In this document: piece after piece, positions 1-50,850 of the stretch
Layout: each line of letters starts with the position of its first letter
Position numbering within the stretch: position 1 is the stretch's first letter
Assembly (NCBI GenBank): GCA_049651785.1
Contig: JBASCT010000021.1
Span: 1-50,850 of the forward strand
Reading direction: 5' to 3'
DNA: 50,850 nucleotides
Source of the DNA: Minisyncoccia bacterium
GTDB lineage: Bacteria > Patescibacteriota > Minisyncoccia > Phycocordibacterales > Zambryskibacteraceae
Translations under genes and position numbers: made by a program
Notes under the pieces: generated by a model
What the model was told of the DNA's origin: nothing
Databases searched by the model: none
What the model saw: the letters and a program-made list of their open reading frames with translations, nothing else

Positions 1-218
1 CAAAACCGAGTCCATTGTTTAGAGCGTACGAGGTAGTTTCGAGCCACCACGCACGCGGAGCGTGCGATTAGTCGGCATCAGGATTTTGTTCGTAATAGGT
101 TCGGACTTTGTTAATGACACACCACCCTCGTTCACAGGCCTGTTTCCCCTCTAGGCTAGGCGTGCTATAATGGCTAGTGGCAATTATTTAGTCGATAAGA
201 TCAATAAGAATCATAAAT

Positions 219-374
219 ATGGATAAAGTAGTTGGATATTGCGTGAAGTGCAAGACCAAGCGAGAGATGAAGGACACGAAACAGGTTGAGATTAAACCTG
301 GTCGTCCGGCCGTTAAGGGCACTTGCTCGGTTTGCGGCACAGGCATGTACCGAATTCTCCCGAAGAAGAAATAA
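219..374 (+). CDS. Small zinc-ribbon protein, 51 aa (DUF5679-like)
   Basis: ATG 219, TAA 372-374. MDKVVGYCVKCKTKREMKD...GTCSVCGTGMYRILPKKK has two CxxC pairs. Below the ORF-track size cutoff. TGcTATAAT box at 163-171. Confidence 0.6.
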   Translation: MDKVVGYCVKCKTKREMKDTKQVEIKPGRPAVKGTCSVCGTGMYRILPKKK

Positions 375-388
375 TACCCCTTCTCTCT

Positions 389-1012
389 ATGAAGAGAACG
401 AATAGCCCCCAGAGAGGCAAGGCCTCGAAGGGGGCTTGCTCGTGGCCGAGGGAGGACCCCCTGATGCGGCGTTACCACGACCGAGAGTGGGGCGTGCCCG
501 TCACGGCCGAGCGGAAAATCTTTGAATTCCTGGTCCTCGAGAGCGCCCAAGCTGGGCTCTCTTGGCGCACCATCCTCTACAGACGCGGGGGCTATAGGCG
601 CGCCTTTGCGAGCTTCAACTACAAGAGGGTCGCACGCTTCGGTAGGCGAGACGCGGCCCGGCTCCTCAAGGACGCGCGGATTATCAGGAATCGCCTGAAG
701 ATAGAGGCGACGATAAACAACGCCAAGCGCTTTTTGGAAGTTCGGAAGGAATTCGGCACTTTCGCCAAGTATATGTGGGGTTTTGTCGGCGGACACTTGA
801 GGGATGGCAAGAGGCGAAGGGAGAAGGATGTGCCCGCGACAAGCCGGGAGTCTGACGCTTTCGCGGCGGACCTGAAGCGGCGGGGTTTTAAATTCCTCGG
901 CTCTACTGTCGTCTATGCTCACATGCAGGCCGTGGGGATGGTGAACGACCACATCAAGACCTGCCCGAGGTACAAAGAATTGAAAAAGAGGGGAACGCGG
1001 GTTAAGATTTAA
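389..1012 (+). CDS. tag: DNA-3-methyladenine glycosylase I
   Basis: Track ORF 323..1012. Motifs YHDREWGVP, LESAQAGLSW and VYAHMQAVGMVNDH are typical of Tag. Internal ATG 389 preferred because the 219..374 ORF occupies the upstream part. Confidence 0.85.
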   Translation: MKRTNSPQRGKASKGACSWPREDPLMRRYHDREWGVPVTAERKIFEFLVLESAQAGLSWRTILYRRGGYRRAFASFNYKRVARFGRRDAARLLKDARIIRNRLKIEATINNAKRFLEVRKEFGTFAKYMWGFVGGHLRDGKRRREKDVPATSRESDAFAADLKRRGFKFLGSTVVYAHMQAVGMVNDHIKTCPRYKELKKRGTRVKI

Positions 1013-1014
1013 TC

Positions 1015-1329
1015 ATGCACGACAAGGCACTACTCCTTATAGGTTTCGCCTCTCTTATAGCGCTCGCGATTCTCTTTACCACACCGATGGATGACAAAAA
1101 GCCGGCCCCCGCTCCTGGCGGCGGCACGAAACTTACCCTATGCCGAGCTACGGGCTGTAGCGGACAAATCTGCGCCGAGGAGGACCTTATAACCACCTGC
1201 GAATTCAGAGAAGAATACGCTTGTTATCAGAACGCGCGTTGCGAAAGGCAGCCGAGCGGCGGCTGCGGCTGGACCGAGACTCCGGAACTTCGCCAGTGTC
1301 TCTCGCGCTCGGGTGCCCAAGCAATCTAG
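1015..1329 (+). CDS. Small membrane-anchored Cys-rich protein (hypothetical)
   Basis: N-terminal hydrophobic helix LLLIGFASLIALAILF followed by 8 Cys in about 60 aa. No family recognised. Confidence 0.55.
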   Translation: MHDKALLLIGFASLIALAILFTTPMDDKKPAPAPGGGTKLTLCRATGCSGQICAEEDLITTCEFREEYACYQNARCERQPSGGCGWTETPELRQCLSRSGAQAI

Positions 1330-1335
1330 CGAGGC

Positions 1336-2538
1336 ATGTACGAAGACTACAGACCGAAGGGGCGCAAATTTCTTTTAGTCGTTGCGGTCTTCGCCCTCTC
1401 TATCGTCGGGGCGAACTTTTATCTCAAATCTGGGATTGAGCCGCCCCCGCCTGCGGTAACTCCGCCGCTCGCCGAAGAGGCGCCGATCAAGGAACTCCCC
1501 GCCCGAACGACTGACGTCGTTCAGTCGGGCAGGTCGGCCAGAGCCACAAGTGTGGCGACAGGGTTTAGCATCCCGTGGGAGGTCGCCTTTCTTCCCACGG
1601 GCGAGATGCTTGTGACGGAGCGACCGGGGCGCCTTGTGAAAATTAACGGATTCGATAAACTCACCGCAGGTGGAGAGACGCGCGAGACCATCGCTGTTAA
1701 GGGCGTGCGCCACTCGGGTGAGGGTGGGCTCTTGGGTCTCGCCCTCCACCCCGACTTTGCCTCCAATAATTTCGTCTATCTCTACTTCACGGCGGCGAAA
1801 GCGGACGGGGTCGTAAACAAGGTCGTAAGATACGTTCTCCATAGCACGGTTCTCGTGGAGGACAGAATCATTCTCGACGAGATACCCGGCTCGGCGAATC
1901 ACAACGGCGGGCGTATCGCCTTCGGCCCCGACGGTCTTCTTTACATCACGACCGGGGACGCGGGTGACGCAAGCTCAGCGCAGGACCCGTACAGTCTCGC
2001 CGGCAAGATTTTGCGCGTTACGGCTCTGGGCAAAGTGCCGCCCGACAATCCTTTCAACAATGAAGTTTATTCTTATGGGCACAGGAATCCGCAGGGACTG
2101 GCTTGGGACAATTTAGGACGCCTTTGGGCAACGGAGCACGGACGCTCGGGTCTGCAATCGGGCTATGACGAAATCAATTTGATTGAAAAGGGCGCCAACT
2201 ATGGCTGGCCCGATATTGAAGGTGATGAGACGGCTGAGGGGATGCGAGCGCCTGTACTCCACTCTGGCGCCGATACCACTTGGGCGCCCGCGGGACTTGT
2301 TTTCCATTCAGGCAAGCTCTACTGGGCGGGTTTGCGCGGTGCCGCGCTCTACGAGGCGGAAATTACTCCCGAAGGCAAACTTACCAATCCCAAAAGTTAT
2401 TTTGCGGAACAATTCGGCCGCCTGCGAGCCGTGGCGCTTGGTCCCGACGGCCTGCTCTACCTCTCGACCTCCAACACCGACGGTCGCGGCCGCCTGCGAG
2501 AGGGGGATGATAGAATCATAAAAGTAGGCTTCGAATAG
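1336..2538 (+). CDS. PQQ-dependent sugar dehydrogenase (soluble glucose/sorbosone dehydrogenase, YliI-like)
   Basis: NHNGGRIAFGPDG, GHRNPQGLAWD and GYDEINLIEKGANYGWP motifs of the beta-propeller family. N-terminal TM anchor. Confidence 0.8.
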   Translation: MYEDYRPKGRKFLLVVAVFALSIVGANFYLKSGIEPPPPAVTPPLAEEAPIKELPARTTDVVQSGRSARATSVATGFSIPWEVAFLPTGEMLVTERPGRLVKINGFDKLTAGGETRETIAVKGVRHSGEGGLLGLALHPDFASNNFVYLYFTAAKADGVVNKVVRYVLHSTVLVEDRIILDEIPGSANHNGGRIAFGPDGLLYITTGDAGDASSAQDPYSLAGKILRVTALGKVPPDNPFNNEVYSYGHRNPQGLAWDNLGRLWATEHGRSGLQSGYDEINLIEKGANYGWPDIEGDETAEGMRAPVLHSGADTTWAPAGLVFHSGKLYWAGLRGAALYEAEITPEGKLTNPKSYFAEQFGRLRAVALGPDGLLYLSTSNTDGRGRLREGDDRIIKVGFE

Positions 2539-2543
2539 AGTTT

Positions 2544-3464
2544 ATGAAAAGTCTTCTGAATACGGCCTTAAGTTTTTTCATCATTGCGGCGGGTCTTTTC
2601 GCCCTGAATCGGTGGGACTTCTCTTTCGCTCCGCCGCCGGCCTGCGCAAAGCCGATCACCTACAACATCGGCGCCTTCGACAGGCGCTTCGGCATCTCGC
2701 ACGAAAACTTCCTTAAAGCCCTGGCTCTTGCCGAAGCAATTTGGGAGAAGCCCTCCGGGCGCGACCTCTTCAGCTACTCTCCGGAGAAGGCCACCCTGCC
2801 GATAAATCTTATCTACGACTACAGACAGGAGACGACCAGTACCTTGACGGACCTTGGCGAGACGCTCGAGCGGACTGAAGAAACTTATAACGCAATGAGG
2901 GCGACCTACCTTGGCCTCAAGGTGGATTACGACAAAGCCAAAGCCGCTTACGAATCACGGGTCGTCGCCTTCAACAGCGCTAACGACGCGTTCGCCGAAC
3001 GGGTCGAGGCCTGGACCGGGGGCTCGAGAACTTCTAAGAGCGAGTTCGAGGCGCTCGGCCGAGCGCGCGAGGCGCTTGAACGGGAGGCGGCGGAGCTCAA
3101 ACGGCTTGAGCGAGAGCTCAACAGGATTGTCGATGAGATTAACAGGATGGTCGGCGAGCTCAACAGTCTCGCGACCGAACTTAATCTCGAGGTCGAGCGG
3201 TACAACACCATCGGCGCCTCCCGCGGCGAGACCTTCACCGGCGGGGTTTATTATGAAAACTCGGGCAAGCGCGGCATTGATATCTTCGAATTCTCAAACC
3301 AGGACAAACTCGTAAGGATTCTCGCCCACGAACTCGGGCACGCGCTCGGACTCGAGCACCACGCCGACCCCGAGGGGATTATGTATCGCCTCAATAAGGG
3401 GGAAAATATTGCGCCCTCAGCGACGGACCTCGCCTCGCTCGAGGCTCTCTGTGGCGCCGAGTAA
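2544..3464 (+). CDS. Matrixin-like zinc metalloprotease with coiled-coil insert
   Basis: HELGHALGLEHH zinc site followed by Met-turn-like GIMY. N-terminal TM/signal segment. Central Ala/Glu/Arg-rich helical region. Confidence 0.75.
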   Translation: MKSLLNTALSFFIIAAGLFALNRWDFSFAPPPACAKPITYNIGAFDRRFGISHENFLKALALAEAIWEKPSGRDLFSYSPEKATLPINLIYDYRQETTSTLTDLGETLERTEETYNAMRATYLGLKVDYDKAKAAYESRVVAFNSANDAFAERVEAWTGGSRTSKSEFEALGRAREALEREAAELKRLERELNRIVDEINRMVGELNSLATELNLEVERYNTIGASRGETFTGGVYYENSGKRGIDIFEFSNQDKLVRILAHELGHALGLEHHADPEGIMYRLNKGENIAPSATDLASLEALCGAE

Positions 3465-3487
3465 ATTTTTGCTATAATCTCCTGACT

Positions 3488-3715
3488 ATGGGAATAAAAG
3501 ATTTCTTTCTGCGGCAAGCCCTTAAGGTCAAGATGAAGGACGTGCCCGAGGCGCAAAGGAATGAACTTATGGCGCTCATGGAACAAAACCCAGATTTTTT
3601 TAAAAAAATAGGTGATGAGGTTAAAAAGAGGGTAAAGCAGGGTCAGAGCGAGACGGCGGCGACTATGGTTGTCATGCGCGAGCATCAGGCGGAATTTCAG
3701 AAACTAAAGAGATAA
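3488..3715 (+). CDS. Hypothetical small helical protein, 75 aa
   Basis: Track ORF. TGcTATAAT at 3470-3478 lies 9 nt upstream of the ATG. No family recognised. Confidence 0.5.
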   Translation: MGIKDFFLRQALKVKMKDVPEAQRNELMALMEQNPDFFKKIGDEVKKRVKQGQSETAATMVVMREHQAEFQKLKR

Positions 3716-3717
3716 AA

Positions 3718-4308
3718 ATGTTTTCAGCTAAGCCCAAAAAAATTTTCATCCTGCTCGGCCATCCCGACCCCGACAGCTTTAACTGCACTTTAGCCAACGA
3801 ATATCAAAGGGGAGCGGAACAAGCCGGGCATGACGTACGCAGGATGAATGTCGGTGATATGAAGTTTGACCCAGTACTCCACCACGGCTACCGCCTGAAG
3901 CAGGACCTTGAACCAGATCTCGTCGCCATGCAGGAGAATGTGAGGTGGTGCGACCACTTCGTCATAATCTACCCATCTTGGTGGTCCACGATGCCGGCGC
4001 TACTCAAAGGGCTCTTCGATCGCGCTTGGCTCTCCGGTTTTGCTTTCAAATTCCATCCCTCGGGCAACTTATGGACGAGACTCTTGAAAGGCAAGAGCGC
4101 TTCTATGATTGTCACCTCCGACACCGAACCCCTTGTCCAGCGCATCGTCTTCGGCGACACGACGAACGAACTGAGAAAAGGTATTTTATGGTTCTCGGGC
4201 CTTTCCCCGATTTATGTTCACAAATTCGGCTACCTCAAGCACTTCGGTCTCTGGCGAAGAGAGATGGTGAAGCGCAAGGTCTACGACCTCGGCCGCAAGG
4301 CAAAATAA
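3718..4308 (+). CDS. NAD(P)H dehydrogenase (quinone), flavodoxin-like fold family
   Basis: KIFILLGHPDPDSFN and IIYPSWWSTMPALLKGLFDR resemble the Flavodoxin_2/NQO-type family. Confidence 0.75.
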   Translation: MFSAKPKKIFILLGHPDPDSFNCTLANEYQRGAEQAGHDVRRMNVGDMKFDPVLHHGYRLKQDLEPDLVAMQENVRWCDHFVIIYPSWWSTMPALLKGLFDRAWLSGFAFKFHPSGNLWTRLLKGKSASMIVTSDTEPLVQRIVFGDTTNELRKGILWFSGLSPIYVHKFGYLKHFGLWRREMVKRKVYDLGRKAK

Positions 4309-4331
4309 AATCCGCCCAAAGGGCGGATTTT
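4307..4331. terminator. Bidirectional hairpin terminator between convergent genes
   Basis: aaaatccgccc-aaa-gggcggatttt: perfect 11-bp stem flanked by A and T runs. Confidence 0.75.
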
Positions 4332-4353
4332 ATTCTCTAAAGGTTCTATTTAA

Positions 4354-5343
4354 CTAATTCGAGGTCGAAGCGCTGAAGACCGGGGTCACCGTGCGGTTGC
4401 CCGAGCCGTCGCGCGATTCGGCGGCGAAGTAGTAGAGAGTAGAGGTTGAGAGTCCCGAGAGATTCAGAGCATGACTCTGCTTCAAGGAAGTGTTTTCCAA
4501 GAAGTTCGTGGAAGTGGCGTTGACATCAAGCGAAGCTGAGGTGCCGTAGTAGACTTTCGAGGTTGCGTTCTCGTTTGTCTGCCAGGAAACCGTGGCACTC
4601 GTGCTTGCCACGAGGAGCGTTACATTCGAGATGGTCGGCGCCGTAACGTCGGCTACCAGAGATTTGGTCGCGAAGGAAAGCTCGGAGGAAGTCGAGACAT
4701 TTCCGGCCGCATCCTTGGAGCGAACAATGAAGTAGTAGGTGGTGGAGGCCGTAAGGTTTTCAAGAACGATTTTATGTTCTTTAACCCTATCGCTTTTTGT
4801 AACGGAAGCCGTTGTGGAGCTGTTAACATTTACTCCGGCGGTGGCGCTCCAGAAGACGGTTGAGTCCGACTTCTCGTTGGTATTCCAAGTGATCACTGCT
4901 TTCAGAGTATTCGGCTTAGCAGAGATGTTCGAGAGAATCGGCGCTACGGTGTCGACCGTGGAGGAAGCCGTGCCGGTGAAGGTGGCGTTCACTCCGAACG
5001 GCCTAAGACACTCGATAAGATCGGCAATGTCGGCGTTATTCGCCAAGAAGCCGTGACCGAAGAGGCGCTTAAAGACCTGTCGGCAGGATTTGGCGAGAGC
5101 CTGATCAGACTTCTTTTTGGTCCAATCTTCTTGTCTGTCGCTTCTCCTGTTGTCGTCTTTGTCGTCATCATCATCGTCGCTGTCATCGTCGCGATCGTCG
5201 TTGATTTCGACTCTTTCGGAACGGTCACTCGACTTGCGCTTCTTTTTGCCATTGTCGTTGTCATGGGCAAACGAGAGAGCCGGCGCGAGCAAGATTGCCA
5301 GCACGAGGGAAAACACGGTTAACTTTCTAAAGGTATCTGTCAT
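4354..5343 (-). CDS. Secreted protein with poly-Asp tract and two FN3-like repeats
   Basis: Signal peptide LVLAILLAPALSFA. DDRDDDSDDDDDDKDDN tract. Two tandem ~95-aa repeats (..ISN..W.TNE...YYF...D..GN). Confidence 0.65.
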   Translation of the reverse strand: MTDTFRKLTVFSLVLAILLAPALSFAHDNDNGKKKRKSSDRSERVEINDDRDDDSDDDDDDKDDNRRSDRQEDWTKKKSDQALAKSCRQVFKRLFGHGFLANNADIADLIECLRPFGVNATFTGTASSTVDTVAPILSNISAKPNTLKAVITWNTNEKSDSTVFWSATAGVNVNSSTTASVTKSDRVKEHKIVLENLTASTTYYFIVRSKDAAGNVSTSSELSFATKSLVADVTAPTISNVTLLVASTSATVSWQTNENATSKVYYGTSASLDVNATSTNFLENTSLKQSHALNLSGLSTSTLYYFAAESRDGSGNRTVTPVFSASTSN

Positions 5344-5488
5344 AAGGTTTTTTTAAGTTTTATGGAGACTTTTCGTCTCTCCCTTATTCAGACGCCCGAA
5401 ACGGAGGCTTCTTTCGTAGACAGGAATGGGTTTATATCGTATTGTTTTGAGGCGGGAAACCGCGAAAGTTTGTGTCCCCCAATCCGTC

Positions 5489-6007
5489 ATGTCTATTAGT
5501 GAGCTCGAAAAGCGCTTTAGCGATATTTACAATAAAGAGTCGGACGCCCTGTTCCGTTTCTGTTTCCTGCGGGTTTCCGACAGGGAAAAGGCGCTCGATC
5601 TCACTCAGGAAGCGTTTACCCGCCTCTGGCGAACTTTTACAAGCGGAAAGGAAGTAGGGAACCCGCGCGCCCTTGTCTTCGTCACGGCGCGGAATCTCAT
5701 TATCGACTGGTACAGGAGGAAGAAACCCCTCTCCCTCGAGGGGCTCTCGGCTGATGACGACAAGTCCTTCGATATTCCCGACGAGAAAGCGTTAAGAGAA
5801 ATTGAACTTTCATCCGATGCTCGGCGCGCGCTCGAACTTGTCGAGGAACTCGAAGCTGAGTACCGCGAAGTAATCTACTTGCGTTTCGTCTCCGACCTCG
5901 AGCCCCGCGATATCGCCGAGGTTTTGGGACTCAACGCCAACACCGTCTCGGTCCGCCTGACCCGGGGGATGGACGCTCTGCGCCGACTCATGGGTATCGA
6001 AAAATAG
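5489..6007 (+). CDS. ECF-type RNA polymerase sigma-70 family factor
   Basis: Region 2 (ARNLIIDWYRR) and region 4 HTH (PRDIAEVLGLNANTVSVRLTRG). ATG 5489 preferred over the track start 5426. Confidence 0.8.
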   Translation: MSISELEKRFSDIYNKESDALFRFCFLRVSDREKALDLTQEAFTRLWRTFTSGKEVGNPRALVFVTARNLIIDWYRRKKPLSLEGLSADDDKSFDIPDEKALREIELSSDARRALELVEELEAEYREVIYLRFVSDLEPRDIAEVLGLNANTVSVRLTRGMDALRRLMGIEK

Positions 6008-6031
6008 TTCGATAAACTCACCACAAGTAAA
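6008..6031 (+). promoter_or_regulatory. Conserved intercistronic spacer motif, copy 1
   Basis: ttcgataaactcaccacaagtaaa fills exactly the 24 nt from TAG of the sigma gene to ATG 6032. See copies at 22160, 22643, 24967 and 27818. Confidence 0.7.
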
Positions 6032-6910
6032 ATGAACGAAAAAGATTTCAACAAAGGAATAGAAGAGCTCAAAAATATCCGTCTTTCAAAGTCGGAGAAA
6101 GAGAGTATTTTCAAACAGGTTGTGTCGGCGCCGATTGAATCTCCGTACGTTAAGCGCTCACCGATTTTCATCTCCATTTTTACAAGGCACGCTCAGGTAT
6201 TTGTCGCCGCCTCGCTCATCTTCGTAGTATCTTTCGGCGGCGTCATCTACGCTTCCGACGAAGCCCTCCCCGGCGACATTCTCTATCCGGTAAAGACGGC
6301 CATGGTTGAACCCGTGCTCGACCGAGTTTACAGCGCGCCGGACGACAAGCTTGTTTGGGAAGAGGAAAAAGTCGAGCGACGCATCGCCGAGGCGGAGAAA
6401 CTTATAGAAAAAGATGAGCTCGATGATGAAAAGCTCGCCAAGCTTGAAGCAAAAATCGAGAGAAGCTCGATCGCCTTCGCGGAAGCGGCCAGTCTCGTCG
6501 CTTCTTCTACCGCGACCTCGAGCTCTTCTAAAAAAGAGAGAGAAAAGAAGATAAAAGAAAATTTTAGGGCTAAAATAAACGAGCGGAAAATTGCTTTTGA
6601 CGATGATGACGATGAGGAGCTTGATGATTCGGCGTCTTCCGCCACCATGATGATGTCGGTTCCCGTTGCCGACCAAGACAGAGTTTTGAATGAATTGACG
6701 GGTGAGAGCTCAAAGCGCGGCGGCAAGAGTCTCAACAAGGACAAAATTGAAAGATTGAAGAAAGCCGCGACCAGAAACCTCAACGGCGATGATGACGACC
6801 ACGACGATGATGAAAACAGGGACGATGATGACGACAACGACGAGCGAGACGATAGGGAGAATAGTGTCGAGACTGAAGTGGAGATTAAAATAGAGGACGT
6901 TCGTATATAA
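6032..6910 (+). CDS. Putative anti-sigma/membrane partner of the ECF sigma factor
   Basis: Immediately downstream of the sigma gene. Single TM helix VFVAASLIFVVSFGGVIYA, coiled coil, Asp-rich tail. The role is inferred from position only. Confidence 0.5.
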   Translation: MNEKDFNKGIEELKNIRLSKSEKESIFKQVVSAPIESPYVKRSPIFISIFTRHAQVFVAASLIFVVSFGGVIYASDEALPGDILYPVKTAMVEPVLDRVYSAPDDKLVWEEEKVERRIAEAEKLIEKDELDDEKLAKLEAKIERSSIAFAEAASLVASSTATSSSSKKEREKKIKENFRAKINERKIAFDDDDDEELDDSASSATMMMSVPVADQDRVLNELTGESSKRGGKSLNKDKIERLKKAATRNLNGDDDDHDDDENRDDDDDNDERDDRENSVETEVEIKIEDVRI

Positions 6911-6914
6911 AAAA

Positions 6915-6936
6915 CGGGCTGTATTGCTACAGCCCG
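6915..6936. terminator. Bidirectional hairpin terminator
   Basis: cgggctgta-ttgc-tacagcccg: 9-bp stem with an A-run before and ctttg after. Lies between convergent genes. Confidence 0.7.
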
Positions 6937-6957
6937 CTTTGACATCTGATATTAATC

Positions 6958-7374
6958 TCACACTCGCCGGCTGACGAACCCAATGGCAACGATGAGAATC
7001 ACGATAAATCCGACAAGCATCCACGTGGTGGTGTTTGCAGAAGGGTTTCCTTTCTTGACATACGTCCCCGGAATCGTGAGAAAACTTTCCGGAACGTTTA
7101 TCGGTGAGTATTTGCCCTTCTCCTGCTCTCCATCGAGACAGAGCCCTTGGAACTTGAGGTTGCTCCGCTTCGCGTAACTCTCGACGAGCTCGCGATCGGA
7201 AACAGAGAGCGACTCGGCGTGGAAACAGAGCGCTCCGGGAACCTCGGCTGTTGTTTCGCCCATCGTGTCCTCGAGGAAGTCTTCGTCGTCGGTCGTGGGG
7301 AAGTGAGTGATGCTCTGCGCTCCTGCGCCGATGGCGAAGAATGTGCTGAGCACGAGAACCAGAATCTTGAACAT
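6958..7374 (-). CDS. Hypothetical exported protein with C-terminal TM anchor
   Basis: AAGGAG 8 nt upstream of ATG 7374 (track ORF extends to 7419). Signal-like N-terminus, C-terminal helix WMLVGFIVILIVAIGFV. Confidence 0.55.
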   Translation of the reverse strand: MFKILVLVLSTFFAIGAGAQSITHFPTTDDEDFLEDTMGETTAEVPGALCFHAESLSVSDRELVESYAKRSNLKFQGLCLDGEQEKGKYSPINVPESFLTIPGTYVKKGNPSANTTTWMLVGFIVILIVAIGFVSRRV

Positions 7375-7505
7375 GTAAGGAACTCCTTTTTGAGTAGATT
7401 TAGCCTTGGAACTAGCCAAGACACCTGCAAGTATTCTATCATATTTAACCTATTTGTCAAGTATAAGGTTTTGAGATTAAGACCTTAAGTGATAGATTTA
7501 TACGC

Positions 7506-8327
7506 ATGTCCAAATTGTCCGTAGGTATTGTCGGGCTACCGAATGTGGGGAAGTCCACGCTCTTTAACGCGCTCACCAAAAAAGGTGTGCCCGCCGAGAA
7601 TTATCCCTTCTGCACCATAGACCCTTCGGTCGGCATCGTACCTGTGCCCGACGAACGTTTGGAAAAACTTTCTAAACTGTCTAAATCGAAGAAAACTATC
7701 CCAGCTGTGGTTGAGTTTGTGGACATCGCAGGACTCGTTAAGGGCGCCTCCGAGGGGGAGGGGCTCGGCAATAAATTTCTTTCGCACATTAGAGAAGTGG
7801 ACGCTATAATCGAAGTGGTGCGCACCTTCGAAGACTCGGACATCATCCACGTTCACAACAAAGTGGATCCGCTCTTCGACATCGGCATCATTAATATTGA
7901 GCTGGAAGCGGCAGGTATAAAAAAACCAACTCTTTATGTTCTGAATATCTCCGAGGTTTCTGAACAGATTTCTCAAGAATTTAAATCAAAGATTCCGGGA
8001 CCGTACTTGGAAGTTGATCCGGTCTTCGGTACGGGGCTGGACAAACTTATTGTCGAGGCATACAAACTTTTAGATTTGATTACATTTTTTACCACGGGCG
8101 AGAAGGAGTCGCGCGCCTGGACTACACATCGTGGCGCCAAAGCGCCCGAGGCGGGGAAGTCAATCCACAGCGACTTCCAAGAAAAGTTTATCCGCGCCGA
8201 AGTGATCCACTACGACAAACTCTTGGAAGCCGGCTCTTACGCCGCGGCGCGTGAGAAGGGCTGGCTCCGGACGGAGGGGAAGGATTACACTGTCCAAGAC
8301 GGCGATGTTATTGAATTTTTGATATAA
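7506..8327 (+). CDS. ychF: Redox-regulated ATPase YchF (compact form)
   Basis: [16 protein letters not shown]-loop, [11 protein letters not shown]-terminal [13 protein letters not shown]...FIRAEV. At 273 aa it is shorter than typical YchF. TGaTAGATT lies 7 nt upstream of the ATG. Confidence 0.85.
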
Positions 8328-8328
8328 T
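8320..8328 (+). promoter_or_regulatory. Extended -10 box (TGaTATAAT) 6 nt upstream of ATG 8335
   Basis: The box overlaps the ychF stop codon (TAA 8325-8327). The spacing implies a leaderless transcript. Confidence 0.55.
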
Positions 8329-8334
8329 AGAGGG

Positions 8335-9252
8335 ATGAACACAAAAACAACAGCCAAAGATTTTCTTTTACACCTCGCCACCGTTGCCCTTCTTTATGCG
8401 GGCACGGTTGCGCTTCTTAACATTTTATTTAGAGTTATAAACACCGCCTTCCCTGAAGTTAATCAATATGGCTACTATGGCTCGTCTTCTATAAGCTTTC
8501 CCGTCGCCACTCTTATCGTTGTATTCCCACTCTTTCTCTTCCTCGCCAATGTTTTGCGCAAGGGATATGCCGAAGACCCTTCTCGCAAGGAGTATGCAGT
8601 GCGTAAGTGGCTTATCTATATAACTCTTTTTATCGCAGGAGCAGTGCTCGCCGGGGATCTAATCATCCTCATCTACAGATTCCTTGACGGACAAGAACTT
8701 ACCACCGCCTTTCTCTTGAAAGTCTTTGCTGTCTTTGTTGTCACTGGTTCAATCTTCGGGTACTACTTTGATGACCTTAAAGACAGATTAAGTGGCTCAA
8801 GGAGAACTTTGTGGAGAGTCGCCGCAGTCGTACTTGTGGTTGGCTCGATAGTGGCGGGTTTCTCGGTTCTTGGAACACCGCAGAGTCAACGCATGCTCCG
8901 ATACGATTCACAAAAAGTTTCCGACCTCCAGAGTATCCAATGGCAATTAATAAATTACTGGCAGCAGAAGGGTTCTCTTCCTGAAAATCTTGAGAGCTTA
9001 AAAGATCCAATCTCCGGCTACTCTCTGCCTCTTGACCCAGAGTCTAAGGCTCCATACGAGTACAAAAAGACAGGAGCAATGTCGTTCGAACTCTGCGCCG
9101 AATTCAATAAAGAGAGCACGAAAGATTCCATGAGTCGCATGGCCTATATTGAACCTGTCGGCAAGACTCCCGAGAATTGGCAGCACAGCGCGGGGCGCAA
9201 CTGTTTCTCCCGCACTATTGATCCTGAACTCTACCCCGTCAGGTCTAAATAA
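8335..9252 (+). CDS. Multi-pass membrane protein (DUF5671-like N-terminus), hypothetical
   Basis: Several hydrophobic helices in the first ~190 aa, then a soluble C-terminal domain. Confidence 0.6.
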   Translation: MNTKTTAKDFLLHLATVALLYAGTVALLNILFRVINTAFPEVNQYGYYGSSSISFPVATLIVVFPLFLFLANVLRKGYAEDPSRKEYAVRKWLIYITLFIAGAVLAGDLIILIYRFLDGQELTTAFLLKVFAVFVVTGSIFGYYFDDLKDRLSGSRRTLWRVAAVVLVVGSIVAGFSVLGTPQSQRMLRYDSQKVSDLQSIQWQLINYWQQKGSLPENLESLKDPISGYSLPLDPESKAPYEYKKTGAMSFELCAEFNKESTKDSMSRMAYIEPVGKTPENWQHSAGRNCFSRTIDPELYPVRSK

Positions 9253-9257
9253 TCCTC

Positions 9258-9266
9258 TGTTATACT
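9258..9266 (+). promoter_or_regulatory. Extended -10 box (TGtTATACT) 6 nt upstream of leuS ATG
   Basis: tgttatact ggccac ATG. The same 9-mer occurs upstream of metG at 42268. Confidence 0.55.
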
Positions 9267-9272
9267 GGCCAC

Positions 9273-11420
9273 ATGGCTAGGGAATACGAACCGAAAGAAA
9301 TTGAGAGCAAGTGGCAAAAGGAGTGGCAGAGGTCAGGCATCTATGAAGCCGCCTCTTCATCAAAGAAACCAAAATATTACGCTCTTATAGAGTTTCCTTA
9401 TCCTTCCGGAGACGGCCTGCATGTCGGGCATGTTAGAAGTTATACAGCTCTTGATATTCTTGCCAGAAAAAAGAGAAGGGAAGGATTCAACGTACTCTAT
9501 CCAATAGGTTGGGACGCTTTTGGTTTGCCGACAGAGAACTTTGCCCTAAAAACTGGCAAAGATCCGAAGGTGGTGACGAAGGAAAATACCGACAACTTCC
9601 GTAGACAGCTAAAGTCACTCGGCCTCTCCTTTGACTGGTCGCGAGAAGTAAATACCACAGACCCGAAGTATTACAAATGGACGCAGTGGCTCTTTTTAAA
9701 ATTTCTTGAAAAAGGTTTGGCGTACAAGGCGAAGATGCCTATCAACTGGTGCCCGAAGGATAAAATCGGTTTGGCGAACGAAGAGGTTGTCGATGGCAAA
9801 TGCGAGCGTTGCGGAACAGAGGTTGAAGAGCGTGAGAAGGAGCAGTGGATGCTTGCCATAACTAAATACGCTGACCGACTGCACTCTGACCTAGACACCG
9901 TTGACTATCCAGAGCGAGTAAAAACTCAACAAAGAAATTGGATCGGACGAAGCGAGGGCGTTCTAATCAAATTCGACGAGATAGAAGTTTTTACCACTCG
10001 TCCCGACACCATCTGTGGCGCCACCTTCGTCGCGGTCTCCGGCAAGGCTGATAAGTTTACGGGAAAGTATGTGACAAACCCCGCGACGAAAGAAAAAGTT
10101 CCCGTCTGGGAGGCCGAGTATGTACTCTCCGACTACGGTACGGGCGCTGTCATGGGCGTGCCCGCTGATGACGAGCGCGACCTCGCCTTTGCCGAGAAGT
10201 ACAAGATTCCCGTAATCAGAGATTATAAAAAAGCCGAGAATGGTGAATTCGGGAAGCAAGTCACGAGATACAAACTCCGCGACTGGATTTTCTCCCGCCA
10301 ACGTTACTGGGGCGAGCCGATACCGGTTATTCACTGTACCTCCTGTGGTATCGTCCCCGTGCCGGAAAAAGATTTGCCCGTAGAACTTCCAGAGGTGGAG
10401 AAGTACGAGCCGAGAGATGACGGCGAGTCACCCCTTGCCAGTATAGAAGGATGGGTTCGTGTTAAGTGTCCGAAGTGCAAAGGGGAGGCAAGACGGGAGA
10501 CGGACGTGATGCCCAACTGGGCGGGGAGCTCGTGGTACTTCCTGCGCTACGCCGATCCGGAAAATAATAAAGAATTCGCGTCGGCAAAAGCGCTAAAAAA
10601 CTGGCTGCCGGTCGATTGGTACAACGGGGGGATGGAACACACCGTTCTCCACCTTCTCTACTCCCGCTTTTGGAATAAATTTTTATACGACCTCGGCCTT
10701 GTGCCCACGGACGAGCCGTACCGAAAGCGCACTTCGCACGGGCTCATTCTTGCCGAGAACGGCGAGAAGATGTCCAAATCGCGGGGCAACGTCGTGAATC
10801 CAGACGATATTGTCGAGCGCTTCGGCGCCGACACCATGCGCCTTTACGAAATGTTTATGGGACCGTTTGAACAAGCGATCAGCTGGAACGAGGATTCGCT
10901 CGTTGGTCCCAGAAGATTTCTCGAAAGAGTCTGGAGGCTTAAAGAAAAAATCTCTGATAAATCTAGTAGTGAAGAAACAGCTCTGCACCAGACGATTAAA
11001 AAAATTTCTGACGACATAGAGACCATGGGATTCAACACGGCTGTTTCGGCACTTATGATTTATGTAAACACTCTCGACAAGCGAGAGACGATAACGAAAG
11101 AAGAGTTCGAAGCCCTGCTCTTGCTTCTTGCCCCATTTGCGCCGCATATAACGGAGGAACTTTGGCACGATCTCGGACATAAAAAATCAATTCATCTTGA
11201 GGAATGGCCTAAGTACGAAAATGGCAAACTTGAGCTCGAATCCATAAGAATAGCCGTGCAGGTTGATGGAAAAGTTAGAGCTGAGATTGTTATATCCAAA
11301 GGTGATAGTGAGGAGAAGATAAAAAGACAAGCCCTTGAGGCGTCCCAAAAATGGCTCAATAACAAGGCGCCAAAGAAGGTCATTATTGTGCCGAAAAAGA
11401 TTGTAAGCATCGTTACTTGA
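9273..11420 (+). CDS. leuS: Leucyl-tRNA synthetase (compact, 715 aa)
   Basis: HIGH region PYPSGDGLHVGHVRSY, KMSKS (GEKMSKSRGN), TTRPDT editing-domain signature. Confidence 0.95.
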   Translation: MAREYEPKEIESKWQKEWQRSGIYEAASSSKKPKYYALIEFPYPSGDGLHVGHVRSYTALDILARKKRREGFNVLYPIGWDAFGLPTENFALKTGKDPKVVTKENTDNFRRQLKSLGLSFDWSREVNTTDPKYYKWTQWLFLKFLEKGLAYKAKMPINWCPKDKIGLANEEVVDGKCERCGTEVEEREKEQWMLAITKYADRLHSDLDTVDYPERVKTQQRNWIGRSEGVLIKFDEIEVFTTRPDTICGATFVAVSGKADKFTGKYVTNPATKEKVPVWEAEYVLSDYGTGAVMGVPADDERDLAFAEKYKIPVIRDYKKAENGEFGKQVTRYKLRDWIFSRQRYWGEPIPVIHCTSCGIVPVPEKDLPVELPEVEKYEPRDDGESPLASIEGWVRVKCPKCKGEARRETDVMPNWAGSSWYFLRYADPENNKEFASAKALKNWLPVDWYNGGMEHTVLHLLYSRFWNKFLYDLGLVPTDEPYRKRTSHGLILAENGEKMSKSRGNVVNPDDIVERFGADTMRLYEMFMGPFEQAISWNEDSLVGPRRFLERVWRLKEKISDKSSSEETALHQTIKKISDDIETMGFNTAVSALMIYVNTLDKRETITKEEFEALLLLLAPFAPHITEELWHDLGHKKSIHLEEWPKYENGKLELESIRIAVQVDGKVRAEIVISKGDSEEKIKRQALEASQKWLNNKAPKKVIIVPKKIVSIVT

Positions 11421-11427
11421 CGCTCAC

Positions 11428-11456
11428 TTGACACGTGTTTGTATAGGTGATACAAA
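11428..11456 (+). promoter_or_regulatory. Sigma-70-type promoter TTGACA-17-TACAAA
   Basis: TTGACA 11428-11433, 17-nt spacer ending in TGa, TACAAA 11451-11456, ATG 12 nt downstream. Confidence 0.55.
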
Positions 11457-11468
11457 TACGAAACAATT

Positions 11469-12506
11469 ATGAGCGAGAAGCTTGTTTTAAATTTCAAACC
11501 CAAGGAGGTCGTCAAGCGCCTTTTATCAAGTTTGACGAAAAGGGGGCAGGATGTACTTGTGAGTCGCTACGGCTTGGGCGCGAAAACGGGCAAGATGACC
11601 CTCGACACCATTGGCAAGAAATACAGCATTACCCGTGAGCGTGTCCGTCAGATTGAGAATCACTCCCTCGCCACTATCAGGAAATCAAAGACCTACAAGG
11701 AGTCAGAGTCGGCTCTTACGGAACTCAAGGCGCTTATCATGGAGCTCGGCGGTATTGTCTCCGAAAAAGATCTTCTGAACCATCTCTCAAAAGACCAGAG
11801 CACCCAGAACCATTTTCATTTCCTGCTCGTTATCGGCGAGAGCTTCAAGCGCGAGAAAGAGGACGAGGAGTTCAAACACCACTGGCATGTCGATCAAGAG
11901 CTTGCCGCGAAGATTAAGACGGCCCTCCGCAAGCTCTACTCCAAACTCTCCGACGATGAACTTGTGTTCGAGAGCGATATGGTTGACTCCTTCTTAGACG
12001 AGGTCAAAGACATAAACGAAAAGTATAAAAACGAAGAGGTGGTCAAGCGCTGGCTCTCGCTCTCCCACAAAATAGGCAAGAATCCCTTGGGCGAATGGGG
12101 TAAATCTTCTTCTTCCAACGTCAATGCCAAAGGTATGCGCGATTACGCCTTCCTTGTCATCAGAAAGCACGGCTCACCAATCCACTTCAAAGAAGTGGCC
12201 AAGGCCATCACAAAATATTTTAATAAAAAAGCGCATGTCGCCACGACCCACAACGAACTTATCAAGGACCCGCGCTTTGTTCTTGTCGGCCGCGGGCTTT
12301 ATGCTCTCGCCGAGTGGGGTTACATGTCCGGTGTGGTTAAAGATGTCATCAGGAATATCATCGAGAAAGAGGGACCCCTGACCAAGGACAAGATTATCGA
12401 GAAAACCCTCAAGGAGCGCTACGTTAAGGAAAACACGATTCTCGTTAACCTCCAGAATCCGAAGTATTTCAAAAAAGACTCCGCCAACAGATACCATAAT
12501 GCCTAA
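11469..12506 (+). CDS. Sigma-70 region-4-like HTH protein with C-terminal HARE-HTH-like domain
   Basis: TLDTIGKKYSITRERVRQIENHSL resembles sigma region 4. The C-terminal MRDYAFLVIRKHGSPIHFKEV...GRGLYALAEWG resembles RpoE-delta/HARE-HTH. Confidence 0.6.
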   Translation: MSEKLVLNFKPKEVVKRLLSSLTKRGQDVLVSRYGLGAKTGKMTLDTIGKKYSITRERVRQIENHSLATIRKSKTYKESESALTELKALIMELGGIVSEKDLLNHLSKDQSTQNHFHFLLVIGESFKREKEDEEFKHHWHVDQELAAKIKTALRKLYSKLSDDELVFESDMVDSFLDEVKDINEKYKNEEVVKRWLSLSHKIGKNPLGEWGKSSSSNVNAKGMRDYAFLVIRKHGSPIHFKEVAKAITKYFNKKAHVATTHNELIKDPRFVLVGRGLYALAEWGYMSGVVKDVIRNIIEKEGPLTKDKIIEKTLKERYVKENTILVNLQNPKYFKKDSANRYHNA

Positions 12507-12549
12507 ACCTGGGGTTTGAGAAGCATCCAAAAGCGTGTAAAATTAAGTA

Positions 12550-13851
12550 ATGATTGAAGAGTTTATTTCTCTTTTCCAGACCGACCTTTATTTAAGAATC
12601 TGGGGCTACGTCGCCGCCACCTGGCCTATCTGGCTCCCGATAGCCATGTTCAGTCTCTTCATGAACACTTGGCTTTCCTACAAACGCCGCGAATGGATCA
12701 GGTCCAAGGGCGCCATGCTTCTCGAGATAAAACTTCCTAAGGAGATCGAGCGCTCGCCCGCGGCCATGGAAGTCGTTTTCAACGGCCTTCACGAGGGTGT
12801 CGTCGGCTCGCTGACTGATGTCTATTTGAACGGGCGGGTCAGATCGTGGTTCTCTTTCGAGATAGTTTCACTCGGTGGTGAGGTCAAATTTTTCATCTGG
12901 GCTTTCCCGCAATGGAAAAGCATCATCGAGTCGCGCATCTACGCGCAATATCCGGGGGTTGAAATTTTCGAAGCTCAAGACGACTACGCGCTGAAAGTAA
13001 TCTACGATCCGAAGAGAATGGACATCTGGGGCGCTACGATCAAACTCAATAAGGCCGACGCCTATCCAATCAAAACTTACATCGACTACGAACTCGATAG
13101 AGGCGGCAAGGAACCCGAGGAAATTGTCGACCCGATTATGCCGGTTCTCGAACAGCTAGGCTCTCTTAAGCCCGGTGAGCAAGCTTGGTTCCAGATTTTG
13201 GTTCAGGCTCACCGCAAAGAAGGTTTTAAAGATACCCGTATTTTTCCCAAGTCCGACTGGCAAGAGGGTATAAAGAAGGAAATAACAAAGATTATCGAAA
13301 AGGAATCGTTCACTAAGCCGACCAAGGCAACGGGCGACAAAGATTCCATGCCCTACATGACCTTTCTCACGAGAACCCAGGACAAGACCATCGAAGCGAT
13401 AGAGCGCAACGCCGCCAAACCCGCTTTTGACACCATGATTAGAGTTTTATACACCGCGCCGATTGGTATTTTCAGTAAAGGGCGAATCGGCGGACTCCTG
13501 GGCAGTTTGCGCCAATTCGGTTCCCAGAGCCTCAACAGTTTCCGTCCGGACTGGATGCTTAACACCGACTATGAATGGGAAGATTTTCGTAACTTCGGCA
13601 AGAAACGCAATTCGCGCACGCTGCTTGAGGCCTATAAAAGAAGGTCGTTTTTCAATGTGCCTTTTAAACATTTGCGCGGGAAGCCTTTTATTCTCACGGC
13701 CGAGGAGCTCGCCACGATTTATCACTTCCCGGGCAGGGCCATAACGACGCCGACCCTTGCTCGCGTGCCTTCTAAGAAAGCGACCGCGCCGCCAAACTTG
13801 CCCGTCAAACACTTGGAGGTAGAGGATGCCTCGGAGAGGTCGCCGAATTAG
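12550..13851 (+). CDS. Hypothetical membrane protein, 433 aa
   Basis: Track ORF with an N-terminal TM pair. TAAAAT box lies 6 nt upstream of the ATG. No family recognised. Confidence 0.6.
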   Translation: MIEEFISLFQTDLYLRIWGYVAATWPIWLPIAMFSLFMNTWLSYKRREWIRSKGAMLLEIKLPKEIERSPAAMEVVFNGLHEGVVGSLTDVYLNGRVRSWFSFEIVSLGGEVKFFIWAFPQWKSIIESRIYAQYPGVEIFEAQDDYALKVIYDPKRMDIWGATIKLNKADAYPIKTYIDYELDRGGKEPEEIVDPIMPVLEQLGSLKPGEQAWFQILVQAHRKEGFKDTRIFPKSDWQEGIKKEITKIIEKESFTKPTKATGDKDSMPYMTFLTRTQDKTIEAIERNAAKPAFDTMIRVLYTAPIGIFSKGRIGGLLGSLRQFGSQSLNSFRPDWMLNTDYEWEDFRNFGKKRNSRTLLEAYKRRSFFNVPFKHLRGKPFILTAEELATIYHFPGRAITTPTLARVPSKKATAPPNLPVKHLEVEDASERSPN

Positions 13852-13854
13852 AAG

Positions 13855-14805
13855 ATGTTTTCGGCGCTTCCTAAAAACTGGCGAATCCACCTTGCCGCTC
13901 TCGGCGCCGTTTTGTTTTTAATCCTCGTATTTGCTCTCTCGGCGCCGCGCGGTTTCCCAGAAAAATCTTTAATTGTCGTCAAGGAAGGCACGGACCTCTT
14001 CGCACTTTCGCGCGAACTCTCTGAAGCTCGGGTTATTCGCTCGCCGTTTTGGTTCCGTGCCCTCGCCATCCTCATGGGTGGCGAGCGCGATATGAAAGCC
14101 GGCGAATACTTTATGGATCGACCGCAAAGCTCGCTTAGAATCGCTTGGAGAATTCTCTACGGTCGCCACGGTATTGAGACGATTAAGCTCACCGTACCCG
14201 AAGGCTTCACAATCGAAAAAATTTCAAATCTCTTCGACGGAAGGTTTGGTTATTTCAACAAAAAAGACTTCAAGGAGCTCGCCCAAGAAGGCTTTATGTT
14301 CCCCGACACTTATTTTGTGCCGATAACGGCCACGGCCTCCTCGACCGTAAAAATGTTTAGCGACAACTTCGAGAGAAGACTGGAACCGCTTCTCGCCGAG
14401 ATTGCCCAATCCGGGAGAACCTTGGATGAAATTATAAAAATGGCTTCAATCCTTGAAGGCGAGGCGAAAAGTTCCGAGGACATGAGAATCGTTTCCGGTA
14501 TTTTATGGAAGAGACTCGACAACGACATTGCTCTTCAGGTAGACACGAGCTTCGCCTATATCAACGGCAAGACGACCAAAGAGCTGACGGCCGAAGACCT
14601 CAAAATTAAATCACCCTATAACTCCTATCTCTACAGAGGCTTGCCGCCAACACCGATTTCTAACCCCGGGTTAGAAAGTATCCGCGCCGCCCTTAGCCCC
14701 ACGACGACGCCCTATCTCTACTTTCTCACCGGGGATGACGGAGCGATGTATTACTCGCGCACCTTTGACGAGCATGTGGAGAAGAAAAGACGGTTAATCA
14801 GATAA
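13855..14805 (+). CDS. mltG: Endolytic murein transglycosylase MltG (YceG-like)
   Basis: N-terminal TM, then FMFPDTYF, ASILEGEA and SPYNSYLYRGLPPTPISNPG motifs of the YceG family. Confidence 0.85.
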   Translation: MFSALPKNWRIHLAALGAVLFLILVFALSAPRGFPEKSLIVVKEGTDLFALSRELSEARVIRSPFWFRALAILMGGERDMKAGEYFMDRPQSSLRIAWRILYGRHGIETIKLTVPEGFTIEKISNLFDGRFGYFNKKDFKELAQEGFMFPDTYFVPITATASSTVKMFSDNFERRLEPLLAEIAQSGRTLDEIIKMASILEGEAKSSEDMRIVSGILWKRLDNDIALQVDTSFAYINGKTTKELTAEDLKIKSPYNSYLYRGLPPTPISNPGLESIRAALSPTTTPYLYFLTGDDGAMYYSRTFDEHVEKKRRLIR

Positions 14806-14834
14806 TTGACAACTATTTAAATTAAGCATATAAC
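14806..14834 (+). promoter_or_regulatory. Sigma-70-type promoter TTGACA-17-TATAAC
   Basis: TTGACA 14806-14811, 17-nt spacer, TATAAC 14829-14834, about 48-nt leader to ATG 14883. Confidence 0.6.
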
Positions 14835-14882
14835 TCTCGTCGGCAGGTACCTTTAACAAATTCAGGAAAAGGGGATAGAAAC

Positions 14883-15401
14883 ATGTTCGTAATCGTCGAC
14901 GGTCCGCCTCCGGATGATCCGGTCTTTCCGGTTTTTCTGGAGACAAGTGTCGGCGGTAAGTCTGACGATGAACTACTCTCAGAACTCCCGCCGGAAACTT
15001 ACTATATCCACCCAGTAGTAAGGGAGTACTTCACTTCCCAAAAGAAGCGTGCGGAGAAGAAATTTTCCGAGACAGTCGCGTTTGCGTGGGCTCGGGTCCG
15101 CGACCTCGACTATTATCGCGACCTGCCGCCGTTTTACGCCGAAGTGTGGGCGCGTATAAGGAGTCTGGGCCATAGCCTCTGTGAGCCAAGTGACGCTCTG
15201 GTCTTGCGCCGCGAGATTATCCAGCCACTCTGCGACAAGACCTTTCTCGCCATGGATAGCGTTGTACGTAAAGGTGGGATACACCACATCTACTACCTAT
15301 CCCAGTACTACGAGTCGGCGATTCTTGGCGCTCGTTTCTTCAGGCCAAGCCACAAGATTCCTCTTGATACAAGAATTATTTTCCGCCTCAAGCGGTCCTG
15401 A
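14883..15401 (+). CDS. Hypothetical protein, 172 aa (orphan transcription unit)
   Basis: Own promoter and own terminator. No recognisable motif. Confidence 0.55.
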   Translation: MFVIVDGPPPDDPVFPVFLETSVGGKSDDELLSELPPETYYIHPVVREYFTSQKKRAEKKFSETVAFAWARVRDLDYYRDLPPFYAEVWARIRSLGHSLCEPSDALVLRREIIQPLCDKTFLAMDSVVRKGGIHHIYYLSQYYESAILGARFFRPSHKIPLDTRIIFRLKRS

Positions 15402-15410
15402 ATTAGAACA

Positions 15411-15445
15411 AGCGCTGCGCACCTAGTGCGCGGCGCTTTCTTTTT
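15411..15445 (+). terminator. Rho-independent terminator
   Basis: agcgctgcgca-cctag-tgcgcggcgct (one G-T pair) followed by tttctttttat. Confidence 0.7.
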
Positions 15446-15461
15446 ATGTAGGATGGGGCAG

Positions 15462-16526
15462 ATGAAGAAAAAAGTTTTCGTCGGCCTCTCAGGTGGAGTG
15501 GATTCCGCCGTCTCGGCAGCCCTTCTTAAGAAGCAAGGCTTTAGCGTGACCGGTGTTTTTATAAAAGTCTGGCAACCCGATTTTCTGCCCTGCAGTTGGC
15601 GCGAAGAGAGAAGGGACGCGATGCGGGTGGCGGCGGCGCTTGAGATTCCGTTTCTTTTCTTCGACTTCTCCGACGAATATAAAAAGGGCGTTGTTGACCG
15701 CGCCATAGCGGAATATAAACTGGGACTCACCCCCAACCCAGACGTTTTATGCAACAAGGAAATAAAATTCGGCTCGTTCTGGAAGAGGGCTCGAGAATTA
15801 GGCGCCGATTTTATCGCCACGGGTCACTACGCGAGGGTTGAGGGGGGCAAACTTCTCGAGGGTCGGGATGGAGAAAAGGACCAATCCTACTTTCTCTGGA
15901 CTATTCCGCGCGCGGACCTGCCGCACATCTTGTTTCCTATCGGTGATTTGGAAAAGAAAGAGGTTCGTAAACTTGCGCAAAAATTCGGACTACCCGTCTC
16001 GGAGAAGAAGGATAGCCAAGGCATCTGCTTTATAGGTGACGTGGAAATGTCGGAATTTCTCTCGTACTTTATTCCGCCGAAACGAGGCAAGGTGCTCGAC
16101 ACCAAGGGTGTCGCTATCGGGCTCCATCAGGGTGCCGTGTTTTACACGATAGGGGAAAGGCATGGTCTTGAGATTACCAAAAAGAAATCGACCGACGGCG
16201 CCTTCTATGTCGTGGCCAAGGATTTAAAGGCCAATACCCTCACGGTCTCAAACCACGAGCCAGAGATTATTTCGTACTCACCTAAAGGGGTTGTGGCCGG
16301 AGACTTGAATTTGATTACTGAGCCGAGCTCAAGCAGGACAACCGCAAGAATCAGATACCGTGGAGAAAAAGTGCCGGTGACTCTCCAAAAACTGGAAGAC
16401 AAACTTGAAATAAAATTCGATAAGCCGATGAAAGGACTCTCACTCGGGCAGTCTATAGTCTTATATGACAAGGAGACATGTCTTGGCGGCGGAGTGATGG
16501 AGAAAGTGTTTCTCGGTTATAATTAA
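15462..16526 (+). CDS. mnmA: tRNA 2-thiouridine(34) synthase MnmA
   Basis: PP-loop GLSGGVDSAVSA, DQSYFL and GICFIG motifs. Track start 15426 lies inside the upstream terminator, so ATG 15453 or 15462 is more likely. Confidence 0.9.
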   Translation: MKKKVFVGLSGGVDSAVSAALLKKQGFSVTGVFIKVWQPDFLPCSWREERRDAMRVAAALEIPFLFFDFSDEYKKGVVDRAIAEYKLGLTPNPDVLCNKEIKFGSFWKRARELGADFIATGHYARVEGGKLLEGRDGEKDQSYFLWTIPRADLPHILFPIGDLEKKEVRKLAQKFGLPVSEKKDSQGICFIGDVEMSEFLSYFIPPKRGKVLDTKGVAIGLHQGAVFYTIGERHGLEITKKKSTDGAFYVVAKDLKANTLTVSNHEPEIISYSPKGVVAGDLNLITEPSSSRTTARIRYRGEKVPVTLQKLEDKLEIKFDKPMKGLSLGQSIVLYDKETCLGGGVMEKVFLGYN

Positions 16527-16530
16527 GGGC

Positions 16531-17370
16531 GTGGCAGAGTTCAACAAGCAAATAATAATCCTAAAGGCGAACGGCGAGCGCGAAGCGTTTGACCCCGAGA
16601 AACTGCGCGCCTCGCTTCTTAACGCTGGCGCCTCCGATGAGATAGTGACAAGTGTTTTAAGCCACGTCATGCCGGAGCTTCACGACGGCATGACAACCTC
16701 CCAGATTTACCAGCACGCCTTCTCGCTCCTTGCGAACACGAGTAAGCCCATCGCCAGAAGCTACTCTCTCCGCCGCGCCATCATGGACCTCGGACCGTCC
16801 GGCTTTCCCTTCGAAGATTTCATTGCCGAAATTCTCAAAGCCAAGGGTTTCGAGTGCAAAACTCGCCAGACCGTTCTCGGCGGCTGCGTCCCGCACGAAG
16901 TTGACGTTGTCGCCTACAACGCCAAGAAACTTATCATGGTCGAAGCGAAGTTCCACAACGAACTCGGCACCAAGTCCGATCTGAAAGTCGTTCTTTATAT
17001 CAAAGCGCGCTTCGATGATCTGAAGGATAATGTCTACAACTATGGCGGAACCAACAGAAAGATTACCGACTCCTGGCTCGTCACTAACACCAAGTTCTCA
17101 AGCACCGCCGTCCACTACGGCGTCTGCACCAATCTGACTATGATAGGATGGAACTATCCGGAAAAGGGCAATTTGCAAGACATGGTTGAGGCGGAGGGAC
17201 TCCACCCGATTACTTGCCTCACTTCACTTTCACCCTCGGATAAAAAAACTTTACTCGAAGCTCGCGTGGTGCTCTGCTCCGAGATAAAGAAGAATCCAGA
17301 TTTGCTTAAAAACTTTTTGGGTAAAGACTTTGACCCTCAACCCGTTATTAGCGAAATAGCAGGACTATGA
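16531..17370 (+). CDS. ATP-cone domain fused to PD-(D/E)xK (Mrr-like) nuclease fold
   Basis: The N-terminal KANGEREAFDPEKLRASLLNAGAS...IY is ATP-cone-like. The C-terminal HEVDVVAY...LIMVEAKFH gives a D..ExK signature. GTG start. Confidence 0.7.
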   Translation: MAEFNKQIIILKANGEREAFDPEKLRASLLNAGASDEIVTSVLSHVMPELHDGMTTSQIYQHAFSLLANTSKPIARSYSLRRAIMDLGPSGFPFEDFIAEILKAKGFECKTRQTVLGGCVPHEVDVVAYNAKKLIMVEAKFHNELGTKSDLKVVLYIKARFDDLKDNVYNYGGTNRKITDSWLVTNTKFSSTAVHYGVCTNLTMIGWNYPEKGNLQDMVEAEGLHPITCLTSLSPSDKKTLLEARVVLCSEIKKNPDLLKNFLGKDFDPQPVISEIAGL

Positions 17371-17795
17371 CAGACTCACTTTATCTTTTGATGATTGCTT
17401 TGGTACTCGGCTCCATGCTCGGCTTCGAACGCACGATGGCGGGTAAGAGCGCGGGCTTCAGAACTTTCGGCCTGGTTTCCATGGGCTCATGCCTTTTTAT
17501 CCTGATTGCGCGCTTTGTTGTTCCGACGGCAGAGAACTTCGCCGACCCTATGAGGATGGCGGCGGGGATTGTCATGGGTATTGGCTTTCTCGGTGGCGGC
17601 ACGATAATTCTTAAGGACTCAACGGTAACGGGACTCACCACGGCGGCCGGACTCTGGGTGGCGGCGGGCATCGGCATGGCGGTCGGCTACGGCCTCCTGC
17701 CTCTCGCCTTTTTCACCGCGGCGGCGACCATTCTTGTCTTCACCGTCTTTTGGATCATAGAGCAGAAAATCGTTTCCAAGAAAGTAAATGAGTGA
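17367..17795 (+). CDS. MgtC/SapB family membrane protein
   Basis: GFERTMAGKSAGFRTFGLV...GIGFLGGGTI...GLTTAAGLWVAAGIGMAVG matches the MgtC core. 4-nt overlap with the upstream gene. Confidence 0.75.
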   Translation: MTDSLYLLMIALVLGSMLGFERTMAGKSAGFRTFGLVSMGSCLFILIARFVVPTAENFADPMRMAAGIVMGIGFLGGGTIILKDSTVTGLTTAAGLWVAAGIGMAVGYGLLPLAFFTAAATILVFTVFWIIEQKIVSKKVNE

Positions 17796-18384
17796 TATCG
17801 ACGGGGCTCTGAAGAAAATAAAAGACGAAATTATAAATCTCACCAGCTCGCCCCTCTACGCATATCGGGTGGCGAACAAATATTTTCCTGTCATCGGAGA
17901 GGGCAGTCACTTGGCGAAAATCATGTTTGTGGGCGAGGCGCCGGGAGAGACGGAGGCGAAGACGGGCAGACCTTTTTGCGGCCGGGCCGGCAAGATTCTC
18001 GACGAGCTCCTCGCCTCCATCGGCATTGATAGGAAAGACGTTTACGTGACAAATATTGTCAAAGACCGACCACCCTCGAACCGCGACCCCGAGCCTTCGG
18101 AAATAGACCTTTATGCCCCCTTCCTCGACCGCCAGATAGAAATAATGCGGCCGAAAATCGTTGCGACCTTGGGCCGCTTTTCCATGCAGTATGTTATGAG
18201 TCGCTACGGTCTCGAGTGGGAGCTTGGGCCCATTAGCCGCATTCACGGCAAGGTCTTTGAAACGAAACTAGGGGAGGAAAAGCTTCTTGTCGTGCCTCTC
18301 TACCACCCCGCCGCCGCGATTTACAACCAAGCGCTCTTGGGCACGCTCAAAAACGATTTCGCGATTTTAAAAACTCTAAGTTAA
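17788..18384 (+). CDS. Uracil-DNA glycosylase, family 4-like
   Basis: GEAPGETEAKTGRPFCGRAGKILD and LYHPAAAIY motifs. The N-terminal Fe-S cysteines are not evident. Confidence 0.8.
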   Translation: MSDIDGALKKIKDEIINLTSSPLYAYRVANKYFPVIGEGSHLAKIMFVGEAPGETEAKTGRPFCGRAGKILDELLASIGIDRKDVYVTNIVKDRPPSNRDPEPSEIDLYAPFLDRQIEIMRPKIVATLGRFSMQYVMSRYGLEWELGPISRIHGKVFETKLGEEKLLVVPLYHPAAAIYNQALLGTLKNDFAILKTLS

Positions 18385-18403
18385 TTGTGATATATTGACT
18401 TCC

Positions 18404-20029
18404 ATGCAGTCCAGGGAAATCAGGGAGAAATTCTTGGAGTTCTTCCGCGAGCGGGGTCACACGCCGGTACCCTCCTCATCGCTCGTGCCGCAAAACGATA
18501 CTTCGGTCCTCTTTACTACTGCCGGCATGCAGCAGTTTAAGCCGTATTATCTGGGAAAGGCAGATGCCGAAAACGCCTTCGGCTCGAAAAATGTCGCTTC
18601 CGCCCAAAGATGTCTTCGCACCTCCGACATCGAGGAGGTGGGGGACGAGCGGCACCTGACATTCTTCGAAATGCTCGGCAATTTCAGTTTCGGCGGTTAT
18701 TGGAAAAAAGAGGCCATAGAATATGCCCATGAATTCGTGACGAAAGTTATGGGTTTAAAAATAGATTATGTCACTGTTTTCGAAGGAGAAATGAGCGTGC
18801 CGAAAGATGCGGAATCGGAAGCGATTTGGAAAAAACTTGACCCGAGTCTAGAAGTCAAAGCTTTCGGACGCGCCGATAACTTCTGGGGTCCGACGGGAGA
18901 AGAAGGACCCTGCGGACCGACCACGGAAATTTATGTGGATGGCATAGAAATCTGGAATATCGTCTTCAACGAGTTCTATCAGAATAGAGATAAAACTTTA
19001 AAGCCCCTTGAGATTAAGGGCATCGATACGGGCATGGGGCTCGAACGTCTCACCAAGGTGGTGCAGAAGGTGCCAACCGTTTTCGACACGGACCTTTTCA
19101 AGAAGCTTATAACTATTCTGCCGAAGCTTACGAACGAAAAGAAGAAACGAATTCTCGCCGATCACTCGCGCGCCATCTCTTTTCTTATAAACGACGGTGT
19201 CGTGCCGGAGAATAAGGGCGCCGGCTACATCTTGCGCCGCCTCTTACGCCGAATCCTCGCCCAATTTACCGAAACGGAAGTTAAGCTTGGACTCAATATC
19301 ACGACCGCGAGCTTTCCCGAACTCAACCGCGATCTTATCTGGAAGGTTGTGGCTGAGGAGAGGGCGCAATTTATGGCAGCACTAGAGCTCGGCAAAAAGG
19401 AGCTTGACCGACTTAGCACAATTACCCCGCAGGCGGCCTTTGGCCTCTACAACACCTTCGGCTTGCCTTTCGATGTTATCCGCGACAAATTTCCGGAACT
19501 CGAGCAAGCGGAATTCGAAAAGGAATTCGCCAAGCACCGGGAAGTGTCCTCGGCCGGCATGGAACAAAAGTTTAAAGGCGGGCTCGCGGGCACAAGCGAC
19601 GCGGAAGTGAAGTTCCATACGGCAACGCACCTCCTGCACCAAGCGCTGCGGACGGTCCTCGGTCCGGAAACTTTTCAGCGTGGCTCGAATATTACTCCCG
19701 AGCGCCTGCGCTTCGACTTCGCTTTCCCGAGGAAACTCACGGAAGAAGAAAAGCAAAAAGTAGAGAATCTGGTCAACGAAAAAATACGAGAAGCCCTGAT
19801 AGTCTCCCACGAAGACATTCCTCTCGCGGAGGCTGAGAAGAGAGGTGCCATTGGACTTTTCGAAGAGAAATACGGTGACAAGGTCAGAGTTTATAAAATC
19901 GGGGACTTCAGCCTTGAATTCTGTGGCGGACCGCACGTGGAAAACACTCGTGTTCTCGGCCGATTCCGCATTATTAAAGAAGAAGCGGTCTCCCAAGGGA
20001 CGCGAAGGATAAAAGCTATTTTGGAATAG
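18404..20029 (+). CDS. alaS: Alanyl-tRNA synthetase, compact form lacking C-Ala domain
   Basis: FTTAGMQQFKPYYLG, FEMLGNFSFG and DTGMGLERL in the catalytic core. Editing motifs HTATHLLHQALR and CGGPHV. ATG 18404 is preferred to TTG 18395 because TGaTATATT lies 7 nt upstream. Confidence 0.9.
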   Translation: MQSREIREKFLEFFRERGHTPVPSSSLVPQNDTSVLFTTAGMQQFKPYYLGKADAENAFGSKNVASAQRCLRTSDIEEVGDERHLTFFEMLGNFSFGGYWKKEAIEYAHEFVTKVMGLKIDYVTVFEGEMSVPKDAESEAIWKKLDPSLEVKAFGRADNFWGPTGEEGPCGPTTEIYVDGIEIWNIVFNEFYQNRDKTLKPLEIKGIDTGMGLERLTKVVQKVPTVFDTDLFKKLITILPKLTNEKKKRILADHSRAISFLINDGVVPENKGAGYILRRLLRRILAQFTETEVKLGLNITTASFPELNRDLIWKVVAEERAQFMAALELGKKELDRLSTITPQAAFGLYNTFGLPFDVIRDKFPELEQAEFEKEFAKHREVSSAGMEQKFKGGLAGTSDAEVKFHTATHLLHQALRTVLGPETFQRGSNITPERLRFDFAFPRKLTEEEKQKVENLVNEKIREALIVSHEDIPLAEAEKRGAIGLFEEKYGDKVRVYKIGDFSLEFCGGPHVENTRVLGRFRIIKEEAVSQGTRRIKAILE

Positions 20030-20056
20030 CCCAGGATAAGCTATAATCTAGAAGCG

Positions 20057-21403
20057 ATGAAACACCTTGAAGACATGATTGTACCCGAGCGCAAGAGAAC
20101 CATCAGGAATATTCCCATTCCCGAAAGTCGCCGCAAACTCTCCGATGTCGCGCCGTCTTTTCCACCCCGCCCAGAGTCAGCGCCACCCCCTCCGCCCAAA
20201 ACTTCTCTCGAATCGGATACTCAGGAATTCGATTTTCACAGAACAGGCGCGCGTTTCCCGAAGCTCCCGGGCAAAAGGGCTTGGATTGCCATCGGTCTTG
20301 GCGCGATGCTTGTTTTCATCTTTATCTTGCTCTCCATCTTCGATGGCGCCACTTTCTCCTACACACCGAAGTCGGCGGCCGTATCTTTCGAAGGGGAGGA
20401 ATACAGTGCCACCAAGTCCGGCGCCGGACTAATATTTAGCGTCATCAAACTTTCCAAAGACAAGGGAAAGAGCCTCTCCGCCTCCGGTGAGGCCGAGGTG
20501 AGCCGCAAGTCGAGCGGTACTATCGTTGTCTACAACAATGCGACCAAAGAACCACAGAAACTCCGCGCCACCACCCGTTTCGAAACTGCCGATGGCAAAG
20601 TTTACAGAACCCAGAACGACATTTCTGTTCCCGGCAAAAAGCTTGTTGGCGGCAAGGAGGAGCCCGGCTCGGTTGAGGTGATGGTTTACGCCGATAAGCC
20701 CGGCGCCGAATACAACATCGGTCTTTCGGACTTTACCTTGCCGGGTCTCAAGGGCGGCTCTCTTTTCTCCAACGTTTACGCGCGCTCCAAGACGCCTATG
20801 ACGGGCGGCTTTGTCGGGACGGAGAAGGCGATAAGCGAGGTGGACAAGGCGAACGCCCGCGCCGAGCTTGAAGAAAGCTTGAAGGTCGAACTTCTTTCCG
20901 AAGCTAGAGCCCAGTCGCCGGAGGGATTCGTTATTTTACCAGACCTTTCGTCCTTCTCGTTTGAAGAATTGCCGCAGACCGAGTCCACAAACCGCTCGAG
21001 CGCCATGTTTAACCTTAGGGGTAATCTGGAAGGAGTTATGCTCAAGGCCGTCGATCTCTCGACTCACCTCGCGAGGGAAAAAGCGGCCCTCGCTCCCGGT
21101 GACTTGGTCGATCTCTTTTCTCTTGAAGAACTCGACTTCGCCTTCGCCGAAGGCTCGAGCTCGAGTGCCCTCTCCGCCGACGAAATAAGCTTTACCGTCT
21201 CTGGCAGCGCCACGGCAGTTTGGCGCACGGATGAGACCGCTCTCAAATCGGATCTTCTCGGTAAGTCGAAGAAAGAGATAAACGCCATTCTTAATAATTA
21301 TCCGACGGTCGAGAGCGCCAATGTTGCCTTGAGACCCTTTTGGAAAACTTCGTTTCCGCGAGACGGCGAAGATATCTTAATCAAAAAGCTCGACGTTAAA
21401 TAG
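20057..21403 (+). CDS. Hypothetical membrane-anchored protein, 448 aa
   Basis: Pro-rich N-terminus, single TM ([20 protein letters not shown]), large extracytoplasmic domain. TATAAT lies 9 nt upstream of the ATG. Confidence 0.6.
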
Positions 21404-21405
21404 CA

Positions 21406-21627
21406 ATGGCTCAAGGCAAAAATCCTGATTTGGAAAAGACCGGTGTCGTCACCGAATCGTTGCCGAATATAATGTTTCGAGTGAAGCTCGATGAGACCGG
21501 CGAAGAGGTGCTCTCTTACCTTTCCGGCAAAATGCGGCTTAATCGCATCAGGGTCCTTGTGGGGGACAGGGTGCTTCTGGAACTTGAGCCATACGGCGGT
21601 AAAGCCAGAATTATCAAACGTCTCTAG
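21406..21627 (+). CDS. infA: Translation initiation factor IF-1
   Basis: 73 aa. G.V.E.LPN.MFRV.L......L.YLSGKMR...IR...GD.V S1-like pattern. Confidence 0.9.
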
Positions 21628-21664
21628 ACAGAAAAGCCGGTTCGGGTTAGAATCGAGACCTGTT

Positions 21665-21781
21665 ATGAAAGTTAAGGCGGCGGTCAGGAAGCTCTGTGCC
21701 AAGTGCCAAATAGTCCGAAGAAAGGGCTATGTTTACGTTACCTGCAAAGCCAATCCGAGGCATAAACAAAGACAAGGTTAG
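21665..21781 (+). CDS. rpmJ: 50S ribosomal protein L36
   Basis: [38 protein letters not shown], 38 aa. Internal ATG of track ORF 21491..21781. Confidence 0.9.
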
Positions 21782-22159
21782 ATGAGAGTACTCGGCATCA
21801 CCATTCCCGACCATAAGCGTCTTGAAATTGGGCTAACGGTCCTCTACGGCGTCGGCCGTTCGCGCGCCCGAAGCATTTTAAAGAAAGCCGGTGTTGAGTA
21901 CGGCAAGAAGCCCAAGGAGGTGAGCACGGAGGAAGAAAATAAGATCCGCGCCGCAATCGAAGGCCTGACTATCGAAGGTGACCTGAAGCGCGAGGTCGCT
22001 GGCAATGTCAAGAGACTCAAAGACATCAAGACCTACAGGGGCATGCGCCACCTGAGGAACTTGCCTGTGTATGGTCAGCGCACCAAGACCAACGCGAGAA
22101 CCAAGCGGGGCGCGAGAAAGACTATGGGTACCGGCAGAAAAGTAGCCGAGAAGAAATAG
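21782..22159 (+). CDS. rpsM: 30S ribosomal protein S13
   Basis: MRVLGITIPDHKRLEIGLTVLYGVGRSRA...YRGMRH. Operon position after rpmJ. Confidence 0.95.
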   Translation: MRVLGITIPDHKRLEIGLTVLYGVGRSRARSILKKAGVEYGKKPKEVSTEEENKIRAAIEGLTIEGDLKREVAGNVKRLKDIKTYRGMRHLRNLPVYGQRTKTNARTKRGARKTMGTGRKVAEKK

Positions 22160-22183
22160 TTCGACAAACTCACTATAAATAAA
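22160..22183 (+). promoter_or_regulatory. Conserved intercistronic spacer motif, copy 2
   Basis: ttcgacaaactcactataaataaa: exactly 24 nt from TAG of rpsM to ATG of rpsK. Confidence 0.7.
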
Positions 22184-22642
22184 ATGGGTAAAAAGCGAAT
22201 AGTAAAAACAGAAGAGGAATCCGCCGCAGCCGTCGTCAAGGGCGAGGCTCCTGCCGTTAAGGAAGGTGGCGACGAGTCGAAATCTTCCCGTCGCCGCGTC
22301 GACTCGGGCGTTCTTTATATAGAGTCAACTTACAACAATACTAAACTGACGCTCACCGACAACAAGTCGAACACCCTCGCCTGGTCATCGTCCGGTTCGC
22401 TCGGTTTCAAGGGCGCGAAGAAAGGCACCCCCTTCGCCGCCGCGAAAGTGGGCGAGACTCTGGCTCTGAAGGCCGCAAATATCGGTGTAAAGGAAGTCAG
22501 GGTTGTGGTCAACGGCGTTGGTTCCGGCCGCGAATCGGCGATCCGGGGCTTTATCTCAAAGGGTATTGGTCTTGTAAGTATTCAGGACAGGACCGCCGTG
22601 CCGCACAACGGACCGAAGCCCCCTAAACCAAGAAGAACCTAG
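22184..22642 (+). CDS. rpsK: 30S ribosomal protein S11
   Basis: The core YIESTYNNTKLTLTD..GNTLAWSSSGSLGFKGAKKGTPFAA is typical of S11, preceded by an N-terminal extension. Confidence 0.95.
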   Translation: MGKKRIVKTEEESAAAVVKGEAPAVKEGGDESKSSRRRVDSGVLYIESTYNNTKLTLTDNKSNTLAWSSSGSLGFKGAKKGTPFAAAKVGETLALKAANIGVKEVRVVVNGVGSGRESAIRGFISKGIGLVSIQDRTAVPHNGPKPPKPRRT

Positions 22643-22666
22643 TTCGATGCACTCACTATAAATAAT
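22643..22666 (+). promoter_or_regulatory. Conserved intercistronic spacer motif, copy 3
   Basis: ttcgatgcactcactataaataat: exactly 24 nt from TAG of rpsK to ATG of rpsD. Confidence 0.7.
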
Positions 22667-23272
22667 ATGAAAATAGGACCGAAATACAAAATTGCCAGAC
22701 GCTTGGGAGCCCCAGTCTTCGAGAAGACCCAAACGCCCAAATACACCCTCTCCCTCGCCAGGAAGGAGAAAAGCGGCAAGAGTTCCAAAAGACCGGCGAG
22801 CGAATTCGGCCAAGAGCTTCTTGAAAAGCAGAAGGCGCGCTACACCTACGGCATGAGCGAAAGGCAGTTCGGCAATTACGCCGGCCGAGCTCTCGGCGCC
22901 AAAGAGCCGGTGCAAAAACTTTTCTTGATGCTCGAGACTCGGCTCGACAACGCGCTCTATCGCGCCGGCTTCGCGAAGACTCGTGCCCAGGCGAGACAAG
23001 CCGCGAGCCACGGCCACACTCTCGTCAACGGCAAGCGTGTCACCATCCCTTCAATCCTTCTAAAGAAGGGGGATAAGGTCTCTATCCGACAGGGTTCCGT
23101 CTCCAGCCCGCTTTTCGCGGAGGTGGAGGAGAGGATGAAGACGGTTACCGTGCCGGCTTGGCTCAAGGTCGACCCCGCTCTTCGCGAGGCGACGGTCGAA
23201 GGGGAGCCGGTCTACGTCCCGCAGGAACACGTCTTCGATTTAGGCACTGTTATTGAATTCTATAACAGGTAG
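22667..23272 (+). CDS. rpsD: 30S ribosomal protein S4
   Basis: LE.RLDN.LYR.GFA.TR.QARQ...HGH..VNG motif set. Operon position. Confidence 0.95.
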   Translation: MKIGPKYKIARRLGAPVFEKTQTPKYTLSLARKEKSGKSSKRPASEFGQELLEKQKARYTYGMSERQFGNYAGRALGAKEPVQKLFLMLETRLDNALYRAGFAKTRAQARQAASHGHTLVNGKRVTIPSILLKKGDKVSIRQGSVSSPLFAEVEERMKTVTVPAWLKVDPALREATVEGEPVYVPQEHVFDLGTVIEFYNR

Positions 23273-23305
23273 TGTTATAATTAAAACCTTAATTTTTTAT
23301 ATTTT

Positions 23306-24268
23306 ATGGCAGATTACACAATACTTTTACCTTCCAAGCCAAAGGTCGTATTTGAGGAAAAGGAGAGCGGTGTTTTCGAAATAGAAGGTCTTTACCCTGG
23401 CTACGGTCACACGCTGGGAAACTCGCTTCGCCGCATCATCCTTTCGTCTCTGCCGGGTGTTGCTATCACTTCCGTAAAGATTACGGGGGTAAACCACGAG
23501 TTCTCGGTTATTGAGGGAGTGAAGGAAGATGTCGTGACGATTCTCTTAAATCTTAAGAAAATCCGTATGGGCTTCACCACCGACGAGCCGCAGACGCTCT
23601 ATCTTAAGGCCAAGGGCGAGAAGGTGATAAAAGCCTCCGACCTCGAGACTCCCGGACAGGTAGAAATCTTTACCCCCGACGAGGTTATTGCCACTCTTAC
23701 CGGCAAGAACGCTTCGCTTGAAATGGAGATAAAAGCGGAGAAGGGTCTGGGCTTCATGCCGAAGGAGATGATTGAGAAGTCCCGCGTCGATATCGGCACG
23801 ATTGCGCTCGACGGCATTTTCACCCCCATTCGTCGCGCAAGCTACGAAGTGGAGAACATGCGTGTCGGCGACAGGACCGATTTCAACAAACTCCGAATCT
23901 CCATCGAGACCGACGGTTCCATCTCGCCTTCGGCCGCCCTTACGCACGCGATAGAGATTATGATAAACCAGCTCAAGGCCATTGTCGGCTTCAGAGAAGA
24001 GGAGCCCGTTGTCGCCGACAGAATCGATAAAGAGGAGAAGACGAACGGGGCCGAAAGCGAAGTTGATCCGGAAGTGCTCAAGACCCGCGTTGAGTCGCTC
24101 GACATCTCCGTCCGCGCTCAGCACGCCCTTTCGCTTGCCAATATCCGCACGGTCGGCGGCTTGGCCAGGAAGAAAGAGAAAGACCTGCTTGAGATCGCGG
24201 GTCTTGGCGCCAAAGGTCTTCAGGAAATCAAGAAGGCCTTGGGTGAATTCGGTATCACGCTGAAGTAA
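23306..24268 (+). CDS. rpoA: DNA-directed RNA polymerase alpha subunit
   Basis: GYGHTLGNSLRRILLSSLPG-type N-terminal domain. C-terminal domain LDISVRAQHALSLANIRTVGGL. TGtTATAAT at 23273-23281. Confidence 0.95.
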   Translation: MADYTILLPSKPKVVFEEKESGVFEIEGLYPGYGHTLGNSLRRIILSSLPGVAITSVKITGVNHEFSVIEGVKEDVVTILLNLKKIRMGFTTDEPQTLYLKAKGEKVIKASDLETPGQVEIFTPDEVIATLTGKNASLEMEIKAEKGLGFMPKEMIEKSRVDIGTIALDGIFTPIRRASYEVENMRVGDRTDFNKLRISIETDGSISPSAALTHAIEIMINQLKAIVGFREEEPVVADRIDKEEKTNGAESEVDPEVLKTRVESLDISVRAQHALSLANIRTVGGLARKKEKDLLEIAGLGAKGLQEIKKALGEFGITLK

Positions 24269-24616
24269 ATGAGACACCACAAGGCCAACAGAAAATTCGG
24301 ACGGGAAAGAAACCAGAGGCGAGCCCTGATGCGCTCGCTCGCGTACTCTCTGGCCCTGCGGGGGAAGATTAAGACAACGGAGCCGAAGGCAAAAGAGCTC
24401 CGTCCCTATATGGAAAAGTTGATAACCCTCGGCAAGAAACAAACCCTTGCCTCGCGCCGCGAACTCGAGAGTCGAGTCGGCAAAGAGACCGCGAAAAAGA
24501 TTGCTCTGGAGCTCTCACGGACTTATAAAGACAGGTCCGGCGGCTACACCCGAGTGGTTAAGCTCGCTCCGAGAGCTTCGGATGCAAGCAAGATGGCGAT
24601 TATAGAATTTGTATAA
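24269..24616 (+). CDS. rplQ: 50S ribosomal protein L17
   Basis: MRHHKANRKFGRERNQRRALMRSLA...T..KAKELRP. Starts on the base after the rpoA stop. Confidence 0.95.
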   Translation: MRHHKANRKFGRERNQRRALMRSLAYSLALRGKIKTTEPKAKELRPYMEKLITLGKKQTLASRRELESRVGKETAKKIALELSRTYKDRSGGYTRVVKLAPRASDASKMAIIEFV

Positions 24617-24618
24617 AT

Positions 24619-24966
24619 ATGAAGAAGCACGTCATAGACGCCAAAGGGAGAGTCCCGGGAAGAGTCGCGACAGAGGTGGCGGTTATTCTCATGGGCAAGA
24701 ATCGCGCCGACTTCGCGAGAAACAGAATTCCCGAAGTTGAGGTTGAAGTGGTCTCCGCCGCCCAAATGTCGCTCTCGCCCAAGAAACTGAAGGAGAAGAT
24801 GTATTACACCCACTCGGGCTACCCGGGCAACCTTAAGGCCCGCTCGCTTTCAGAGGTGGTCGCGACCAAGGGTGCTCGCGAAGTTCTCCGCCGCGCGATC
24901 TACGGCATGTTGCCGAAGAATAAGCTTCGCCCGAGGATGATGAAGAACCTCAAGATCAAGGAATAG
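24619..24966 (+). CDS. rplM: 50S ribosomal protein L13 (compact, 115 aa)
   Basis: GR.A..VA..L.GK......P and YY.HSGYPG...A...Y.MLPKN signatures. Confidence 0.9.
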   Translation: MKKHVIDAKGRVPGRVATEVAVILMGKNRADFARNRIPEVEVEVVSAAQMSLSPKKLKEKMYYTHSGYPGNLKARSLSEVVATKGAREVLRRAIYGMLPKNKLRPRMMKNLKIKE

Positions 24967-24990
24967 TTCGACAAACTCACCATAAATAAC
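24967..24990 (+). promoter_or_regulatory. Conserved intercistronic spacer motif, copy 4
   Basis: ttcgacaaactcaccataaataac: exactly 24 nt from TAG of rplM to ATG of rpsI. Confidence 0.7.
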
Positions 24991-25386
24991 ATGACGGAGA
25001 AACACAAATACATTGAGGCAGTAGGGAGGAGAAAGACGAGCGTCGCGCGCGTGCGTCTTGCTGCCGCTTCGAAGACCTCTATTCTGGTCAACGAAAAGTC
25101 TTTTGAAACATATTTCCCGACCCAAGCTCTCCGCCACGCTATCATGTCGGTCTTTGAACACACTCCGGAGAAATTCAGCATCACGGCAAAGCTTAAAGGC
25201 GGCGGGACGGCTTCCCAGGCCGAGGCTCTGCGCCACGGCATTGCCCGCTCGCTCGTCTCGCTCGACCACAATCTCCGCACCAAGCTAAAAACCAGGGGGT
25301 TCCTGAAACGCGACCCGCGCGCTAAAGAGCGCCGAAAGTTCGGCCTCAAGAAAGCGCGCAAAGCACCACAGTGGAGTAAGCGATAA
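24991..25386 (+). CDS. rpsI: 30S ribosomal protein S9
   Basis: GRRKTSVARV...GGG.SGQA.A.RHGIARAL...LTRD.R..ERKK.G..KARK..Q.SKR pattern. Confidence 0.95.
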   Translation: MTEKHKYIEAVGRRKTSVARVRLAAASKTSILVNEKSFETYFPTQALRHAIMSVFEHTPEKFSITAKLKGGGTASQAEALRHGIARSLVSLDHNLRTKLKTRGFLKRDPRAKERRKFGLKKARKAPQWSKR

Positions 25387-25392
25387 AAGCAA

Positions 25393-25917
25393 ATGAAGGA
25401 GGAAAACGATGACATCGTGATAGAAGAAGATCCGGAGTCAGAGGCCTCGCCGAACACCGAAAAGAAGCTCCGAGAAAGACTGAAGGAAGCCGAGGCCAAA
25501 GCAAAGGAACACTTAGACGGCTGGCAGAGAGCCCAGGCGGACTTTGTGAATCTCCGCCGCCGCGACGAGGAGGCCAAGGCCGAGTTCGTTAAATTCGCAA
25601 ACCTCTCTCTTATCGAGGAACTTATCCCGGTTCTCGACAGTTTCCAGGCCGGTCTCTCCCAGGGGCTCGAGAACCTGCGGCCGCCGTATCTTCAGCTCCT
25701 TGCGGCGCTGAAAGCGGCGGGGCTTGAAGAAGTCGAGCCCTTGGGCAAAAGGTTTAGTCCGCATGAACACGAGGCGATGGCGACGGTGCCGACAGAAAAT
25801 AGCGGTGACGACCACAAAGTACTTGAAGTTTTACAAAAAGGATATAAATTAAATGGCAAACTTGTGCGTCCGGCGAAGGTCAAAGTCGGAGAATTTATAA
25901 GCAAGAACAATAAATAA
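25393..25917 (+). CDS. grpE: Nucleotide exchange factor GrpE
   Basis: [18 protein letters not shown] and HEAMA...[14 protein letters not shown] motifs. Upstream of dnaK. Confidence 0.9.
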
Positions 25918-25918
25918 T

Positions 25919-27817
25919 ATGGCAAAAATCATTGGGATAGATCTAGGAACGACAAATTCGGCCGTAGCGGTCATGGAAGCCGGCCAGCCGAAAATTATCG
26001 AGAACGCCGAGGGGGCGCGAACGACCCCCTCGATTGCAGCGGTCTCAAAGACGGGCGACCGCCTGGTGGGACTCCTCGCGAAGCGTCAGGCCGTAACCAA
26101 TCCGAAGAACACCGTCTTCGGCATCAAGCGCTTTATCGGCCACACTTTCGCCGACCCTGGCGTAGAGAAGGATAAAGCAACCGTCCCCTACGAGGTTAAG
26201 GCTGGTCCGAACGGCGGGGTGCTCGTCCGGCTCGCGGACAAAGATTATCGTCCCGAAGAAGTCTCCGCGATGATTTTACAGAAATTGAAGACCGACGCCG
26301 AAGCGAAGCTCGGTGAAAAGATTACCGAAGCGATTATCACGGTGCCGGCCTACTTCAACGACTCCCAGCGCCAGGCGACTAAGGACGCGGGGCAGATCGC
26401 GGGGCTCGACGTCAAGCGCATTATCAACGAGCCGACCGCCGCCGCTCTCGCTTACGGCTTTAATAAAAAGAAGAATGAAAAGATTGCCGTCTTCGATTTC
26501 GGCGGCGGGACCTTCGACATCTCGATTCTGGAAGTGGGAGACGATGTCGTGGAGGTCAAATCAACCGACGGCGACTCACACCTCGGCGGCAGGGACATCG
26601 ACCAGAAGGTTCTCAACTACATCGCGGGAGAGTTTAAGAAAGAGTCCGGTATTGATGTGCGCTCCGACGCTCTGGCCCTCCAGCGCCTGGACGAAGCCGC
26701 CGAGAAGGCAAAAATCGAGCTTTCGACCGCAACCGAGACGGAAATAAATATTCCCTTCGTAACTTCCGACGCTTCCGGTCCGAGGCACCTCTTAATGAAG
26801 CTCTCGAGGGCGAAGCTTGAAGAACTTTCGCGCGAGTTCGTCGACCGCGCCATGGAGATTACCAAGCGGGCGATGGAGGCCTCGCCCTTTAAAACGGGCG
26901 ATCTTCACGAAGTGATTCTCGTCGGCGGCCAGACTCGTCAGCCCCTGATAGTAGAGGCGGTGAGAAAATTCTTCGGCAAGGAGCCGAACAAGTCCATCAA
27001 CCCCGACGAAGTCGTCGCTCTCGGCGCCGCGATTCAAGGAGGAATTCTCGCTGGTGATGTTAAGGATGTTTTGCTTCTCGATGTTATTCCGCTCTCTTTG
27101 GGAATCGAGACCATGGGCGGCGTGGCAACGAAACTTATAGAGAAGAACACGACAATTCCCTCGGCGAAGGCGCAAGTTTTCTCCACCGCCGCCGATAGCC
27201 AGACTTCCGTCGAGATTCACATCGTTCAGGGCGAGCGCGCGATGGCCGCGGACAACAAGTCGCTCGGTCGCTTTATCCTCGACGGCATTCCGCCCGCGCC
27301 TCGCGGTGTGCCACAGGTTGAGGTTACTTTCGACGTTGATGCTAACGGTATTTTGAGTGTAAAAGCGAAGGACAAAGCGACGGGCAAGGAGCAGTCTATC
27401 AGGATTGAGGCAAGCTCAGGGCTCTCAAAGGCCGATATTGAGAAGATGCAGAAGGACGCCGAGATGAACGCCGCCGATGACCAGAAGAAAAAGGACTTGG
27501 TCGAGGCCAAAAACTTGGCCGAGCAGATTATCTATACCGCCGAGAAGGCGCTCAAGGACAGCCCGACTGTGCCTGAAGATATTAAAACCGCGGTCAATGA
27601 CAAAGTCTCGGCGCTCAAGAAAGAGCGTGAGAGCGGTACCGTCGATTCTATTAAAGCCGCGACCGAAGCGCTCTCGACCGAGATGCAGAAAATCGGCGAA
27701 TATCTCTCGAAGAATCCGCCGCCCGCCTCTGCCGGAGGCTCCGGCGCGCCGAAGCAGGAGGGCGAGGTAAAAGATGCCGAAGTCGGGGACGAGCCGAAAG
27801 AAGAGGGTAACAAGTAA
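25919..27817 (+). CDS. dnaK: Molecular chaperone DnaK (Hsp70)
   Basis: [18 protein letters not shown] and VILVGGQTR signatures. 632 aa. Confidence 0.97.
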
Positions 27818-27839
27818 TGGTTCGACCAGCTCACCATAA
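27818..27839 (+). promoter_or_regulatory. Conserved intercistronic spacer motif, copy 5 (shorter)
   Basis: tggttcgaccagctcaccataa: 22 nt from TAA of dnaK to ATG of dnaJ. Keeps the TTCGA and CTCAC blocks. Confidence 0.65.
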
Positions 27840-28730
27840 ATGAAAGATTACTATAAAATTCTAGGGGTGGAGAAGAACGCCTCCGAAGAGGATATCAAGA
27901 AGGCCTTCAGGAAACTGGCGCACGCGTATCACCCGGACAAAGCTGGAGGTAATGAAGCGAAGTTTAAGGAAGCAAGCGAGGCCTACGCCGTGCTCTCGGA
28001 TAAAAAGAAGCGTGCCCAATACGACACCTTTGGCCAAGCGGGCGCCGGCGGTTTCCAAGGCGGTGCTTATGGCAACGCAGGATTTAATCCCTCCGACTTC
28101 GGCTTCGATTTCTCAAACTTCGGCAACGCCGGCTTTGACGCAGGCGACCTTGGCGATATTCTCTCCTCAATTTTCGGCGGTCGACGCGTCAGACGCGGTC
28201 GCGATATCGCCGTCGATATCGAACTCTCGTTTCAGGAATCAATTTTTGGCGCTGACCGCAAGGTTGTCATCAATTCAAAGTTTGTAAAACAAAAAGAAGT
28301 TTCCATAAGCGTTCCGCCCGGTATCGACGACGGGCAGATGATTCGCCTGAACGGGCAGGGAGAGCTGCTTGAAGGGGGAGTGCCCGGGGATCTTTATGTC
28401 AAAGTGCATGTGAGGAAGCACCCGTATCTTAGGAAGGAAGGTTACAATCTTTTGATGGACTTGGAGGTTAAGCTCTCCGAGGCGCTCCTCGGCTCCGAGA
28501 GAAAAATTCACACCCTAGACGGCGAGATAACTCTGAAGGTTCCCGCCGGTACCCGCCACGGTACGATTTTGAGGGTGAAGGGTAAGGGTGTGCCGCATGT
28601 CTCAATGCAGCCGGGCACTTCGAGCAAGGCCCGCGGTGACTTATATATCCGTATGTCTGTCCAGATTCCGGACAAACTTTCCAAAGAAACGAAGAAACTT
28701 ATCGAGGAGCTCAAAAAACTTGGACTCTAG
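27840..28730 (+). CDS. dnaJ: J-domain co-chaperone (DnaJ/CbpA type, no Cys-rich zinc-finger region)
   Basis: DYYKILGV...AYHPDK J domain, G/F-rich linker, C-terminal substrate-binding repeats. No CxxCxGxG repeats seen. Confidence 0.85.
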
Positions 28731-28809
28731 CTAACTCTTGACATAGAGCCATATTTTATATTACAGTTGCCCGCGGAACGGGTTATATTGACCCAAAAGG
28801 AGCTTTGAA

Positions 28810-29619
28810 ATGAAGAGTTTTCTCGTGCTTTTCCTTCTCCCTCTCGTGGCCCTCGCCGGTGCGCCGAATGACGGCCCGCCGGAGGAGCCGCCGCAGGAAC
28901 CTCCCTCGTGGGAACGGGTTCTCAAGATGAACCAGGATGTTGATGTCGAGAACACCAACGTCAACACCAATATCGTGAAGACCGAGGTCGGCGCTCAAGC
29001 TGAGGCCGACGCGGATGCCAATGCAATCGTGGGTGACACGACCGCCATCGCCAAGGGTGGCGAAGGTGGCCAAGGAGGTCAGGGTGGACAGGGTGGGGCG
29101 GGCGGTGCATCTACCGTCGGCGACACGACCGCTACCGTGGGCAACGTCACTGGCGGAAGTGTTTCCGTCGTGAACGAGGGTAACAAAGTCGATTACCCCC
29201 GCCAAGCGCCTCCGGCTTACGCACCCAGCGTCTTTCCTTCGTCCGACAAGTGTGACAGTGGCGGCTTCTCGATCGCCCTGTCCTCGCCGGTCGGCGGCGT
29301 CTCGGCCGGCAAAGGCAAAGGCAAGCCGAGTAAAACGCCGAGTGACGACTGTCTTTTCTCCCTCTCACAGCAATTTGCTGCGGGCGGGAGGTACGATCTC
29401 TGGTGCAGAACCCTGATGGCAAGCAATTCGGCAACCTACGTTTTCCGTGAAGACGAAGTCAAGCCGATCTGTGACAACGTTCAGGGCCCCGCGCCGCTCG
29501 TACAGACACCCGCCCAGAACCAGCCGACCATCGTTGTTTTACCGGTCGGCGCACCGGGAACAGACTTCGACGAGAAGCTCAAACGTGCCTTCGAGGCCGC
29601 CATGGCTAATCCGAAATAG
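28810..29619 (+). CDS. Secreted hypothetical protein with GGQ repeats
   Basis: AAGGAG 7 nt upstream. Signal peptide FLVLFLLPLVALAGA. GGEGGQGGQGGQGGAGG tract. Confidence 0.6.
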   Translation: MKSFLVLFLLPLVALAGAPNDGPPEEPPQEPPSWERVLKMNQDVDVENTNVNTNIVKTEVGAQAEADADANAIVGDTTAIAKGGEGGQGGQGGQGGAGGASTVGDTTATVGNVTGGSVSVVNEGNKVDYPRQAPPAYAPSVFPSSDKCDSGGFSIALSSPVGGVSAGKGKGKPSKTPSDDCLFSLSQQFAAGGRYDLWCRTLMASNSATYVFREDEVKPICDNVQGPAPLVQTPAQNQPTIVVLPVGAPGTDFDEKLKRAFEAAMANPK

Positions 29620-29639
29620 CGCACCTCGTGTGCACACAG

Positions 29640-29671
29640 GGTCAGTTGGAGAAATCCAACTGACCTTTTTT
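29640..29671 (+). terminator. Rho-independent terminator
   Basis: ggtcagttgga-gaaa-tccaactgacc followed by tttttt. Confidence 0.85.
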
Positions 29672-29722
29672 ATTTATTTTTGCCTGTGCTAGGATGCTTT
29701 CAGGCACAAAGGAGTTGAGACT

Positions 29723-29905
29723 ATGAATACAAAGCCTGATTCCAGAGCCAAGAAAATGGCTCGCCGTGTTATGGAGTTCTATGCAACTCCGGAAGGGAAG
29801 AAGGCGCTCCAAGAATCTCAAAAACGGATGAAAAGAACCCACGAGCTTCTTGCCAAGGGGCGAGAGATTGACCCCGAAGAGCTTCGCAAACCTTTCACGA
29901 TCTGA
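29723..29905 (+). CDS. Hypothetical small basic protein, 60 aa
   Basis: AAGGAG 8 nt upstream. Hairpins at 29896-29915 and 29930-29960 downstream. Confidence 0.5.
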   Translation: MNTKPDSRAKKMARRVMEFYATPEGKKALQESQKRMKRTHELLAKGREIDPEELRKPFTI

Positions 29906-29929
29906 CAATCGTGATCAGCAGATTCAGAA

Positions 29930-29965
29930 GGGCCAGTTCGGTTTTACCACCAACTGGCTCTTTTT
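29930..29965 (+). terminator. Rho-independent terminator
   Basis: gggccagtt / aactggctc 9-bp stem (one G-T pair), 13-nt loop, followed by ttttt. Confidence 0.65.
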
Positions 29966-29978
29966 ATTTATACAACTA

Positions 29979-30006
29979 TTGACACATAGGTATTTTATGA
30001 TATAAT
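29979..30006 (+). promoter_or_regulatory. Near-consensus sigma-70 promoter TTGACA-16-(TGa)TATAAT
   Basis: TTGACA 29979-29984, TATAAT 30001-30006 preceded by TGa. Lies upstream of the ABC exporter. Confidence 0.75.
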
Positions 30007-30022
30007 CAAGGCAGACTTCAAT

Positions 30023-30088
30023 ATGTCCTTTGTCATTCGGACCAAGGATTCTTTGATTCAATCTACTCAAAAGAGAGGCAGCAGATGA
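30023..30088 (+). CDS. Possible 21-codon upstream ORF overlapping the ABC exporter start (ATGA)
   Basis: ATG 30023, MSFVIRTKDSLIQSTQKRGSR, TGA 30086-30088 overlapping ATG 30085. About 17 nt downstream of the -10 box. Coding status is unproven. Confidence 0.3.
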   Translation: MSFVIRTKDSLIQSTQKRGSR

Positions 30089-31926
30089 ACAAATTGAAAG
30101 AGACGGTAACGACGCTGCTTCTTGCAGCTCGCTACTCGCTATCTTTCTGCTGGAGAAACAGCAGAAATGAGACGATCGGGCGACTAGTAATTGCCCTGGG
30201 AACAACTCTCTTGCTTTACTTTGGCATTCAGGCAACGGGCTTCGTTATCAACGAGGTTCAGGAACTGATGCTTAAGCCGGGGACGCCCACGCTTACCGAA
30301 TTTTTCGGCAGTAGCGTCTTTGTCTCAAGCCTTTTCCTCGTCGGCGTACTTCTCTTCGGAGTGGTACTCGGCAGGTTCAACTGGTATTACCGGAACAAGT
30401 GGAATCACACTCTTCGGTTTGCCAACCAGCGGGAGCTCAACGACCACCGAGCCACACTCGATGTTGCTCGGTTTCGTAGCAAAGAGTTCGACGACCTGTC
30501 CAAGCGCATAGAGGACCTTCCCACTTCGTGGCAGACGAGAATCTGGTTTTCTGACGAGATGTTTAGTCTCTTCACGACCACAGTTTCGTTTGTTCTCTTC
30601 GGTGCGTCCCTTCTCTGGTATGAGCCATTCTACGCCCTCATTCTGGTGCTCTTCGCACTACCGATGATGACTGTAGAGTTCCGGCTTACATCGAAGTGGT
30701 GGAACCTGTTCCAAGAACTTGTTCCTCAACACAAGAAGAGAAGTGTCCTGGAGAAGCCATATCGCATGGCCAACACTTTTGTGCAGGCGCTCATGTTCAA
30801 CCAAATGCCTGCCATCAGGAAGAAGGTCGATATCAATGTCGGCGAAGTGCTGAGCTCCTACGAACAGATTCGCAAATACAGCATTCGTAATGAGATGTTT
30901 CCGCATCTTCTTGCGATACTCGGACTTTGCGGAGTACTGGTTCACGCGATCTACTCGACGATTGTTCAGGCGGGGGAAATTGGAACACTCACCATCGTCA
31001 TTGCGGCGTCACGAACCTTCCAAGGCAACTTGGAGGCGATCGTTTCGCTTATTGCCGACCAGTGGAACAGTGCCAAGGGAGTTATCCTCATCGAGGAAGA
31101 CTTTTTCGGCACAAAACCGTTTATCAAAACGGAGTATCCGGTTACCCCACGCTTCGATACCGTGCCTCGGATCAGGTTTAACGGTGTTTCGTTTACCTAT
31201 CCCAGTGCCAATACAGAGGCATTGAGAGATGTAAACTTCACCATTGAACCGGGCTCCAAGCTTGCCATTGTCGGCAAGAGTGGTGCGGGCAAGTCGACTA
31301 TCCAAGCGCTTCTCATGAGGCACTACGATCCGACCTCGGGCACGATTTATGCAGGCGACATCAGCTTGCGCAACTTCGAGCCGAATGTCTGGAGTAACGT
31401 AGTTTCTGCCCTGACCCAGGAGTACACGGTGCTTGAGCGTCGTGTCGGAGAGGAGATCGCCTCTTCTCGGCTCGACCAGCCGGTAGACCTAGGAGCAGTT
31501 GCGGTCTCCGCCCGTTTCGCCAACTTCGACGAGGTAGTGAGTTCTGACCCAAATGGTTATGACTCACAAATTGGCGTCGAGTTCGGCGGTCGAGACTTTT
31601 CCGGCGGAGAGAAGCAGAGGCTTGCTCTGGCGCGTGTTCACTACCGTGGCACGCCGATCCTCATTCTCGATGAACCAGACGCGAAACTCGATCCCGAGTC
31701 CGCGGAAAAGGTCATCAATCAGGTGTTTGCCCTTCAGGGTGTTACCGTGATTATGATTACTCACCATGTCTCCCGTGCTGAACGGTGCGACAAGGTGATC
31801 GTCATGGAGAGAGGCAGAGTTGTCGAGCAGGGCACTCATCAGGTGCTTATGGCACTCGGCGGGGTCTACGCCTCAATGTACAAGAAGGATAAAGAACGCC
31901 TTGGTCCCGAATCAAGTGATGAATAG
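30085..31926 (+). CDS. ABC exporter, fused permease/ATPase
   Basis: N-terminal TM domain. Walker A GKSGAGKST, signature FSGGEKQRLALAR, Walker B ILILDEPDAKLD. Confidence 0.9.
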   Translation: MNKLKETVTTLLLAARYSLSFCWRNSRNETIGRLVIALGTTLLLYFGIQATGFVINEVQELMLKPGTPTLTEFFGSSVFVSSLFLVGVLLFGVVLGRFNWYYRNKWNHTLRFANQRELNDHRATLDVARFRSKEFDDLSKRIEDLPTSWQTRIWFSDEMFSLFTTTVSFVLFGASLLWYEPFYALILVLFALPMMTVEFRLTSKWWNLFQELVPQHKKRSVLEKPYRMANTFVQALMFNQMPAIRKKVDINVGEVLSSYEQIRKYSIRNEMFPHLLAILGLCGVLVHAIYSTIVQAGEIGTLTIVIAASRTFQGNLEAIVSLIADQWNSAKGVILIEEDFFGTKPFIKTEYPVTPRFDTVPRIRFNGVSFTYPSANTEALRDVNFTIEPGSKLAIVGKSGAGKSTIQALLMRHYDPTSGTIYAGDISLRNFEPNVWSNVVSALTQEYTVLERRVGEEIASSRLDQPVDLGAVAVSARFANFDEVVSSDPNGYDSQIGVEFGGRDFSGGEKQRLALARVHYRGTPILILDEPDAKLDPESAEKVINQVFALQGVTVIMITHHVSRAERCDKVIVMERGRVVEQGTHQVLMALGGVYASMYKKDKERLGPESSDE

Positions 31927-31935
31927 TCACACACG

Positions 31936-31964
31936 ACCGCCGAGATTACACTCGGCGGTTTTTT
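31936..31964 (+). terminator. Rho-independent terminator
   Basis: accgccgag-attaca-ctcggcggt followed by ttttt. Confidence 0.85.
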
Positions 31965-31990
31965 ATATACAAGATAGAGAGTTTTTCCAA

Positions 31991-32010
31991 CGTGGTATTA
32001 TTAAAAAATG
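31991..32010 (+). promoter_or_regulatory. Promoter/leaderless-start module copy A (CGTGGTATTATTAAAAAATG)
   Basis: Extended -10 TGgTATTAT with the ATG 6 nt downstream. Identical 20-mers occur at 33648 and 35912. Confidence 0.65.
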
Positions 32011-32124
32011 AGTTTTCCCGTTTTTAGTATTACTCTTGGAGTGACGGCTGGACTCCTTCAGCTTATCGGATACTTCTTTTACGTAAAGAAAATAAATGTT
32101 GGCAGGGTGAAGCCGAATGCTTGA
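32008..32124 (+). pseudogene. Truncated 5' fragment of a membrane-protein gene (38 codons)
   Basis: MSFPVFSITLGVTAGLLQLIGYFFYVKKINVGRVKPNA then stop. Homologous to the fragment at 33665. It could instead be a genuine small TM peptide. Confidence 0.45.
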
Positions 32125-32149
32125 CACAATAACGAGGTTTCTGTATAAA
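32121..32149 (+). promoter_or_regulatory. Sigma-70 promoter TTGACA-17-(TGt)TATAAA
   Basis: TTGACA 32121-32126, TATAAA 32144-32149. Drives the acidic peptide gene. Confidence 0.65.
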
Positions 32150-32195
32150 GCAGGCAGGTTCAGGTTCTTCCGAGAGCGACAAGGAGGTGAGACGG

Positions 32196-32342
32196 ATGCT
32201 CAAATTTTTCAGCTTGGCCGGCCCTGGGGGTGACAGCGACAGTGACGACAGCAGCAGTAGCGACGATGACGACGACGGCTGCGATCACGGAGACTACAGT
32301 GAAGACAGCGATGCGGACTCGCCGGACACCGATGCTGGCTGA
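32196..32342 (+). CDS. Highly acidic Asp/Ser-rich 48-aa peptide
   Basis: AAGGAGGTGA 5 nt upstream of the ATG. MLKFFSLAGPGGDSDSDDSSSSDDDDDGCDHGDYSEDSDADSPDTDAG. A strong terminator follows. Below the ORF-track cutoff. Confidence 0.6.
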   Translation: MLKFFSLAGPGGDSDSDDSSSSDDDDDGCDHGDYSEDSDADSPDTDAG

Positions 32343-32361
32343 CCAGTTGTCAGCGCCGAAC

Positions 32362-32405
32362 ACGGGTCAGTCGGATTTTAGTCCGACTGACCCGTCATCT
32401 TTTTT
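32362..32405. terminator. Bidirectional terminator, 14-bp stem
   Basis: acgggtcagtcgga-ttttag-tccgactgacccgt followed by catctttttt. Lies between convergent genes. Confidence 0.85.
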
Positions 32406-32989
32406 ATAACATTATCTGGTCCAATTTTTTCCATTAATGTAAGAGCTTCACTATATTCATTAGTACTATGGTCACTTGTGCGCCGTGTTGTAATATCCCA
32501 TAAATCAGTATCCAAGATTTTCTTAAGAACTGAAAAAACTATTACATGATTATTTGTGGTATCGGATTCTTTTTCATCAAACTTTATTCTTTTAATTCTG
32601 TTGTTAGTTAATATTACGTGAATTAATTCGTGAGCCAGAGTAGCAACAAACTCTTTTGGTGTAAACCCACTTTTTATTATTATTGGATTACTAGATGCTC
32701 TAGATATACCACTCACTATATACACATCAATCACATCTCGGTTAAACGATAAGTTAAGGCAATTAGAAATATCCTTTGTAATAGTATACTTTTTCCACTC
32801 ATTCTTGTATGCATTTATTCTTTTTTCCAACTCTTCTTTCTCTGGTGGTTTCCATTCGCTCCAACCCTTCTTTTTCAATTCAGGGTTATTCTGGCAGTAA
32901 AAAATAAAAACCGGGTCAATTAGACGCCCATATTGAATATTGACTCTCGGCTCTTTTCGCCAACTAAAATAGCGTTTTAAAAAGCTCAT
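32378..32989 (-). CDS. Putative HExxH zinc metallopeptidase-like protein
   Basis: TLAHELIHVIL motif (ImmA/IrrE- or SprT-like flavour). Start ATG 32989 (MSFLKRYF) is preferred over 33022 because a TATAAT box lies between them. Very AT-rich. Confidence 0.5.
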   Translation of the reverse strand: MSFLKRYFSWRKEPRVNIQYGRLIDPVFIFYCQNNPELKKKGWSEWKPPEKEELEKRINAYKNEWKKYTITKDISNCLNLSFNRDVIDVYIVSGISRASSNPIIIKSGFTPKEFVATLAHELIHVILTNNRIKRIKFDEKESDTTNNHVIVFSVLKKILDTDLWDITTRRTSDHSTNEYSEALTLMEKIGPDNVIKKMTGQSD

Positions 32990-32990
32990 A

Positions 32991-33019
32991 TTGACAATCT
33001 CTAAATTAAGTATTATATT
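32991..33019 (+). promoter_or_regulatory. Sigma-70 promoter TTGACA-17-TATATT
   Basis: TTGACA 32991-32996, TATATT 33014-33019. AAGGAGG at 33054-33060 precedes ATG 33065. Confidence 0.65.
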
Positions 33020-33064
33020 CATAAATAGACTAGCACTTAGACAATCTTAAAGCAAGGAGGTTAC

Positions 33065-33595
33065 ATGTCCACGGTTTTAAGCACAAGGAGAGTATTTCTC
33101 CGCCCAGTCAGTGAAGAGGATGCGGAGCTTCTTGCCGAATGGCGCAATACCAAGCACTACCTGGAATTCATTTCTTCTAGAGAAAGAAGAAATTATCAGA
33201 CCCAATTCCTTGTGTGCTTGAAGAAGAACAATAAGTCGATAGGTGTTGTATACACTTTTGCTCACAACAAGAACGACGGCTACATGTTCCTGAGTGTTTT
33301 CCTTGTTGACGGGTATCGGAGGGTTGGTTACGGCATAGAGGCGTGTGCCTTGATGGTTTGCCACACCTTCGAAAATTTTCCCATTTACAAGATTTACTGT
33401 GATGCCTTCTCTTCCAACACACAGTCGATATCGATGATGAGGGGTGCCGGTCTGCAACAGGAAGGTTTCTTCGTTGGCCACCGGCTGTATAACGGGAAAA
33501 GGTATGACGTGATTCGTTTCGCCGTTCACCAGAAAGATCTTGCTTTTGCAAAAGTGTTGGTGGAAAAGTTCAATCGTTCTAAACAGACGGACTAG
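33065..33595 (+). CDS. GNAT family N-acetyltransferase (RimJ/RimL-like)
   Basis: RRVFLRPVSEEDAELLAEWRN N-terminus and the later G.G.EA...... /N..S......GF core pattern are typical of the Acetyltransf_3 type. Confidence 0.75.
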   Translation: MSTVLSTRRVFLRPVSEEDAELLAEWRNTKHYLEFISSRERRNYQTQFLVCLKKNNKSIGVVYTFAHNKNDGYMFLSVFLVDGYRRVGYGIEACALMVCHTFENFPIYKIYCDAFSSNTQSISMMRGAGLQQEGFFVGHRLYNGKRYDVIRFAVHQKDLAFAKVLVEKFNRSKQTD

Positions 33596-33623
33596 CGTTT
33601 TCAAACAGCGCTAGTCCGTTTTT
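33587..33623 (+). terminator. Rho-independent terminator
   Basis: acggactagcg-(11-nt loop)-cgctagtccgt followed by tttt. The stem includes the GNAT stop codon. Confidence 0.75.
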
Positions 33624-33647
33624 AACATCATAAAAGAATTTCTCTTG

Positions 33648-33667
33648 CGTGGTATTATTAAAAAATG
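33648..33667 (+). promoter_or_regulatory. Promoter/leaderless-start module copy B
   Basis: CGTGGTATTATTAAAAAATG, identical to copies at 31991 and 35912. Confidence 0.65.
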
Positions 33668-33748
33668 AGTTTTCCTGTGTTTACCATAACACTTGGTATC
33701 TTTGCTGGGTTTGTGCAACCAATTACAACACTAGTAGTAACAATTTAG
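33665..33748 (+). pseudogene. Truncated 5' fragment of the same membrane-protein gene family (27 codons)
   Basis: MSFPVFTITLGIFAGFVQPITTLVVTI then TAG. The first 29 nt from the module start are identical to copy A; the sequences diverge after that. Confidence 0.45.
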
Positions 33749-33829
33749 CAGATTAGTGCATTATCTTGATTTCCTTGATCCGTTCCTGTAGTTTGGTGCC
33801 CAGATGTTCATTTAAATCCGGAGAAATCA

Positions 33830-34828
33830 ATGGAAATTCGCTTTGTTGTTGCAACACATTGCAACGCTGACTGCTACTTCTGTCTCAATGAGTATGTTGG
33901 AACAAAGTCCCCAAATTTCGCACTCTACCCAACTCATTATGAAAGAATAATGAGATCGGCGGCTGATCTAGCCGTAACAGATTGCACAATTACAGGAGGA
34001 GAACCAACCTTAAGAAAAGATCTCGGTGGAGTTATGTCTGCGATACGAGGTAATGCTTCTCGTATAACACTCATTACCAACGGGTATCGTCTTCCGCAAC
34101 ACAAACTTGCGCTTGAGCAGATCGATGAGCTCCATGTTAGTTTCCATTCAATGAATGAAGGTGAGTGGAAACGAATAACTAATGTCGGAGGTGGTCCCGA
34201 ACGCGTGATTCGTGGTTTGCGTTTTGCACGATCAGTAAACGAGGAGATGAGGATTAAGCTCAACGTTGTGAGTGAGGAACAAAACTCTACCAATGAGGAG
34301 ATTGAAAAATATCTCACTCTCGCAAAGGAGATCTCAGCTGACATCAACGTTTTTAAGGAAGGATATTTTTCTTTCCTTAGTGAAATGGGTGTGGAGGTTA
34401 AGAAATCTCCTGTTCCAGTAGAACTTTGGGAATTGGAATCATTTTCCCCCATTCTTCTTGGAAGTACCCACAGAAAGAAGACTTTCTCTGTAAATGGTGT
34501 GAAAGTTTCACTTTCTCACACGAGTACCGACTTTCCTAGTTGGGATTCATGCTGGATTACTCCTATGGGACAAGCGTTTGTTGATTCTAGGCAACGCCTA
34601 CCGCTCATAGATCTCTTACCCGCCATCGAATCCGAAAACTACAAAAAAATTAGGGGTTCTCTGGATTCTCTTTTTAGAGAAGCAGAGATATGGCGCGGGT
34701 GCGGAGACGTTGGAAAGGGTAATCTACCAAAGGAGATTGAAACTCTGGGGAAAGAGCGCTCAGAAATTTTCGACACATCGAAATCTGTCAATGTTGCGAG
34801 GTTAGTGAAATGGCAAAAGCAAAGATAG
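33830..34828 (+). CDS. Radical SAM enzyme, MoaA/viperin-like
   Basis: CNADCYFC (CxxxCxxC) at residues 11-18, ITGGEPTLRKDL, LITNGYRL. The C-terminal Cys triad of MoaA is not present. GGAG 6 nt upstream of the ATG. Confidence 0.8.
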   Translation: MEIRFVVATHCNADCYFCLNEYVGTKSPNFALYPTHYERIMRSAADLAVTDCTITGGEPTLRKDLGGVMSAIRGNASRITLITNGYRLPQHKLALEQIDELHVSFHSMNEGEWKRITNVGGGPERVIRGLRFARSVNEEMRIKLNVVSEEQNSTNEEIEKYLTLAKEISADINVFKEGYFSFLSEMGVEVKKSPVPVELWELESFSPILLGSTHRKKTFSVNGVKVSLSHTSTDFPSWDSCWITPMGQAFVDSRQRLPLIDLLPAIESENYKKIRGSLDSLFREAEIWRGCGDVGKGNLPKEIETLGKERSEIFDTSKSVNVARLVKWQKQR

Positions 34829-35361
34829 TTTCTTTTGACGGACATGATTGTGTCGGCAAGACATCTCTGATGAGCGCGACTGTTCACGCGCTTTCAGAGA
34901 AAGGTCTTTCGGTTACAATGTTCAGGTCAGTAAATAAGGACTTTGAGACAGAGCGTCTGCGTCACTCAGAAGTATCTCAGAACATTTGGTTCTATGTGAG
35001 CGCATGGTTGAACACTGAAAAGGAAATCCTTAAATCAGTAGATTCAACAAACTTCATCTTCATCGACAGGTCTTATTACTCGACCATGGTTCTTGCTGGG
35101 GCCCTTGACCTCTATTTTCCTCATTTTCTCCTTCAAACATTCTTGAAGCCAGACTATGCGTTTTGGGTTCAGGTTAGTGAAGAGGAGAGAATGAGACGAC
35201 TCGAAAGAAAAAGAGCCACACGAGAGGACTACATAACCGTAAACGCCACACTCATAAGTAAGGCCGATCTGATTTACACATCCTTGGGGCTACTTCCGCT
35301 TAATAACGAGGGCCCACTTCAGGATGGAGCGCAAAGGCTTTCGGCGATTCTCCTTCGCTAA
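34810..35361 (+). CDS. Thymidylate-kinase-like P-loop nucleotide kinase
   Basis: FDGHDCVGKTS P-loop, FIFIDRSYYST (DR motif), PDYAFWVQVSEEERMRRLERKR lid-like region. 19-nt overlap with the radical SAM gene. Confidence 0.7.
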   Translation: MAKAKIVSFDGHDCVGKTSLMSATVHALSEKGLSVTMFRSVNKDFETERLRHSEVSQNIWFYVSAWLNTEKEILKSVDSTNFIFIDRSYYSTMVLAGALDLYFPHFLLQTFLKPDYAFWVQVSEEERMRRLERKRATREDYITVNATLISKADLIYTSLGLLPLNNEGPLQDGAQRLSAILLR

Positions 35362-35365
35362 TTAT

Positions 35366-35401
35366 AACTGCGTACTGTAAAATTATGGTACGCAGTTTTT
35401 T
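35366..35401 (+). terminator. Rho-independent terminator
   Basis: aactgcgtac-(12-nt loop)-gtacgcagtt running into tttttt. Confidence 0.7.
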
Positions 35402-35893
35402 ATGAAATTGTTATCAAAAAAAGTAGTCAATCTTAATAATTCTAATTTGAACGTCTCTATTTTTAAGATAGAGAGCGATAGTGACCTTTTTGGTGCAAGT
35501 CGAGTGTATGTACTAGGGGTAAATAAGGGCGGTTCAGTCTGCATAATTTTCAATGCAAAGAGAAAAATATGGGGTTTCCCAGGAGGTCATATAGACGAAG
35601 GCGAATCAGTGACAGAGGCAATAAAACGAGAAAGCATGGAAGAATGCGGATATTCTCTTGAGATTGTTGAGCCAAAATTTGTTATTGAAAATGTTGTTGA
35701 TGATAAGGTTGAGAAACAGGTAATATGTTTTGGCAGATTTGAACATAATATCAATAAGCTTAACGCAGCAGAAGGGGAGACTGTTACAGATGTAAGGTTT
35801 GTGAATCTGTCCGAATTAAACACACTTATTTCTTTGCCTCAAGTTTGGTCAGAAATAATTGAGGAATTTGAATTGTGGTTGAAAAACACCTAA
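35402..35893 (+). CDS. Nudix hydrolase
   Basis: Complete Nudix box GGHIDEGESVTEAIKRESMEECGY. Confidence 0.85.
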   Translation: MKLLSKKVVNLNNSNLNVSIFKIESDSDLFGASRVYVLGVNKGGSVCIIFNAKRKIWGFPGGHIDEGESVTEAIKRESMEECGYSLEIVEPKFVIENVVDDKVEKQVICFGRFEHNINKLNAAEGETVTDVRFVNLSELNTLISLPQVWSEIIEEFELWLKNT

Positions 35894-35911
35894 AAATAAC
35901 AAATCTCCTAG

Positions 35912-35931
35912 CGTGGTATTATTAAAAAATG
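35912..35931 (+). promoter_or_regulatory. Promoter/leaderless-start module copy C
   Basis: CGTGGTATTATTAAAAAATG. Here the ATG opens the 161-aa membrane protein gene. Confidence 0.65.
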
Positions 35932-36414
35932 AAAGAGGGGCACAAGAAAGTGGGGATTATTGCCGTAAGCTTCACTGTTGTTGAAGCGTTGAACTTTGCT
36001 TTTGATTTCATCACTTATCCACTGGCGATAGGATATCTTGGCGCCACCAAAGGTGGTGCTATTATGACAGTGCTCGCTCTCGGTTTAAATTATGGGTTGG
36101 TTGTTTTTTATAATAAAACAAACAGGGATTGGTTCGGTTTTGAGTGGTTAAGGCTTCAGAAACAAGAGGAGGCTAAGAGCGGACCAGGAAGAATTCTTCG
36201 CCACATACTACATTTTGGTCACTGGCCAGCTTATGTTTTTCTTTCGTGGCAAGATCCTTTCAAAGCTTTCGTTTTTGTCCGTGGTCGCAAGGCAGTAGGG
36301 GAGAAATTTAACAAAGCTGATTGGGCATGGTTTTTTGGGACAAATCTTCTCGGTAATTTAATCTGGATTGTAATAGTCTCTGGTGCGATTGAACTTATTA
36401 AACGCCTAATCTAA
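35929..36414 (+). CDS. Hypothetical membrane protein, 161 aa
   Basis: Track ORF with at least three hydrophobic helices. No family recognised. Confidence 0.6.
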   Translation: MKEGHKKVGIIAVSFTVVEALNFAFDFITYPLAIGYLGATKGGAIMTVLALGLNYGLVVFYNKTNRDWFGFEWLRLQKQEEAKSGPGRILRHILHFGHWPAYVFLSWQDPFKAFVFVRGRKAVGEKFNKADWAWFFGTNLLGNLIWIVIVSGAIELIKRLI

Positions 36415-36457
36415 ACAACACTGTCTATACGTTTTCAAATAGGTGTATAATTTGTGT

Positions 36458-36844
36458 ATGTCTATATCCTTAGATGAAAACACAAAAAGGTTGTTTGCTT
36501 TAGTGTTGATTCTTGTATTTGGAGTAATAACTTTCTCTACCTATAAATATTATGCACAAGAGAACTATACTCTCTATATTAAGACAAGTTGTGATCCAAC
36601 ATTAAATAATTGTTTTGTACAAAATTGTGATAGCGAAGAAGATATACGTTGTCCTTACACAGGAGATTACTATTACAAGATAATATTAAAAAATGCTTCT
36701 CAAATACCCTCATGTTTATCTGATGATTCCAACGCCTGTGGCGAGTTGACTTGTAACGACGATAATTGTGAAATTATCTATTGTTCTGAAGAAAACATTG
36801 AATTATTCGGACCCGAAGACACCTGTTCTTCCATAAGTGACTAA
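36458..36844 (+). CDS. Membrane-anchored Cys-rich protein (hypothetical)
   Basis: TATAAT 36446-36451 lies 6 nt upstream of ATG 36458; the track GTG start 36443 would sit inside the promoter. One TM helix, then a domain with at least 10 Cys. Confidence 0.55.
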   Translation: MSISLDENTKRLFALVLILVFGVITFSTYKYYAQENYTLYIKTSCDPTLNNCFVQNCDSEEDIRCPYTGDYYYKIILKNASQIPSCLSDDSNACGELTCNDDNCEIIYCSEENIELFGPEDTCSSISD

Positions 36845-36851
36845 CAGAAAA

Positions 36852-37646
36852 ATGGTAGAAGCGACACATACCACGATTGTTAACGAGATATACTCGACTC
36901 TTTCAGAAATAGAGCACGAATTAGTAAAACGCAGAAAGAATAAAAAACTCAAAAAATTGGTAGAAGATTTTCTTGGCACTTATTTACTAGAAGAACTTAG
37001 ACTGAAACCAAGAGCAGTTTTGTCACGAACAATAATTAATCCCAACACCGAATTTAGATATTTCTTAGATTTAGCCAAAGAACTTAAACTTGATCCATTA
37101 GGATTTGAGTATCACGATAAGTTTGTGACAAAGAATCCTGACAAATATCATCTTGCAAAAATGTATTTTGCAAAAAAAGAAAACGATGGCACTCAAACTT
37201 TATCAAGTACCAAAATAGTTGATTTTAATAAATACGAAGGTAAAAATTTTGAAGAAATAAAAACCCAAAATAATGAATCTCTAATTGACTTCCATCACAA
37301 AATCCTTCTTTCTAAATATCCAGAAATGCTTAATAATATTGTAGATATTACCCAATGGTTTCAGACCACAAGAAAGTTGTCCAAGTTTTATTACTTGTAT
37401 TTTTTATCCTTGTTTATTTGTCACGGGGTGTTATTTGATAACTTTCTTTTGAAAGAAAAAGGTGAGGCAGATTTTTTTGAAGAAAAAGTTTATCCGAGTT
37501 TTCAGGAAATAAGTAAAATGTTTGGCGTTAAACCACTTATTTACCCGCTTTTACCAATAGAGTACGAAAAAGATAGCCAATGGATGGCTTACGAGGATGA
37601 TATGAAACAGGAGATTGATGACAATTTTAATGATAAACTAAAATAG
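36852..37646 (+). CDS. Hypothetical protein, ~264 aa
   Basis: Track ORF 36837..37646 (GTG). ATG 36852 is more likely. Ends 2 nt before the kinase gene. No family recognised. Confidence 0.55.
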   Translation: MVEATHTTIVNEIYSTLSEIEHELVKRRKNKKLKKLVEDFLGTYLLEELRLKPRAVLSRTIINPNTEFRYFLDLAKELKLDPLGFEYHDKFVTKNPDKYHLAKMYFAKKENDGTQTLSSTKIVDFNKYEGKNFEEIKTQNNESLIDFHHKILLSKYPEMLNNIVDITQWFQTTRKLSKFYYLYFLSLFICHGVLFDNFLLKEKGEADFFEEKVYPSFQEISKMFGVKPLIYPLLPIEYEKDSQWMAYEDDMKQEIDDNFNDKLK

Positions 37647-37648
37647 TA

Positions 37649-39274
37649 ATGGGTTACAACTTAGAACAAAATATTGAATATTGTAGAGTAATTGTGGAAG
37701 AGTTTTCTGGTCTTTTATATTACTCACACATCCCTTCTGCAGCCGTAGCACTTTTAATTGGATTTTTTGTGTTCTGGAAAAATAAAGACTCTCTTCTTGC
37801 CATTCTTTTATTGATCATTAGTGTTTTATTTACTTTCTGGAGCGCTCTAGATTTGGCTATCTGGATGAACTATGCCAAGGGTGACATTGTGATGGCGGCG
37901 TGGGCACCAATAGAGCTTATTGCTGTACTAATATTTGTTTTCTGTTTGTACTTTGTGTATGTCTTTACTGATGGTAAAGATGTAAGTCTGTCTAAAAAAC
38001 TTATTTGGACTGCCCTTGTGTTACCAATGATATTAGTTTTGCCAACAGTATTTAATCTAGAGGGCTACGATATTCAGGAGTGTATAGCAACAGAGAGTAC
38101 GTATTACCAGCTGTACTATCGTGCACTTAAAATTATATTTTCTGTATGGATAGTATTTACTCTGATTCGCAAATACATTGAAACCAAAGGTGAGTTTAAA
38201 AAACAAATAATGTTTCTAGGGCTAGGAATGACTATTTTTATTCTAAGTTTCTTTGTAGCGGGTTATGTATCAGATACAACTTTTGACTATAGTTACGAAA
38301 TGTATGGTTTGTTTGCCATGGCAATCTTCATGGCATTCCTAGCGTATCTAATTGTTAAATTTAAAACATTCCATCTTAAACTCTTTGGCGCCCAAGTTCT
38401 TATAATTTCTCTAATTATTCTCATCGGTTCTCAATTTGCTTTTATTCAGACTACTACTAATAAAATCCTTACCTCTGTAACATTAATAATTACCGGTCTC
38501 ATCGGCATTAATTTGATCAGAAGCGTTAGAAAGGAAATTGAAGCTAAGAAGCACATTGAAAAACTTGCAGGTGAGTTGCAGACAGCCAACGAAGGTCAGC
38601 AAAATCTTATCCATATTATTAACCACCAGATTAAGGGCTACTTGGCGAAGGCGAGAAATATATTCTCCGAACTTTTGAATGAGCCGAGTTATGGCCCCGT
38701 CTCGGACGCTTCTAAGCCGATGCTTGAAGAAGGATTCAAGTCGCTCACGGAGGGTGTTGACCTCGTCAAAGACTTTTTGGATGCCTCCAATATCGAGCGG
38801 GGCTCGTATGCCTTCAGTCTCGCACCCCTTGATTTCAGGGCACTCGTCGAAGAGATGGCGGAGAAAGAGAAGAGTCTCGCGGAAGATAGAAAGCTTTCTT
38901 ACGAAGTGAAAATTGAGAATGGTGACTACAACACAAAAGGGGATAAGCTCCAGCTCGGACAAGCGGTCAAGAACCTGATAGACAACTCTATCCGCTACAC
39001 TCTCGAGGGTGGTCTCTCTGTAAATCTCTCAAGGAAGGATGGCAAGATTCTCTTCTCGGTCAAAGACACTGGCGTTGGTCTCTCGGAAGAGTTGAAGCCG
39101 AAACTCTTTACCCAAGGCGGTCGTGACAAGAACTCTATCAAGATAAACATCAACTCCACTGGCTTCGGTCTCTCCTTCGTTAAAAGTGTTGTTGAAGCAC
39201 ATAAGGGTCGTGTCTGGGCCGAGTCCGACGGTCCCAACAAAGGCTCCACTTTTTACATGGAATTGCCAGTGTAA
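37649..39274 (+). CDS. Sensor histidine kinase with large multi-TM N-terminal domain
   Basis: About 8 hydrophobic helices. H-box region IHIINHQIKGYL. N box NLIDNSIRYT, G1 DTGVGL, G2 GFGLSF. No response regulator nearby. Confidence 0.85.
   Translation: MGYNLEQNIEYCRVIVEEFSGLLYYSHIPSAAVALLIGFFVFWKNKDSLLAILLLIISVLFTFWSALDLAIWMNYAKGDIVMAAWAPIELIAVLIFVFCLYFVYVFTDGKDVSLSKKLIWTALVLPMILVLPTVFNLEGYDIQECIATESTYYQLYYRALKIIFSVWIVFTLIRKYIETKGEFKKQIMFLGLGMTIFILSFFVAGYVSDTTFDYSYEMYGLFAMAIFMAFLAYLIVKFKTFHLKLFGAQVLIISLIILIGSQFAFIQTTTNKILTSVTLIITGLIGINLIRSVRKEIEAKKHIEKLAGELQTANEGQQNLIHIINHQIKGYLAKARNIFSELLNEPSYGPVSDASKPMLEEGFKSLTEGVDLVKDFLDASNIERGSYAFSLAPLDFRALVEEMAEKEKSLAEDRKLSYEVKIENGDYNTKGDKLQLGQAVKNLIDNSIRYTLEGGLSVNLSRKDGKILFSVKDTGVGLSEELKPKLFTQGGRDKNSIKININSTGFGLSFVKSVVEAHKGRVWAESDGPNKGSTFYMELPV
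38978..39271 (+). repeat. Direct repeat copy 1 (3' end of the histidine kinase gene)
   Basis: 294 nt aligns without indels to 44290-44583 with about 18 mismatches counted by eye. Codon-level similarity extends ~12 nt further upstream. Confidence 0.9.
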
Positions 39275-39289
39275 TGAATATTTAACTTT

Positions 39290-40504
39290 ATGCTCAAACG
39301 CATTACTGGATATGATTATTCTCCTGATTTAGAAGAAGTAGAGGTTATCGAGAGAAAGGGGATTGGCCATCCAGATAGCGTTGCAGACATAATTGCCGAA
39401 TCATTTTCAAATGATTATTCAAAATATTATCAAAAAAAATACGGCAAAATTTTAAATCACTGGTTTGATAAAGTTTTAATTTCTGGAGGGGAAGCTATCC
39501 TTAGACCTGGATTTGGTAGTATTATCAAAAAACCAAAGGTATATCTTTTTGGCAAAATAACCAGAGTAAGCAATGACGATTTAAATATTGAAGAATTTTT
39601 TAAAATTACAGTTTTTAGGGTAATGCGCGATATATTCGGTATTGAAGATGAAATAATGCCAGATATTGTTGTAGATACCAACTCTGGAGTCGGAGCAGAA
39701 CACCCTATAAGTTTTTATAATACCAATGTTTATGATATTACTAAAGAGAGTGATGACTTAGTTTCAAACGACACAATTTTCTGCAATGGATACTATCCAT
39801 ATACTAAATTAGAACATTACGTTTGTGACCTTGAAAATTATATTAACTCCAAATCATTTAAAGAAAATCATTATTATACTGGTTTTGATGTTAAGGTTCT
39901 TGCTAAACGAATTAAAAATAATATAGATATCACGGTATGCATTCCTTTTATTGCGGCCAGAACAGAATCTTGGGCATTATATTTTGAATTAAAGAAAAAC
40001 ATTGAAAATGATCTTTACTTTTTTACTAAAAAATTTAAGTGGGACAGCGTCAATATACACCTAAACACAAAGGATCGAGAAGGCAAGGGCTTTTTAACTT
40101 TATATGGAAGCGCCTTCGACAAGGGTGATTTTGGTGTGGTAGGTAGGGGAAATAGATATTTGGGCTTCATCACCTCTTGTCGTGGGGAAACCCAAGAAGC
40201 TTATAGTGGAAAAAACCCAGTTATTCACTCGGGAAAATTATTCTCGATAATAGCTCATCGTATTGCAAGAAAGATAAGTATTCTAGATGGTGGTCCTGTT
40301 AAGGTTATTATATGTATCAATAACGGGTCTCCTATTAAAGAACCAGAATCTGTATTTGTATTTACTAAAGATAAGAAAATATCTGATCAGCATATAAGAG
40401 GATTATTGCTCAACGAATTTAATAATATTCACAATATTACTACTCACATTATTAATTTAAATCCAGTAGAAGAGTTTGTTACAAAAAGCATTCTACTATC
40501 ATAA
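39290..40504 (+). CDS. Archaeal-type S-adenosylmethionine synthetase (MAT, PF01941-like) homolog
   Basis: ERKGIGHPDSVADIIAE, SNDTIFCNGYYP, GDFGVVGRGNR and SGKNPVIHSGK align by eye to the conserved blocks of archaeal MAT. Confidence 0.7.
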   Translation: MLKRITGYDYSPDLEEVEVIERKGIGHPDSVADIIAESFSNDYSKYYQKKYGKILNHWFDKVLISGGEAILRPGFGSIIKKPKVYLFGKITRVSNDDLNIEEFFKITVFRVMRDIFGIEDEIMPDIVVDTNSGVGAEHPISFYNTNVYDITKESDDLVSNDTIFCNGYYPYTKLEHYVCDLENYINSKSFKENHYYTGFDVKVLAKRIKNNIDITVCIPFIAARTESWALYFELKKNIENDLYFFTKKFKWDSVNIHLNTKDREGKGFLTLYGSAFDKGDFGVVGRGNRYLGFITSCRGETQEAYSGKNPVIHSGKLFSIIAHRIARKISILDGGPVKVIICINNGSPIKEPESVFVFTKDKKISDQHIRGLLLNEFNNIHNITTHIINLNPVEEFVTKSILLS

Positions 40505-40510
40505 AATATT

Positions 40511-41374
40511 ATGCATATATTGGTTTCTTTATTTCACACTACTATCGATTTGCCCAGCTTATATGTTTTTGACTCTGATTTGAATCCAGTACTTAAATTT
40601 GCAAATGAATACAGAAACATCAAAGGATTGTTTTTAAGTAAAAGTTTTATATATGCCGGCTATAAGGATGAAAATAATGATTGTTGGCTGTTAATATTTT
40701 CCAAGCAATTTTTTAAACTTGTAAATAAATGTTTACTAATAAACACCATTGACATACACTCCATCTACATAACGAATAATCTGTTGTATGTAGTATCAAG
40801 TGGGACAAACAGTATTTATGTGTATAAAATTGATAACTTGGAGAATCTGAATAAAGCCAATCCCATCAGTAACATAAAAACATTAATTACTGATATAGAC
40901 AATGAAGACATTCTTCATTTAAACAGTATTTATATAAAAGAAAACAACGACTTATTTATTACGGGTTTTGGAGGCAAGAAGCAGGGGGAATGGAATAAAG
41001 AATGCAATGGCTTCATATTGAACATTAAGCAGAATATAGTACTATTGGATGGAATATTTCACCCGCACTCATTATTTTTTAGAGACTCTGATATGTGGTT
41101 TTGTGAATCTGGTAAAAAAAGAGTATATAAAAATAAAGAAATCGTGGTGGATAAAGCAGATGGGTATACTAGGGGTCTCGCTCTTTCTGAGAACGGCAAG
41201 TTTCTATTACTAGGAACTTCTACTTCACGTATTTATGGTCAAGAAGAGGTTGACCTAAAAACAAGTGGGGTTCATAAATTTGAAATAAATGAAAAATCAT
41301 TTTTAGTGCCTGTAAAGTCATTTTATTTTAAAGATACACAGGCGGAGATTTATGACTTAATAGAGTTAAGATGA
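40511..41374 (+). CDS. DUF4915/TIGR03032-like beta-propeller protein
   Basis: LHLNSIY, HPHSLFFRDSDMWFCESGKKRV, GYTRGLAL and EIYDLIEL resemble the conserved blocks I recall for that family. Assigned from memory only. Confidence 0.5.
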   Translation: MHILVSLFHTTIDLPSLYVFDSDLNPVLKFANEYRNIKGLFLSKSFIYAGYKDENNDCWLLIFSKQFFKLVNKCLLINTIDIHSIYITNNLLYVVSSGTNSIYVYKIDNLENLNKANPISNIKTLITDIDNEDILHLNSIYIKENNDLFITGFGGKKQGEWNKECNGFILNIKQNIVLLDGIFHPHSLFFRDSDMWFCESGKKRVYKNKEIVVDKADGYTRGLALSENGKFLLLGTSTSRIYGQEEVDLKTSGVHKFEINEKSFLVPVKSFYFKDTQAEIYDLIELR

Positions 41375-42255
41375 AAAAAACGATAACTTATATTGGAATA
41401 TCGCCGTTTAATAGTAGTCCTAGAATGGGAGGCCTGAGGACAATGCTATACACATATGTTTTTACTCGTCATAATAATGGACTTATATATTTAAAATCAG
41501 ATGATACTAATCCAGGCAGTAGAATTAAGGACAACTATTATTCCCAAGTTAAGTTTTTAAATGCGTGCGGCTTAAACTTTGAAAGCAATGAGCTAAAGAA
41601 TCCTAGTGGATCATCAATTTTTCAATCTGAAAATAGCACAGTTTATACTGAATATTTAAATAAATTAGTTGATTGTGGGCTGACATCTGAAAAAGATAGC
41701 TTAGTCTCTTTAGATATTAGAGCAATAATTGATTATTTAAAATTGAAAAACATAACCATACACGATTTATTAAGGGGTGACATAAATTTTAAAGCAGATA
41801 GATTGGGTTATGAATATATACCACTATATTCTCGCAGTAAAAAAAGGTTTTTCTTCCATCTCCCAACTATTATTGATGAGTCAATCTACGGAACCACCCT
41901 GCTTATAAGAGGCGAAGATAAAATTTCTACAGCCCCGATTCATGAAATTTTAAAAAAATTCTTTTTGTTAGAGAAGCAAGATTATCTACACCTACCTTTA
42001 TTGTTAGACAAATCAACAAATAAAAGAATAAAAAGTGATAATTATTTAGTAAGCGAGATGGTCAAAAAGTACCCAACCCCTGTAGTGGTAGCATACTTAC
42101 TTTTATCTGGTTATAGGAGTAGAAGGTTTAAATATGTTTCATTAAGTGAATTTACTGAAGATTTCAATTATCACAAATTGAAAAAGCAGTCCGGAAAGTT
42201 TTATGAGGAAGATCTTATTAAAATATCCGAAAAATACCGTAAGCTAATTAAATAG
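41371..42255 (+). CDS. GluRS/GluQRS-like class I catalytic-domain paralog with degenerate HIGH and KMSKS
   Basis: ISPFNSSPRMGGLRTMLYTYVF (HIGH position reads PRMG), FQSE, LLIRGEDKISTAPIHE, YLHLPLLLD..NKRIKS. 294 aa with no anticodon-binding domain. ATGA overlap with the upstream gene. Confidence 0.6.
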   Translation: MKKTITYIGISPFNSSPRMGGLRTMLYTYVFTRHNNGLIYLKSDDTNPGSRIKDNYYSQVKFLNACGLNFESNELKNPSGSSIFQSENSTVYTEYLNKLVDCGLTSEKDSLVSLDIRAIIDYLKLKNITIHDLLRGDINFKADRLGYEYIPLYSRSKKRFFFHLPTIIDESIYGTTLLIRGEDKISTAPIHEILKKFFLLEKQDYLHLPLLLDKSTNKRIKSDNYLVSEMVKKYPTPVVVAYLLLSGYRSRRFKYVSLSEFTEDFNYHKLKKQSGKFYEEDLIKISEKYRKLIK

Positions 42256-42267
42256 TTAACAATTATA

Positions 42268-42276
42268 TGTTATACT
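42268..42276 (+). promoter_or_regulatory. Extended -10 box TGtTATACT, 12 nt upstream of metG ATG
   Basis: Same 9-mer as upstream of leuS (9258-9266). Confidence 0.5.
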
Positions 42277-42288
42277 CAAAGATTAATT

Positions 42289-43743
42289 ATGCAGAAGCAA
42301 AAGTATTTTTACATAACGACGACATTGCCGTATGTAAACGCACAACCGCACATAGGTCACGCCTTGGAATTTGTACGTGCAGATTCGATAGCAAGATATA
42401 AAAAAATTAATGGCTATAATGTCTTTTTCAACACAGGCACTGATGAGCACGGGCAAAAACTGCTAGAAGCAGCAAATAAAAAAAATATTAACATTAAAAA
42501 TTATGTTGATACCAACTCGCAAGTATTCAAAAAATTACTCGTGATTTTGGGTATAAGTGAAAACATTAATTTTATTCGTACTACTGATCCTAATCATATA
42601 AAAGCGGCACAAGAATTTTGGAAAAGGGTCGAGAAAAACGGATTTATATATAAAGCCAAATATCAGGTAAGGTATTGTGTGGGGTGTGAACTTGAAAAAT
42701 TCGACTCAGACTTGGTGGATGGGAGGTGTCAGTATCATCCGACACTAGATATTCAGATAATAAATGAGGATAACTATTTCTTTAGACTTTCTGATTTTCA
42801 AGATAGATTAATCAGTCTTTTTGAGAAAAACATAAATTTTATTTTACCAGAGTCTAGATACAATGAAGCAAAAAATTTTATTTCACATGGGCTTAAAGAT
42901 TTTTCAATATCTAGATTGAAATCAAAGATGTCTTGGGGCATTCCGGTTCCCGGCGATGACGAGCACGTAATGTATGTATGGTTTGATGCCCTAACGAGCT
43001 ACATAAACGCCTTAGGATGGCCTGAAAACGTAGAAATTTTTAAGAAATATTGGGTTAATGGAACTCCTGTTCAGTATTGTGGACAAGACAACCTAAGACA
43101 ACAGTCAATTATATGGCAAGCAATGTTGATGGCTGCTAATTTACCAAACTCTAATAAAATAATTGTAAATGGTTTTGTGCTTGGTGAAGGCGGGGTAAAG
43201 ATGTCTAAAACTGCGGGTAATGTTATAGACCCCATTAAGTTGGTTGAAAATTATGGTAAAGACGCAGTACGTTTATACTTGCTGAAAAATATCCACCCAT
43301 GGAATGGCTCACCTATTTCATACAAATCATTCCATCTTACATATGAAGCTGAGCTTGTTAATGGTCTTGGTAACTTAACCTCACGGCTGTTGAATATGTC
43401 AGAAAAATATTTAAACGAACCAGTTAGTTTCCCAGATAAATTTGAATCTAAAGAATGGTTCGACCACTTTGAAGACTATAGAATGGATTTAGTTACTGAG
43501 TTTATATGGGGGAAAATCTACAAATTAGATAAATCGATCTCTGAAACTGAACCCTTTAAATTGGTCAGTACAGATCTGCCAAAAGCGCAAATGTTGTTAA
43601 AAGAATACGCAAGAGATTTATACACTATCGCCCAAATGCTAGAGCCGTTATTACCAGAAACAAGCCGTCAAGTTAAAGGTTTAATAAAACAGAACAAAAA
43701 ACCTAGGGCACCTCTTTTTCCAAGAAAAAGGATGTTAAAATAA
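42289..43743 (+). CDS. metG: Methionyl-tRNA synthetase (core form, 484 aa)
   Basis: PYVNAQPHIGHALE (HIGH), single knuckle CVGCE...CQYH, VWFDAL, KMSKTAGNVIDP. Confidence 0.9.
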   Translation: MQKQKYFYITTTLPYVNAQPHIGHALEFVRADSIARYKKINGYNVFFNTGTDEHGQKLLEAANKKNINIKNYVDTNSQVFKKLLVILGISENINFIRTTDPNHIKAAQEFWKRVEKNGFIYKAKYQVRYCVGCELEKFDSDLVDGRCQYHPTLDIQIINEDNYFFRLSDFQDRLISLFEKNINFILPESRYNEAKNFISHGLKDFSISRLKSKMSWGIPVPGDDEHVMYVWFDALTSYINALGWPENVEIFKKYWVNGTPVQYCGQDNLRQQSIIWQAMLMAANLPNSNKIIVNGFVLGEGGVKMSKTAGNVIDPIKLVENYGKDAVRLYLLKNIHPWNGSPISYKSFHLTYEAELVNGLGNLTSRLLNMSEKYLNEPVSFPDKFESKEWFDHFEDYRMDLVTEFIWGKIYKLDKSISETEPFKLVSTDLPKAQMLLKEYARDLYTIAQMLEPLLPETSRQVKGLIKQNKKPRAPLFPRKRMLK

Positions 43744-43747
43744 TACT

Positions 43748-43822
43748 GGGAGGGTAGCTCAGCCTGGTAGAGCACTGGTATCATTTACCAGAGGTCATGG
43801 TGTTCAAATCCCATCCCTCCTA
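43748..43822 (+). tRNA. tRNA-like gene, anticodon CAT (Met/Ile2 type), atypical structure
   Basis: Hand fold. Acceptor GGGAGGG/CCCTCCT (G1-U72). D arm GCTC-AGCCTGGTA-GAGC. Anticodon stem CTGGT/ACCAG with loop ATCATTT. T arm ATGG(T)G-TTCAAAT-CCCAT needs a bulged U. No CCA encoded. Confidence 0.6.
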
Positions 43823-43860
43823 CTAACTTTAATATTAAAAATATTGTAAGAGTTGTTGCA

Positions 43861-44589
43861 ATGATTGAATTTGAAGCAAAATTTTTAGATATAGAAAAGG
43901 GAAAGATTAGGGCACTCCTAAAACATAAGGGCGCGCGCCTTGTTAGACCTGAATATAGCCAAAAACGATTCAACTTTCACCTGCCTAAAGATAAGAGATC
44001 TAATGATGCTTGGTTAAGAGTTCGTAATGAGGGTGATAGGATCACACTAGCCCTCAAAATGATTACGGGATCTAGCATAGAAGATCAGAAAGAAATCCAA
44101 CTAGTAATTGATAGTTTTGATAACGCAATTACTCTCCTTGAGTCAATAGGATGTGAGAAAAAAGCTTTTCAAGAGTCAAGGAGAGAGCTTTGGAAGTTAG
44201 GTCAAACAGAAATTACAATAGATGAATGGCCTGGATTGGAGCCGTTTGTTGAGATTGAGGGATCCTCTGAAGATGAGGTAAAAAACCCTATAGACAACTC
44301 TATCCGCCACACTCTCGAGGGTGGTCTCTCTGTAAATCTCTCAAGGAAGGACGGCAAAATTCTTTTCTTTGTCAAAGACACCGGTGTCGGTCTCTCGGAG
44401 GAGCTGAAGCCGAAGCTCTTCACCCAAGGTGGTCGTGACAAGAACTCTATCAAGATAAACATCAACTCCACTGGCTTCGGTCTCTCCTTCGTTAAATGTG
44501 TTGTTGAAGCACATAAGGGTCGTGTCTGGGCCGAGTCCGACGGCCCCAACAAGGGCTCCACTTTTTACATGGAATTGCCCGTGATTTAA
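43861..44589 (+). CDS. Chimeric ORF: C-terminally truncated CYTH (CyaB/triphosphatase-like) domain fused to a histidine-kinase HATPase_c fragment
   Basis: N-terminal IEFEAKF (ExExK) CYTH signature for about 140 aa. From ~44278 the sequence duplicates the last ~100 codons of the kinase at 37649..39274. Confidence 0.65.
   Translation: MIEFEAKFLDIEKGKIRALLKHKGARLVRPEYSQKRFNFHLPKDKRSNDAWLRVRNEGDRITLALKMITGSSIEDQKEIQLVIDSFDNAITLLESIGCEKKAFQESRRELWKLGQTEITIDEWPGLEPFVEIEGSSEDEVKNPIDNSIRHTLEGGLSVNLSRKDGKILFFVKDTGVGLSEELKPKLFTQGGRDKNSIKININSTGFGLSFVKCVVEAHKGRVWAESDGPNKGSTFYMELPVI
44290..44583 (+). repeat. Direct repeat copy 2
   Basis: See 38978-39271. The central ~110 nt are identical. Most differences are third-codon positions. 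Confidence 0.9.
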
Positions 44590-44590
44590 G

Positions 44591-45301
44591 ATGGTAACAA
44601 GTAACCAAAAAGAAGTACTTTTCAGGGAAATTTTCTCGTATATAAAAAAATACCAAGTTAAGTCACTCCTCGATATCGGAGCGGGGGATGGTCCTTTGGC
44701 CAAAAGATTGGCGGGCAAGGTTTCCGAATATCTTGCTGTTGAGCGCGACAGTAGGCGAGCTAAAAATTTAAGATCACTAGGACTAAACGTAATTCACGGC
44801 ACTTTTCCTGTAAAAACAGGGAAGAAGTTTGATATGGTGCTTGTCTCTCATTCCATACCAGAAAACGCTACATTCTATAAACCATTTTTAAAAAGAGCGT
44901 GGAATTTGGTTAACGGCGATGGGATTTTGCTGATAATAACTTTTAAAGGCCAACTCGGCGAGCTATATAAACTTAGAAGAGAATGGCGAGCTACTGATAG
45001 TCAAGGAAATCGAGACATGGAACCCTACAAACTCATGCTAAAGATTCTCAGAAGTTTTGGCGGTGTCAAAATTCATAGGGCCGTCAGCGAATTCAAATCC
45101 ACCAATCTTGCTGAAATCGTCAAGTTAACCATGTTATCGGTAGGTCCCGCGAAAGCAAAAAGACAAGCGTGCAAACAATTTCTCGGAAAATTTTTAAAGG
45201 ACAGCCGTCGCTCCAGGAAACCATACACCCTCAGTCACCAACACATCTTTTTATCCGTCCGCAATAAAAAAGGGCCAGCAACCTATGTTGCTGGCCCTTA
45301 A
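44591..45301 (+). CDS. Class I SAM-dependent methyltransferase
   Basis: Motif I LLDIGAGDGPLA. Starts 2 nt after the stop of the chimeric ORF. The 3' end runs through the terminator hairpin. Confidence 0.7.
   Translation: MVTSNQKEVLFREIFSYIKKYQVKSLLDIGAGDGPLAKRLAGKVSEYLAVERDSRRAKNLRSLGLNVIHGTFPVKTGKKFDMVLVSHSIPENATFYKPFLKRAWNLVNGDGILLIITFKGQLGELYKLRREWRATDSQGNRDMEPYKLMLKILRSFGGVKIHRAVSEFKSTNLAEIVKLTMLSVGPAKAKRQACKQFLGKFLKDSRRSRKPYTLSHQHIFLSVRNKKGPATYVAGP
45272..45297. terminator. Bidirectional hairpin terminator
   Basis: gggccagcaac-ctat-gttgctggccc, preceded by aaaaaa. Lies between convergent genes. Confidence 0.75.
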
Positions 45302-45315
45302 GTCAAGCGGGCACC

Positions 45316-45678
45316 CTACGTTTCGTAGTGACCCTGGTGTTGTGTACCGTCCGGCGTTCTGAGGCAGTGGCAGGCCATGCGAACATCTCCATCGCGGCCC
45401 AGGCGCCAGCTCGTCTCGAGGATGTTCTGGCCACGGACGACGTCGGCAGAAACGGATCTGATGATCTGCTCACGCGTCTTGCGGTTGGTGGTCTCGAACA
45501 GGACTTCTCCTTCATTGATTGGGAAGTGAGTGTGCAGGATGTTGATCCCGAAACGGTCAAGGGCGTTGTGCTTCTCGAGCACCTCCGCGAGTTCGCGGAA
45601 GAGCCCATCGTCCGCCGCAGTTTTCGGTCTGACCGAGTCGACATCTGGCAGTCTCGAATATGCAAGTGCCACGTTCAT
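45316..45678 (-). CDS. Hypothetical protein, 120 aa, GC-rich
   Basis: GGAGG 7 nt upstream of ATG 45678 (track ORF extends to 45723). MNVALAYSRLPD...ILHTHFPINEGEVLFET. Family not recognised. Confidence 0.55.
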   Translation of the reverse strand: MNVALAYSRLPDVDSVRPKTAADDGLFRELAEVLEKHNALDRFGINILHTHFPINEGEVLFETTNRKTREQIIRSVSADVVRGQNILETSWRLGRDGDVRMACHCLRTPDGTQHQGHYET

Positions 45679-45798
45679 CGTGTCGCCTCCGTAATGGGTT
45701 GGTAAAAAACAAATATTGCTCAACAGTTGTACGTATTTTCTGCCGCTACATTAAGTGTTTTTATCTTTTTTGTCAATCATACCATCCGTAATTCTCCC

Positions 45799-45828
45799 TT
45801 GTAGTCTAATTCGCGCGAATGATAGAAT
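45799..45828 (+). promoter_or_regulatory. Promoter with embedded palindromic operator ATTCGCGCGAAT
   Basis: TTGTAG 45799-45804, palindrome 45809-45820, TGaTAGAAT ending at 45828, ATG 6 nt downstream. Confidence 0.65.
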
Positions 45829-45834
45829 AAGGGT

Positions 45835-46110
45835 ATGAAAGACAGGGAATTAGAAAGAGTATTAAAAGCGCTGGCCAACAGAAGACGCCTTGCGATTCTT
45901 GAGAGCTTACGCAAAGACAAAGAAAAAAGTGTTGGCGAGATCGCCGATAGTATCAAATTATCATTTCGCGCCACCTCAAAACACCTATTAATTCTTGTCG
46001 GCGCAGAAATTCTTGATAAAGAACAAAGAGGGCTACAGATGTTTTATAGTCTGAATAAATCTGCTCCGGACGTGGTCAAACAGCTTCTCCGCACTCTCTC
46101 CCTAGTCTAG
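45835..46110 (+). CDS. ArsR/SmtB-family HTH transcriptional regulator (no Cys)
   Basis: LKALANRRRLAILESL......SVGEIADSIKLSFRATSKHLLIL winged-helix pattern. There is no cysteine in the protein. Confidence 0.8.
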   Translation: MKDRELERVLKALANRRRLAILESLRKDKEKSVGEIADSIKLSFRATSKHLLILVGAEILDKEQRGLQMFYSLNKSAPDVVKQLLRTLSLV

Positions 46111-46111
46111 C

Positions 46112-46138
46112 TAGTCTAATTCGCGCGAATAGGAGAAT
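46112..46138 (+). promoter_or_regulatory. Second copy of the operator (tagtctaATTCGCGCGAAT) with a GAGAAT -10-like box
   Basis: 19 nt are identical to 45802-45820. Lies 48 nt upstream of ATG 46187. Confidence 0.6.
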
Positions 46139-46186
46139 AGTTTGGGAACGATTGACCGAGGATGGGTGGGTTGCTAGAGTAGCGGC

Positions 46187-48643
46187 ATGAAAAGGTTTCC
46201 GGTCCTGATTTTAGCCTTATTTTTCCCCATTTTTGCGAGCGCCGCGATAGAGAATCCTTATGTTGTTGATGAGAAACCAAGGGTACTATTTGGAGACAGC
46301 GTGGAATGGAATGGTCACTACGGTTTGGAAAACTATGCTTACGAGTATGTGAATGGATACCTACATATAACATTTACTTATACTCATGGACCATTTTTCC
46401 CGGGCTATCCGCCAGTTTTATACATTACTGGTTCGGATCCACGAAGCACCTCGACGCCCGAGGTAATCGCTAATGAAGTTATTCTCGAACTCACACCCTT
46501 TTCCGGTGGGATTGGCGCCCCTTCTGGTTGGTATACATACGATATTCAATTTTATGAAAATCTTTATCATGTCACGATAAAACTTTCTGGAGTTTCCGTT
46601 GCTTACGAATTCGATAAATCCTATTCAGGATCTGGAGACAATAAGTGGGCAGCCCTAGCAAATAACCACCCAAATGTTGGGGACAATCAATCGATGGCGT
46701 TCACACCCGTCCCTGTTAAGGAAACAGGCCCGGTAGAAGAATGTTGCTCGAGCGTCCTTTTCTTGCCGGGGATGAAGGGCAGTGTGTTGAAAATGGGGTC
46801 TGACACTTTATGGCCGGCGACATTCTTTGGCAACGACTTGCCGGCGCTAGCCTTAACAGAAGAAGGGGAGAGTGTGAATAATGTTTATGTGGACGGAATC
46901 TTACAAGAATTTGCTAATGCTGATATCTATCTACCGTTCTCAACATTTTTGGACGGTCTTGTTTCTGAAACGCTGATAAACGATTGGCTCCCTATGGCGT
47001 ATGACTGGCGCTTTTCTCCGGAAAAAATTCTTGCAGACGGAGTTAAAACAGAAAGCGAGACTATAGATATCATTGAAGAAATAGAAGAACTGGCCTCAAG
47101 CTCGCAGACCGGGCAGGTGACTATCGTGGCGCACTCCATGGGCGGGCTTATGGGCAAGGCGATTATCAAAGAACTTGAGGCGCTGGGGAAGGATGATTTG
47201 ATTGATTCATTTGTCATGGTGGGCACGCCTCAGCTCGGCACACCACAGGCAATAGGGGCTCTTCTCCACGGTTATGACGAAGACATTTTAGGTGGGTTTG
47301 TCGTTGGCCCAGCTCAGGCGCGCACGGTGTCTCAGAATATGCAAAGCGCATATAACCTTCTGCCATCCAGAAAATACTTCGAAGAAGTAATTGATCCGGT
47401 TATCACCTTCGACCCCCAAGCTTCTTTTACCCAAGAGTGGAGGGATTTTTGGGGCGAAGACGGCATAAATGACTATAGCGGCTTCTCTTCATTTTTGACT
47501 GCTACTGGAGTAACTAGGGAAAGACCCGGCGAATTAGACCTTAGAAATCCTGAGGTACTACGCGCAGACTTGGTTAACACCGCTGATGAAACTCATCAAG
47601 TGTATGACAACTACGCATTACCAAGTCATATCAGAACGGTGCAGGTGGCTGGGTGGGGCTTCCCGACGGTCAAGGCCATTCACTATAGAAACCGACATGG
47701 TCAGCCGAGTTACGACGTGGCATTCACTGTAGAGGGGGATAAGACCGTTGTTTATAAAAGTGCAATTGCATCTGTTGGAGAAACGTATTTTTTTGATTTA
47801 GCCACATATAATTCTCTCGAAGATACACCAGATTTCCAGCATAGAAGCGTTTTAAATTCTTTACCAATACAAGATTTAATCAAAACCATTGTTGAAGAGA
47901 ATGATGTTACAACAAATTCATTCGTCAGAATAACAAAACCACTACCAGACGATGTTACTAGGGCTTTAATTGTAAGCGCACACTCTCCAGTAATTTTAGG
48001 CGTGTATGACGAATTCAATAATTTCACCGGCATTGACCCAAATCAAGATTTATCCGCAGAAATTCTGTCTATAACGGAAGACATTCCTGGAAGCGCCTTT
48101 TTGTACACTAGCGAGAGCCAATATATATTCTTACCGAAAGAAGGTCTTTATAACTTTGTCTACACGGGTATAGATAATGGCTCCACTACAATAGAAATTA
48201 AAGATTTCACAGCCGATGTTGTCACACCTATTACCGCCTATTCAGATATATCGACCACAGAATTGACCACGGCAACCTTTACCGTAAATAGCGAGAATCC
48301 AGATACTACGATAATAAAACTTGATACGGATAGTGACGGAGAACTTGATGAAATAATTGTCTCTGACGATGCCGATATCTATGATTTACTCGCACTTCTC
48401 AAAGATAAAATAAAATCGCTGAACATCAAGGAAAAACTAAAGGTTAACCTTTTAAAGAAAATAGAAAATCTAGAGAAAAAGATAGAGAAGAAAAAAGCAA
48501 AAGACAAATCACTAGAAACAATAAAGAAGAAGGTTGGGAATCTCATCAAGAGAATACTTAAGAAAGAAGAAAAGAGTGTTGTTAGCGAAGCTGATGCGCA
48601 GGAAATTATTAAACTATTAGAACAAATAGAAAATGCGATATAA
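46187..48643 (+). CDS. Large secreted alpha/beta-hydrolase (lipase/LCAT/PGAP1-like) with Lys-rich coiled-coil tail
   Basis: Signal peptide VLILALFFPIFASA. Nucleophile elbow VTIVAHSMGGLMG. C-terminal KEKLKVNLLKKIENLEKKIEKKKAKDK. Confidence 0.7.
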   Translation: MKRFPVLILALFFPIFASAAIENPYVVDEKPRVLFGDSVEWNGHYGLENYAYEYVNGYLHITFTYTHGPFFPGYPPVLYITGSDPRSTSTPEVIANEVILELTPFSGGIGAPSGWYTYDIQFYENLYHVTIKLSGVSVAYEFDKSYSGSGDNKWAALANNHPNVGDNQSMAFTPVPVKETGPVEECCSSVLFLPGMKGSVLKMGSDTLWPATFFGNDLPALALTEEGESVNNVYVDGILQEFANADIYLPFSTFLDGLVSETLINDWLPMAYDWRFSPEKILADGVKTESETIDIIEEIEELASSSQTGQVTIVAHSMGGLMGKAIIKELEALGKDDLIDSFVMVGTPQLGTPQAIGALLHGYDEDILGGFVVGPAQARTVSQNMQSAYNLLPSRKYFEEVIDPVITFDPQASFTQEWRDFWGEDGINDYSGFSSFLTATGVTRERPGELDLRNPEVLRADLVNTADETHQVYDNYALPSHIRTVQVAGWGFPTVKAIHYRNRHGQPSYDVAFTVEGDKTVVYKSAIASVGETYFFDLATYNSLEDTPDFQHRSVLNSLPIQDLIKTIVEENDVTTNSFVRITKPLPDDVTRALIVSAHSPVILGVYDEFNNFTGIDPNQDLSAEILSITEDIPGSAFLYTSESQYIFLPKEGLYNFVYTGIDNGSTTIEIKDFTADVVTPITAYSDISTTELTTATFTVNSENPDTTIIKLDTDSDGELDEIIVSDDADIYDLLALLKDKIKSLNIKEKLKVNLLKKIENLEKKIEKKKAKDKSLETIKKKVGNLIKRILKKEEKSVVSEADAQEIIKLLEQIENAI

Positions 48644-48652
48644 TTAGAGACT

Positions 48653-49069
48653 ATGAAAACTATCATATTGTTTTTAATCCCATCAATAATTTTGTTAATC
48701 GTTGGTTATGTATTTACCAACTCTATTAAATTTAATATTTGTATAGTTAATGAAACGGTAACAGAGGCGGCGTGCATAAATAAATTTGAAAGAATTGGTG
48801 ACCCGCTATTTTACGGCATGGGCGCTCTTACTCTTGTATTTTTAGTTCTACTATCCGCACAACAGGCGATTCCAGCTTGGAAAAAGTTTGCCAAATGGTT
48901 TATTCCGCTTGCCGCCCTTGTTTTCATATTCTATTCAGAACCGGGGTCTGGAAACTATTTTGCCCCCTATCCTGAACAGGTTTTCAAATGGTTAAGCGGT
49001 CTCTATGTGGTAATAAGTTTCTGGATTATCGGTCGTGTTGTCTTGAATCAAAAGAATCCGAGTAACTAA
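48653..49069 (+). CDS. Hypothetical membrane protein, 138 aa
   Basis: Track ORF with four hydrophobic segments. Confidence 0.55.
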   Translation: MKTIILFLIPSIILLIVGYVFTNSIKFNICIVNETVTEAACINKFERIGDPLFYGMGALTLVFLVLLSAQQAIPAWKKFAKWFIPLAALVFIFYSEPGSGNYFAPYPEQVFKWLSGLYVVISFWIIGRVVLNQKNPSN

Positions 49070-49093
49070 TAAGGATATTTAAGGCAGAAAATC

Positions 49094-49102
49094 TGGTATT
49101 AT
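49094..49102 (+). promoter_or_regulatory. Extended -10 box TGgTATTAT, 10 nt upstream of trpS ATG
   Basis: Same TGGTATTAT core as the three cassette-junction modules. Confidence 0.5.
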
Positions 49103-49112
49103 TGAGGGATAT

Positions 49113-50066
49113 ATGACAGAGAAGAAAGTTCTAGTTTCGGGCGTTAAGCCCACAGGGCGGCCGCATATCGGCAATTATTTCGGCGCGATGAAGCAATTCG
49201 TTGAGCTCGGTACCCTCTACCAGAGCCACATTTTCATCGCTGATCTGCACGCCGTAACGAGTGTTCAGAATGGAGATGAGTTAAGTAAGAACAGCTTTGA
49301 AGTGCTCTTGGACTACCTTGCTATAGGTCTCGATCCGCAGAAGGTCTCCCTCTACAAACAGTCGGACGTGCCGCAAGTGGCGGAGCTCGCCTGGATTTTC
49401 AATTGCCTCACGACGATGCCCTACCTCATGCGCGGACACGCGTTTAAAGACGCCGAGGCGAAGAATAAGGAGATAAATGTCGGCGTCTTCGACTATCCGA
49501 TCCTCATGGCGGCGGACATCTTAATCCAAGACGCCGATGTCGTGCCCGTCGGCGCCGACCAGAAGCAACACGTTGAAATCGCCCGCGATGTGGCGCAGAA
49601 GTTTAACAATACTTACGGCGAGACCTTTAAACTGCCCGAGGCGGTAATCTTGGACCAAGTGGCGACGGTGCCGGGTACCGACGGGAGAAAGATGAGCAAG
49701 AGTTACGGCAACACGATAGAGCTCTTCGCAACCGACGATGAGATTGAGAGGGCAGTGATGAGTATTGTCACCGACTCGACCAAAGATATGCCCGCGAATG
49801 TCTACGCGATACACCTTCTCCTTCGCAAGAAAAGTGAACTTGATAAACTCTACGACGAGAAGCGCGGCAAGTATCAGGAATTGAAAAAGGCCCTGATTGA
49901 GGACCTGAAAAAGTTTATCGGCCCCATACGCGAGAAGCGGCAGGCGCTCGAGCATGATAGGAAAAAGGCGCTCCAGATACTCGAGTCCGGCGGCCGCGCG
50001 GCGCGCCTCCGAGCGGAGAATAAGATGGCGGAGGTAAGGGAGAAGATAGGCTTGACACTTGCATGA
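49113..50066 (+). CDS. trpS: Tryptophanyl-tRNA synthetase
   Basis: GVKPTGRPHIGNYFG (HIGH), VPVGADQKQH, KMSKS (GRKMSKSYGN). Confidence 0.93.
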   Translation: MTEKKVLVSGVKPTGRPHIGNYFGAMKQFVELGTLYQSHIFIADLHAVTSVQNGDELSKNSFEVLLDYLAIGLDPQKVSLYKQSDVPQVAELAWIFNCLTTMPYLMRGHAFKDAEAKNKEINVGVFDYPILMAADILIQDADVVPVGADQKQHVEIARDVAQKFNNTYGETFKLPEAVILDQVATVPGTDGRKMSKSYGNTIELFATDDEIERAVMSIVTDSTKDMPANVYAIHLLLRKKSELDKLYDEKRGKYQELKKALIEDLKKFIGPIREKRQALEHDRKKALQILESGGRAARLRAENKMAEVREKIGLTLA

Positions 50067-50850
50067 TACAAGGATTCGTACACGCTCTAAGAGTGCAGTC
50101 AAAAATTATTTTCGTCATCGTGCGAAATAGAGGGGGGCTTACCCAGCTTGTTGTTACCGCCGACAATCCCGAGTTTGAAATCGCCAAGAACCTTTCTTTG
50201 GAATCCGTTATCCGTGCCGAGGGTGAGATGAAAAAGGAGAAGAATGCTCCCGGCGGGGAAGAAATGCATCCGAAAAAGATTGACGTCCTCTCCCGCGCTC
50301 TGCCCGAGCTTCCCATACCCGTCGTAACACTCAAGGGCGGAGAGGAGACGGAAGCACCCCTCCGCTTCGACTACCGCTGGATTGACCTGAGGAAACCAGA
50401 GCGCACTCAGATTTTCAAAGTTTGGACCGAGTTCGAGAAAGGTTGGCGGAAGTATTGGGACGACAACGACTACATCCAGCTTTACCCGCCGGCGTTTATG
50501 CCCACTCCATCCGAGAGCGGAGCGGATGTCTTCGAGGTCAATTACTTTGACAGGAAGGCGTACTTGGCGCAGTCACCGCAGTTTTATAAACAAATGGCCA
50601 TGGCGGCGGGGTTTGAAAAAGTCTTTATGACGTCACCCGTCTTTCGCGCCGAGCCGTCCTTCACCACCCGCCACCTTACCGAATTCACGGGCTGGGACTT
50701 CGAAATCTCATACATCAATGATCATCGCGATTTAATGGACGCCGAAGAGGGGATGATTATAGAAGGCTTCAAGGCGGTGCTCAAAAAGTTCCCCGACCTT
50801 GATATCAAGGTGCCTAAAAAACCTTTCCCGAGAATCACAATGCTTGAGGC
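50063..50850 (+). CDS. aspS: Aspartyl- (or asparaginyl-) tRNA synthetase, class IIb archaeal/eukaryal type, 3'-partial
   Basis: ATG 50063 overlaps the trpS TGA (ATGA). My own translation gives MIQGFVHALRVQSKIIFVIVRNRGGLTQLVV (OB fold) ... AQSPQFYKQ ... FRAEPSFTTRHLTEFTGWDFE (motif 2). The frame runs off the window end. Confidence 0.75.
   Translation, partial: MIQGFVHALRVQSKIIFVIVRNRGGLTQLVVTADNPEFEIAKNLSLESVIRAEGEMKKEKNAPGGEEMHPKKIDVLSRALPELPIPVVTLKGGEETEAPLRFDYRWIDLRKPERTQIFKVWTEFEKGWRKYWDDNDYIQLYPPAFMPTPSESGADVFEVNYFDRKAYLAQSPQFYKQMAMAAGFEKVFMTSPVFRAEPSFTTRHLTEFTGWDFEISYINDHRDLMDAEEGMIIEGFKAVLKKFPDLDIKVPKKPFPRITMLE

Follow-up and report, generated by a model that had tools for sequence, protein, structure and literature searches.

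A radical SAM enzyme of the MoaA branch paired with a thymidylate-kinase-like kinase and usually a Nudix hydrolase: a possible nucleotide-analog cassette in a Minisyncoccia bacterium

Three adjacent plus-strand genes in a 50,850-nt stretch of DNA from a Minisyncoccia bacterium (GCA_049651785.1, JBASCT010000021.1:1-50850; hereafter the window) encode a radical SAM (rSAM) enzyme, a thymidylate-kinase-fold kinase and a Nudix hydrolase, and the first two, usually with the third, recur as a unit at diverged loci. The rSAM enzyme is neither MoaA nor viperin and founds an unnamed family on the MoaA branch that has one cluster and lacks the auxiliary-cluster cysteines. The explanation that we put first, tentatively and by analogy with the logic of the thmABC genes, is a minimal three-gene cassette that makes a ribose-modified, probably toxic, nucleotide or nucleoside analog and protects its own cell from it. 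The features considered are:

33647-33667, plus strand: promoter-like 21-nt repeat TGGTATTAT with an extended -10-like element (three copies in the window, copies aligned)
33830-34828, plus strand: rSAM enzyme, 332 aa (ORF; Pfam Radical_SAM, 57 bits)
34810-35361, plus strand: thymidylate-kinase-fold NMP kinase, 183 aa (PF02223, Thymidylate_kin, 43.9 bits)
35366-35401, plus strand: terminator-like hairpin (14-bp stem, 4-nt loop; 35366-35397) and T-run, separating the kinase stop from the Nudix ATG
35402-35893, plus strand: Nudix hydrolase, 163 aa (PF00293, 45.1 bits; complete Nudix box)

The CNADCYFC, GGEPTL and TNGY blocks that the preliminary description had picked out are present in the 332-aa rSAM enzyme (the second as TGGEPTL) and are invariant in 18 relatives, as are the CX3CX2C cysteines (C11, C15, and C18) and G56-G57-E58 in the family alignment, so that the SAM-cluster and GGE motifs are in place. 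The same description was also correct in finding the C-terminal Cys triad of MoaA missing, as no Cys after residue 18 is conserved among the 18 aligned sequences; the family has SWDSCW(I/V)TPxG at the site where MoaA and a sister family, considered below, have cysteines. The C-terminal GG of MoaA is likewise absent from the family. Further invariant residues in the family alignment are basic (K26, R62, R134, R310, H102, and H106), and R4, found in at least 90% of the family sequences, aligns with MoaA R17; in MoaA, R17, R266, and R268 bind the triphosphate, and these are the three arginines replaced in the mutant structure PDB 2FB2. The positions of R266 and R268 are not basic in the family, based on a sequence alignment made via the sister family.

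Profile searches against MoaA and viperin/pVip models, proposed at the outset as a check, left the enzyme below every curated cutoff. The MoaA models TIGR02666, TIGR02668 and NF001199 scored 90.7, 99.4, and 83.7 bits vs. cutoffs of 284, 325, and 231, respectively, and matched residues 2-176 only, and the viperin model NF038283 scored 57.2 bits vs. a cutoff of 180. The PADLOC pVip match was 56 bits over residues 3-163 only; because an unrelated rSAM/SPASM protein reached 49 bits on the same models, we consider this match to represent generic similarity of the rSAM core. PADLOC has no model for the rSAM family or for its sister family, and gave generic matches only.

An AlphaFold2 model of the rSAM enzyme (mean pLDDT 88.7) was compared at the fold level by Foldseek, and MoaA (TM-score 0.64-0.67) ranked above the viperins (0.50-0.57). 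In viperins a partial (beta-alpha)6 barrel is closed by a C-terminal extension that carries the beta-8 nucleobase loop; the beta-rich C-terminal domain of the window rSAM appears MoaA-like instead, homologous to the corresponding domain of MoaA. Of the initial designation “MoaA/viperin-like” we therefore retain a MoaA-like fold without the second cluster, and not membership in either family, for which the curated thresholds failed. MoaA acts on GTP, being a GTP 3′,8-cyclase. That MoaA is the closest fold, that R4 corresponds to R17 and that many basic residues are invariant together suggest a nucleotide-binding ancestry for the rSAM enzyme.

A neighbor-joining tree of 58 sequences, in which the viperins were sampled from one clade, placed the family as a separate clade outside both MoaA and the viperins, the outcome of a second suggested check. 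The family was monophyletic (95% bootstrap) and joined the viperins in 3.5% of the replicates, with mean distances to the sister family, MoaA and the viperins of 2.03, 2.50, and 2.90, respectively. Across this tree and a further one that included ThmA, grouping with the sister family had 31-46% bootstrap support. Membership of viperin/pVip is consequently rejected on the cutoff, the tree and the control for generic pVip matches. The family is also rare and patchily distributed, consisting of about 20-30 clusters (~21) in 5.8 billion proteins and being carried by two of 185,579 species genomes, and a scan of metagenome contigs added just two short fragments. It was not found in IMG/VR, GenBank phages, or PLSDB plasmids, leaving a phage or plasmid origin without support.

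The kinase has the Tmk-like P-loop (FDGHDCVGKT), DR motif and R-rich lid with which it had been credited, and all three are invariant in 10 orthologs (conserved residues G11, K17, D86-R87, R127, and R130). Its family profile aligns over the full length with solved Tmk structures (E 4e-10). The dTMP-kinase equivalog TIGR00041, however, scored 34.9 bits vs. a cutoff of 83.25, so that the level of dTMP specificity is not reached, and the family has Ala, Cys, or Trp at the position aligned with one Tmk Arg that we take to be the thymine-contacting one. It is feasible that this kinase could be the organism's ordinary Tmk. A homolog search with the kinase alone returned only three proteins, a yield limited by a divergence too great for the word index. 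The 19-nt overlap of the rSAM stop and kinase start noted earlier was located at 34810-34828, and the two genes overlap by 4-26 nt at seven of 12 related loci, consistent with their translational coupling. The kinase also co-evolves with the rSAM enzyme.

Downstream of the kinase, the hairpin terminator and complete Nudix-box protein of the preliminary description were both confirmed, with the T-run of the hairpin extending up to the Nudix ATG. Strong hairpins of unrelated sequence are found in the same position at four related loci: L001, L002, and L008, each with a T-run, and L226, without one. The Nudix box motif GX5EX7REUXEEXGU is matched by GHIDEGESVTEAIKRESMEECGY, and the protein belongs to a dedicated orthologous group with the signature RVY...IYNSKRxIWGFPGGH; among solved structures, CT771 and a putative CTP pyrophosphohydrolase come closest to it. 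This Nudix protein co-evolves with the rSAM-kinase pair. In three diverged relatives the Nudix gene has 7-10 in-frame TGA codons at conserved glycines and is readable only under code 25 (TGA = Gly). The overlapping rSAM and kinase genes have zero TGA codons, even in a code-25 genome in which 41% of neighboring Gly codons are TGA.

At all 12 loci the gene after the rSAM gene encodes this Tmk-like kinase, and the flanking genes differ and are unrelated, so the linkage is more than chance. The dedicated Nudix gene follows the kinase at nine of these diverged loci, a recurrence that answers the proposed co-occurrence check and, with the invariance of the pair, bears out the initial view of the trio as a nucleotide-directed functional unit. 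At the three loci without Nudix, Gre-like transcript-cleavage factors adjoin the rSAM-kinase pair, and at two of the three an ATPase-TPR protein replaces the Nudix; the window itself has no Gre homolog. Genes for restriction-modification, integrases, ATPase-TPR and caspase proteins, or mobile elements also occur near the cassette at several loci; we count these neighbors, the Gre-like factors and the rarity of the family in favor of the analog-producing reading. Neither an exporter nor a phosphatase belongs to the conserved set, which, like the three loci without Nudix, speaks against that reading.

The sister family, which to our knowledge has not been described, consists of MoaA-like rSAM proteins and is the nearest group by distance. 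It keeps three C-terminal (auxiliary-cluster) cysteines and usually has an aminotransferase, whereas the window's family has neither. A Nudix gene lies ≤110 nt from the sister rSAM gene in 17 of the 22 closest genomes, and in 12 genomes of this set the sister rSAM is fused to a DegT (sugar) aminotransferase. Single sister loci have a Nudix-Tmk fusion protein beside the rSAM, a CYTH domain neighbor, or the gene order rSAM, HD phosphohydrolase, Tmk-like kinase, carbamoyltransferase. Gre-like genes likewise accompany the sister family, whose members come from gut Clostridia, CPR (Candidate Phyla Radiation), and DPANN. We find it reminiscent of Pur10/Pur4/Pur7 of puromycin biosynthesis, and the larger sister family with its aminotransferase fusions extends the nucleotide-directed theme.

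The preliminary description had not recognized the architecture as a described system; a cassette with this gene order (rSAM, P-loop kinase, Nudix) had already been published in October 2025 as thmABC of Photorhabdus, which makes 4′-thiothymidine (PMC12691670). In E. coli, thmA (rSAM), thmB (kinase) and thmC suffice for production of 4′-thiothymidine, and thmC alone confers self-resistance (PMC12691670). We located the thm locus in the Photorhabdus asymbiotica genome (L306) via a published primer, and reading it revealed ThmC to be a Nudix of the NudI type. As in the window, the P-loop kinase gene there overlaps the rSAM gene and is followed after a short spacer by the Nudix gene, and the cassette travels as a unit with varying flanks. 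The proteins, however, differ: ThmA and the window rSAM have 21% identity over 248 aa, which is generic, the kinases have no significant similarity (E 0.25) and the Nudix proteins match over the Nudix box only. ThmA belongs to the viperin branch, grouping with viperins at 79% bootstrap, whereas the window rSAM lies on the MoaA branch and groups with ThmA in 0 of 100 bootstraps; ThmB is AbmG/dNK-like rather than Tmk-like, and the hosts are gamma-proteobacteria rather than CPR-type bacteria. Orthology to ThmA, ThmB, and ThmC is rejected on the identity, E-value, box-only match and bootstraps given above, so the thmABC product is not transferable to the window cassette, and the resemblance is one of analogy.

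A second comparison is with AbmM and AbmG of albomycin, an rSAM and a nucleoside kinase that act jointly on the nucleotide ribose (PMC12691670). AbmM (8WM2) is the best single-sequence PDB match of the window rSAM (34.9 bits) and its third-best profile match (58 bits), with the similarity confined to the N-terminal 105-145 residues. For AbmM, however, an FeS cluster is reported to donate the sulfur (PMC12691670), whereas the window family has the SAM cluster only, and AbmG is another kind of kinase.

From these comparisons we infer which class of substrate the cassette acts on, by what chemistry, in which direction of flux and in what biological role, as follows. A pocket of the MoaA type in the rSAM enzyme would accept a nucleoside di- or triphosphate, and the 5′-deoxyadenosyl radical of the enzyme would abstract a ribose hydrogen. 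Since the enzyme lacks an auxiliary cluster that could take up an electron or position the base, the radical would most likely be resolved as by viperin, through elimination and reduction, and not by a MoaA-type cyclization or twitch-type dehydrogenation. The Tmk-fold kinase would work on NMPs: it would either furnish the phosphorylated substrate, the part played by CMPK2 beside viperin, or activate an intermediate in the manner of AbmG and ThmB. The Nudix, presumably set apart transcriptionally by the hairpin, would cleave the analog triphosphate to the monophosphate and so keep the producer's polymerases clean, as ThmC does, and may also form the released product. The product is probably a nucleotide analog not yet seen.

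Radical SAM enzymes that rewrite the nucleotide ribose have given rise both to an effector of innate immunity (viperin, ddhCTP) and to antibiotics (albomycin, 4′-thiothymidine). The present cassette is small (three genes, about 2 kb), and in it an unnamed MoaA-like family that has lost the second cluster is tied to a kinase and usually a Nudix in CPR and other reduced-genome microbes, the chemistry of which is almost unexplored. The architecture appears to have been invented independently three times, as viperin-CMPK2, thmABC and the window cassette, which suggests that an rSAM, a kinase and a pyrophosphatase constitute a general recipe for making toxic nucleotides safely.

The foremost alternative, a serious contender that we nevertheless regard as unlikely, is an inducible antiviral resembling viperin-CMPK2. 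On infection the rSAM enzyme would turn an NTP into a ddhNTP-like chain terminator that blocks phage polymerases, the kinase would boost the substrate, and the Nudix, Gre-like factor or ATPase-TPR sensor would limit self-damage or reset the pool. That viperins associate with kinases is established (bioRxiv 10.1101/2023.09.13.557418), and the cassette shares with such pairs a single-cluster rSAM of the MoaA/viperin neighborhood adjoining an NMP kinase, with an NTP as the expected substrate. Both partners have PADLOC matches, the kinase to VakA (30.6 bits) and PDC-M51B (52.8 bits) and the Nudix to PDC-S07. Its neighbors at other loci include restriction-modification systems (L005 and L226), integrases and a GAPS4-type PDDEXK protein (L008), and orthologous ATPase-TPR proteins with a caspase (L003 and L225), a context suggestive of a defense island, and the nearby Gre-like factors would fit a product that stalls transcription. 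However, viperins are recognized by branching with viperins and not with the MoaA outgroup (bioRxiv 10.1101/2023.09.13.557418), and the window rSAM fails as a viperin on curated threshold, tree and fold rank and scores only generically with pVip models. A product-destroying Nudix is not described among the known pVip systems (bioRxiv 10.1101/2023.09.13.557418) and is better explained by the thmC precedent. Moreover, the family has no member in PADLOC or in the phage and plasmid collections, where one would have hinted at an arms race. A literature search returned nothing relevant on viperin with Nudix or on “MoaA-like” anti-phage systems. We slightly favor an antimetabolite used in conflict over the inducible antiviral.

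It is improbable that the genes instead serve housekeeping or salvage in a bacterium with a reduced genome, as an operon in which an ordinary dTMP kinase and a house-cleaning Nudix accompany an rSAM enzyme devoted to something else, e.g., RNA/tRNA modification or cofactor synthesis. CPR genomes rely on salvage, the flanks of the cassette are often housekeeping genes (aminoacyl-tRNA synthetases, DnaK/DnaJ, and RuvC), and the JGI automatic names of family members include “wyosine synthetase” and “activating enzyme,” all of which would fit such an operon. The family is far too rare for this role, however, and the kinase falls below the dTMP-kinase cutoff and co-evolves with an rSAM enzyme to which it is apparently translationally coupled. 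The dedicated orthologous group of the Nudix and the Nudix-Tmk fusion beside a sister rSAM also argue against a housekeeping operon.

The analog-producing cassette that we prefer has a more speculative extension, to which we attach little credence: that it is a toxin-antidote pair under the control of the genetic code and that, more broadly, nucleotide warfare by radical SAM enzymes arose a second time, independently, with this family of the MoaA branch and not of the viperin branch. The Nudix would be the presumed antidote, and the rSAM and kinase the presumed makers of the toxin. If this were true, switching off TGA decoding, e.g., by a phage restoring TGA termination or by transfer into a standard-code cell, would stop synthesis of the antidote while production of the toxin went on.

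Canonical MoaA serving molybdenum cofactor (Moco) synthesis, which would account for the best curated-model and fold matches, can be rejected as scarcely credible given the low scores over part of the protein, the missing auxiliary [4Fe-4S] cysteines and C-terminal GG, the separate clade, and the lack of Moco genes, none of which were detected in 30 window ORFs (a Pfam scan, not exhaustive), as the preliminary description had indicated, or in the 12 related loci. Equally slight is the chance that the rSAM enzyme is a peptide (RiPP) maturase for the small hydrophobic ORF just upstream of its own gene, and we reject it because this ORF is a local truncated duplicate with no counterpart before the rSAM gene in relatives (L001 has just a 118-nt gap after a tRNA synthetase gene), and because the enzyme has no SPASM/twitch cysteines and its conserved partners are nucleotide enzymes.

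With regard to the surroundings of the cassette in the window, the preliminary description had placed it in an accessory cassette; the GC content does fall at about 32 kb, in keeping with this, but the low-GC stretch also holds the gene for MetRS. The 21-nt repeat GCGTGGTATTATTAAAAAATG occurs at 31990 (with one mismatch), 33647, and 35911, when none would be expected by chance in the window. The copy at 33647 directly follows the terminator of a GNAT gene, lies 164 nt upstream of the rSAM gene and ends 8 nt before an ATG, and it is a candidate promoter of the cassette. The ORF after this copy (33665-33748) encodes 27 aa and resembles a truncated duplicate of the ORF at 32008.

The cassette comprises three genes, which lie in the window just as the preliminary description has them; the 19-nt overlap of the first two genes, the hairpin before the third and the complete Nudix box are likewise present:

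33830-34828, + strand, radical SAM (rSAM) enzyme, 332 aa (Pfam Radical_SAM, 57 bits)
34810-35361, + strand, thymidylate-kinase-like (Tmk-like) kinase, 183 aa (Pfam Thymidylate_kin, 44 bits)
35366-35401, 14-bp hairpin with a T-run, abutting the Nudix ATG
35402-35893, + strand, Nudix hydrolase, 163 aa (Pfam NUDIX, 45 bits), Nudix box complete

None of the 30 window ORFs scanned with Pfam was a molybdopterin gene, as had also been noted from the sequence.

The rSAM enzyme founds a small, unnamed family. In 5.8 billion protein clusters 21 members were found at E < 1e-57, with the next matches only at 1e-13, and searching 1.84 billion representatives with a profile yielded about ten more; members occur in two of 185,579 species genomes and in none of the IMG/VR, GenBank phage or PLSDB plasmid sequences. 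The enzyme had been likened to MoaA or viperin, with the second cluster of MoaA lost; as a structural description, MoaA-like with that cluster lost holds by alignment and fold match. The best fold match of an AlphaFold2 model (mean pLDDT 88.7) was MoaA (TM 0.64-0.67), ranking above SuiB, BlsE, DesII, AbmM and the viperins (0.50-0.57), and R17 of MoaA aligned with R4 of the window protein. An 18-sequence family alignment has CNxxCYFCLNEYxGxK, TGGEP, NG, ELHxSxHS and several basic residues invariant and contains no conserved cysteine outside the SAM cluster.

Membership of either family, in contrast, was rejected. MoaA fails because every curated model was below cutoff (84-99 bits against cutoffs of 231-325, with residues 2-176 alone covered). 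The curated viperin model gave 57 bits (cutoff 180), and the match to the PADLOC pVip models (56 bits, residues 3-163) is generic, since an unrelated rSAM/SPASM protein run as a control also reached 49 bits there. Neighbour joining (58 sequences, 275 columns, 200 bootstraps) recovered the family as monophyletic (95%), and grouped it with viperins in only 3.5% of bootstraps and in 46% with a larger group of ~300-aa MoaA-like proteins, here the sister family, which is its nearest outgroup by mean distance (2.03, vs. 2.50 for MoaA and 2.90 for viperins). The sister family has three C-terminal cysteines at the positions of the MoaA triad, and where its members read NNDLFITPDGxIKxC the window's family has SWDSCW(I/V)TPxG.

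The co-occurrence of the three genes was followed through 12 distinct loci with context, namely the window and eleven related loci (L001-L005, L007-L009, and L224-L226). The flanks differ in all 12, and include tRNA synthetases, DnaK/DnaJ, RuvC, restriction-modification genes, integrases, conjugation-type ATPases and archaeal-type regulators, among others. A Tmk-like kinase directly follows the rSAM gene in every locus, with an overlap of 4-26 nt in seven. These kinases make up a separate, divergent group in which the P-loop FxGHDGxGK(T/S), the DR motif and the lid do not vary; they align full-length with solved thymidylate kinases and fall below the dTMP-kinase equivalog cutoff. A dedicated Nudix group follows the kinase in 9/12 loci, three of which were recognised only with TGA read as glycine. 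Strong hairpins separate kinase and Nudix in the window (35366-35401), L001 (7541-7589), L002 (7526-7586), L008 (1594-1643) and L226 (3561-3612), conserved in position and not in sequence, usually with a T-run, and in the window and L001 ending a few bases from the Nudix start codon. It follows that rSAM and kinase are coupled and the Nudix is set apart.

The three Nudix-less loci differ in what follows the kinase. In L003 (7656-10301) and L225 (2254-4968) an ATPase-TPR protein of 880-900 aa directly replaces the Nudix, the two being orthologous (33% identity over 834 aa), and in L225 it is followed by genes for an rSAM/SPASM protein and a caspase-family peptidase; L007 has neither Nudix nor ATPase-TPR protein. 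At each of the three a Gre-like transcript-cleavage factor is encoded no more than a few genes away, and such genes also occur at sister-family loci:

L003, 11635-12141, GreA/GreB-like factor, Nudix-less locus
L007, 6759-7253 (-), GreA/GreB-like factor, Nudix-less locus
L225, 118-636, GreA/GreB-like factor, Nudix-less locus
L013, 1200-1694 (-), Gre-like gene, sister-family locus
L249, 6594-7070, Gre-like gene, sister-family locus
L256, 8164-8712, Gre-like gene, sister-family locus
L239, 7171-7713, Gre-like gene, sister-family locus

The canonical Gre tip is acidic; in L003 and L225 the motif G(G/P)xHENAxWE stands in its place. The presence of these factors beside the cassette hints that its product stalls RNA polymerase.

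Three of the relatives' Nudix ORFs contain in-frame TGA codons at conserved glycine positions:

L002, 7586-8071, Nudix ORF, 10 TGA
L004 (= L307), 7580-8098, Nudix ORF, 10 TGA
L009, 6555-7079, Nudix ORF, 7 TGA

Five of these codons fall at shared columns, among them the invariant glycines of GFPGG and EExG. None of the ORFs has an in-frame TAA or TAG, although the mutual identity of the proteins is only 47-56%, and it takes code 25 to read them. The overlapping rSAM and kinase genes immediately before them have no TGA at any of the three loci. L002 lies in a code-25 genome (89 TGA vs. 128 GGN codons in the flanks), in which the probability of 23 glycine codons all without TGA is ~5e-6. The 21 kb of L004/L307 has 393 GGN codons, no in-frame TGA and six genes with a TGA stop, and the DNA around L009 has no in-frame TGA, other genes there ending in TGA; both look like standard-code DNA, where the TGA-bearing Nudix would be untranslatable. 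Such genes are possibly recent transfers from code-25 donors or mobile elements of code-25 hosts, and a deliberate code-gating of the presumed antidote is also possible.

Sister-family loci were surveyed by scanning species genomes and marking neighbours with iterated custom HMMs, a subset being confirmed by Pfam. Hosts are Woesearchaeota, several CPR phyla, uncultured gut Clostridia and Alphaproteobacteria:

L012, 1579-4674, sister-family locus
L234, 4989-8055, sister-family locus
L011, 4347-8384, sister-family locus, Nudix-Tmk fusion protein
L253, 4938-9218, Clostridium sp. CAG:508, with consecutive genes for rSAM, HD phosphohydrolase, Tmk-like kinase and carbamoyltransferase
about 20 more within L227-L257

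Of the 22 closest loci, 17 have a Nudix within 110 nt; a DegT-type aminotransferase is fused to the rSAM in 12 and adjoins it in 4. One or two Nudix genes often follow the sister-family rSAM gene, and in L146 the neighbour is CYTH-like. The sister family looks like an undescribed amino-deoxy-nucleotide pathway. The link of this rSAM branch with nucleotide kinases and nucleotide pyrophosphatases/phosphohydrolases is therefore general, and nothing else argues as strongly for a free nucleotide as the substrate.

Among known systems, the association of viperins with kinases is established: for 12% of the bacterial viperins a kinase, mostly CMPK2-related, is encoded no more than three genes away, in a survey that used MoaA as outgroup and inactive control and does not mention Nudix (bioRxiv 10.1101/2023.09.13.557418). 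A closer likeness is the 4'-thiothymidine cluster of Photorhabdus asymbiotica, comprising thmA (rSAM), thmB (AbmG-like nucleoside kinase) and thmC (nucleoside triphosphatase), which together suffice for production in Escherichia coli, with thmC alone giving resistance (PMC12691670). A primer from the supplement of that paper located the cluster:

L306, 4998-7167, - strand, thmABC, Photorhabdus asymbiotica DSM 15149

Its order of rSAM, kinase (4-nt overlap) and Nudix is that of the window cassette, so the preliminary view that the architecture was not a described one does not stand. However, none of the three proteins is orthologous to its window counterpart. In the present analysis ThmC falls into the NudI type of Nudix (253 bits), and ThmA (99 bits on the pVip-with-kinase model) joins the viperins (79% bootstrap) and never grouped with the window's family. 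The architecture is therefore known, but in the window cassette it has been put together independently from other lineages.

We regard the window cassette, at somewhat less than even confidence, as a factory for a nucleotide analogue that protects its own cell. On this reading, ribose modification of an NDP or NTP would fall to the rSAM enzyme, supply or activation at the NMP level to the kinase, and hydrolysis of the analogue triphosphate to the Nudix. Because the auxiliary cluster and aminotransferase partner of the sister family are lost, we infer that the radical would be resolved as in viperin, through elimination and reduction, and not through dehydrogenation of the twitch type or the cyclisation of MoaA. 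The Nudix, the insulating hairpin and the Gre-like factors of Nudix-less variants fit a product dangerous to the producer's own polymerases. This product could be a released antimetabolite, for which the thmABC precedent best explains the Nudix, or it could serve as an intracellular antiviral, a role favoured by surroundings of a mobile or defence character and by the nearby ATPase-TPR and caspase genes. The earlier interpretation thus stands in part: the trio is a conserved unit, and the MoaA/viperin membership falls. The enzyme family of the cassette is uncharacterised, and the cassette, at 2 kb, is directly testable.

The "promoter module" proposed for the cassette is real as a repeat, its promoter function being putative. 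The 21-nt sequence GCGTGGTATTATTAAAAAATG occurs at 31990-32010 (one mismatch), 33647-33667 and 35911-35931, three copies where none is expected by chance, each terminating in ATG. A terminator hairpin precedes both copy 1 and copy 2, which open small hydrophobic, paralogous ORFs (MSFPVF(S/T)ITLG..., 38 and 27 aa), and copy 3 starts a 161-aa membrane ORF. A -10-like element 8 nt upstream of the ATG suggests putative leaderless starts. Short aminoacyl-tRNA synthetases, ribosomal proteins and DnaK give the window the look of a CPR (Candidate Phyla Radiation) bacterium. Its GC content steps at ~32000 (and 44000), from ~52% over 1-32 kb to 31-45% over 32-44 kb, with aminoacyl-tRNA synthetase genes on both sides of the step (LeuRS and AlaRS at 49-51% GC, MetRS at 35%); the step at ~32 kb could mean that a large island was acquired or that the assembly is chimeric.

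An archaeal-type S-adenosylmethionine synthetase (39290-40504; PF01941, 273 bits) is encoded 3.4 kb downstream of the rSAM gene, a proximity not kept in relatives. A 294-aa protein (41371-42255) has the catalytic domain of class I Glu/Gln-tRNA synthetases and no other, its gene adjoining a DUF4915 gene (40511-41374) and lying just upstream of MetRS and tRNA-Met.

Follow-up and report, generated by a model that had tools for sequence, protein, structure and literature searches.

The window, by which we mean the whole stretch of 50,850 nucleotides analysed here (contig JBASCT010000021.1), carries in an uncultured Patescibacteria genome a foreign block of translation-related genes and a displaced kinase end, and the scar that this block has left at one sensor histidine kinase (HK) gene recurs at the same kinase in other genomes. 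The best explanation, to which we assign a probability of roughly 60%, is a RecA-type integration anchored on the conserved 3' end of the HK gene, with an illegitimate joint at a microhomology. All features of the window described below lie on the forward strand.

The kinase gene, the cassette and the repeat pair

An intact HK of 541 aa is encoded at 37649-39274, with a 7TM sensor region (Pfam HisKA_7TM, residues 30-243), a DHp/H-box region and an ATPase domain (HATPase_c, residues 431-540), and the first repeat copy closes this full-length gene as the preliminary description had stated. The named sources of its 714 homologues belong to the Patescibacteria group (Paceibacterota, Minisyncoccia, Parcubacteria, Zambryskibacteria) or are given just as "bacterium". 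The gene itself appears to be a mosaic. GC3 rises from about 0.30 to about 0.60 at about 38500, and the composition change that had been noted around 38600 is thus real and sharp. The sensor half (37649-38520; GC3 0.28-0.39) probably derives from another lineage than the rest of the gene, and the transmitter half (38526-39274; H-box, N, G1 and G2 boxes; GC3 0.57-0.64) is host-like in composition. Residues 1-310 are 65% identical to protein P0002 and 30% to P0017, the transmitter half is 87-92% identical to P0017 and P0008, and a sliding window placed the switch of the closest relative at residues 285-300, near nucleotide 38520. Left of 38526 no DNA similarity to the closest relative, locus L011, was found, and the transmitter half is 77.7% identical to it, the same level as in core genes (77.5%). 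The different closest relatives of the two halves support the view that the GC shift marks a second recombination joint. Since low GC is found in two upstream genes as well as in the sensor half, this locus has undergone more than one recombination event, or one larger event.

The block between the two repeat copies is foreign DNA: GC3 is 0.24-0.33 in the cassette, 0.55-0.75 in host genes and about 0.60 in both copies of the kinase end, and composition and alignment agree with the earlier view of a foreign block bracketed by two diverged kinase 3' ends. The cassette starts with a gene for a predicted archaeal-type methionine adenosyltransferase (MAT, SAM synthetase; 39290-40504, 404 aa; PF01941, E=4.5e-81; GC3 0.24), which also matches the NCBIfam MAT models below their cut-offs. 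It is followed by a DUF4915/TIGR03032-like gene (40511-41374, 287 aa; Pfam/NCBIfam; GC3 0.31), a close relative of whose product was not found in a JGI metagenome scan, and by a gene for a truncated GluRS/GluQRS-like catalytic domain (41371-42255, 294 aa; PF00749). The latter has only 11 homologues besides the window's own, all of 274-301 aa, and its gene adjoins an archaeal-type MAT gene again at two loci (L126 and L127). A short-form methionyl-tRNA synthetase (MetRS; 42289-43743, 484 aa) scores above the cut-off (PF09334, TIGR00398); its best relatives are at most 58% identical, and at none of 80 loci of MetRS relatives were other cassette genes found nearby. A tRNA gene with anticodon CAT (Met-type) and an atypical anticodon loop was detected at 43748-43823 by ARAGORN and Rfam (RF00005, 49.3 bits; cloverleaf fold). 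No recombinase or transposase was found in the cassette, every ORF of which falls in another family by Pfam and NCBIfam, and no recombinase was found in the scanned neighbouring ORFs.

A repeat finder reported 38965-39264 and 44277-44576 as a repeat pair with 93% identity and a spacing of 5312 nt, which is not a chance match. By a base-by-base check, 38978-39271 and 44290-44583 align without gaps, and exactly 18 of the 294 nt differ (14 at third, 3 at first and 1 at second codon positions); this bears out the gapless alignment, the count of about 18 and the preference for third positions that had been described. Similarity is traceable back to 38966 (22 mismatches in 306 nt); the first 6-9 nt of this extension are microhomology with the CYTH gene, and kinase-derived sequence begins at about 44284-44286. 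Copy 1 (38966-39271) is the functional kinase 3' end from the N-box to the last codon. Copy 2 (44284-44589; GC3 about 0.60) is 82% identical to the kinase end of L011, retains the N, G1 and G2 boxes without an H-box, and is a displaced and decaying kinase remnant.

The central tract of about 110 nt that had been called identical was found as 113 nt at 39119-39231 (partner 44431-44543) with a single mismatch, at 39185, leaving exact runs of 66 and 46 nt; divergence is 10% upstream of it and 7.5% downstream (permutation p=0.023). Over the whole repeat dS is 0.249, dN 0.0157 and omega 0.063, and dS is 0.45 in the 5' 141 nt versus 0.09 in the 3' 153 nt. Against L011, the synonymous sites of the 3' half are saturated (pS 0.72-0.78); constraint therefore does not explain the identity, and the tract is a candidate for exchange or gene conversion. 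From the dS of 0.25 between the copies it follows that their divergence probably predates their joining. Together with an omega of 0.06 and an apparent decay of copy 2 of only about 0.018 substitutions per nonsynonymous site, this supports the earlier suggestion that the two copies diverged in separate lineages.

The CYTH-HATPase chimera

Copy 2 is the 3' part of an ORF of 242 aa at 43861-44589 (Pfam CYTH, residues 1-141; HATPase_c, residues 140-241), and Pfam, which found no HisKA or H-box in it, agrees with its description as a chimera with N, G1 and G2 boxes only. The fusion is in frame as described, and homologue alignment gives the CYTH part (43861-44283) as the first 141 codons of a gene that encodes about 192-194 aa in relatives. 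This part is 84% identical to a stand-alone protein of 194 aa (P0122), and its alignment with seven homologues stops at ...SEDEVK. A four-way DNA alignment follows the CYTH homologue through GTAAAAAA and then the kinase from AAC on; the putative illegitimate joint, at which CYTH codon 141 meets the N-box of the kinase, thus lies at the microhomology GTNAANAA (44278-44289), the extent of which was gauged against the 84%-identical CYTH homologue. A CTG to CCT change beside the joint corresponds to L443P. A HATPase domain was found in 0 of the 119 other CYTH relatives listed by a word-indexed search, and an exhaustive search of 1.84 billion representatives gave no protein matching both halves. 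This supports a chimera and speaks against the conserved natural fusion that the preliminary description had raised as the opposing case.

All four amino-acid differences (L443P, Y450H, S470F and S513C) are derived on the copy 2 side, and the L011 protein retains the copy 1 states at these residues; the divergence, which had been thought to be synonymous-only, is therefore not so. Tyr450, changed to His in copy 2, is invariant in 119 of 119 homologues, and position 443 is Leu in 109 of the 119 and Pro in none. Because these nonsynonymous changes, including that of the invariant Tyr450, are confined to copy 2, the earlier proposal that both copies are under selection is unlikely. Copy 2, with no H-box and an incomplete ATP-binding domain, is on this sequence evidence a decaying pseudogene fragment and not a new kinase, and the 242-aa ORF is most likely non-functional.

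Downstream neighbours and recurrence in other genomes

A predicted class I SAM methyltransferase of 236 aa (44591-45301; weak Pfam methyltransferase matches; GC3 0.40) follows copy 2, its ATG at 44591 being one base past the TAA stop at 44587-44589. It had been taken for the original downstream partner of the kinase, but it stands behind the kinase at 0 of the 27 other orthologous loci examined. The kinase is followed in relatives by TrpRS, and in L011 by HTH-LCAT and then TrpRS. The methyltransferase, which is unrelated to those behind the kinase remnants of loci L018 and L021, is compositionally foreign itself; it was next to the kinase only when the insertion took place and is no conserved partner. 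Synteny with L011 resumes at 45796-50850 (ArsR-type HTH, LCAT-like lipase, a 138-aa ORF and TrpRS by Pfam), where L011 9446-9953 corresponds to 45796-46302 (77.4%) and L011 12705-15083 to 48438-50850 (77.7%). The extra DNA relative to the closest relative is 39275-45795, about 6.5 kb, and not the 5.3 kb given before. The interval between kinase and TrpRS varies in every relative, holding nothing, HTH-LCAT, CYTH, RiPP-type enzymes or aaRS-like genes. Since a CYTH gene occurs within this interval in L034 and immediately follows the kinase in L017, a donor with CYTH at this place is plausible.

Among 23 orthologous loci from a genome-collection scan of species representatives, the order of intact HK, cassette and HK 3' remnant is also found in L018, L021 and L025. 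The remnants extend to the kinase stop in all cases, and their left ends differ (with a kinase C-terminal query of 231 aa, the window's remnant starts at position 130, those of L018 and L021 at 95 and that of L025 at 152). The cassettes of L018 and L021 contain a PheRS-like gene and an MvdD-type ATP-grasp maturase gene, that of L025 contains a radical-SAM/SPASM gene and a SprT-like gene, and no recombinase was found in the three. Between L018 and L021, identity is 72-77% in core DNA and 55-78% across the kinase body, and it is 95% or more over a stretch that starts about 75 nt ahead of the kinase stop, takes in the cassette and reaches about 240 nt into the remnant. Each border of the transferred block thus falls within the kinase-end homology. 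In database proteins P0293 and P0307, the kinase ATPase domain is fused to a truncated Resolvase domain, with AEKKGL and NG[IL]IK as the shared peptides at the junction, and in P0269 the same domain is fused to an unrelated N-terminus; the contigs that carry these three are 759-3166 bp long, and all three may be assembly chimeras. Because the same scar is seen at the same kinase in other genomes, our results suggest that ordinary recombination, without a dedicated integrase, repeatedly puts new genes behind this kinase.

Mechanism, alternatives and known systems

In the integration that we favour, the host's own recombination machinery would have put foreign DNA directly behind this conserved Paceibacteria sensor-kinase gene, with the conserved 3' part of the gene as the homologous anchor. 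The incoming DNA would come from a related lineage and bring its own kinase end together with the low-GC MAT, DUF4915, GluRS-like, MetRS, tRNA-Met and CYTH genes. Its left end would be set by homologous exchange within the kinase, and its right end by an illegitimate join at GTNAANAA, an imperfect microhomology of 8 nt that CYTH codons 140-142 share with the kinase N-box. The product would then be the intact kinase with copy 1, the cassette, the truncated CYTH in frame with the last 300 nt of the kinase (copy 2), and the resident downstream DNA with the methyltransferase first. This may have happened in a single homology-facilitated illegitimate recombination (HFIR) event in this lineage, followed by gene conversion of 113 nt. 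HFIR events in the laboratory usually delete recipient DNA and leave no duplicated anchor, a point against the integration that we favour. Alternatively, the joint may have formed earlier in another genome, and a unit of kinase end, cassette and remnant start may have come in through an ends-in (Campbell-type) insertion by homologous recombination, the exchange having taken place within 39119-39231. Since no donor or sister genome with this cassette was found, we infer in which direction the transfer went, where the left crossover lay and which of the two sub-variants applies, as we do the recombination pathway and natural transformation as the uptake route. Patescibacteria are reported to keep homologous-recombination genes and ComEC/pilus DNA uptake (PMC12455944). 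Of the two routes proposed in the preliminary description, homologous recombination, here through the kinase end, is the best mechanism.

A site-specific integrative element of the e14 or phage 21 type is unlikely. Its integrase, since lost or acting in trans, would target the kinase 3' end and supply a replacement end, and the native end would be a pseudogene at the far att site. In E. coli, e14 and phage 21 integrate in the 3' end of icd and the displaced end is icdC (PMC13626634); according to that source, which cites Hill et al. 1989, most differences between the two ends are at synonymous sites, and the element can be lost when the ends recombine with each other. The architecture here is identical to icd-e14-icdC (PMC13626634), with an insert in the 3' end of a conserved coding gene, an insert-borne end that keeps the ORF intact and a displaced native end that persists on the far side as a C-terminal pseudogene, and such an element would also fit the recurrence at one target gene in several genomes and the serine-recombinase N-termini of two database remnants. 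However, e14 has its own site-specific recombination system and a defined att core, whereas no recombinase was found in the window or in the L018, L021 and L025 cassettes. The cassette ends in a truncated in-frame CYTH gene at a microhomology and not in an att arm, the left ends of the repeats differ from event to event, the recombinase fragments of P0293 and P0307 are themselves cut off at microhomologies, and no kinase-end or MAT relative was found in 2.9 million viral contigs. Quite improbable as well is a wrong assembly path, in which a kinase-methyltransferase chromosome and a separate 5312-bp circle (MAT to the joined CYTH and kinase end), or a mixture of strains, were assembled as one, a direct repeat and a single copy plus circle sharing one de Bruijn graph. 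In run SRR28011868, 31460-39026 (100%), 39202-43783 (99.98%) and 44514-50850 (100%) are each matched by a separate k=31 contig; these contigs end precisely where the repeat copies have 31-mers in common, and no retrieved contig crosses the repeats or 43784-44513, the joint of CYTH and kinase being in the window assembly alone. Against this, an independent contig (L006), which ends inside the tRNA with anticodon CAT, carries the copy 1 3'-specific SNPs (39232, 39241 and 39268) together with the MAT gene, and another (L001) carries the copy 2 3' SNPs together with the methyltransferase, both as in the window. The diverged flanks are at most 113 nt apart and can therefore be resolved by ordinary 150-nt reads or large k. 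The joint and two diverged kinase ends are needed under either topology, the circle would be without a replication gene, and three other MAGs from different assemblies have the same integrated architecture. The contig matches and these three loci argue against an assembler artefact.

Duplication plus replacement, the second of the routes proposed earlier, is disfavoured. An in-situ tandem duplication, in which the stretch that runs from the kinase end to the truncated CYTH was duplicated by illegitimate recombination of CYTH with the kinase N-box, the second cassette copy being lost or replaced later and the repeats diverging, is very doubtful: the microhomology joint does resemble a tandem-duplication join point, but the cassette is single-copy and extra steps of deletion and allele replacement would be required. 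A dS of 0.25 stands against a decay of copy 2 of only about 0.018 per nonsynonymous site with no frameshift, and the L018/L021 transfer of a block bounded inside both repeats would be left unexplained. It is highly improbable that the chimeric ORF is a functional new protein under selection, for example an ATP-binding regulator. In favour of this, the ORF is intact and in frame, its own start and the region upstream of it are preserved, as are the ExExK motif and the N, G1 and G2 boxes, and omega between the copies is low. However, its CYTH domain is incomplete (141 of about 194 residues), its ATPase domain is without the strands and half-helix ahead of the N-box, the DHp/H-box is absent, Y450H and L443P are at invariant or near-invariant sites, the architecture is unique among the 1.84 billion representatives, and the low omega would be inherited from the period before the fusion.

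HFIR was reportedly described in natural transformation of Acinetobacter baylyi, Streptococcus pneumoniae and Pseudomonas stutzeri, in work of 2002 by de Vries and Wackernagel and by Prudhomme and colleagues. As in HFIR, one homologous anchor stands here beside foreign DNA, the other end of which is joined at a microhomology of a few bases, and mobile-element enzymes are not required. Most descriptions of HFIR come from laboratory selections, in which recipient DNA is usually lost, whereas the scar reported here recurs at one gene in natural uncultured lineages, and the anchor end is duplicated because the illegitimate joint lies inside the anchor gene. Campbell-type (ends-in, single-crossover) insertion occurs with suicide plasmids. 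It likewise leaves the region of homology as a direct repeat on both sides of the insert, and both copies can be hybrids with an identity patch at the exchange point; unlike that case, the present event is natural and has no plasmid backbone, and a piece of chromosome, either linear or circularised, with a kinase-end copy at each border would take the place of the "vector". Integration hotspots and flexible islands between core genes are exchanged by flanking homologous recombination. The variable interval between kinase and TrpRS, with cargo rich in translation-related genes, is similar to such islands, and translation genes are reported to be enriched in the genomic islands of Patescibacteria (PMC12455944). 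Unlike in classic hotspots, where both flanking genes are single-copy, the end of one flank is duplicated in the window and a foreign gene is truncated against it.

Displaced kinase end and chimeric reading frame

The repeat finder returned a single long direct repeat between positions 36000 and 47000, 38965-39264 versus 44277-44576 (93% identity, 5312 nt spacing). Base-by-base comparison of the 294 nt treated in the preliminary description reproduced its gapless alignment and its estimate of about 18 mismatches (0 gaps, 18 mismatches, 14 of them at third codon positions); counted from 38966, the copies differ at 22 of 306 nt. Copy 1 closes a full histidine kinase (ORF 37649-39274, with HisKA_7TM and HATPase_c in Pfam), as had been proposed. 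The kinase thus stays whole at 541 aa, and a remnant of its last ~102 codons, copy 2, lies 5.3 kb downstream.

Between the copies, dS is 0.249, dN 0.0157 and omega 0.063. Divergence is unevenly distributed: 10% in 38978-39118, 0.9% in 39119-39231 and 7.5% in 39232-39271, with dS of 0.45 in the 5' half versus 0.09 in the 3' half. The central ~110 nt had been described as identical, and a nearly identical patch of 113 nt is indeed present, but it contains one mismatch, which divides it into runs of 66 nt (39119-39184) and 46 nt (39186-39231). The low divergence of the patch has p=0.023 in a permutation test. Since the 3' half is synonymously saturated in comparison with the closest relative's locus (L011), constraint does not explain the patch, which would fit a crossover, heteroduplex or gene-conversion tract. 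The two copies are far less separated than the window and L011, whose synonymous sites are saturated. Most of the synonymous divergence between the copies is older than the fusion, and the two ends come from lineages already separated.

The copies differ by L443P, Y450H, S470F and S513C, every one derived in copy 2; at 450, 470 and 513 the L011 protein agrees with copy 1. Position 450 is Tyr in 119 of 119 kinase homologues; position 443 is Leu in 109 of the 119 and Pro in none. Because of these derived changes, and because copy 2 has neither the DHp/H-box nor the strands ahead of the N-box helix, it is a remnant whose decay has begun, at ~0.018 substitutions per nonsynonymous site.

Copy 2 is fused in frame to a truncated CYTH gene, as the preliminary description had it, in an ORF of 242 aa (43861-44589) whose residues 1-141 are CYTH and whose last ~100 residues are HATPase_c (Pfam). 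No HisKA match was obtained, the kinase-derived part beginning at the N-box, in agreement with the reported lack of an H-box. The N, G1 and G2 boxes are kept, with a Pfam match beginning at profile position 10; the N-box Tyr has become His, Pro has been brought into the helix, and the ATP-binding domain is not complete. In the CYTH part the ExExK motif (EFEAK) is kept, and 141 of about 194 residues are left, which is short of the full-length ~190-aa tunnel domain. In an alignment with seven homologues, CYTH similarity stops at ...SEDEVK (residue 141), and the homologues run ~53 residues further.

CYTH relatives found by word-indexed search are stand-alone proteins, typically of 192-194 aa. Among the 120 CYTH relatives listed, HATPase_c is also present in the window's own protein only; the others have the CYTH domain alone, most being 190-200 aa long and a few being shorter partial records. 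Exhaustive HMMER searching (1.84 billion representatives; best score 155.6 bits) gave no protein matching both halves of the chimera. Each top match falls mainly in one half, either residues 2-142 or residues 138-241, the latter extended upstream by a short piece at most. A conserved natural CYTH-HATPase fusion, which the preliminary description had named as a refuting finding, is thus contradicted.

The joint reads GTAAAAAAC, where a CYTH homologue, standing in for the true donor past the joint, has GTAAAAAAA and the kinase GTCAAGAAC. At the DNA level, the chimera agrees with this homologue as far as GTAAAAAA and with the kinase starting at AAC; the GTCAAGAAC of the kinase at this place is an imperfect microhomology of 8-9 nt.

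Three k=31 contigs, assembled independently from run SRR28011868, agree with the window: L012 at 31460-39026 (100%), L006 at 39202-43783 (one mismatch) and L001 at 44514-50850 (100%). Each ends where the copies start sharing 31-mers, which is the behaviour of a genuine two-copy repeat. In these contigs, the first cassette gene, MAT, is joined to 3'-specific variants of copy 1, the methyltransferase gene downstream of the chimera is joined to those of copy 2, and the kinase is unbroken over its internal composition shift. They do not bridge the 113-nt tract, so that a path with a single kinase-end copy and a separate 5.3-kb circle keeps a small probability; the chimeric joint and a diverged pair of kinase ends would be needed for this path as well. 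Exact-protein look-ups gave no record of the chimera, the kinase or the 269-aa protein encoded upstream, the reason being contig breaks within the repeat in short-read data, or differing gene starts.

Kinase-TrpRS interval in related genomes

The upstream part of the window (ribosomal genes, GrpE, DnaK, DnaJ) is syntenic with relatives, and kinase homologues with a source name carry the label Paceibacterota, Minisyncoccia, Parcubacteria or Zambryskibacteria (all Patescibacteria), or just "bacterium". The kinase precedes TrpRS at 27 further orthologous loci, either directly or with a variable insert in between. In L011, which is the same contig as L014 (GCA_964446535.1; 77.5% identity to the window in core DNA), the order is kinase, ArsR-type HTH, LCAT-like gene, two small ORFs and TrpRS. 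Its similarity to the window ends at the kinase stop codon and returns at 45796; therefore 39275-45795, including the methyltransferase gene and a convergent 135-aa ORF, is extra relative to L011. The class I methyltransferase gene starts one base past the chimera stop codon and had been taken for the original downstream partner of the kinase. This view did not survive the comparison, since the gene is absent from the locus of every relative among the 27. A conserved methyltransferase partner was likewise rejected, those behind the remnants of L018 and L021 (two loci described below) being unrelated to the window's.

GC3 is 0.50-0.75 in the genes of 1-32000 and TrpRS, about 0.60 in both kinase-end copies, 0.40 in the methyltransferase gene and 0.24-0.33 in the five cassette ORFs. 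By these values, the cassette is foreign, and both kinase ends resemble host-clade DNA.

The kinase itself is mosaic. Its GC3 rises from ~0.30 to ~0.60 near 38500-38600, and its DNA similarity to L011 starts at 38526. Residues 1-310 have 65% identity to one kinase relative (P0002) and 30% to another (P0017), residues 311-541 have 56-73% and 87-92%, respectively, and the sliding window places the lineage switch at residues 285-300. The reported change from AT-rich to GC-richer sequence is therefore real and marks a genuine recombination joint between sensor and transmitter modules. Two genes upstream of the kinase (36443-37646) likewise have low GC3. Among the loci of P0002 type, homologues of both lie upstream of the kinase in L003, and of the 269-aa one only in L002.

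A scan with the kinase transmitter half as query, using one genome per species, gave 23 orthologous loci. An intact kinase, a cassette and then a kinase 3' remnant running to the stop codon are also found in three of the 23 (L018, L021 and L025). On the 231-aa C-terminal query, the remnant starts at 130 in the window, 95 in L018 and L021, and 152 in L025, so that the three independent events do not share the junction position that a fixed att core would give. L018 (10761-13150) and L021 (10791-13180) share a cassette of a monomeric PheRS-like ligase, an MvdD/MvdC-type ATP-grasp RiPP maturase and a small repeat-rich ORF; that of L025 has a radical-SAM/SPASM peptide-maturase-like gene and a SprT-like gene. 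A tract analogous to the 113-nt patch is present in L021, with 59 of 60 positions identical.

Core DNA of L018 and L021 is 72-77% identical and the kinase body 55-78%. Identity is at least 95% in a block that begins ~75 nt ahead of the kinase stop, takes in the cassette and reaches ~240 nt into the remnant; over the final ~200 nt of the remnant it is back to 70-88%. One cassette has therefore moved between genomes, in a block that ends inside both kinase-end copies and has both its borders within kinase-end homology. A simple Campbell model with one shared element allele was rejected for this pair, since it predicts that the full copy equals the other genome's remnant between the crossovers, which was not seen; the model holds only with two different kinase-end sequences on the element.

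Exhaustive search found three further chimeras ending in the ATPase domain of the kinase, joined at positions other than 130, 95 and 152. In P0293 and P0307 the N-terminus is a truncated serine-recombinase (Resolvase) domain, and the joints lie at the shared peptides AEKKGL and NG[IL]IK; P0269 has an unrelated low-complexity N-terminus and a source annotation as KdpD-like kinase. The contigs of all three are short (759-3166 bp), and we count these chimeras as support but not as proof. There is a warning for annotation here: what metagenome protein catalogues list as CYTH-HATPase or Resolvase-HATPase "domain fusions" can be debris left by recombination instead of new architectures.

Recombination models

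The reading that we prefer for the window locus, with a probability of about 0.6, is of the family of homology-facilitated illegitimate recombination (HFIR), with conserved kinase transmitter DNA as a one-sided homologous anchor; what we infer in it are the recombination pathway, which way the transfer went and how the DNA was taken up. Incoming DNA would have come from a relative whose variable kinase-TrpRS interval holds different cargo, would have been anchored at the kinase transmitter, and would have had its free end joined illegitimately inside the recipient's kinase. The new strand would then run, on the left, from recipient DNA up to the crossover into the donor kinase end, the donor cassette and a truncated donor gene, and, on the right, from this truncated gene into the part of the recipient kinase between joint and stop codon, and on into recipient downstream DNA. 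Such an anchor would give a repeat with its right end at the kinase stop and a variable left end, a far joint at microhomology, no recombinase, a kinase kept intact by the element-side end, and copies from diverged lineages. In the window, the two kinase 3' ends share 93% identity across 300 nt, the transmitter half is host-like in composition, the homology region is present as a direct repeat on both sides of the insert, and the far flank is joined at a short microhomology with no extended similarity, the CYTH homologue being the stand-in donor. The 113-nt patch (p=0.023), flanked by 7.5-10% divergence, would fit either an exchange or a conversion tract. A CYTH gene is located between kinase and TrpRS in one relative (L034) and directly behind the kinase in another (L017), which makes plausible a donor whose interval had CYTH at its far end. 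Once formed, the unit of kinase end, cassette and remnant start would be an ends-in targeting fragment, which would account for the L018/L021 block and for the identity patch of the window.

Tandem duplication of the segment from the kinase end to the truncated CYTH gene does not agree with the data, because the repeats should start identical and have a dS of 0.25, and because the cassette is single-copy in the window. The intact target ORF with the displaced native end at the far junction is what an integrase-mediated element leaves on replacing the 3' end of its target gene, and icd-e14-icdC of E. coli (PMC13626634) has the same architecture as the window locus. However, an e14-type integrase, a fixed core and non-coding arms were looked for here and not found: no recombinase is encoded among the five cassette ORFs or the scanned neighbouring ORFs of the window, nor in the cassettes of L018, L021 and L025, and junction positions differ between the independent insertions (130, 95 and 152). 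HFIR and Campbell-type insertion are the nearest mechanistic models, and new here are the illegitimate joint inside the anchor gene, the scar recurring at one gene in uncultured lineages, and the cassette passed between genomes in the form of intact kinase and remnant.

How Patescibacteria (CPR bacteria) with their tiny genomes acquire genes is poorly understood; islands have been reported, with mechanisms mostly guessed. The window locus records an acquisition at base resolution, in a scar made up of an anchor by homology, a joint at microhomology, a displaced gene end and a possible conversion tract. The same scar is present at the same gene in other lineages, one cassette having moved between two genomes. 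Transformation plus one-sided homologous recombination thereby becomes a testable route of gene flow in this group, and the kinase-TrpRS interval a place to seek accessory genes, among them those for extra aaRS-like enzymes, for SAM synthetase and for RiPP maturases. A broader proposal, which we consider rather unlikely at present, is that the 3' end of this conserved Paceibacteria kinase gene is a general integrase-free landing pad, where cassette units bounded by an intact kinase end and a displaced remnant can be inserted by natural transformation and RecA alone, in whichever genome has the kinase. If true, there would be a class of recombination-mobilised cassettes spreading among ultra-small bacteria with no element-encoded enzyme, and its cargo would include aaRS-like, SAM-related and RiPP-maturase genes. 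ComEC, pili/DNA uptake and recombination genes have been reported in many Patescibacteria, and translation genes in excess in their islands (PMC12455944).

Cassette cargo and minor features

The five cassette ORFs were assigned to MAT, DUF4915, GluRS-like, MetRS and CYTH. The pair of archaeal-type SAM synthetase (MAT) and truncated GluRS/GluQRS-like gene (274-301 aa; window 39290-42255) is again adjacent in unrelated sequence (L126 1153-3307; L127 1073-3227), where the neighbours are a sulfotransferase-like gene and a class I aaRS. The two genes probably form a functional module, possibly an uncharacterised SAM/aminoacyl one. The GluRS-like family has 11 relatives besides the window's protein (best identity 48%). 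MetRS is an ordinary short Patescibacteria form with at most 58% identity to any relative found, and none of the 80 loci scanned at this level has MAT, DUF4915, GluRS-like or CYTH nearby. A DUF4915 scan of JGI metagenomes found nothing, and the DUF4915, MetRS and GluRS-like searches identified no cassette donor. Among viral contigs, searches with the kinase end, MAT and P0307 gave no relative, and P0293 hit a single contig, through its recombinase N-terminus only.

Between MetRS and the truncated CYTH gene, the tRNA with anticodon CAT (43748-43823) has an atypical anticodon loop, ATCATTT, between perfectly paired CTGGT/ACCAG, with U rather than a purine at position 37, a weak T-arm and a modest Rfam score (49 bits). 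It may be an elongator Met, an initiator or an Ile2-type tRNA, or else a decaying copy. The independent contig L006 stops within it, a hint at a similar tRNA elsewhere in the sample.

In L018 and L021, the PheRS-like ligase has a PheS core and an FDX-ACB domain and resembles NCBIfam "PheS-related mystery ligase SrmL"; a 53-aa ORF of L021 (13013-13174) with EVT(K/E)DKERE repeats could be a graspetide precursor. L025 (3281-5580 and 6248-8426 for its cassette and the genes past the remnant) has, past the remnant, a second radical-SAM gene and a purine/MTA phosphorylase-like gene. Its kinase comes in two pieces, a membrane ORF and a soluble core of 275 aa that is separate from it; P0311 has a soluble core of this kind too.

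Promoter and terminator scans of 38900-46200 gave counts no higher than shuffled expectation. A strong 13-bp hairpin (8 GC pairs) at 45270-45299, followed by a T-run on the minus strand, separates the methyltransferase gene from the convergent 135-aa minus-strand ORF (45316-45723, GC3 0.68), which has no Pfam match; the hairpin resembles a terminator, suggesting that this ORF is a real gene. A partly palindromic repeat of 26-28 nt (TAGTCTAATTCGCGCGAAT...) occurs at 45802-45829 and 46112-46139 on either side of the ArsR-type HTH gene, and L025 has a 26-nt pair around its HTH gene (11997-12022, 12322-12347), the two loci being compared by placement; these repeats are likely operator sites for that regulator.

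Upstream of the kinase, from the ABC ATPase gene (30085-31926, Pfam) onward, 32000-36400 is a compositional patchwork (GC3 0.29-0.56) with a radical-SAM gene, thymidylate kinase, NUDIX hydrolase, GNAT and ORFs of unknown function. Low-GC genes are present in the same interval of L011, so this interval is also variable. A 49-nt direct repeat (31991-32039 and 33648-33696, 88% identical), in which two small ORFs have their upstream sequences and first codons (ATGAGTTTTCC...), encloses a 1.6-kb low-GC stretch with a 214-aa minus-strand ORF and the GNAT acetyltransferase gene. In L018, a repeat pair of ~670 nt (5509-6177 and 6964-7635, 80% identity), each member matching the window's 161-aa ORF (35929-36414), looks like paralogous copies of this ORF, and homologues of it recur upstream of the kinase in several relatives.

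What the first reader, a model, noticed from the sequence alone, without database searches (positions are those of the whole stretch)
39290..43822. Very AT-rich cassette centred on methionine/SAM and aminoacylation
Seen in sequence:
- Five tightly packed + strand genes run in order: archaeal-type MAT homolog, DUF4915-like propeller, HIGH-less GluRS-like paralog, MetRS and an atypical tRNA(CAU).
- Spacers are 6 nt, a 4-nt overlap, 33 nt and 4 nt.
- The block is the most AT-rich in the window (17/60 G+C in the sampled line 40501-40560).
- It sits between two copies of a 294-bp repeat and is followed by a CYTH-domain remnant.
- Every recognisable enzyme uses ATP plus an amino acid (Met or Glu-like). 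MAT releases triphosphate, the substrate class of CYTH enzymes.
- A SAM-dependent methyltransferase and a radical SAM enzyme lie in the same accessory region.

Inference, with three alternatives:
- a horizontally acquired Met/SAM supply module
- a tRNA-dependent or aminoacyl-adenylate-dependent small-molecule pathway, with MetRS as a resistant copy
- a dedicated MetRS/tRNA pair

I cannot tell from this window whether this MetRS is the only one in the genome.
Basis: partly seen in the sequence, partly recalled or inferred. Interest (0 to 1): 0.8.

Follow-up and report, generated by a model that had tools for sequence, protein, structure and literature searches.

The report
Mobile SAM-synthetase, synthetase and tRNA cassette
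A rare gene cassette that moves between tiny "candidate phyla" bacteria packages a SAM-making enzyme, a crippled glutamyl-tRNA-synthetase look-alike, a normal methionyl-tRNA synthetase and an oddly built methionine tRNA, which points to an undescribed tRNA- or SAM-linked activity and not to ordinary housekeeping.

Summary
In detail: genes, spacers, AT-richness, flanking repeat, CYTH remnant and atypical tRNA are all as described. The block is not a chance neighbourhood. The GluRS-like protein belongs to a tiny family (12 clusters among 5.8 billion proteins; 1 of 185,579 reference species). In all 12 distinct loci found it follows an archaeal-type MAT. In 11 it is followed by a MetRS, with a tRNA(CAU) beside MetRS in all 10 whose contig reaches that far. 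In one locus the pair is ValRS plus a cassette-type tRNA(UAC). The cassette is AT-richer than its hosts. In five loci it is bracketed by imperfect duplications of host sequence, twice the 3' end of the same histidine-kinase gene, so it was acquired horizontally by homology-anchored recombination. The MAT keeps 51/53 family-invariant residues and the MetRS is an ordinary Paceibacteria type. The GluRS-like protein lacks the anticodon domain, HIGH, a normal KMSKS loop and the glutamate-binding residues. The tRNA is under structural selection but has a pyrimidine at position 37 in 8 of 10 copies. More distant Patescibacteria link MAT, an NDK-like protein and a HIGH-less GluRS-like protein without MetRS. 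The function is unknown. My best guess is a private aaRS/tRNA pair feeding a non-adenylating GluRS-derived enzyme that also depends on SAM.

The parts
37649..39274 (+). 7TM sensor histidine kinase gene. Its 3' end is the homology anchor next to which the cassette sits.
   Evidence: PF16927 + PF02518. The same HK-then-cassette arrangement occurs in L018, whose HK is 64% identical.
38965..39264 (+). Left copy of the 300-nt direct repeat (last ~100 codons of the HK gene).
   Evidence: The two copies differ by 16 synonymous and 4 non-synonymous changes in 102 codons. The repeat ends at the HK stop codon.
39290..40504 (+). Archaeal-type methionine adenosyltransferase (SAM synthetase), cassette-specific clade.
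   Evidence: PF01941 273 bits. 35-40% identical to solved archaeal MATs. Keeps 51/53 family-invariant residues. Forms a clade of ~12 clusters at 54-59% identity, then a gap to 42-46%.
40511..41374 (+). DUF4915/TIGR03032-like protein; optional cassette component of unknown function.
   Evidence: PF16261 63 bits. Homologs sit between MAT and the GluRS(-like) gene in L009, L012 and L023-25 only. The AF2 single-sequence model failed, pLDDT 38.
41371..42255 (+). Truncated, HIGH-less GluRS-derived protein; defining member of a new small family.
   Evidence: 12 clusters only. AF2 pLDDT 92.6. Foldseek TM 0.83 to bacterial GluRS catalytic cores, 0.71 to GluQRS. Residue map against 1J09: R5->Y/F, Y187->F, N191->C/T, W209->K, H15 variable, KMSKS loop shortened. 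55 invariant positions across the family.
42289..43743 (+). Core methionyl-tRNA synthetase (484 aa, no C-terminal appended domain), ordinary Paceibacteria type.
   Evidence: TIGR00398 354 bits, above its 336 cutoff. PHIGH and KMSKT are readable in the translation. Thousands of Patescibacteria MetRSs are 55-66% identical. NJ tree.
43748..43823 (+). Non-canonical tRNA(CAU): U37, pairable 32:38, G1-U72, A73, no encoded CCA, bulged T stem.
   Evidence: On the cloverleaf 99.2% of cells pair and 13/22 pairs carry compensatory changes across 11 homologs, 0/500 shuffles. All 7 ordinary tRNAs on related contigs have a purine at position 37.
43861..44589 (+). Chimeric ORF: truncated CYTH domain (residues 1-141) fused in frame to the duplicated HK C-terminus. 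It marks the right-hand recombination junction.
   Evidence: PF01928 aligned to profile positions 1-154 of 179, plus PF02518. Junction at about 44277.
44277..44576 (+). Right copy of the 300-nt repeat (HK 3' end).

Best explanation
SHOWN: This is one copy of a rare, horizontally moving 4-5 kb operon of Patescibacteria (CPR bacteria). Its invariant core is a catalytically intact archaeal-type SAM synthetase plus a truncated GluRS-derived protein. A complete class Ia synthetase (MetRS; once ValRS) has been joined to that core, with a tRNA whose anticodon matches it in every locus whose contig extends past the synthetase. In this window the cassette entered next to a histidine-kinase gene by recombination anchored on HK homology, which duplicated the last 300 nt of that gene. 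INFERRED, most likely mechanism: the cassette's own synthetase charges the cassette's own tRNA. That tRNA keeps everything needed for folding and aminoacylation (cloverleaf, CAU or UAC anticodon, A73). It has drifted at a position needed for good decoding (pyrimidine 37), so it may be poorly used by the ribosome. The GluRS-like protein keeps the Rossmann core, the acceptor-binding insertion and the stem-contact fold. It has lost HIGH, a normal KMSKS loop, the anticodon-binding domain and the glutamate-binding residues. It therefore probably does not make an aminoacyl-adenylate. Instead it would bind the 3' end of that aminoacyl-tRNA in a now hydrophobic pocket, and/or an adenosine-containing ligand without a triphosphate, such as the SAM made by the adjacent MAT. 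It would then catalyse a tRNA-dependent transfer or modification. The product is unknown.
For: Linkage: the GluRS-like gene follows a PF01941 MAT in 12/12 distinct loci. A class Ia aaRS follows in 12/12 (11 MetRS, 1 ValRS). A matching tRNA adjoins the aaRS in 11 loci, which is every locus whose contig extends far enough. Rarity: 12 clusters among 5.8 billion proteins, 1 of 185,579 species, 0 viral contigs. Co-inheritance: pairwise identities of GluRS-like and MetRS correlate at r=0.86. MAT clades were exchanged (L016, L018) while adjacency was kept. Anticodon and synthetase switch together in L003, on a tRNA body that shares the cassette acceptor stem, T arm and U72-A73-C74. The literature shows the anticodon alone distinguishes tRNAMet from tRNAVal for MetRS, and that both share A73 (PMC9976931). 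tRNA: strong compensatory covariation. Position 37 is U or C in 8/10 CAU copies, against a purine in 7/7 ordinary tRNAs nearby; base 37 is normally a purine (PMC5699536). GluRS-like: confident GluRS-core fold, both class I signatures degenerate, Glu-binding residues replaced by F/Y/C/T, yet 55 invariant positions. MAT keeps 48-53 of 53 invariant residues. Mobility: cassette GC is below its flanks in 5 loci. Bracketing imperfect repeats of 300, >=100, 48, 40 and ~65 nt occur in 5 loci. The window's repeat copies differ 16:4 synonymous to non-synonymous. L018 uses the same HK target with a different junction. Ordinary Paceibacteria MetRS genes have no MAT or tRNA beside them. Precedents from established knowledge: cyclodipeptide synthases are class I aaRS folds that lost their ATP motifs and use aminoacyl-tRNAs. 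S. aureus keeps non-proteogenic tRNAGly isoacceptors for cell-wall synthesis (PMC7826273).
Against: No biochemical evidence exists. An Arg often replaces the HIGH histidine, and a K/R-rich remnant of KMSKS remains, so some ATP use cannot be excluded. Two cassette tRNAs (L016, L019) have a normal A37, and the D and T loops are canonical, so the tRNA could still be an ordinary elongator. The Val switch is a single locus, and its ValRS lies on the opposite strand, so it could be a coincidental neighbour. The MAT/GluRS-like pair also occurs without any aaRS or tRNA (L026-L028; and with a canonical truncated GluRS in L023). So the ancestral role of the pair need not involve a private tRNA. No acceptor substrate or downstream tailoring enzyme is conserved. 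I could not determine whether host genomes hold second copies of metG, metK or tRNA-Met.
Confidence: 0.4

Rival explanations
1. Methionine-use 'supply' operon with a regulatory aaRS paralog. MAT, MetRS and tRNA-Met are ordinary working copies: either a backup set or the only set, relocated. The GluRS-like protein is a non-catalytic subunit that binds an adenosyl-amino-acid ligand (SAM resembles an aminoacyl-adenylate) and regulates or scaffolds MAT. This would parallel HisZ, a HisRS paralog that regulates HisG.
For: The MAT/GluRS-like link is deeper than the MetRS link. It holds in L026, L027 and L028 without any aaRS or tRNA and survives exchange of MAT clades. Gene overlaps of 4-11 nt between MAT (or DUF4915) and the GluRS-like gene suggest translational coupling. 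MAT is intact. MetRS is an ordinary type. The window lacks a MetRS at the DnaK-DnaJ position where relatives have one. Loss of the phosphate-binding motifs while the adenosine/amino-acid pocket is kept fits a ligand without a triphosphate.
Against: It does not explain why a tRNA with conserved odd features travels with the module. It does not explain why the synthetase and anticodon switch together to Val in L003. It does not explain why a regulator keeps the acceptor-binding and stem-contact domains. Extreme rarity, low GC and flanking duplications mark the cassette as accessory, so hosts presumably already have these functions.
Confidence: 0.28
2. GluQRS-like tRNA-modifying enzyme. The truncated GluRS-like protein modifies the cassette tRNA itself (anticodon loop or 3' end). 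It would use an amino acid or a SAM-derived group, as GluQRS glutamylates queuosine-34 of tRNAAsp.
For: It has the same architecture as GluQRS: a GluRS catalytic core without the anticodon-binding domain. The co-encoded tRNA has an unusual, co-varying anticodon loop (32:38 always pairable; U/C37). MAT could supply SAM.
Against: It scores far below the GluQRS models (54.8 against a cutoff of 276.7) and is closer to GluRS than to GluQRS. It lacks the HIGH-type motif and the Glu-binding residues that GluQRS keeps. There is no hydroxyl-bearing hypermodified base to acylate at C34. The L026-28 relatives have no tRNA nearby.
Confidence: 0.12
3. Self-resistance module of an antibiotic or RiPP pathway. 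The MetRS would be an inhibitor-insensitive copy protecting a producer of a MetRS-targeting or methionine-analogue compound.
For: aaRS genes in accessory regions are often resistance copies (general knowledge). L006 has a C39 peptidase and a radical SAM enzyme downstream. The window has an ABC exporter, small paralogous peptides and a radical SAM gene upstream.
Against: The MetRS is not a divergent type: it nests among ordinary Paceibacteria MetRSs. No biosynthetic genes are conserved with the cassette across loci; the radical SAM, C39 and methyltransferase genes are locus-specific. The flanking repeats delimit a unit holding only MAT, the GluRS-like gene, the aaRS, the tRNA and one small accessory gene.
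Confidence: 0.05
4. Chance neighbourhood of vertically inherited housekeeping genes, with an assembly artefact producing the repeat.
For: CPR genomes are compact and operons mix functions. The window is a metagenomic contig.
Against: The linkage recurs in 12 loci at 31-62% protein identity. Independent assemblies reproduce the cassette. Bracketing repeats recur in 5 loci. The GC contrast is clear.
Confidence: 0.02

Closest known systems
GluQRS (YadB), glutamyl-queuosine tRNAAsp synthetase
   Same: A GluRS catalytic core that has lost the anticodon-binding domain, about 290 aa, presumably acting on a tRNA.
   Different: GluQRS keeps a working ATP motif and the glutamate-binding residues. This family has lost both. 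It scores far below the GluQRS models, is closer to GluRS in sequence and structure, and is always linked to a MAT.
Cyclodipeptide synthases (class Ic aaRS-like enzymes that use aminoacyl-tRNAs)
   Same: A class I aaRS Rossmann fold that has lost the ATP-binding signatures while keeping an aminoacyl pocket. This is the precedent for an aaRS-derived enzyme that consumes aa-tRNA (established knowledge).
   Different: CDPSs derive from TyrRS/TrpRS, are not sequence-related to this family, and are not co-encoded with their own aaRS and tRNA. The similarity is functional analogy only and was not tested here.
HisZ (HisRS paralog, regulatory subunit of ATP-phosphoribosyltransferase)
   Same: An aaRS paralog without aminoacylation activity, genetically coupled to a metabolic enzyme that uses the same small molecule.
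   Different: HisZ is class II and is not accompanied by a synthetase or tRNA. No complex between the GluRS-like protein and MAT has been shown.
Non-proteogenic tRNAGly isoacceptors of Staphylococcus for Fem transferases (PMC7826273)
   Same: tRNAs that are charged by a normal synthetase but carry sequence features that divert them from translation to another aminoacyl-tRNA-dependent process.
   Different: Those tRNAs differ mainly in the D and T regions and in EF-Tu affinity. Here the deviations are at position 37, at 32:38 and at the 1:72 pair. The consuming enzyme would be aaRS-derived, not a GNAT-fold Fem transferase.
Archaeal-type methionine adenosyltransferase (PF01941; e.g. Sulfolobus MAT, PDB 4HPV)
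   Same: Full-length match, 35-40% identity, with 51/53 family-invariant residues kept.
   Different: It scores below the NCBIfam equivalog cutoffs (268 against 481 bits). It forms small cassette-specific clades in bacteria.

Membership tests
Glutamyl-tRNA synthetase (class Ib aaRS) | Rossmann-fold catalytic core of GluRS type | tested here: met
   PF00749 70 bits. Profile hit to GluRS 8jpv at 6.6e-30. Foldseek TM 0.83.
Glutamyl-tRNA synthetase (class Ib aaRS) | HIGH signature (first His contacts ATP) | tested here: not met
   The position equivalent to H15 of 1J09 is R/S/G in 11 of 13 family members; the window has R.
Glutamyl-tRNA synthetase (class Ib aaRS) | KMSKS loop (K-[IL]-S-K-R) | tested here: not met
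   The loop is two residues shorter and reads (K)-R-x-[KR]-[GS]. Residual phosphate binding cannot be excluded.
Glutamyl-tRNA synthetase (class Ib aaRS) | Glutamate-binding residues R5, Y187, N191, R205, W209 (T. thermophilus numbering) | tested here: not met
   R5->Y/F, Y187->F, N191->C/T, W209->K. Only R205 is mostly kept (reference sequence verified against 1J09).
Glutamyl-tRNA synthetase (class Ib aaRS) | C-terminal anticodon-binding domains | tested here: not met
   The protein ends at a position equivalent to about residue 315 of GluRS. The gltX model is matched only up to position 316 of 470.
GluQRS (YadB) | Score above the curated family cutoff | tested here: not met
   TIGR03838 54.8 bits against a cutoff of 276.7. 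PDB 1nzj only 2.6e-8.
GluQRS (YadB) | Acts on queuosine-34 of tRNAAsp | not testable with these tools
   The co-encoded tRNA has a CAU anticodon, not GUC.
Archaeal-type MAT (PF01941) | Full-length match above the Pfam gathering score, with catalytic/invariant residues kept | tested here: met
   273 bits against a cutoff of 27. 51/53 positions that are >=93% conserved in 104 diverse homologs are kept.
Archaeal-type MAT (PF01941) | NCBIfam equivalog cutoff (orthology to characterised archaeal MAT) | tested here: not met
   Best hit NF003362, 267.7 bits against a cutoff of 481. This is a divergent clade.
Methionyl-tRNA synthetase | metG model above cutoff, with HIGH and KMSKS present | tested here: met
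   TIGR00398 353.9 bits against 336.35. P-H-I-G-H and K-M-S-K-T are readable in the translation.
Elongator tRNA-Met | Cloverleaf, CAU anticodon, A73 | tested here: met
Elongator tRNA-Met | Purine (A, normally t6A) at position 37 | tested here: not met
   U37 in the window and in 6 other loci, C37 in L005, A37 only in L016 and L019. Ordinary tRNAs nearby are all purine-37.
Bacterial initiator tRNA-fMet | C1xA72 mismatch, three G:C pairs at 29-31:39-41, A11:U24 | tested here: not met
   1:72 is G-U, A-U or CxU. The anticodon stem lacks the three G:C pairs. 11:24 is C:G.
tRNA-Ile2 (CAU, lysidine) | A37 (t6A37 is an IleRS determinant in bacteria); partner TilS/IleRS | tested here: inconclusive
   A pyrimidine at 37 argues against it (PMC9976931). 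The anticodon co-varies with the neighbouring synthetase: MetRS with CAU, ValRS with UAC. TilS could not be searched for.
Integrative mobile element (integrase- or transposase-borne) | Element-encoded recombinase | tested here: not met
   No recombinase domain in any ORF between the repeats. No phage or defence family hits.
Integrative mobile element (integrase- or transposase-borne) | Flanking direct repeats | tested here: met
   Five loci have them. However, they are long, imperfect copies of host coding sequence differing mainly at synonymous sites. That fits homology-anchored recombination better than att sites or target-site duplications.
DUF4915 / TIGR03032 | Model scores above cutoffs | tested here: inconclusive
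   PF16261 63.1 bits against 35 (met). TIGR03032 57.8 bits against 251.5 (not met).
Nucleoside diphosphate kinase (for the ~162-aa accessory ORF of related loci; absent from the window) | NDK fold with K-P and N-x-x-H catalytic motifs | tested here: inconclusive
   Pfam NDK E=0.004, below cutoff. The top two PDB profile hits are NDKs, E=0.019 and 0.11. hhalign E=5e-4, probability 32%, with the motifs aligned.

The most novel reading that the evidence does not exclude
The HIGH-less GluRS-derived protein is a new kind of tRNA-dependent enzyme. It would use SAM, a structural mimic of an aminoacyl-adenylate made on site by the linked MAT, together with a privately charged, non-translational tRNA (Met or Val). 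It would build or transfer a product by chemistry not yet described for any aaRS paralog. The whole system would be packaged as a self-sufficient cassette (enzyme, SAM source, synthetase, tRNA) that spreads among CPR bacteria by recombination.
Probability: 0.15. Interest if true: 0.9.

Novelty: new variant of a known kind. Interest (0 to 1): 0.68.

Why it matters
aaRS paralogs that have left translation (GluQRS, HisZ, EpmA, cyclodipeptide synthases, MshC) have each revealed unexpected biochemistry. This is an undescribed family of that kind with unusually explicit genomic clues: it is always beside a SAM synthetase, and usually beside a full synthetase and a matching tRNA with a non-canonical anticodon loop. 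It gives a directly testable case of a possible private aaRS/tRNA pair in nature, carried on a 4-5 kb mobile unit, in organisms (CPR/Patescibacteria) whose metabolism is poorly understood. It also documents homology-anchored acquisition of translation genes in CPR bacteria. If the tRNA proves to be an ordinary elongator, it would still be a rare natural tRNA that tolerates a pyrimidine at position 37.

Tried and rejected
- **Viral origin:** no relative of the GluRS-like family in 2.9 M viral contigs.
- **Defence system:** no PADLOC hit for any cassette protein.
- **Resistant or divergent MetRS:** rejected, because it nests among ordinary Paceibacteria MetRSs.
- **Transposon target-site duplication or att site:** rejected. 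The repeats are 40-300 nt, imperfect and made of host coding sequence, with a 16:4 synonymous to non-synonymous ratio. No recombinase is present, and the junction points differ in the window and L018.
- **Initiator tRNA and tRNA-Ile2 identities:** considered and judged unlikely.
- **Encoded CCA as a discriminator:** dropped, because ordinary tRNAs on related contigs also vary.
- **Promoter/terminator scan:** no better than shuffled sequence.
- **DUF4915 structure:** The sequence search of the PDB found nothing.
- **NDK assignment of the 162-aa ORF:** remains weak.
- **Literature:** nothing found for DUF4915, PF01941 in bacteria, or CPR GluRS paralogs.
- **Conserved link to the window's radical SAM, methyltransferase or CYTH genes:** none found in other loci.

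Full report
**1. Observation**

- Four tightly packed + strand ORFs (39290-40504, 40511-41374, 41371-42255, 42289-43743) are followed 4 nt later by a tRNA(CAU) at 43748-43823.
- They are, in order: an archaeal-type MAT (PF01941, 273 bits), a DUF4915 protein (63 bits), a PF00749 GluRS-like protein (70 bits) and a MetRS (TIGR00398, 354 bits, above its cutoff).
- GC falls to 0.31-0.33 here against 0.50-0.55 in the first 32 kb. The sampled line 40501-40560 has 17/60 G+C.
- The flanking repeat is 300 nt at 93% identity.
- The downstream ORF 43861-44589 is a truncated CYTH domain fused in frame to a histidine-kinase C-terminus.
- Two independent Logan assemblies reproduce the cassette, and one reproduces its left junction.

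**2. It is a conserved module, not a chance neighbourhood**

The GluRS-like protein has only 11 other relatives among 5.8 billion protein clusters, at 41-48% identity. It has one hit among 185,579 reference species, a Candidatus Collierbacteria, and none in viral contigs.

Context look-ups and a metagenome scan gave 12 distinct loci.
- In all 12, a PF01941 MAT lies directly upstream of the GluRS-like gene. A DUF4915 gene sits between them in the window, L009 and L012.
- In 11, a ~480-aa MetRS lies directly downstream.
- In the 10 of those whose contig extends far enough, a tRNA(CAU) abuts MetRS. It is inverted in L016 and L018.

Ordinary Paceibacteria MetRS genes (L020-L022) have neither a MAT nor a tRNA beside them.

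**3. The synthetase/tRNA pair can be swapped**

In L003 the GluRS-like gene is followed by a tRNA that shares the cassette tRNA's acceptor stem, T arm and U72-A73-C74 end but has the anticodon UAC. The neighbouring class Ia synthetase is ValRS (870 bits against a cutoff of 704), not MetRS.

Published identity work shows that the anticodon alone lets MetRS distinguish tRNAMet from tRNAVal, and that both systems share A73 (PMC9976931). So a single anticodon change plus a synthetase exchange would re-assign this tRNA body. This is one locus with a convergently oriented ValRS, so it is suggestive and not conclusive. L003's MAT is also the only one that has lost H313 and K316 of the GKNP-H-GK motif.

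**4. The deepest link is MAT with the GluRS-like protein**

- The window-type MAT forms a clade of ~12 clusters at 54-59% identity, then a gap to 42-46%.
- All three sampled next-tier MATs (L026, L027, L028) have a HIGH-less PF00749 protein (451, 452 and 327 aa) within two genes, with no aaRS or tRNA nearby.
- Between them lies a 161-170-aa ORF homologous (E 1e-31 to 1e-42) to the 162-aa ORF that follows the tRNA in L005, L011 and L019.
- That ORF gives three weak but concordant NDK signals, with the K-P and N-x-x-H motifs aligned.
- L023-25 carry MAT (59%), DUF4915, thymidylate kinase and a truncated but canonical GluRS catalytic domain, inside a cell-wall gene cluster.
- Across ten cassette loci, GluRS-like and MetRS identities correlate at r=0.86. 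MAT correlates less (r=0.54 and 0.36), because L016 and L018 combine a type-II MAT with a GluRS-like/MetRS pair that groups with type-I loci. MAT was therefore exchanged while adjacency was kept, which argues for selection on the combination.
- A library-wide profile search shows the cassette family is a sub-branch of a modest HIGH-less GluRS paralog group with its own signature: [IV]-S-P...[KR]-I-G-x-[IL]-R-[ST], RG-x-DK and K-x-L-K-G.

**5. What the parts look like**

*MAT.* It keeps 48-53 of the 53 positions that are >=93% conserved in 104 diverse PF01941 proteins. It aligns full-length to solved archaeal MATs. It is very probably an active SAM synthetase.

*MetRS.* It has HIGH and KMSKS. 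It is as similar to thousands of ordinary Patescibacteria MetRSs (55-66%) as the cassette copies are to each other. In an NJ tree the cassette copies fall in two adjacent clades nested among ordinary ones, and the window's copy sits beside a non-cassette clade. Nothing marks it as a resistant variant.

*GluRS-like protein.* It gives a confident model (pLDDT 92.6) that superposes on bacterial GluRS catalytic cores (TM 0.83), better than on GluQRS (0.71). I mapped it on T. thermophilus GluRS, whose sequence I verified against 1J09. The map shows:
- no anticodon-binding domain;
- the HIGH histidine is R/S/G/H;
- the KMSKS loop is shortened;
- the glutamate-binding residues are replaced: R5->Y/F, Y187->F, N191->C/T, W209->K;
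- S9, P10, G17, D42, T43, H188 and D194 stay invariant, and R205 is kept in 11 of 13 members; 55 positions are invariant in the family.

This is a selected protein with a remodelled, more hydrophobic pocket. It is unlikely to form glutamyl-adenylate.

*tRNA.* It is under clear structural selection. 99.2% of cells pair, 13 of 22 pairs carry compensatory changes, 0/500 shuffles reach this, and slid controls give 44-57%. Yet position 37 is U or C in 8 of 10 CAU copies, while all 7 ordinary tRNAs on related contigs have a purine. Base 37 is normally a purine (PMC5699536). Positions 32:38 are always pairable (A-U, U-G, U-A). U72 and A73 are invariant, with a weak or mismatched 1:72 pair. It lacks initiator features. 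Pyrimidine 37 also argues against tRNA-Ile2, because t6A37 is a bacterial IleRS determinant.

**6. How it got here**

- The cassette is AT-richer than its flanks in the window (0.32 against 0.50), L005, L011, L016 and L018.
- In five loci it is bracketed by imperfect direct repeats of host sequence, spaced 3.8-5.3 kb apart: 300 nt (window), >=100 nt (L018), 48 nt (L011), 40 nt (L005) and ~65 nt (L006).
- In the window the repeat ends exactly at the HK stop codon. Its two copies differ by 16 synonymous and 4 non-synonymous changes in 102 codons. They were therefore two functional HK alleles that diverged in different genomes.
- L018 has the same HK target with a different junction point, so it was an independent event.
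- No recombinase lies between the repeats.

The simplest reading is homology-anchored recombination: either Campbell-type integration or homology-facilitated illegitimate recombination. Donor DNA already had the cassette beside its HK gene. The right junction then created the CYTH'-HK' chimera.

The L005 and L011 repeats delimit a ~4.3-kb unit of MAT, GluRS-like, MetRS, tRNA and the NDK-like ORF.

**7. Interpretation**

*Shown:* this is a rare, conserved, horizontally spreading operon. Its core is an intact MAT plus a non-canonical GluRS-derived protein, usually extended by a full synthetase and a matching, structurally selected but anticodon-loop-deviant tRNA.

*Inferred (confidence about 0.4):* the synthetase and tRNA form a private pair whose aminoacyl-tRNA is used by the GluRS-like protein, and/or that protein uses SAM from the MAT, in a tRNA-dependent reaction. 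Cyclodipeptide synthases and the non-proteogenic tRNAGly of staphylococci are the functional precedents.

*Main rival (about 0.28):* a methionine-use operon in which the GluRS-like protein is a HisZ-like ligand-binding partner of MAT and the tRNA is an ordinary elongator. This explains the MAT link best, but it does not explain the tRNA's peculiarities or the Val swap.

A GluQRS-like tRNA-modifying role (about 0.12) and antibiotic self-resistance (about 0.05) are less likely. Chance adjacency is refuted.

**8. Limits**

- Most loci are short metagenomic contigs. Taxonomy is known only for L011 and from names attached to MetRS homologs.
- The trees are NJ on identities.
- The Val variant is a single case.
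- The NDK assignment is weak, and DUF4915 has no structural model.
- I could not test whether any host genome has second copies of metG, metK or tRNA-Met.
- I found no literature describing this family or cassette.

Noticed in passing
window 31978-32039 and 33635-33696; small ORFs 32008-32124 and 33665-33748: A 62-nt segment is repeated at 82% identity. Each copy carries the start of a small hydrophobic ORF (MSFPVFSITLG... / MSFPVFTITLG...). They lie between an ABC exporter (30085-31926) and a radical SAM gene (33830-34828). This may be a small-peptide (RiPP or bacteriocin-like) locus.
   Followed up: partly
window 32000-45300: The whole stretch from about 32 kb to 45 kb has lower GC (0.32-0.44) than 1-32 kb (0.50-0.55). 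The cassette may therefore be nested in a larger accessory island that includes the HK gene itself.
   Followed up: no
window 34810-35361 and 35402-35893: Two small ORFs upstream match candidate defence families in PADLOC: PDC-M51B/VakA at E 1e-14, and PDC-S07 at E 6e-10. The second also shows NUDIX-like similarity to the NUDIX gene of cassette locus L006 (tblastn 35522-35701).
   Followed up: no
L023 3564-7171 (also L024, L025): MAT (59% identical to the window's), DUF4915, thymidylate kinase and a 288-aa truncated but fully canonical GluRS catalytic domain (HIGH, KLSKR and R5 all present; 390 bits to gltX). The block is inserted between MurG and an M23 peptidase in a cell-wall/division cluster. 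It may be an evolutionary intermediate or a split GluRS.
   Followed up: partly
L003 376-2433: In the ValRS/tRNA(UAC) variant, a sulfotransferase-like gene directly precedes the MAT. That MAT alone has lost otherwise invariant residues (G24, H313, K316, Y318), hinting at a changed substrate.
   Followed up: no
L006 2039-2147 and 7138-7247; 2337-2426 / 2618-2707: The left flanking repeat of this cassette copy abuts a sequence that looks like the 3' half of a tRNA (T arm, acceptor 3' strand, CCA) which ARAGORN does not call. The NUDIX gene inside the cassette has a partial 90-nt tandem duplicate.
   Followed up: no
L016 4217-4291 and L018 4270-4344: In two loci the cassette tRNA is on the opposite strand to MetRS but still directly abuts it, 3 nt from the stop codon in L016.
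   Followed up: partly
window 9273-11420 and 18395-20029: The host LeuRS (715 aa) and AlaRS (544 aa, ending just after the second additional domain) are markedly short, which I take to be typical of CPR-style reduced synthetases.
   Followed up: no
P0193-P0250: PF01941 archaeal-type MAT homologs (33-37% identical) occur in many actinomycetes (Micromonospora, Actinoplanes, Kitasatospora, Nocardiopsis). I presume these also have a bacterial MetK. If so, the homologs may be pathway-specific second SAM synthetases.
   Followed up: no
window 45303-45723: A short, locally GC-rich stretch just after the methyltransferase gene carries long overlapping ORFs on both strands (120-135 aa). No family search was made.
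   Followed up: no

Follow-up and report, generated by a model that had tools for sequence, protein, structure and literature searches.

A GluRS catalytic-core paralog without canonical HIGH and KMSKS motifs, linked to a SAM synthetase, a second synthetase and a private tRNA in Patescibacteria

The staphylococcal tRNA-Gly used by Fem transferases is a non-proteinogenic tRNA that serves as an aminoacyl carrier. Offshoots of aminoacyl-tRNA synthetases (aaRS) that work without ATP activation, namely the cyclodipeptide synthases, AcmF and SbzA, have opened new areas of tRNA-dependent chemistry. Cyclodipeptide synthases descend from class I aaRS catalytic domains, no longer have the ATP-binding motifs and draw on aminoacyl-tRNAs as their pre-activated substrates (PMC3105412). 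AcmF/AcmD (ascamycin) and SbzA (SB-203208) are also aaRS-derived and move an aminoacyl group from aminoacyl-tRNA to an adenosine-sulfamate or sulfonamide in the old adenylate site, and the extra aaRS copy in the AcmF and SbzA clusters supplies the donor and/or gives self-resistance (PMC12945691). No description of the protein family, the gene cassette or the wider clade reported below was found in the literature searched.

The window analysed was the whole stretch of 50,850 nucleotides from contig JBASCT010000021.1 of a Minisyncoccia bacterium. The ORF at 41371..42255 on the + strand encoded 294 amino acids and matched PF00749 (class I E/Q synthetase catalytic domain) with an E-value of 2.1e-19 and 70.1 bits against a cut-off of 23.4, so that its resemblance to GluRS is not due to chance. 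A HMMER alignment to the solved GluRS 8jpv (E 4e-20) spanned GluRS residues 22-292 of 448, and the protein therefore lacks the anticodon-binding domain. The AF2 model (pLDDT 92.6) covered only the Rossmann/catalytic, acceptor-binding and stem-contact domains. It superposed on bacterial GluRS catalytic cores with TMq 0.82-0.84 (Foldseek E 2e-20) and on GluQRS with TMq 0.71 (4a91) and 0.69 (1nzj). The initial annotation had described a real ORF with a GluRS/GluQRS backbone and no anticodon-binding domain, and had kept another Rossmann-fold family in reserve; the first two points were borne out, and the PF00749 match and the GluRS superposition uphold the GluRS assignment. Scores on the curated models were 93.2 bits for TIGR00464 (bacterial gltX GluRS, equivalog cut-off 289.95) and 54.8 bits for TIGR03838 (GluQRS, cut-off 276.7), both far below the cut-off, and the catalytic-core-only architecture was that of GluQRS. 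The product is a real GluRS catalytic core that is neither GluRS nor GluQRS, and a canonical GluRS is present elsewhere in the same genome. A search for fused or longer family members found none, which is weak evidence.

In the 8jpv alignment, RMGG lay opposite HVGG and K-R-I-K-S opposite K-M-S-K-R, which confirmed that both motifs are lost and that the earlier reading by eye had not been shifted. Since bacterial GluRS itself has H-[IV]-G-[GTSN] in the HIGH region, the true replacement in RMGG is confined to the first His; the claim that HIGH as a whole had been replaced held for that residue, while the Gly was kept and was invariant across the family. The His position in 13 family members was occupied by R in 7, S in 3, G in 1 and H in 2. 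The loop that had been called a degenerate KMSKS read [K/S/M]-R-x-[K/R]-[G/S] in these 13 members, and is better described as a loop that stays basic, with an invariant Arg. The variable His position argues that classical ATP activation is gone from the family, although the Arg or His found there in most members and the basic loop leave room for some residual ATP or phosphate binding. The same residues could stand in for the motifs in an enzyme that is still an ATP-dependent ligase and places a non-Glu amino acid on the acceptor end or a modified base of the private tRNA described below, for which GluQRS, a core-only GluRS paralog that puts Glu on queuosine in tRNA, offers a precedent. We regard this as unlikely, since Ser or Gly stands in for the His in 4/13 members, the wider clade shows K/R/T/N/E/G/S at this position and has no KMSKS loop, and the strict link to a methionine adenosyltransferase (MAT) and the second, competent MetRS would be left without a reason.

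The family is rare and well conserved. Its 13 clusters had intact reading frames and 55 invariant columns, and the active-site blocks DDTN, FH, DE, GEDK and HLPL were invariant among members only 41-48% identical. An invariant new Lys was found in RGExK, where GluRS has His/Trp. The protein could be a non-catalytic tRNA-binding partner, that is, a pseudo-enzyme that holds the private tRNA or delivers it to the MetRS of the cassette, or that senses SAM or Met, as the loss of both class I signature motifs, the missing anticodon-binding domain and the basic character of most members (pI 8.5-9.4 in 9/13) would suggest. However, the invariant residues lie in active-site blocks and not on surfaces alone, the new Lys is one of them, and the MetRS copy, which clears the MetRS model cut-off, brings an anticodon-binding domain of its own, all of which makes a non-catalytic role decidedly unlikely.

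The residues equivalent to Arg5, Tyr187 and Arg205 of T. thermophilus GluRS, which bind the gamma-carboxylate of Glu, were followed through the family; these active-site assignments combine the sequence alignment with the residue roles in that enzyme. All 12 members that span the Arg5 position had Tyr or Phe there (the 13th starts after it), the Tyr187 equivalent was Phe in 13/13, and the Arg205 equivalent was retained in 11/13, so the family does not carry the GluRS-type set of Glu binders. The changes at Arg5 and Tyr187 would agree with an aminoacyl group that is hydrophobic and not acidic, for example Met or Val. Neither this loss nor membership in a larger SAM-linked, motif-less clade had been part of the initial annotation.

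The gene lies in a cassette of about 4.5 kb with four parts, all on the + strand. An archaeal-type MAT (39290..40504; PF01941, catalytic blocks kept), the sole MAT of this genome, is followed by a DUF4915/TIGR03032 beta-propeller gene (40511..41374) whose stop shares 4 nt with the start of the GluRS-like gene. This DUF4915 gene is an optional member of the cassette, present in 3/10 loci, and a function was not drawn from its model because the matches were generic beta-propellers (BtuG, YncE and 6-phosphogluconolactonase-like, TMq ~0.6) and unspecific. Downstream are an intact second MetRS (42289..43743), with HIGH and KMSKT present and 45% identity to the housekeeping MetRS on contig C34, and a private tRNA(CAU) (43748..43823) with G1.U72, A73, U37, a pairable A32/U38, a 1-nt T-stem bulge and no encoded CCA. 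Outside the cassette, the genome contained the housekeeping MetRS as well as two further tRNA(CAU) genes. In a chimeric ORF (43861..44589), a CYTH domain represented by its first ~141 residues is fused to a duplicated HATPase_c end of a histidine kinase. A direct repeat of 300 nt flanks the cassette, with the left copy (38965..39264) at the 3' end of a histidine-kinase gene and the right copy (44277..44576), 93% identical, 5312 nt downstream. The region has the lowest GC in the assembly and, from this and the bracketing repeat, the cassette is foreign to this genome. A complex prediction for MAT and the GluRS-like protein gave a score of 0.00, from which no inference was drawn.

These signs of mobility and the chimeric ORF at the cassette end would also suit a decaying GluRS fragment whose synteny reflects hitch-hiking on a mobile element. 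That explanation is extremely improbable against the intact frames and invariant columns at such low identity, the confident AF2 model and a translational coupling that is retained across different lineages. PADLOC defence-system models had no match among the cassette proteins. Phage records searched for close relatives returned matches at most 25% identical, which were ordinary GluRS/GluQRS-like genes, and a phage origin was dropped as a positive claim since close phage relatives were absent.

The arrangement recurred in the 10 distinct loci examined. An archaeal-type MAT lay upstream in 10/10, either directly or with only DUF4915 between. All nine loci with downstream sequence had a synthetase there, MetRS in 8/9 and ValRS in 1/9 (NF004349, 870 bits), and a private tRNA was present in 9/9, with an anticodon matching the neighbouring synthetase (CAU or UAC). 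The ValRS case is a single locus on two near-identical contigs with a convergent ValRS gene, and this ValRS could be the housekeeping gene of the organism. A Collierbacteria genome with the cassette had two MetRS genes and no MetK. A MAT of either type was missing in ~110/150 sampled genomes of the class and the archaeal type occurred in only 3, and a simply housekeeping MAT was rejected on these counts. A tRNA-Asp beside MAT in locus L032 was also rejected as a cassette part, being an ordinary tRNA with its own terminator. The accessory genes (NUDIX, CYTH, a weakly NDK-like protein, a sulfotransferase) are of a nucleotide-handling kind. Neither an exporter nor further tailoring genes were conserved, which is thin for a biosynthetic cluster. 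Of the three roles offered by the initial annotation (pseudo-enzyme, tRNA-binding factor, enzyme using a pre-activated substrate from a neighbouring enzyme), the last fits these neighbourhoods best, and a pure pseudo-enzyme is less likely given the invariant blocks.

Nine distinct private tRNA sequences all folded as cloverleaves, with compensatory changes at 13/22 pairs. At the acceptor end, U72 and A73 were invariant and N1 was G, A or C. Position 37 was U or C in 8/8 CAU private tRNAs, one private tRNA had C33, and the UAC private tRNA adjoined ValRS. The pyrimidine at position 37 and the weak 1:72 pair break decoding rules. A reading as initiator tRNA was rejected because the three anticodon-stem G-C pairs are missing and the T loop is of the elongator type, and a reading as tRNA-Ile2 (lysidine) is unlikely because the genome has tRNA-Ile(UAU) and the two other tRNA(CAU) genes.

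The family belongs to a wider clade, whose other members are full-length GluRS paralogs that lack the motifs and lie in MAT operons of Patescibacteria. A search of the genome contigs with the wider-clade alignment was too general and returned mostly canonical GluRS, and the usable loci were L033-L036. In the tree, the family nested among the wider clade as a truncated offshoot on a long branch (branch length 1.87, support 100), and canonical GluRS split off at support 100. Both groups have DDTN (EDTD in GluRS) and RGxDK (RGE[DE][HW] in GluRS), have lost HIGH/KMSKS and neighbour an archaeal-type MAT or a SAM hydroxide adenosyltransferase (SAM_HAT). All 7 wider-clade loci had a SAM enzyme within a few genes (MAT in 5, SAM_HAT in 2), and a MAT or SAM_HAT neighbour was found in 17/17 loci of both subgroups together. 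Wider-clade proteins are 430-460 aa long with a C-terminal domain, whereas the family is truncated; the Arg5 and Tyr187 equivalents are kept in the wider clade and lost in the family. A Peptidase_S51 partner always accompanies the wider clade and was found in 0/10 core-family loci, while the private aaRS/tRNA pair is absent from the wider clade and present in the family. Since the wider clade has no aaRS/tRNA pair and does have an anticodon-binding domain and Peptidase_S51, the two groups may not share one chemistry.

The explanation that we favour, tentatively and at somewhat less than an even chance, is that the GluRS-derived protein works without ATP as a transferase. Its target would be the 3' end of the private (aminoacyl-)tRNA, and the old ATP site would hold SAM or an adenosyl compound derived from it; the role of SAM is one that we infer from the gene neighbourhood. 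The protein would be a working enzyme that does not activate an amino acid with ATP, and would be the constant part that couples the other members of a four-part mobile cassette. The archaeal-type MAT would make SAM for the cassette, and a second synthetase of class Ia, here MetRS and in one relative ValRS, would charge the private tRNA, which is apparently not built for decoding and carries an anticodon matching that synthetase. The GluRS core would bind this tRNA by its conserved acceptor end (weak or mismatched N1:U72, A73), and the 3' end of the tRNA would be the site of transfer, the former ATP/AMP pocket being occupied by SAM or the adenosyl compound. That aminoacyl-tRNA serves as the acyl donor without ATP is suggested indirectly, by the lost activation motifs and the adjoining aaRS/tRNA pair. 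As for direction and product, the most likely variant, by the same logic as in cyclodipeptide synthases, AcmF and SbzA, would be transfer of the aminoacyl group from Met- or Val-tRNA to an adenosine-type acceptor, in which the extra synthetase would supply the donor and possibly also protect the cell. A close alternative is that SAM drives the alkylation either of the tRNA 3' end or of the aminoacyl group that it carries.

A strictly SAM-dependent modifier of the (aminoacyl-)tRNA, which would place a methyl, 3-amino-3-carboxypropyl or homoseryl group either on A76 or, in Met- or Val-tRNA, on the alpha-amine, seems rather unlikely. The SAM-enzyme neighbour in every locus of both subgroups, the loss of phosphate-binding motifs with nucleoside-pocket blocks kept, and the conserved acceptor end of the private tRNA all speak for such an enzyme. 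Nevertheless, to our knowledge no enzyme of the aaRS fold uses SAM, let alone as a transferase, and the nucleotide-handling accessory genes and the Peptidase_S51 of the wider clade would be unexplained. This reading involves no small-molecule product, and it overlaps the favoured transferase and separates from it only in chemistry. In a bolder form, which we hold improbable, SAM would sit in the Glu-AMP site and the energy of its sulfonium, not ATP, would be spent on loading or alkylating the private, non-decoding tRNA at its 3' end, either by 3-amino-3-carboxypropyl or homoseryl transfer to A76 or by N-alkylation of Met- or Val-tRNA. If true, it would establish a new class of tRNA 'charging' enzyme, driven by SAM and built on an aaRS scaffold.

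If the favoured transferase is correct, the GluRS-like protein would be the first such non-ATP offshoot from GluRS. The cassette brings its own SAM supply, synthetase and rule-breaking tRNA into genomes of 0.6-0.8 Mb that mostly have no SAM synthetase. It is small enough to be rebuilt directly, which would test whether SAM can replace the aminoacyl-adenylate on an aaRS scaffold and whether these ultra-small symbionts produce aminoacyl-adenosine-type compounds. A synthetase/tRNA pair apparently set apart from normal decoding would also be of interest for genetic-code engineering.

Among known systems, GluQRS/YadB is likewise a core-only GluRS paralog of ~290 aa that has no anticodon-binding domain and acts on tRNA. 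It differs in that it activates Glu with ATP and has retained HIGH, a KMSKS-type loop and the residues for Glu binding, whereas the family has lost the motifs and its gene is firmly tied to MAT, an aaRS and a private tRNA. Cyclodipeptide synthases share with the family descent from a class I aaRS catalytic domain and the loss of ATP-binding motifs, but they are derived from TyrRS/TrpRS and not from GluRS, form a Ser-bound acyl-enzyme, make cyclodipeptides and have no private tRNA, MAT or aaRS partner. AcmF/AcmD and SbzA share an aaRS-derived protein and an extra aaRS copy in the cluster; they are full-length AlaRS-/IleRS-like proteins of Streptomyces, SbzA keeps HYGH and AMSKA, and unlike the cassette they are accompanied by neither a private tRNA nor a MAT. 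The private tRNA resembles the staphylococcal tRNA-Gly in being an extra isoacceptor with features that disfavour ribosomal use. Compared with that tRNA, its deviations are the pyrimidine at position 37, the pairable 32:38 and the weak 1:72 pair, and, unlike it, the private tRNA is encoded within a cassette beside its own synthetase.

The ORF at 41371-42255 (+) encodes a 294-aa GluRS-like protein that matched PF00749, the class I Glu/Gln synthetase catalytic domain, with an E-value of 2.1e-19 and 70 bits (cut-off 23.4 bits), and fell far under the curated cut-offs of the bacterial GluRS model (93 vs 290 bits) and the GluQRS model (55 vs 277 bits). Residue-level HMMER alignment with the solved GluRS structure 8jpv (E 4e-20) paired R-M-G-G with H-V-G-G and K-R-I-K-S with K-M-S-K-R, which bore out the replaced HIGH and degenerate KMSKS motifs of the initial annotation, with the refinement that the loop still has basic residues. 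Since bacterial GluRS already has G, T, S, or N at the fourth position of HIGH, only the first His of that motif is truly altered. The alignment stopped at residue 292 of the 448 of 8jpv, so the anticodon-binding domain is missing. The AlphaFold2 model, built from 12 family members, was confident (pLDDT 92.6, pTM 0.90) and superposed on bacterial GluRS catalytic cores with a TMq of 0.82-0.84 and on GluQRS with 0.71. The Pfam match, alignment end, and superposition on the GluRS core agreed with the earlier view of a catalytic-domain-only GluRS-type protein.

A word-indexed search recovered 11 relatives of 41-48% identity, each 274-301 aa long, and an exhaustive profile search added one cluster, after which scores fell from 371 to 185 bits. 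This core family (13 clusters) was rare, being found by a pattern scan in 1 of 185,579 species-representative genomes, and 400 further genomes sampled from the phylum yielded no member. The family showed 55 invariant columns, many in active-site blocks, including DDTN (EDTD in GluRS), F-H (Y-H in GluRS), D-E, G-E-D-K (G-E-[DE]-[HW] in GluRS), and H-L-P. The His position of HIGH was R (n = 7), S (n = 3), G (n = 1), or H (n = 2), and the KMSKS loop read [K/S/M]-R-x-[K/R]-[G/S] with the Arg invariant. Arg5 and Tyr187 are glutamate side-chain binders in T. thermophilus GluRS structures, and their roles were transferred by an alignment anchored on the common SP, HxxxxxDD, and RGE blocks; the Arg5 equivalent was Tyr or Phe in all members covering that position, and the Tyr187 equivalent was Phe in 13 of 13. 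What is conserved is thus a GluRS core that has neither the activation motifs nor the Glu-binding residues. The variable key His in an otherwise kept pocket points, as far as alignments can tell, to working proteins from which classical amino-acid adenylation and glutamate binding have gone. Gene decay is scarcely credible beside so many invariant columns, and a residual ATP-dependent ligase, for which the basic loop speaks and against which the variable His speaks, is unlikely.

The profile search also returned many 430-460-aa proteins with the DDTN and RGxDK signature of the core family. This wider clade had no KMSKS, carried K, R, T, N, E, G, or S at the His position, and retained equivalents of Arg5 and Tyr187 as well as the C-terminal domain. 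A maximum-likelihood tree separated canonical GluRS (support 100) and placed the core family (itself a clade with support 100, its branch long at 1.87) among the motif-less paralogs, of which it is a truncated, tRNA-equipped offshoot. At all seven wider-clade loci examined (L020, L021, L032, L033, L034, L035, and L036), a Peptidase_S51 gene (class I glutamine-amidotransferase-like fold) stood beside the paralog, and a SAM-related enzyme lay within a few genes, namely archaeal-type methionine adenosyltransferase (MAT) in five and SAM hydroxide adenosyltransferase (PF01887) in two; the association of motif-less GluRS paralogs with SAM enzymes is thus a general one. Between MAT and the S51 gene of L034, a 391-aa protein (4376-5551) gave a very weak class II AlaRS catalytic-domain match (E 0.026), of interest because the known aaRS-like enzyme AcmF is AlaRS-like.

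Ten distinct core-family loci were compared (the window, L001, L003, L004, L023, L024 of Candidatus Collierbacteria, L117, L119, L120, and L123), most of them short metagenome contigs. An archaeal-type MAT lay immediately upstream of the GluRS-like gene in all ten, with only DUF4915 in between in three, and the genes of this cassette frequently overlapped by 4-11 nt. Among the nine loci with downstream sequence, eight had a MetRS of ~482 aa and a single locus (L001/L002) a convergent ValRS (NF004349, 870 bits, over its cut-off); a tRNA adjoined the synthetase in all nine, its anticodon being CAU beside MetRS and UAC beside ValRS. Cassette MetRS proteins scored 660-800 bits against one another, the GluRS-like proteins being far less alike, and the cassette MAT copies had their catalytic blocks in common with one another and with solved archaeal MATs. 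The GluRS-like gene is strictly coupled to MAT, to an additional, competent class Ia synthetase, and to a private tRNA that has the matching anticodon and non-decoding features. Among 150 sampled genomes of the same class, the bacterial MAT (MetK) occurred in 36, the archaeal type in 3, and neither in ~110, so MAT is a cassette part and not a lineage housekeeping gene; most of the class apparently cannot make SAM, though encoding SAM-dependent enzymes. The Collierbacteria genome with the cassette had two MetRS genes, and MetK was not found in it.

Several accessory genes were observed around these loci. At L004 (6618-8362; also L005 and L006), the cassette was preceded by a NUDIX gene and followed by genes for a radical SAM protein and a C39 bacteriocin-processing peptidase, surroundings that resemble an island for antagonism or secondary metabolism. 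A ~162-aa protein was encoded directly 3' of the cassette tRNA at L003 (11181-11669), L024 (10439-10927), and probably L120 (3789-4280), and once in the wider clade (L036, 2897-3406); it matched no Pfam family, one copy weakly matched nucleoside diphosphate kinase (E 0.004), and its gene was absent from the window. A Stf0-like sulfotransferase lay directly upstream of MAT in the ValRS-type cassette (L001, 376-1140) and a sulfatase-family gene after the wider-clade paralog of L032 (5753-6655), a possible hint of adenosine chemistry with sulfated or sulfamoyl compounds.

The host assembly (570 kb, 38 contigs, 96% complete) is typical of Patescibacteria/CPR. It encoded a canonical GluRS with HIGN and KLSKR and a housekeeping MetRS, with which the cassette MetRS shared only 45% identity. 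MetK was not found in this assembly, whose sole MAT was of the archaeal type and lay two genes upstream of the GluRS-like gene. The gene order was MAT, DUF4915, GluRS-like, MetRS, tRNA(CAU), and a truncated CYTH. Cassette genes had a GC of 30.5-35% against a genome mean of 49.7%, the lowest in the genome, and the four 5-kb windows with the lowest GC in the assembly all came from this contig (32.5-45 kb). The 3' end of a histidine-kinase gene was present as a 300-nt direct repeat (38965-39264 and 44277-44576; 93% identity, 5312 nt apart) that flanked the 5.3-kb cassette on both sides, and an ORF at 43861-44589 joined the first ~141 CYTH residues in frame to the right copy (CYTH::HATPase_c). By its GC, bracketing repeat, and in-frame fusion, the cassette is an acquired element of foreign origin. 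Homologues of the kinase and a small upstream gene (36443-36844; region compared 36443-39274) were found in another Patescibacteria genome at L033 (11740-13882; kinase 368 bits), ~4 kb downstream of the wider-clade paralog.

Of the three tRNA(CAU) genes in the genome, one lay directly 3' of the cassette MetRS and the other two on contig C25. The genome also had a tRNA-Ile(UAU) (C25, 77591-77664), so AUA decoding needs no lysidine-modified tRNA(CAU). Nine distinct cassette tRNA sequences shared one cloverleaf, with compensatory double changes in 13 of 22 pairs. U72 and A73 were conserved, CCA was not encoded, and N1 was G, A, or C, making the 1:72 pair G.U, A-U, or a C/U mismatch and never G-C; G5.U68 occurred in six of nine. 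A purine is near-universal at tRNA position 37, normally bearing t6A for A-starting codons, as is U33; position 37 was a pyrimidine in all eight CAU cassette tRNAs (U n = 7, C n = 1), and one (L120, 3692-3766) had C33. An A:U or U:G pair can form between positions 32 and 38, the T stem of the window tRNA had an extra bulged U, and scores of 49 and 53 bits against the tRNA model were close to the lowest within their own genomes. By sequence, these tRNAs look like ones kept for synthetase recognition (anticodon, A73) rather than efficient decoding. Their acceptor stem was constant and their anticodon followed the adjoining synthetase, as expected if the acceptor end is recognised by another protein that is blind to the anticodon; the most evident candidate for that protein is the GluRS-like core. 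That this core is a non-catalytic tRNA partner is, given the kept active-site blocks, unlikely.

The GluRS-like core would bind the private tRNA at its acceptor end and catalyse an ATP-independent transfer, and the gene neighbourhood, by itself, suggests that the former nucleotide pocket may hold SAM or a SAM-derived adenosyl compound. The chemistry with the best precedent, by analogy, would move the aminoacyl group from aa-tRNA to an acceptor in the adenylate site. With Arg/Tyr replaced by Tyr-Phe/Phe, the pocket is suited to Met or Val and fits this aminoacyl transfer, as do the second synthetase copy and the recurring nucleotide-handling accessory genes (NUDIX, CYTH, the weakly NDK-like 162-aa protein, and the sulfotransferase of the Val locus). 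The chief alternative would be direct SAM-dependent alkylation of the tRNA 3' end or the aminoacyl amine; the MAT coupling accommodates it, and a strict SAM-modification variant, counted on its own, is rather unlikely. Aminoacyl transfer or SAM-dependent alkylation by an ATP-independent GluRS core, taken together, is tentatively favoured, and there is a small but realistic chance that the chemistry is new, with SAM replacing the adenylate.

Full-text literature searches found no description of the core family, wider clade, or cassette. CDPS enzymes transfer aminoacyl groups from aa-tRNA (PMC3105412), and the aaRS-like AcmF and SbzA, whose gene clusters include an additional synthetase copy, hand the aminoacyl group of aa-tRNA on to an acceptor held in the adenylate site (PMC12945691). 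The GluRS-like protein belongs to none of the GluRS, GluQRS, CDPS, or AcmF/SbzA families; in its proposed mode of action it may resemble the aaRS-derived, activation-free enzyme class, and its cassette is like the AcmF/SbzA clusters in carrying an extra synthetase copy.
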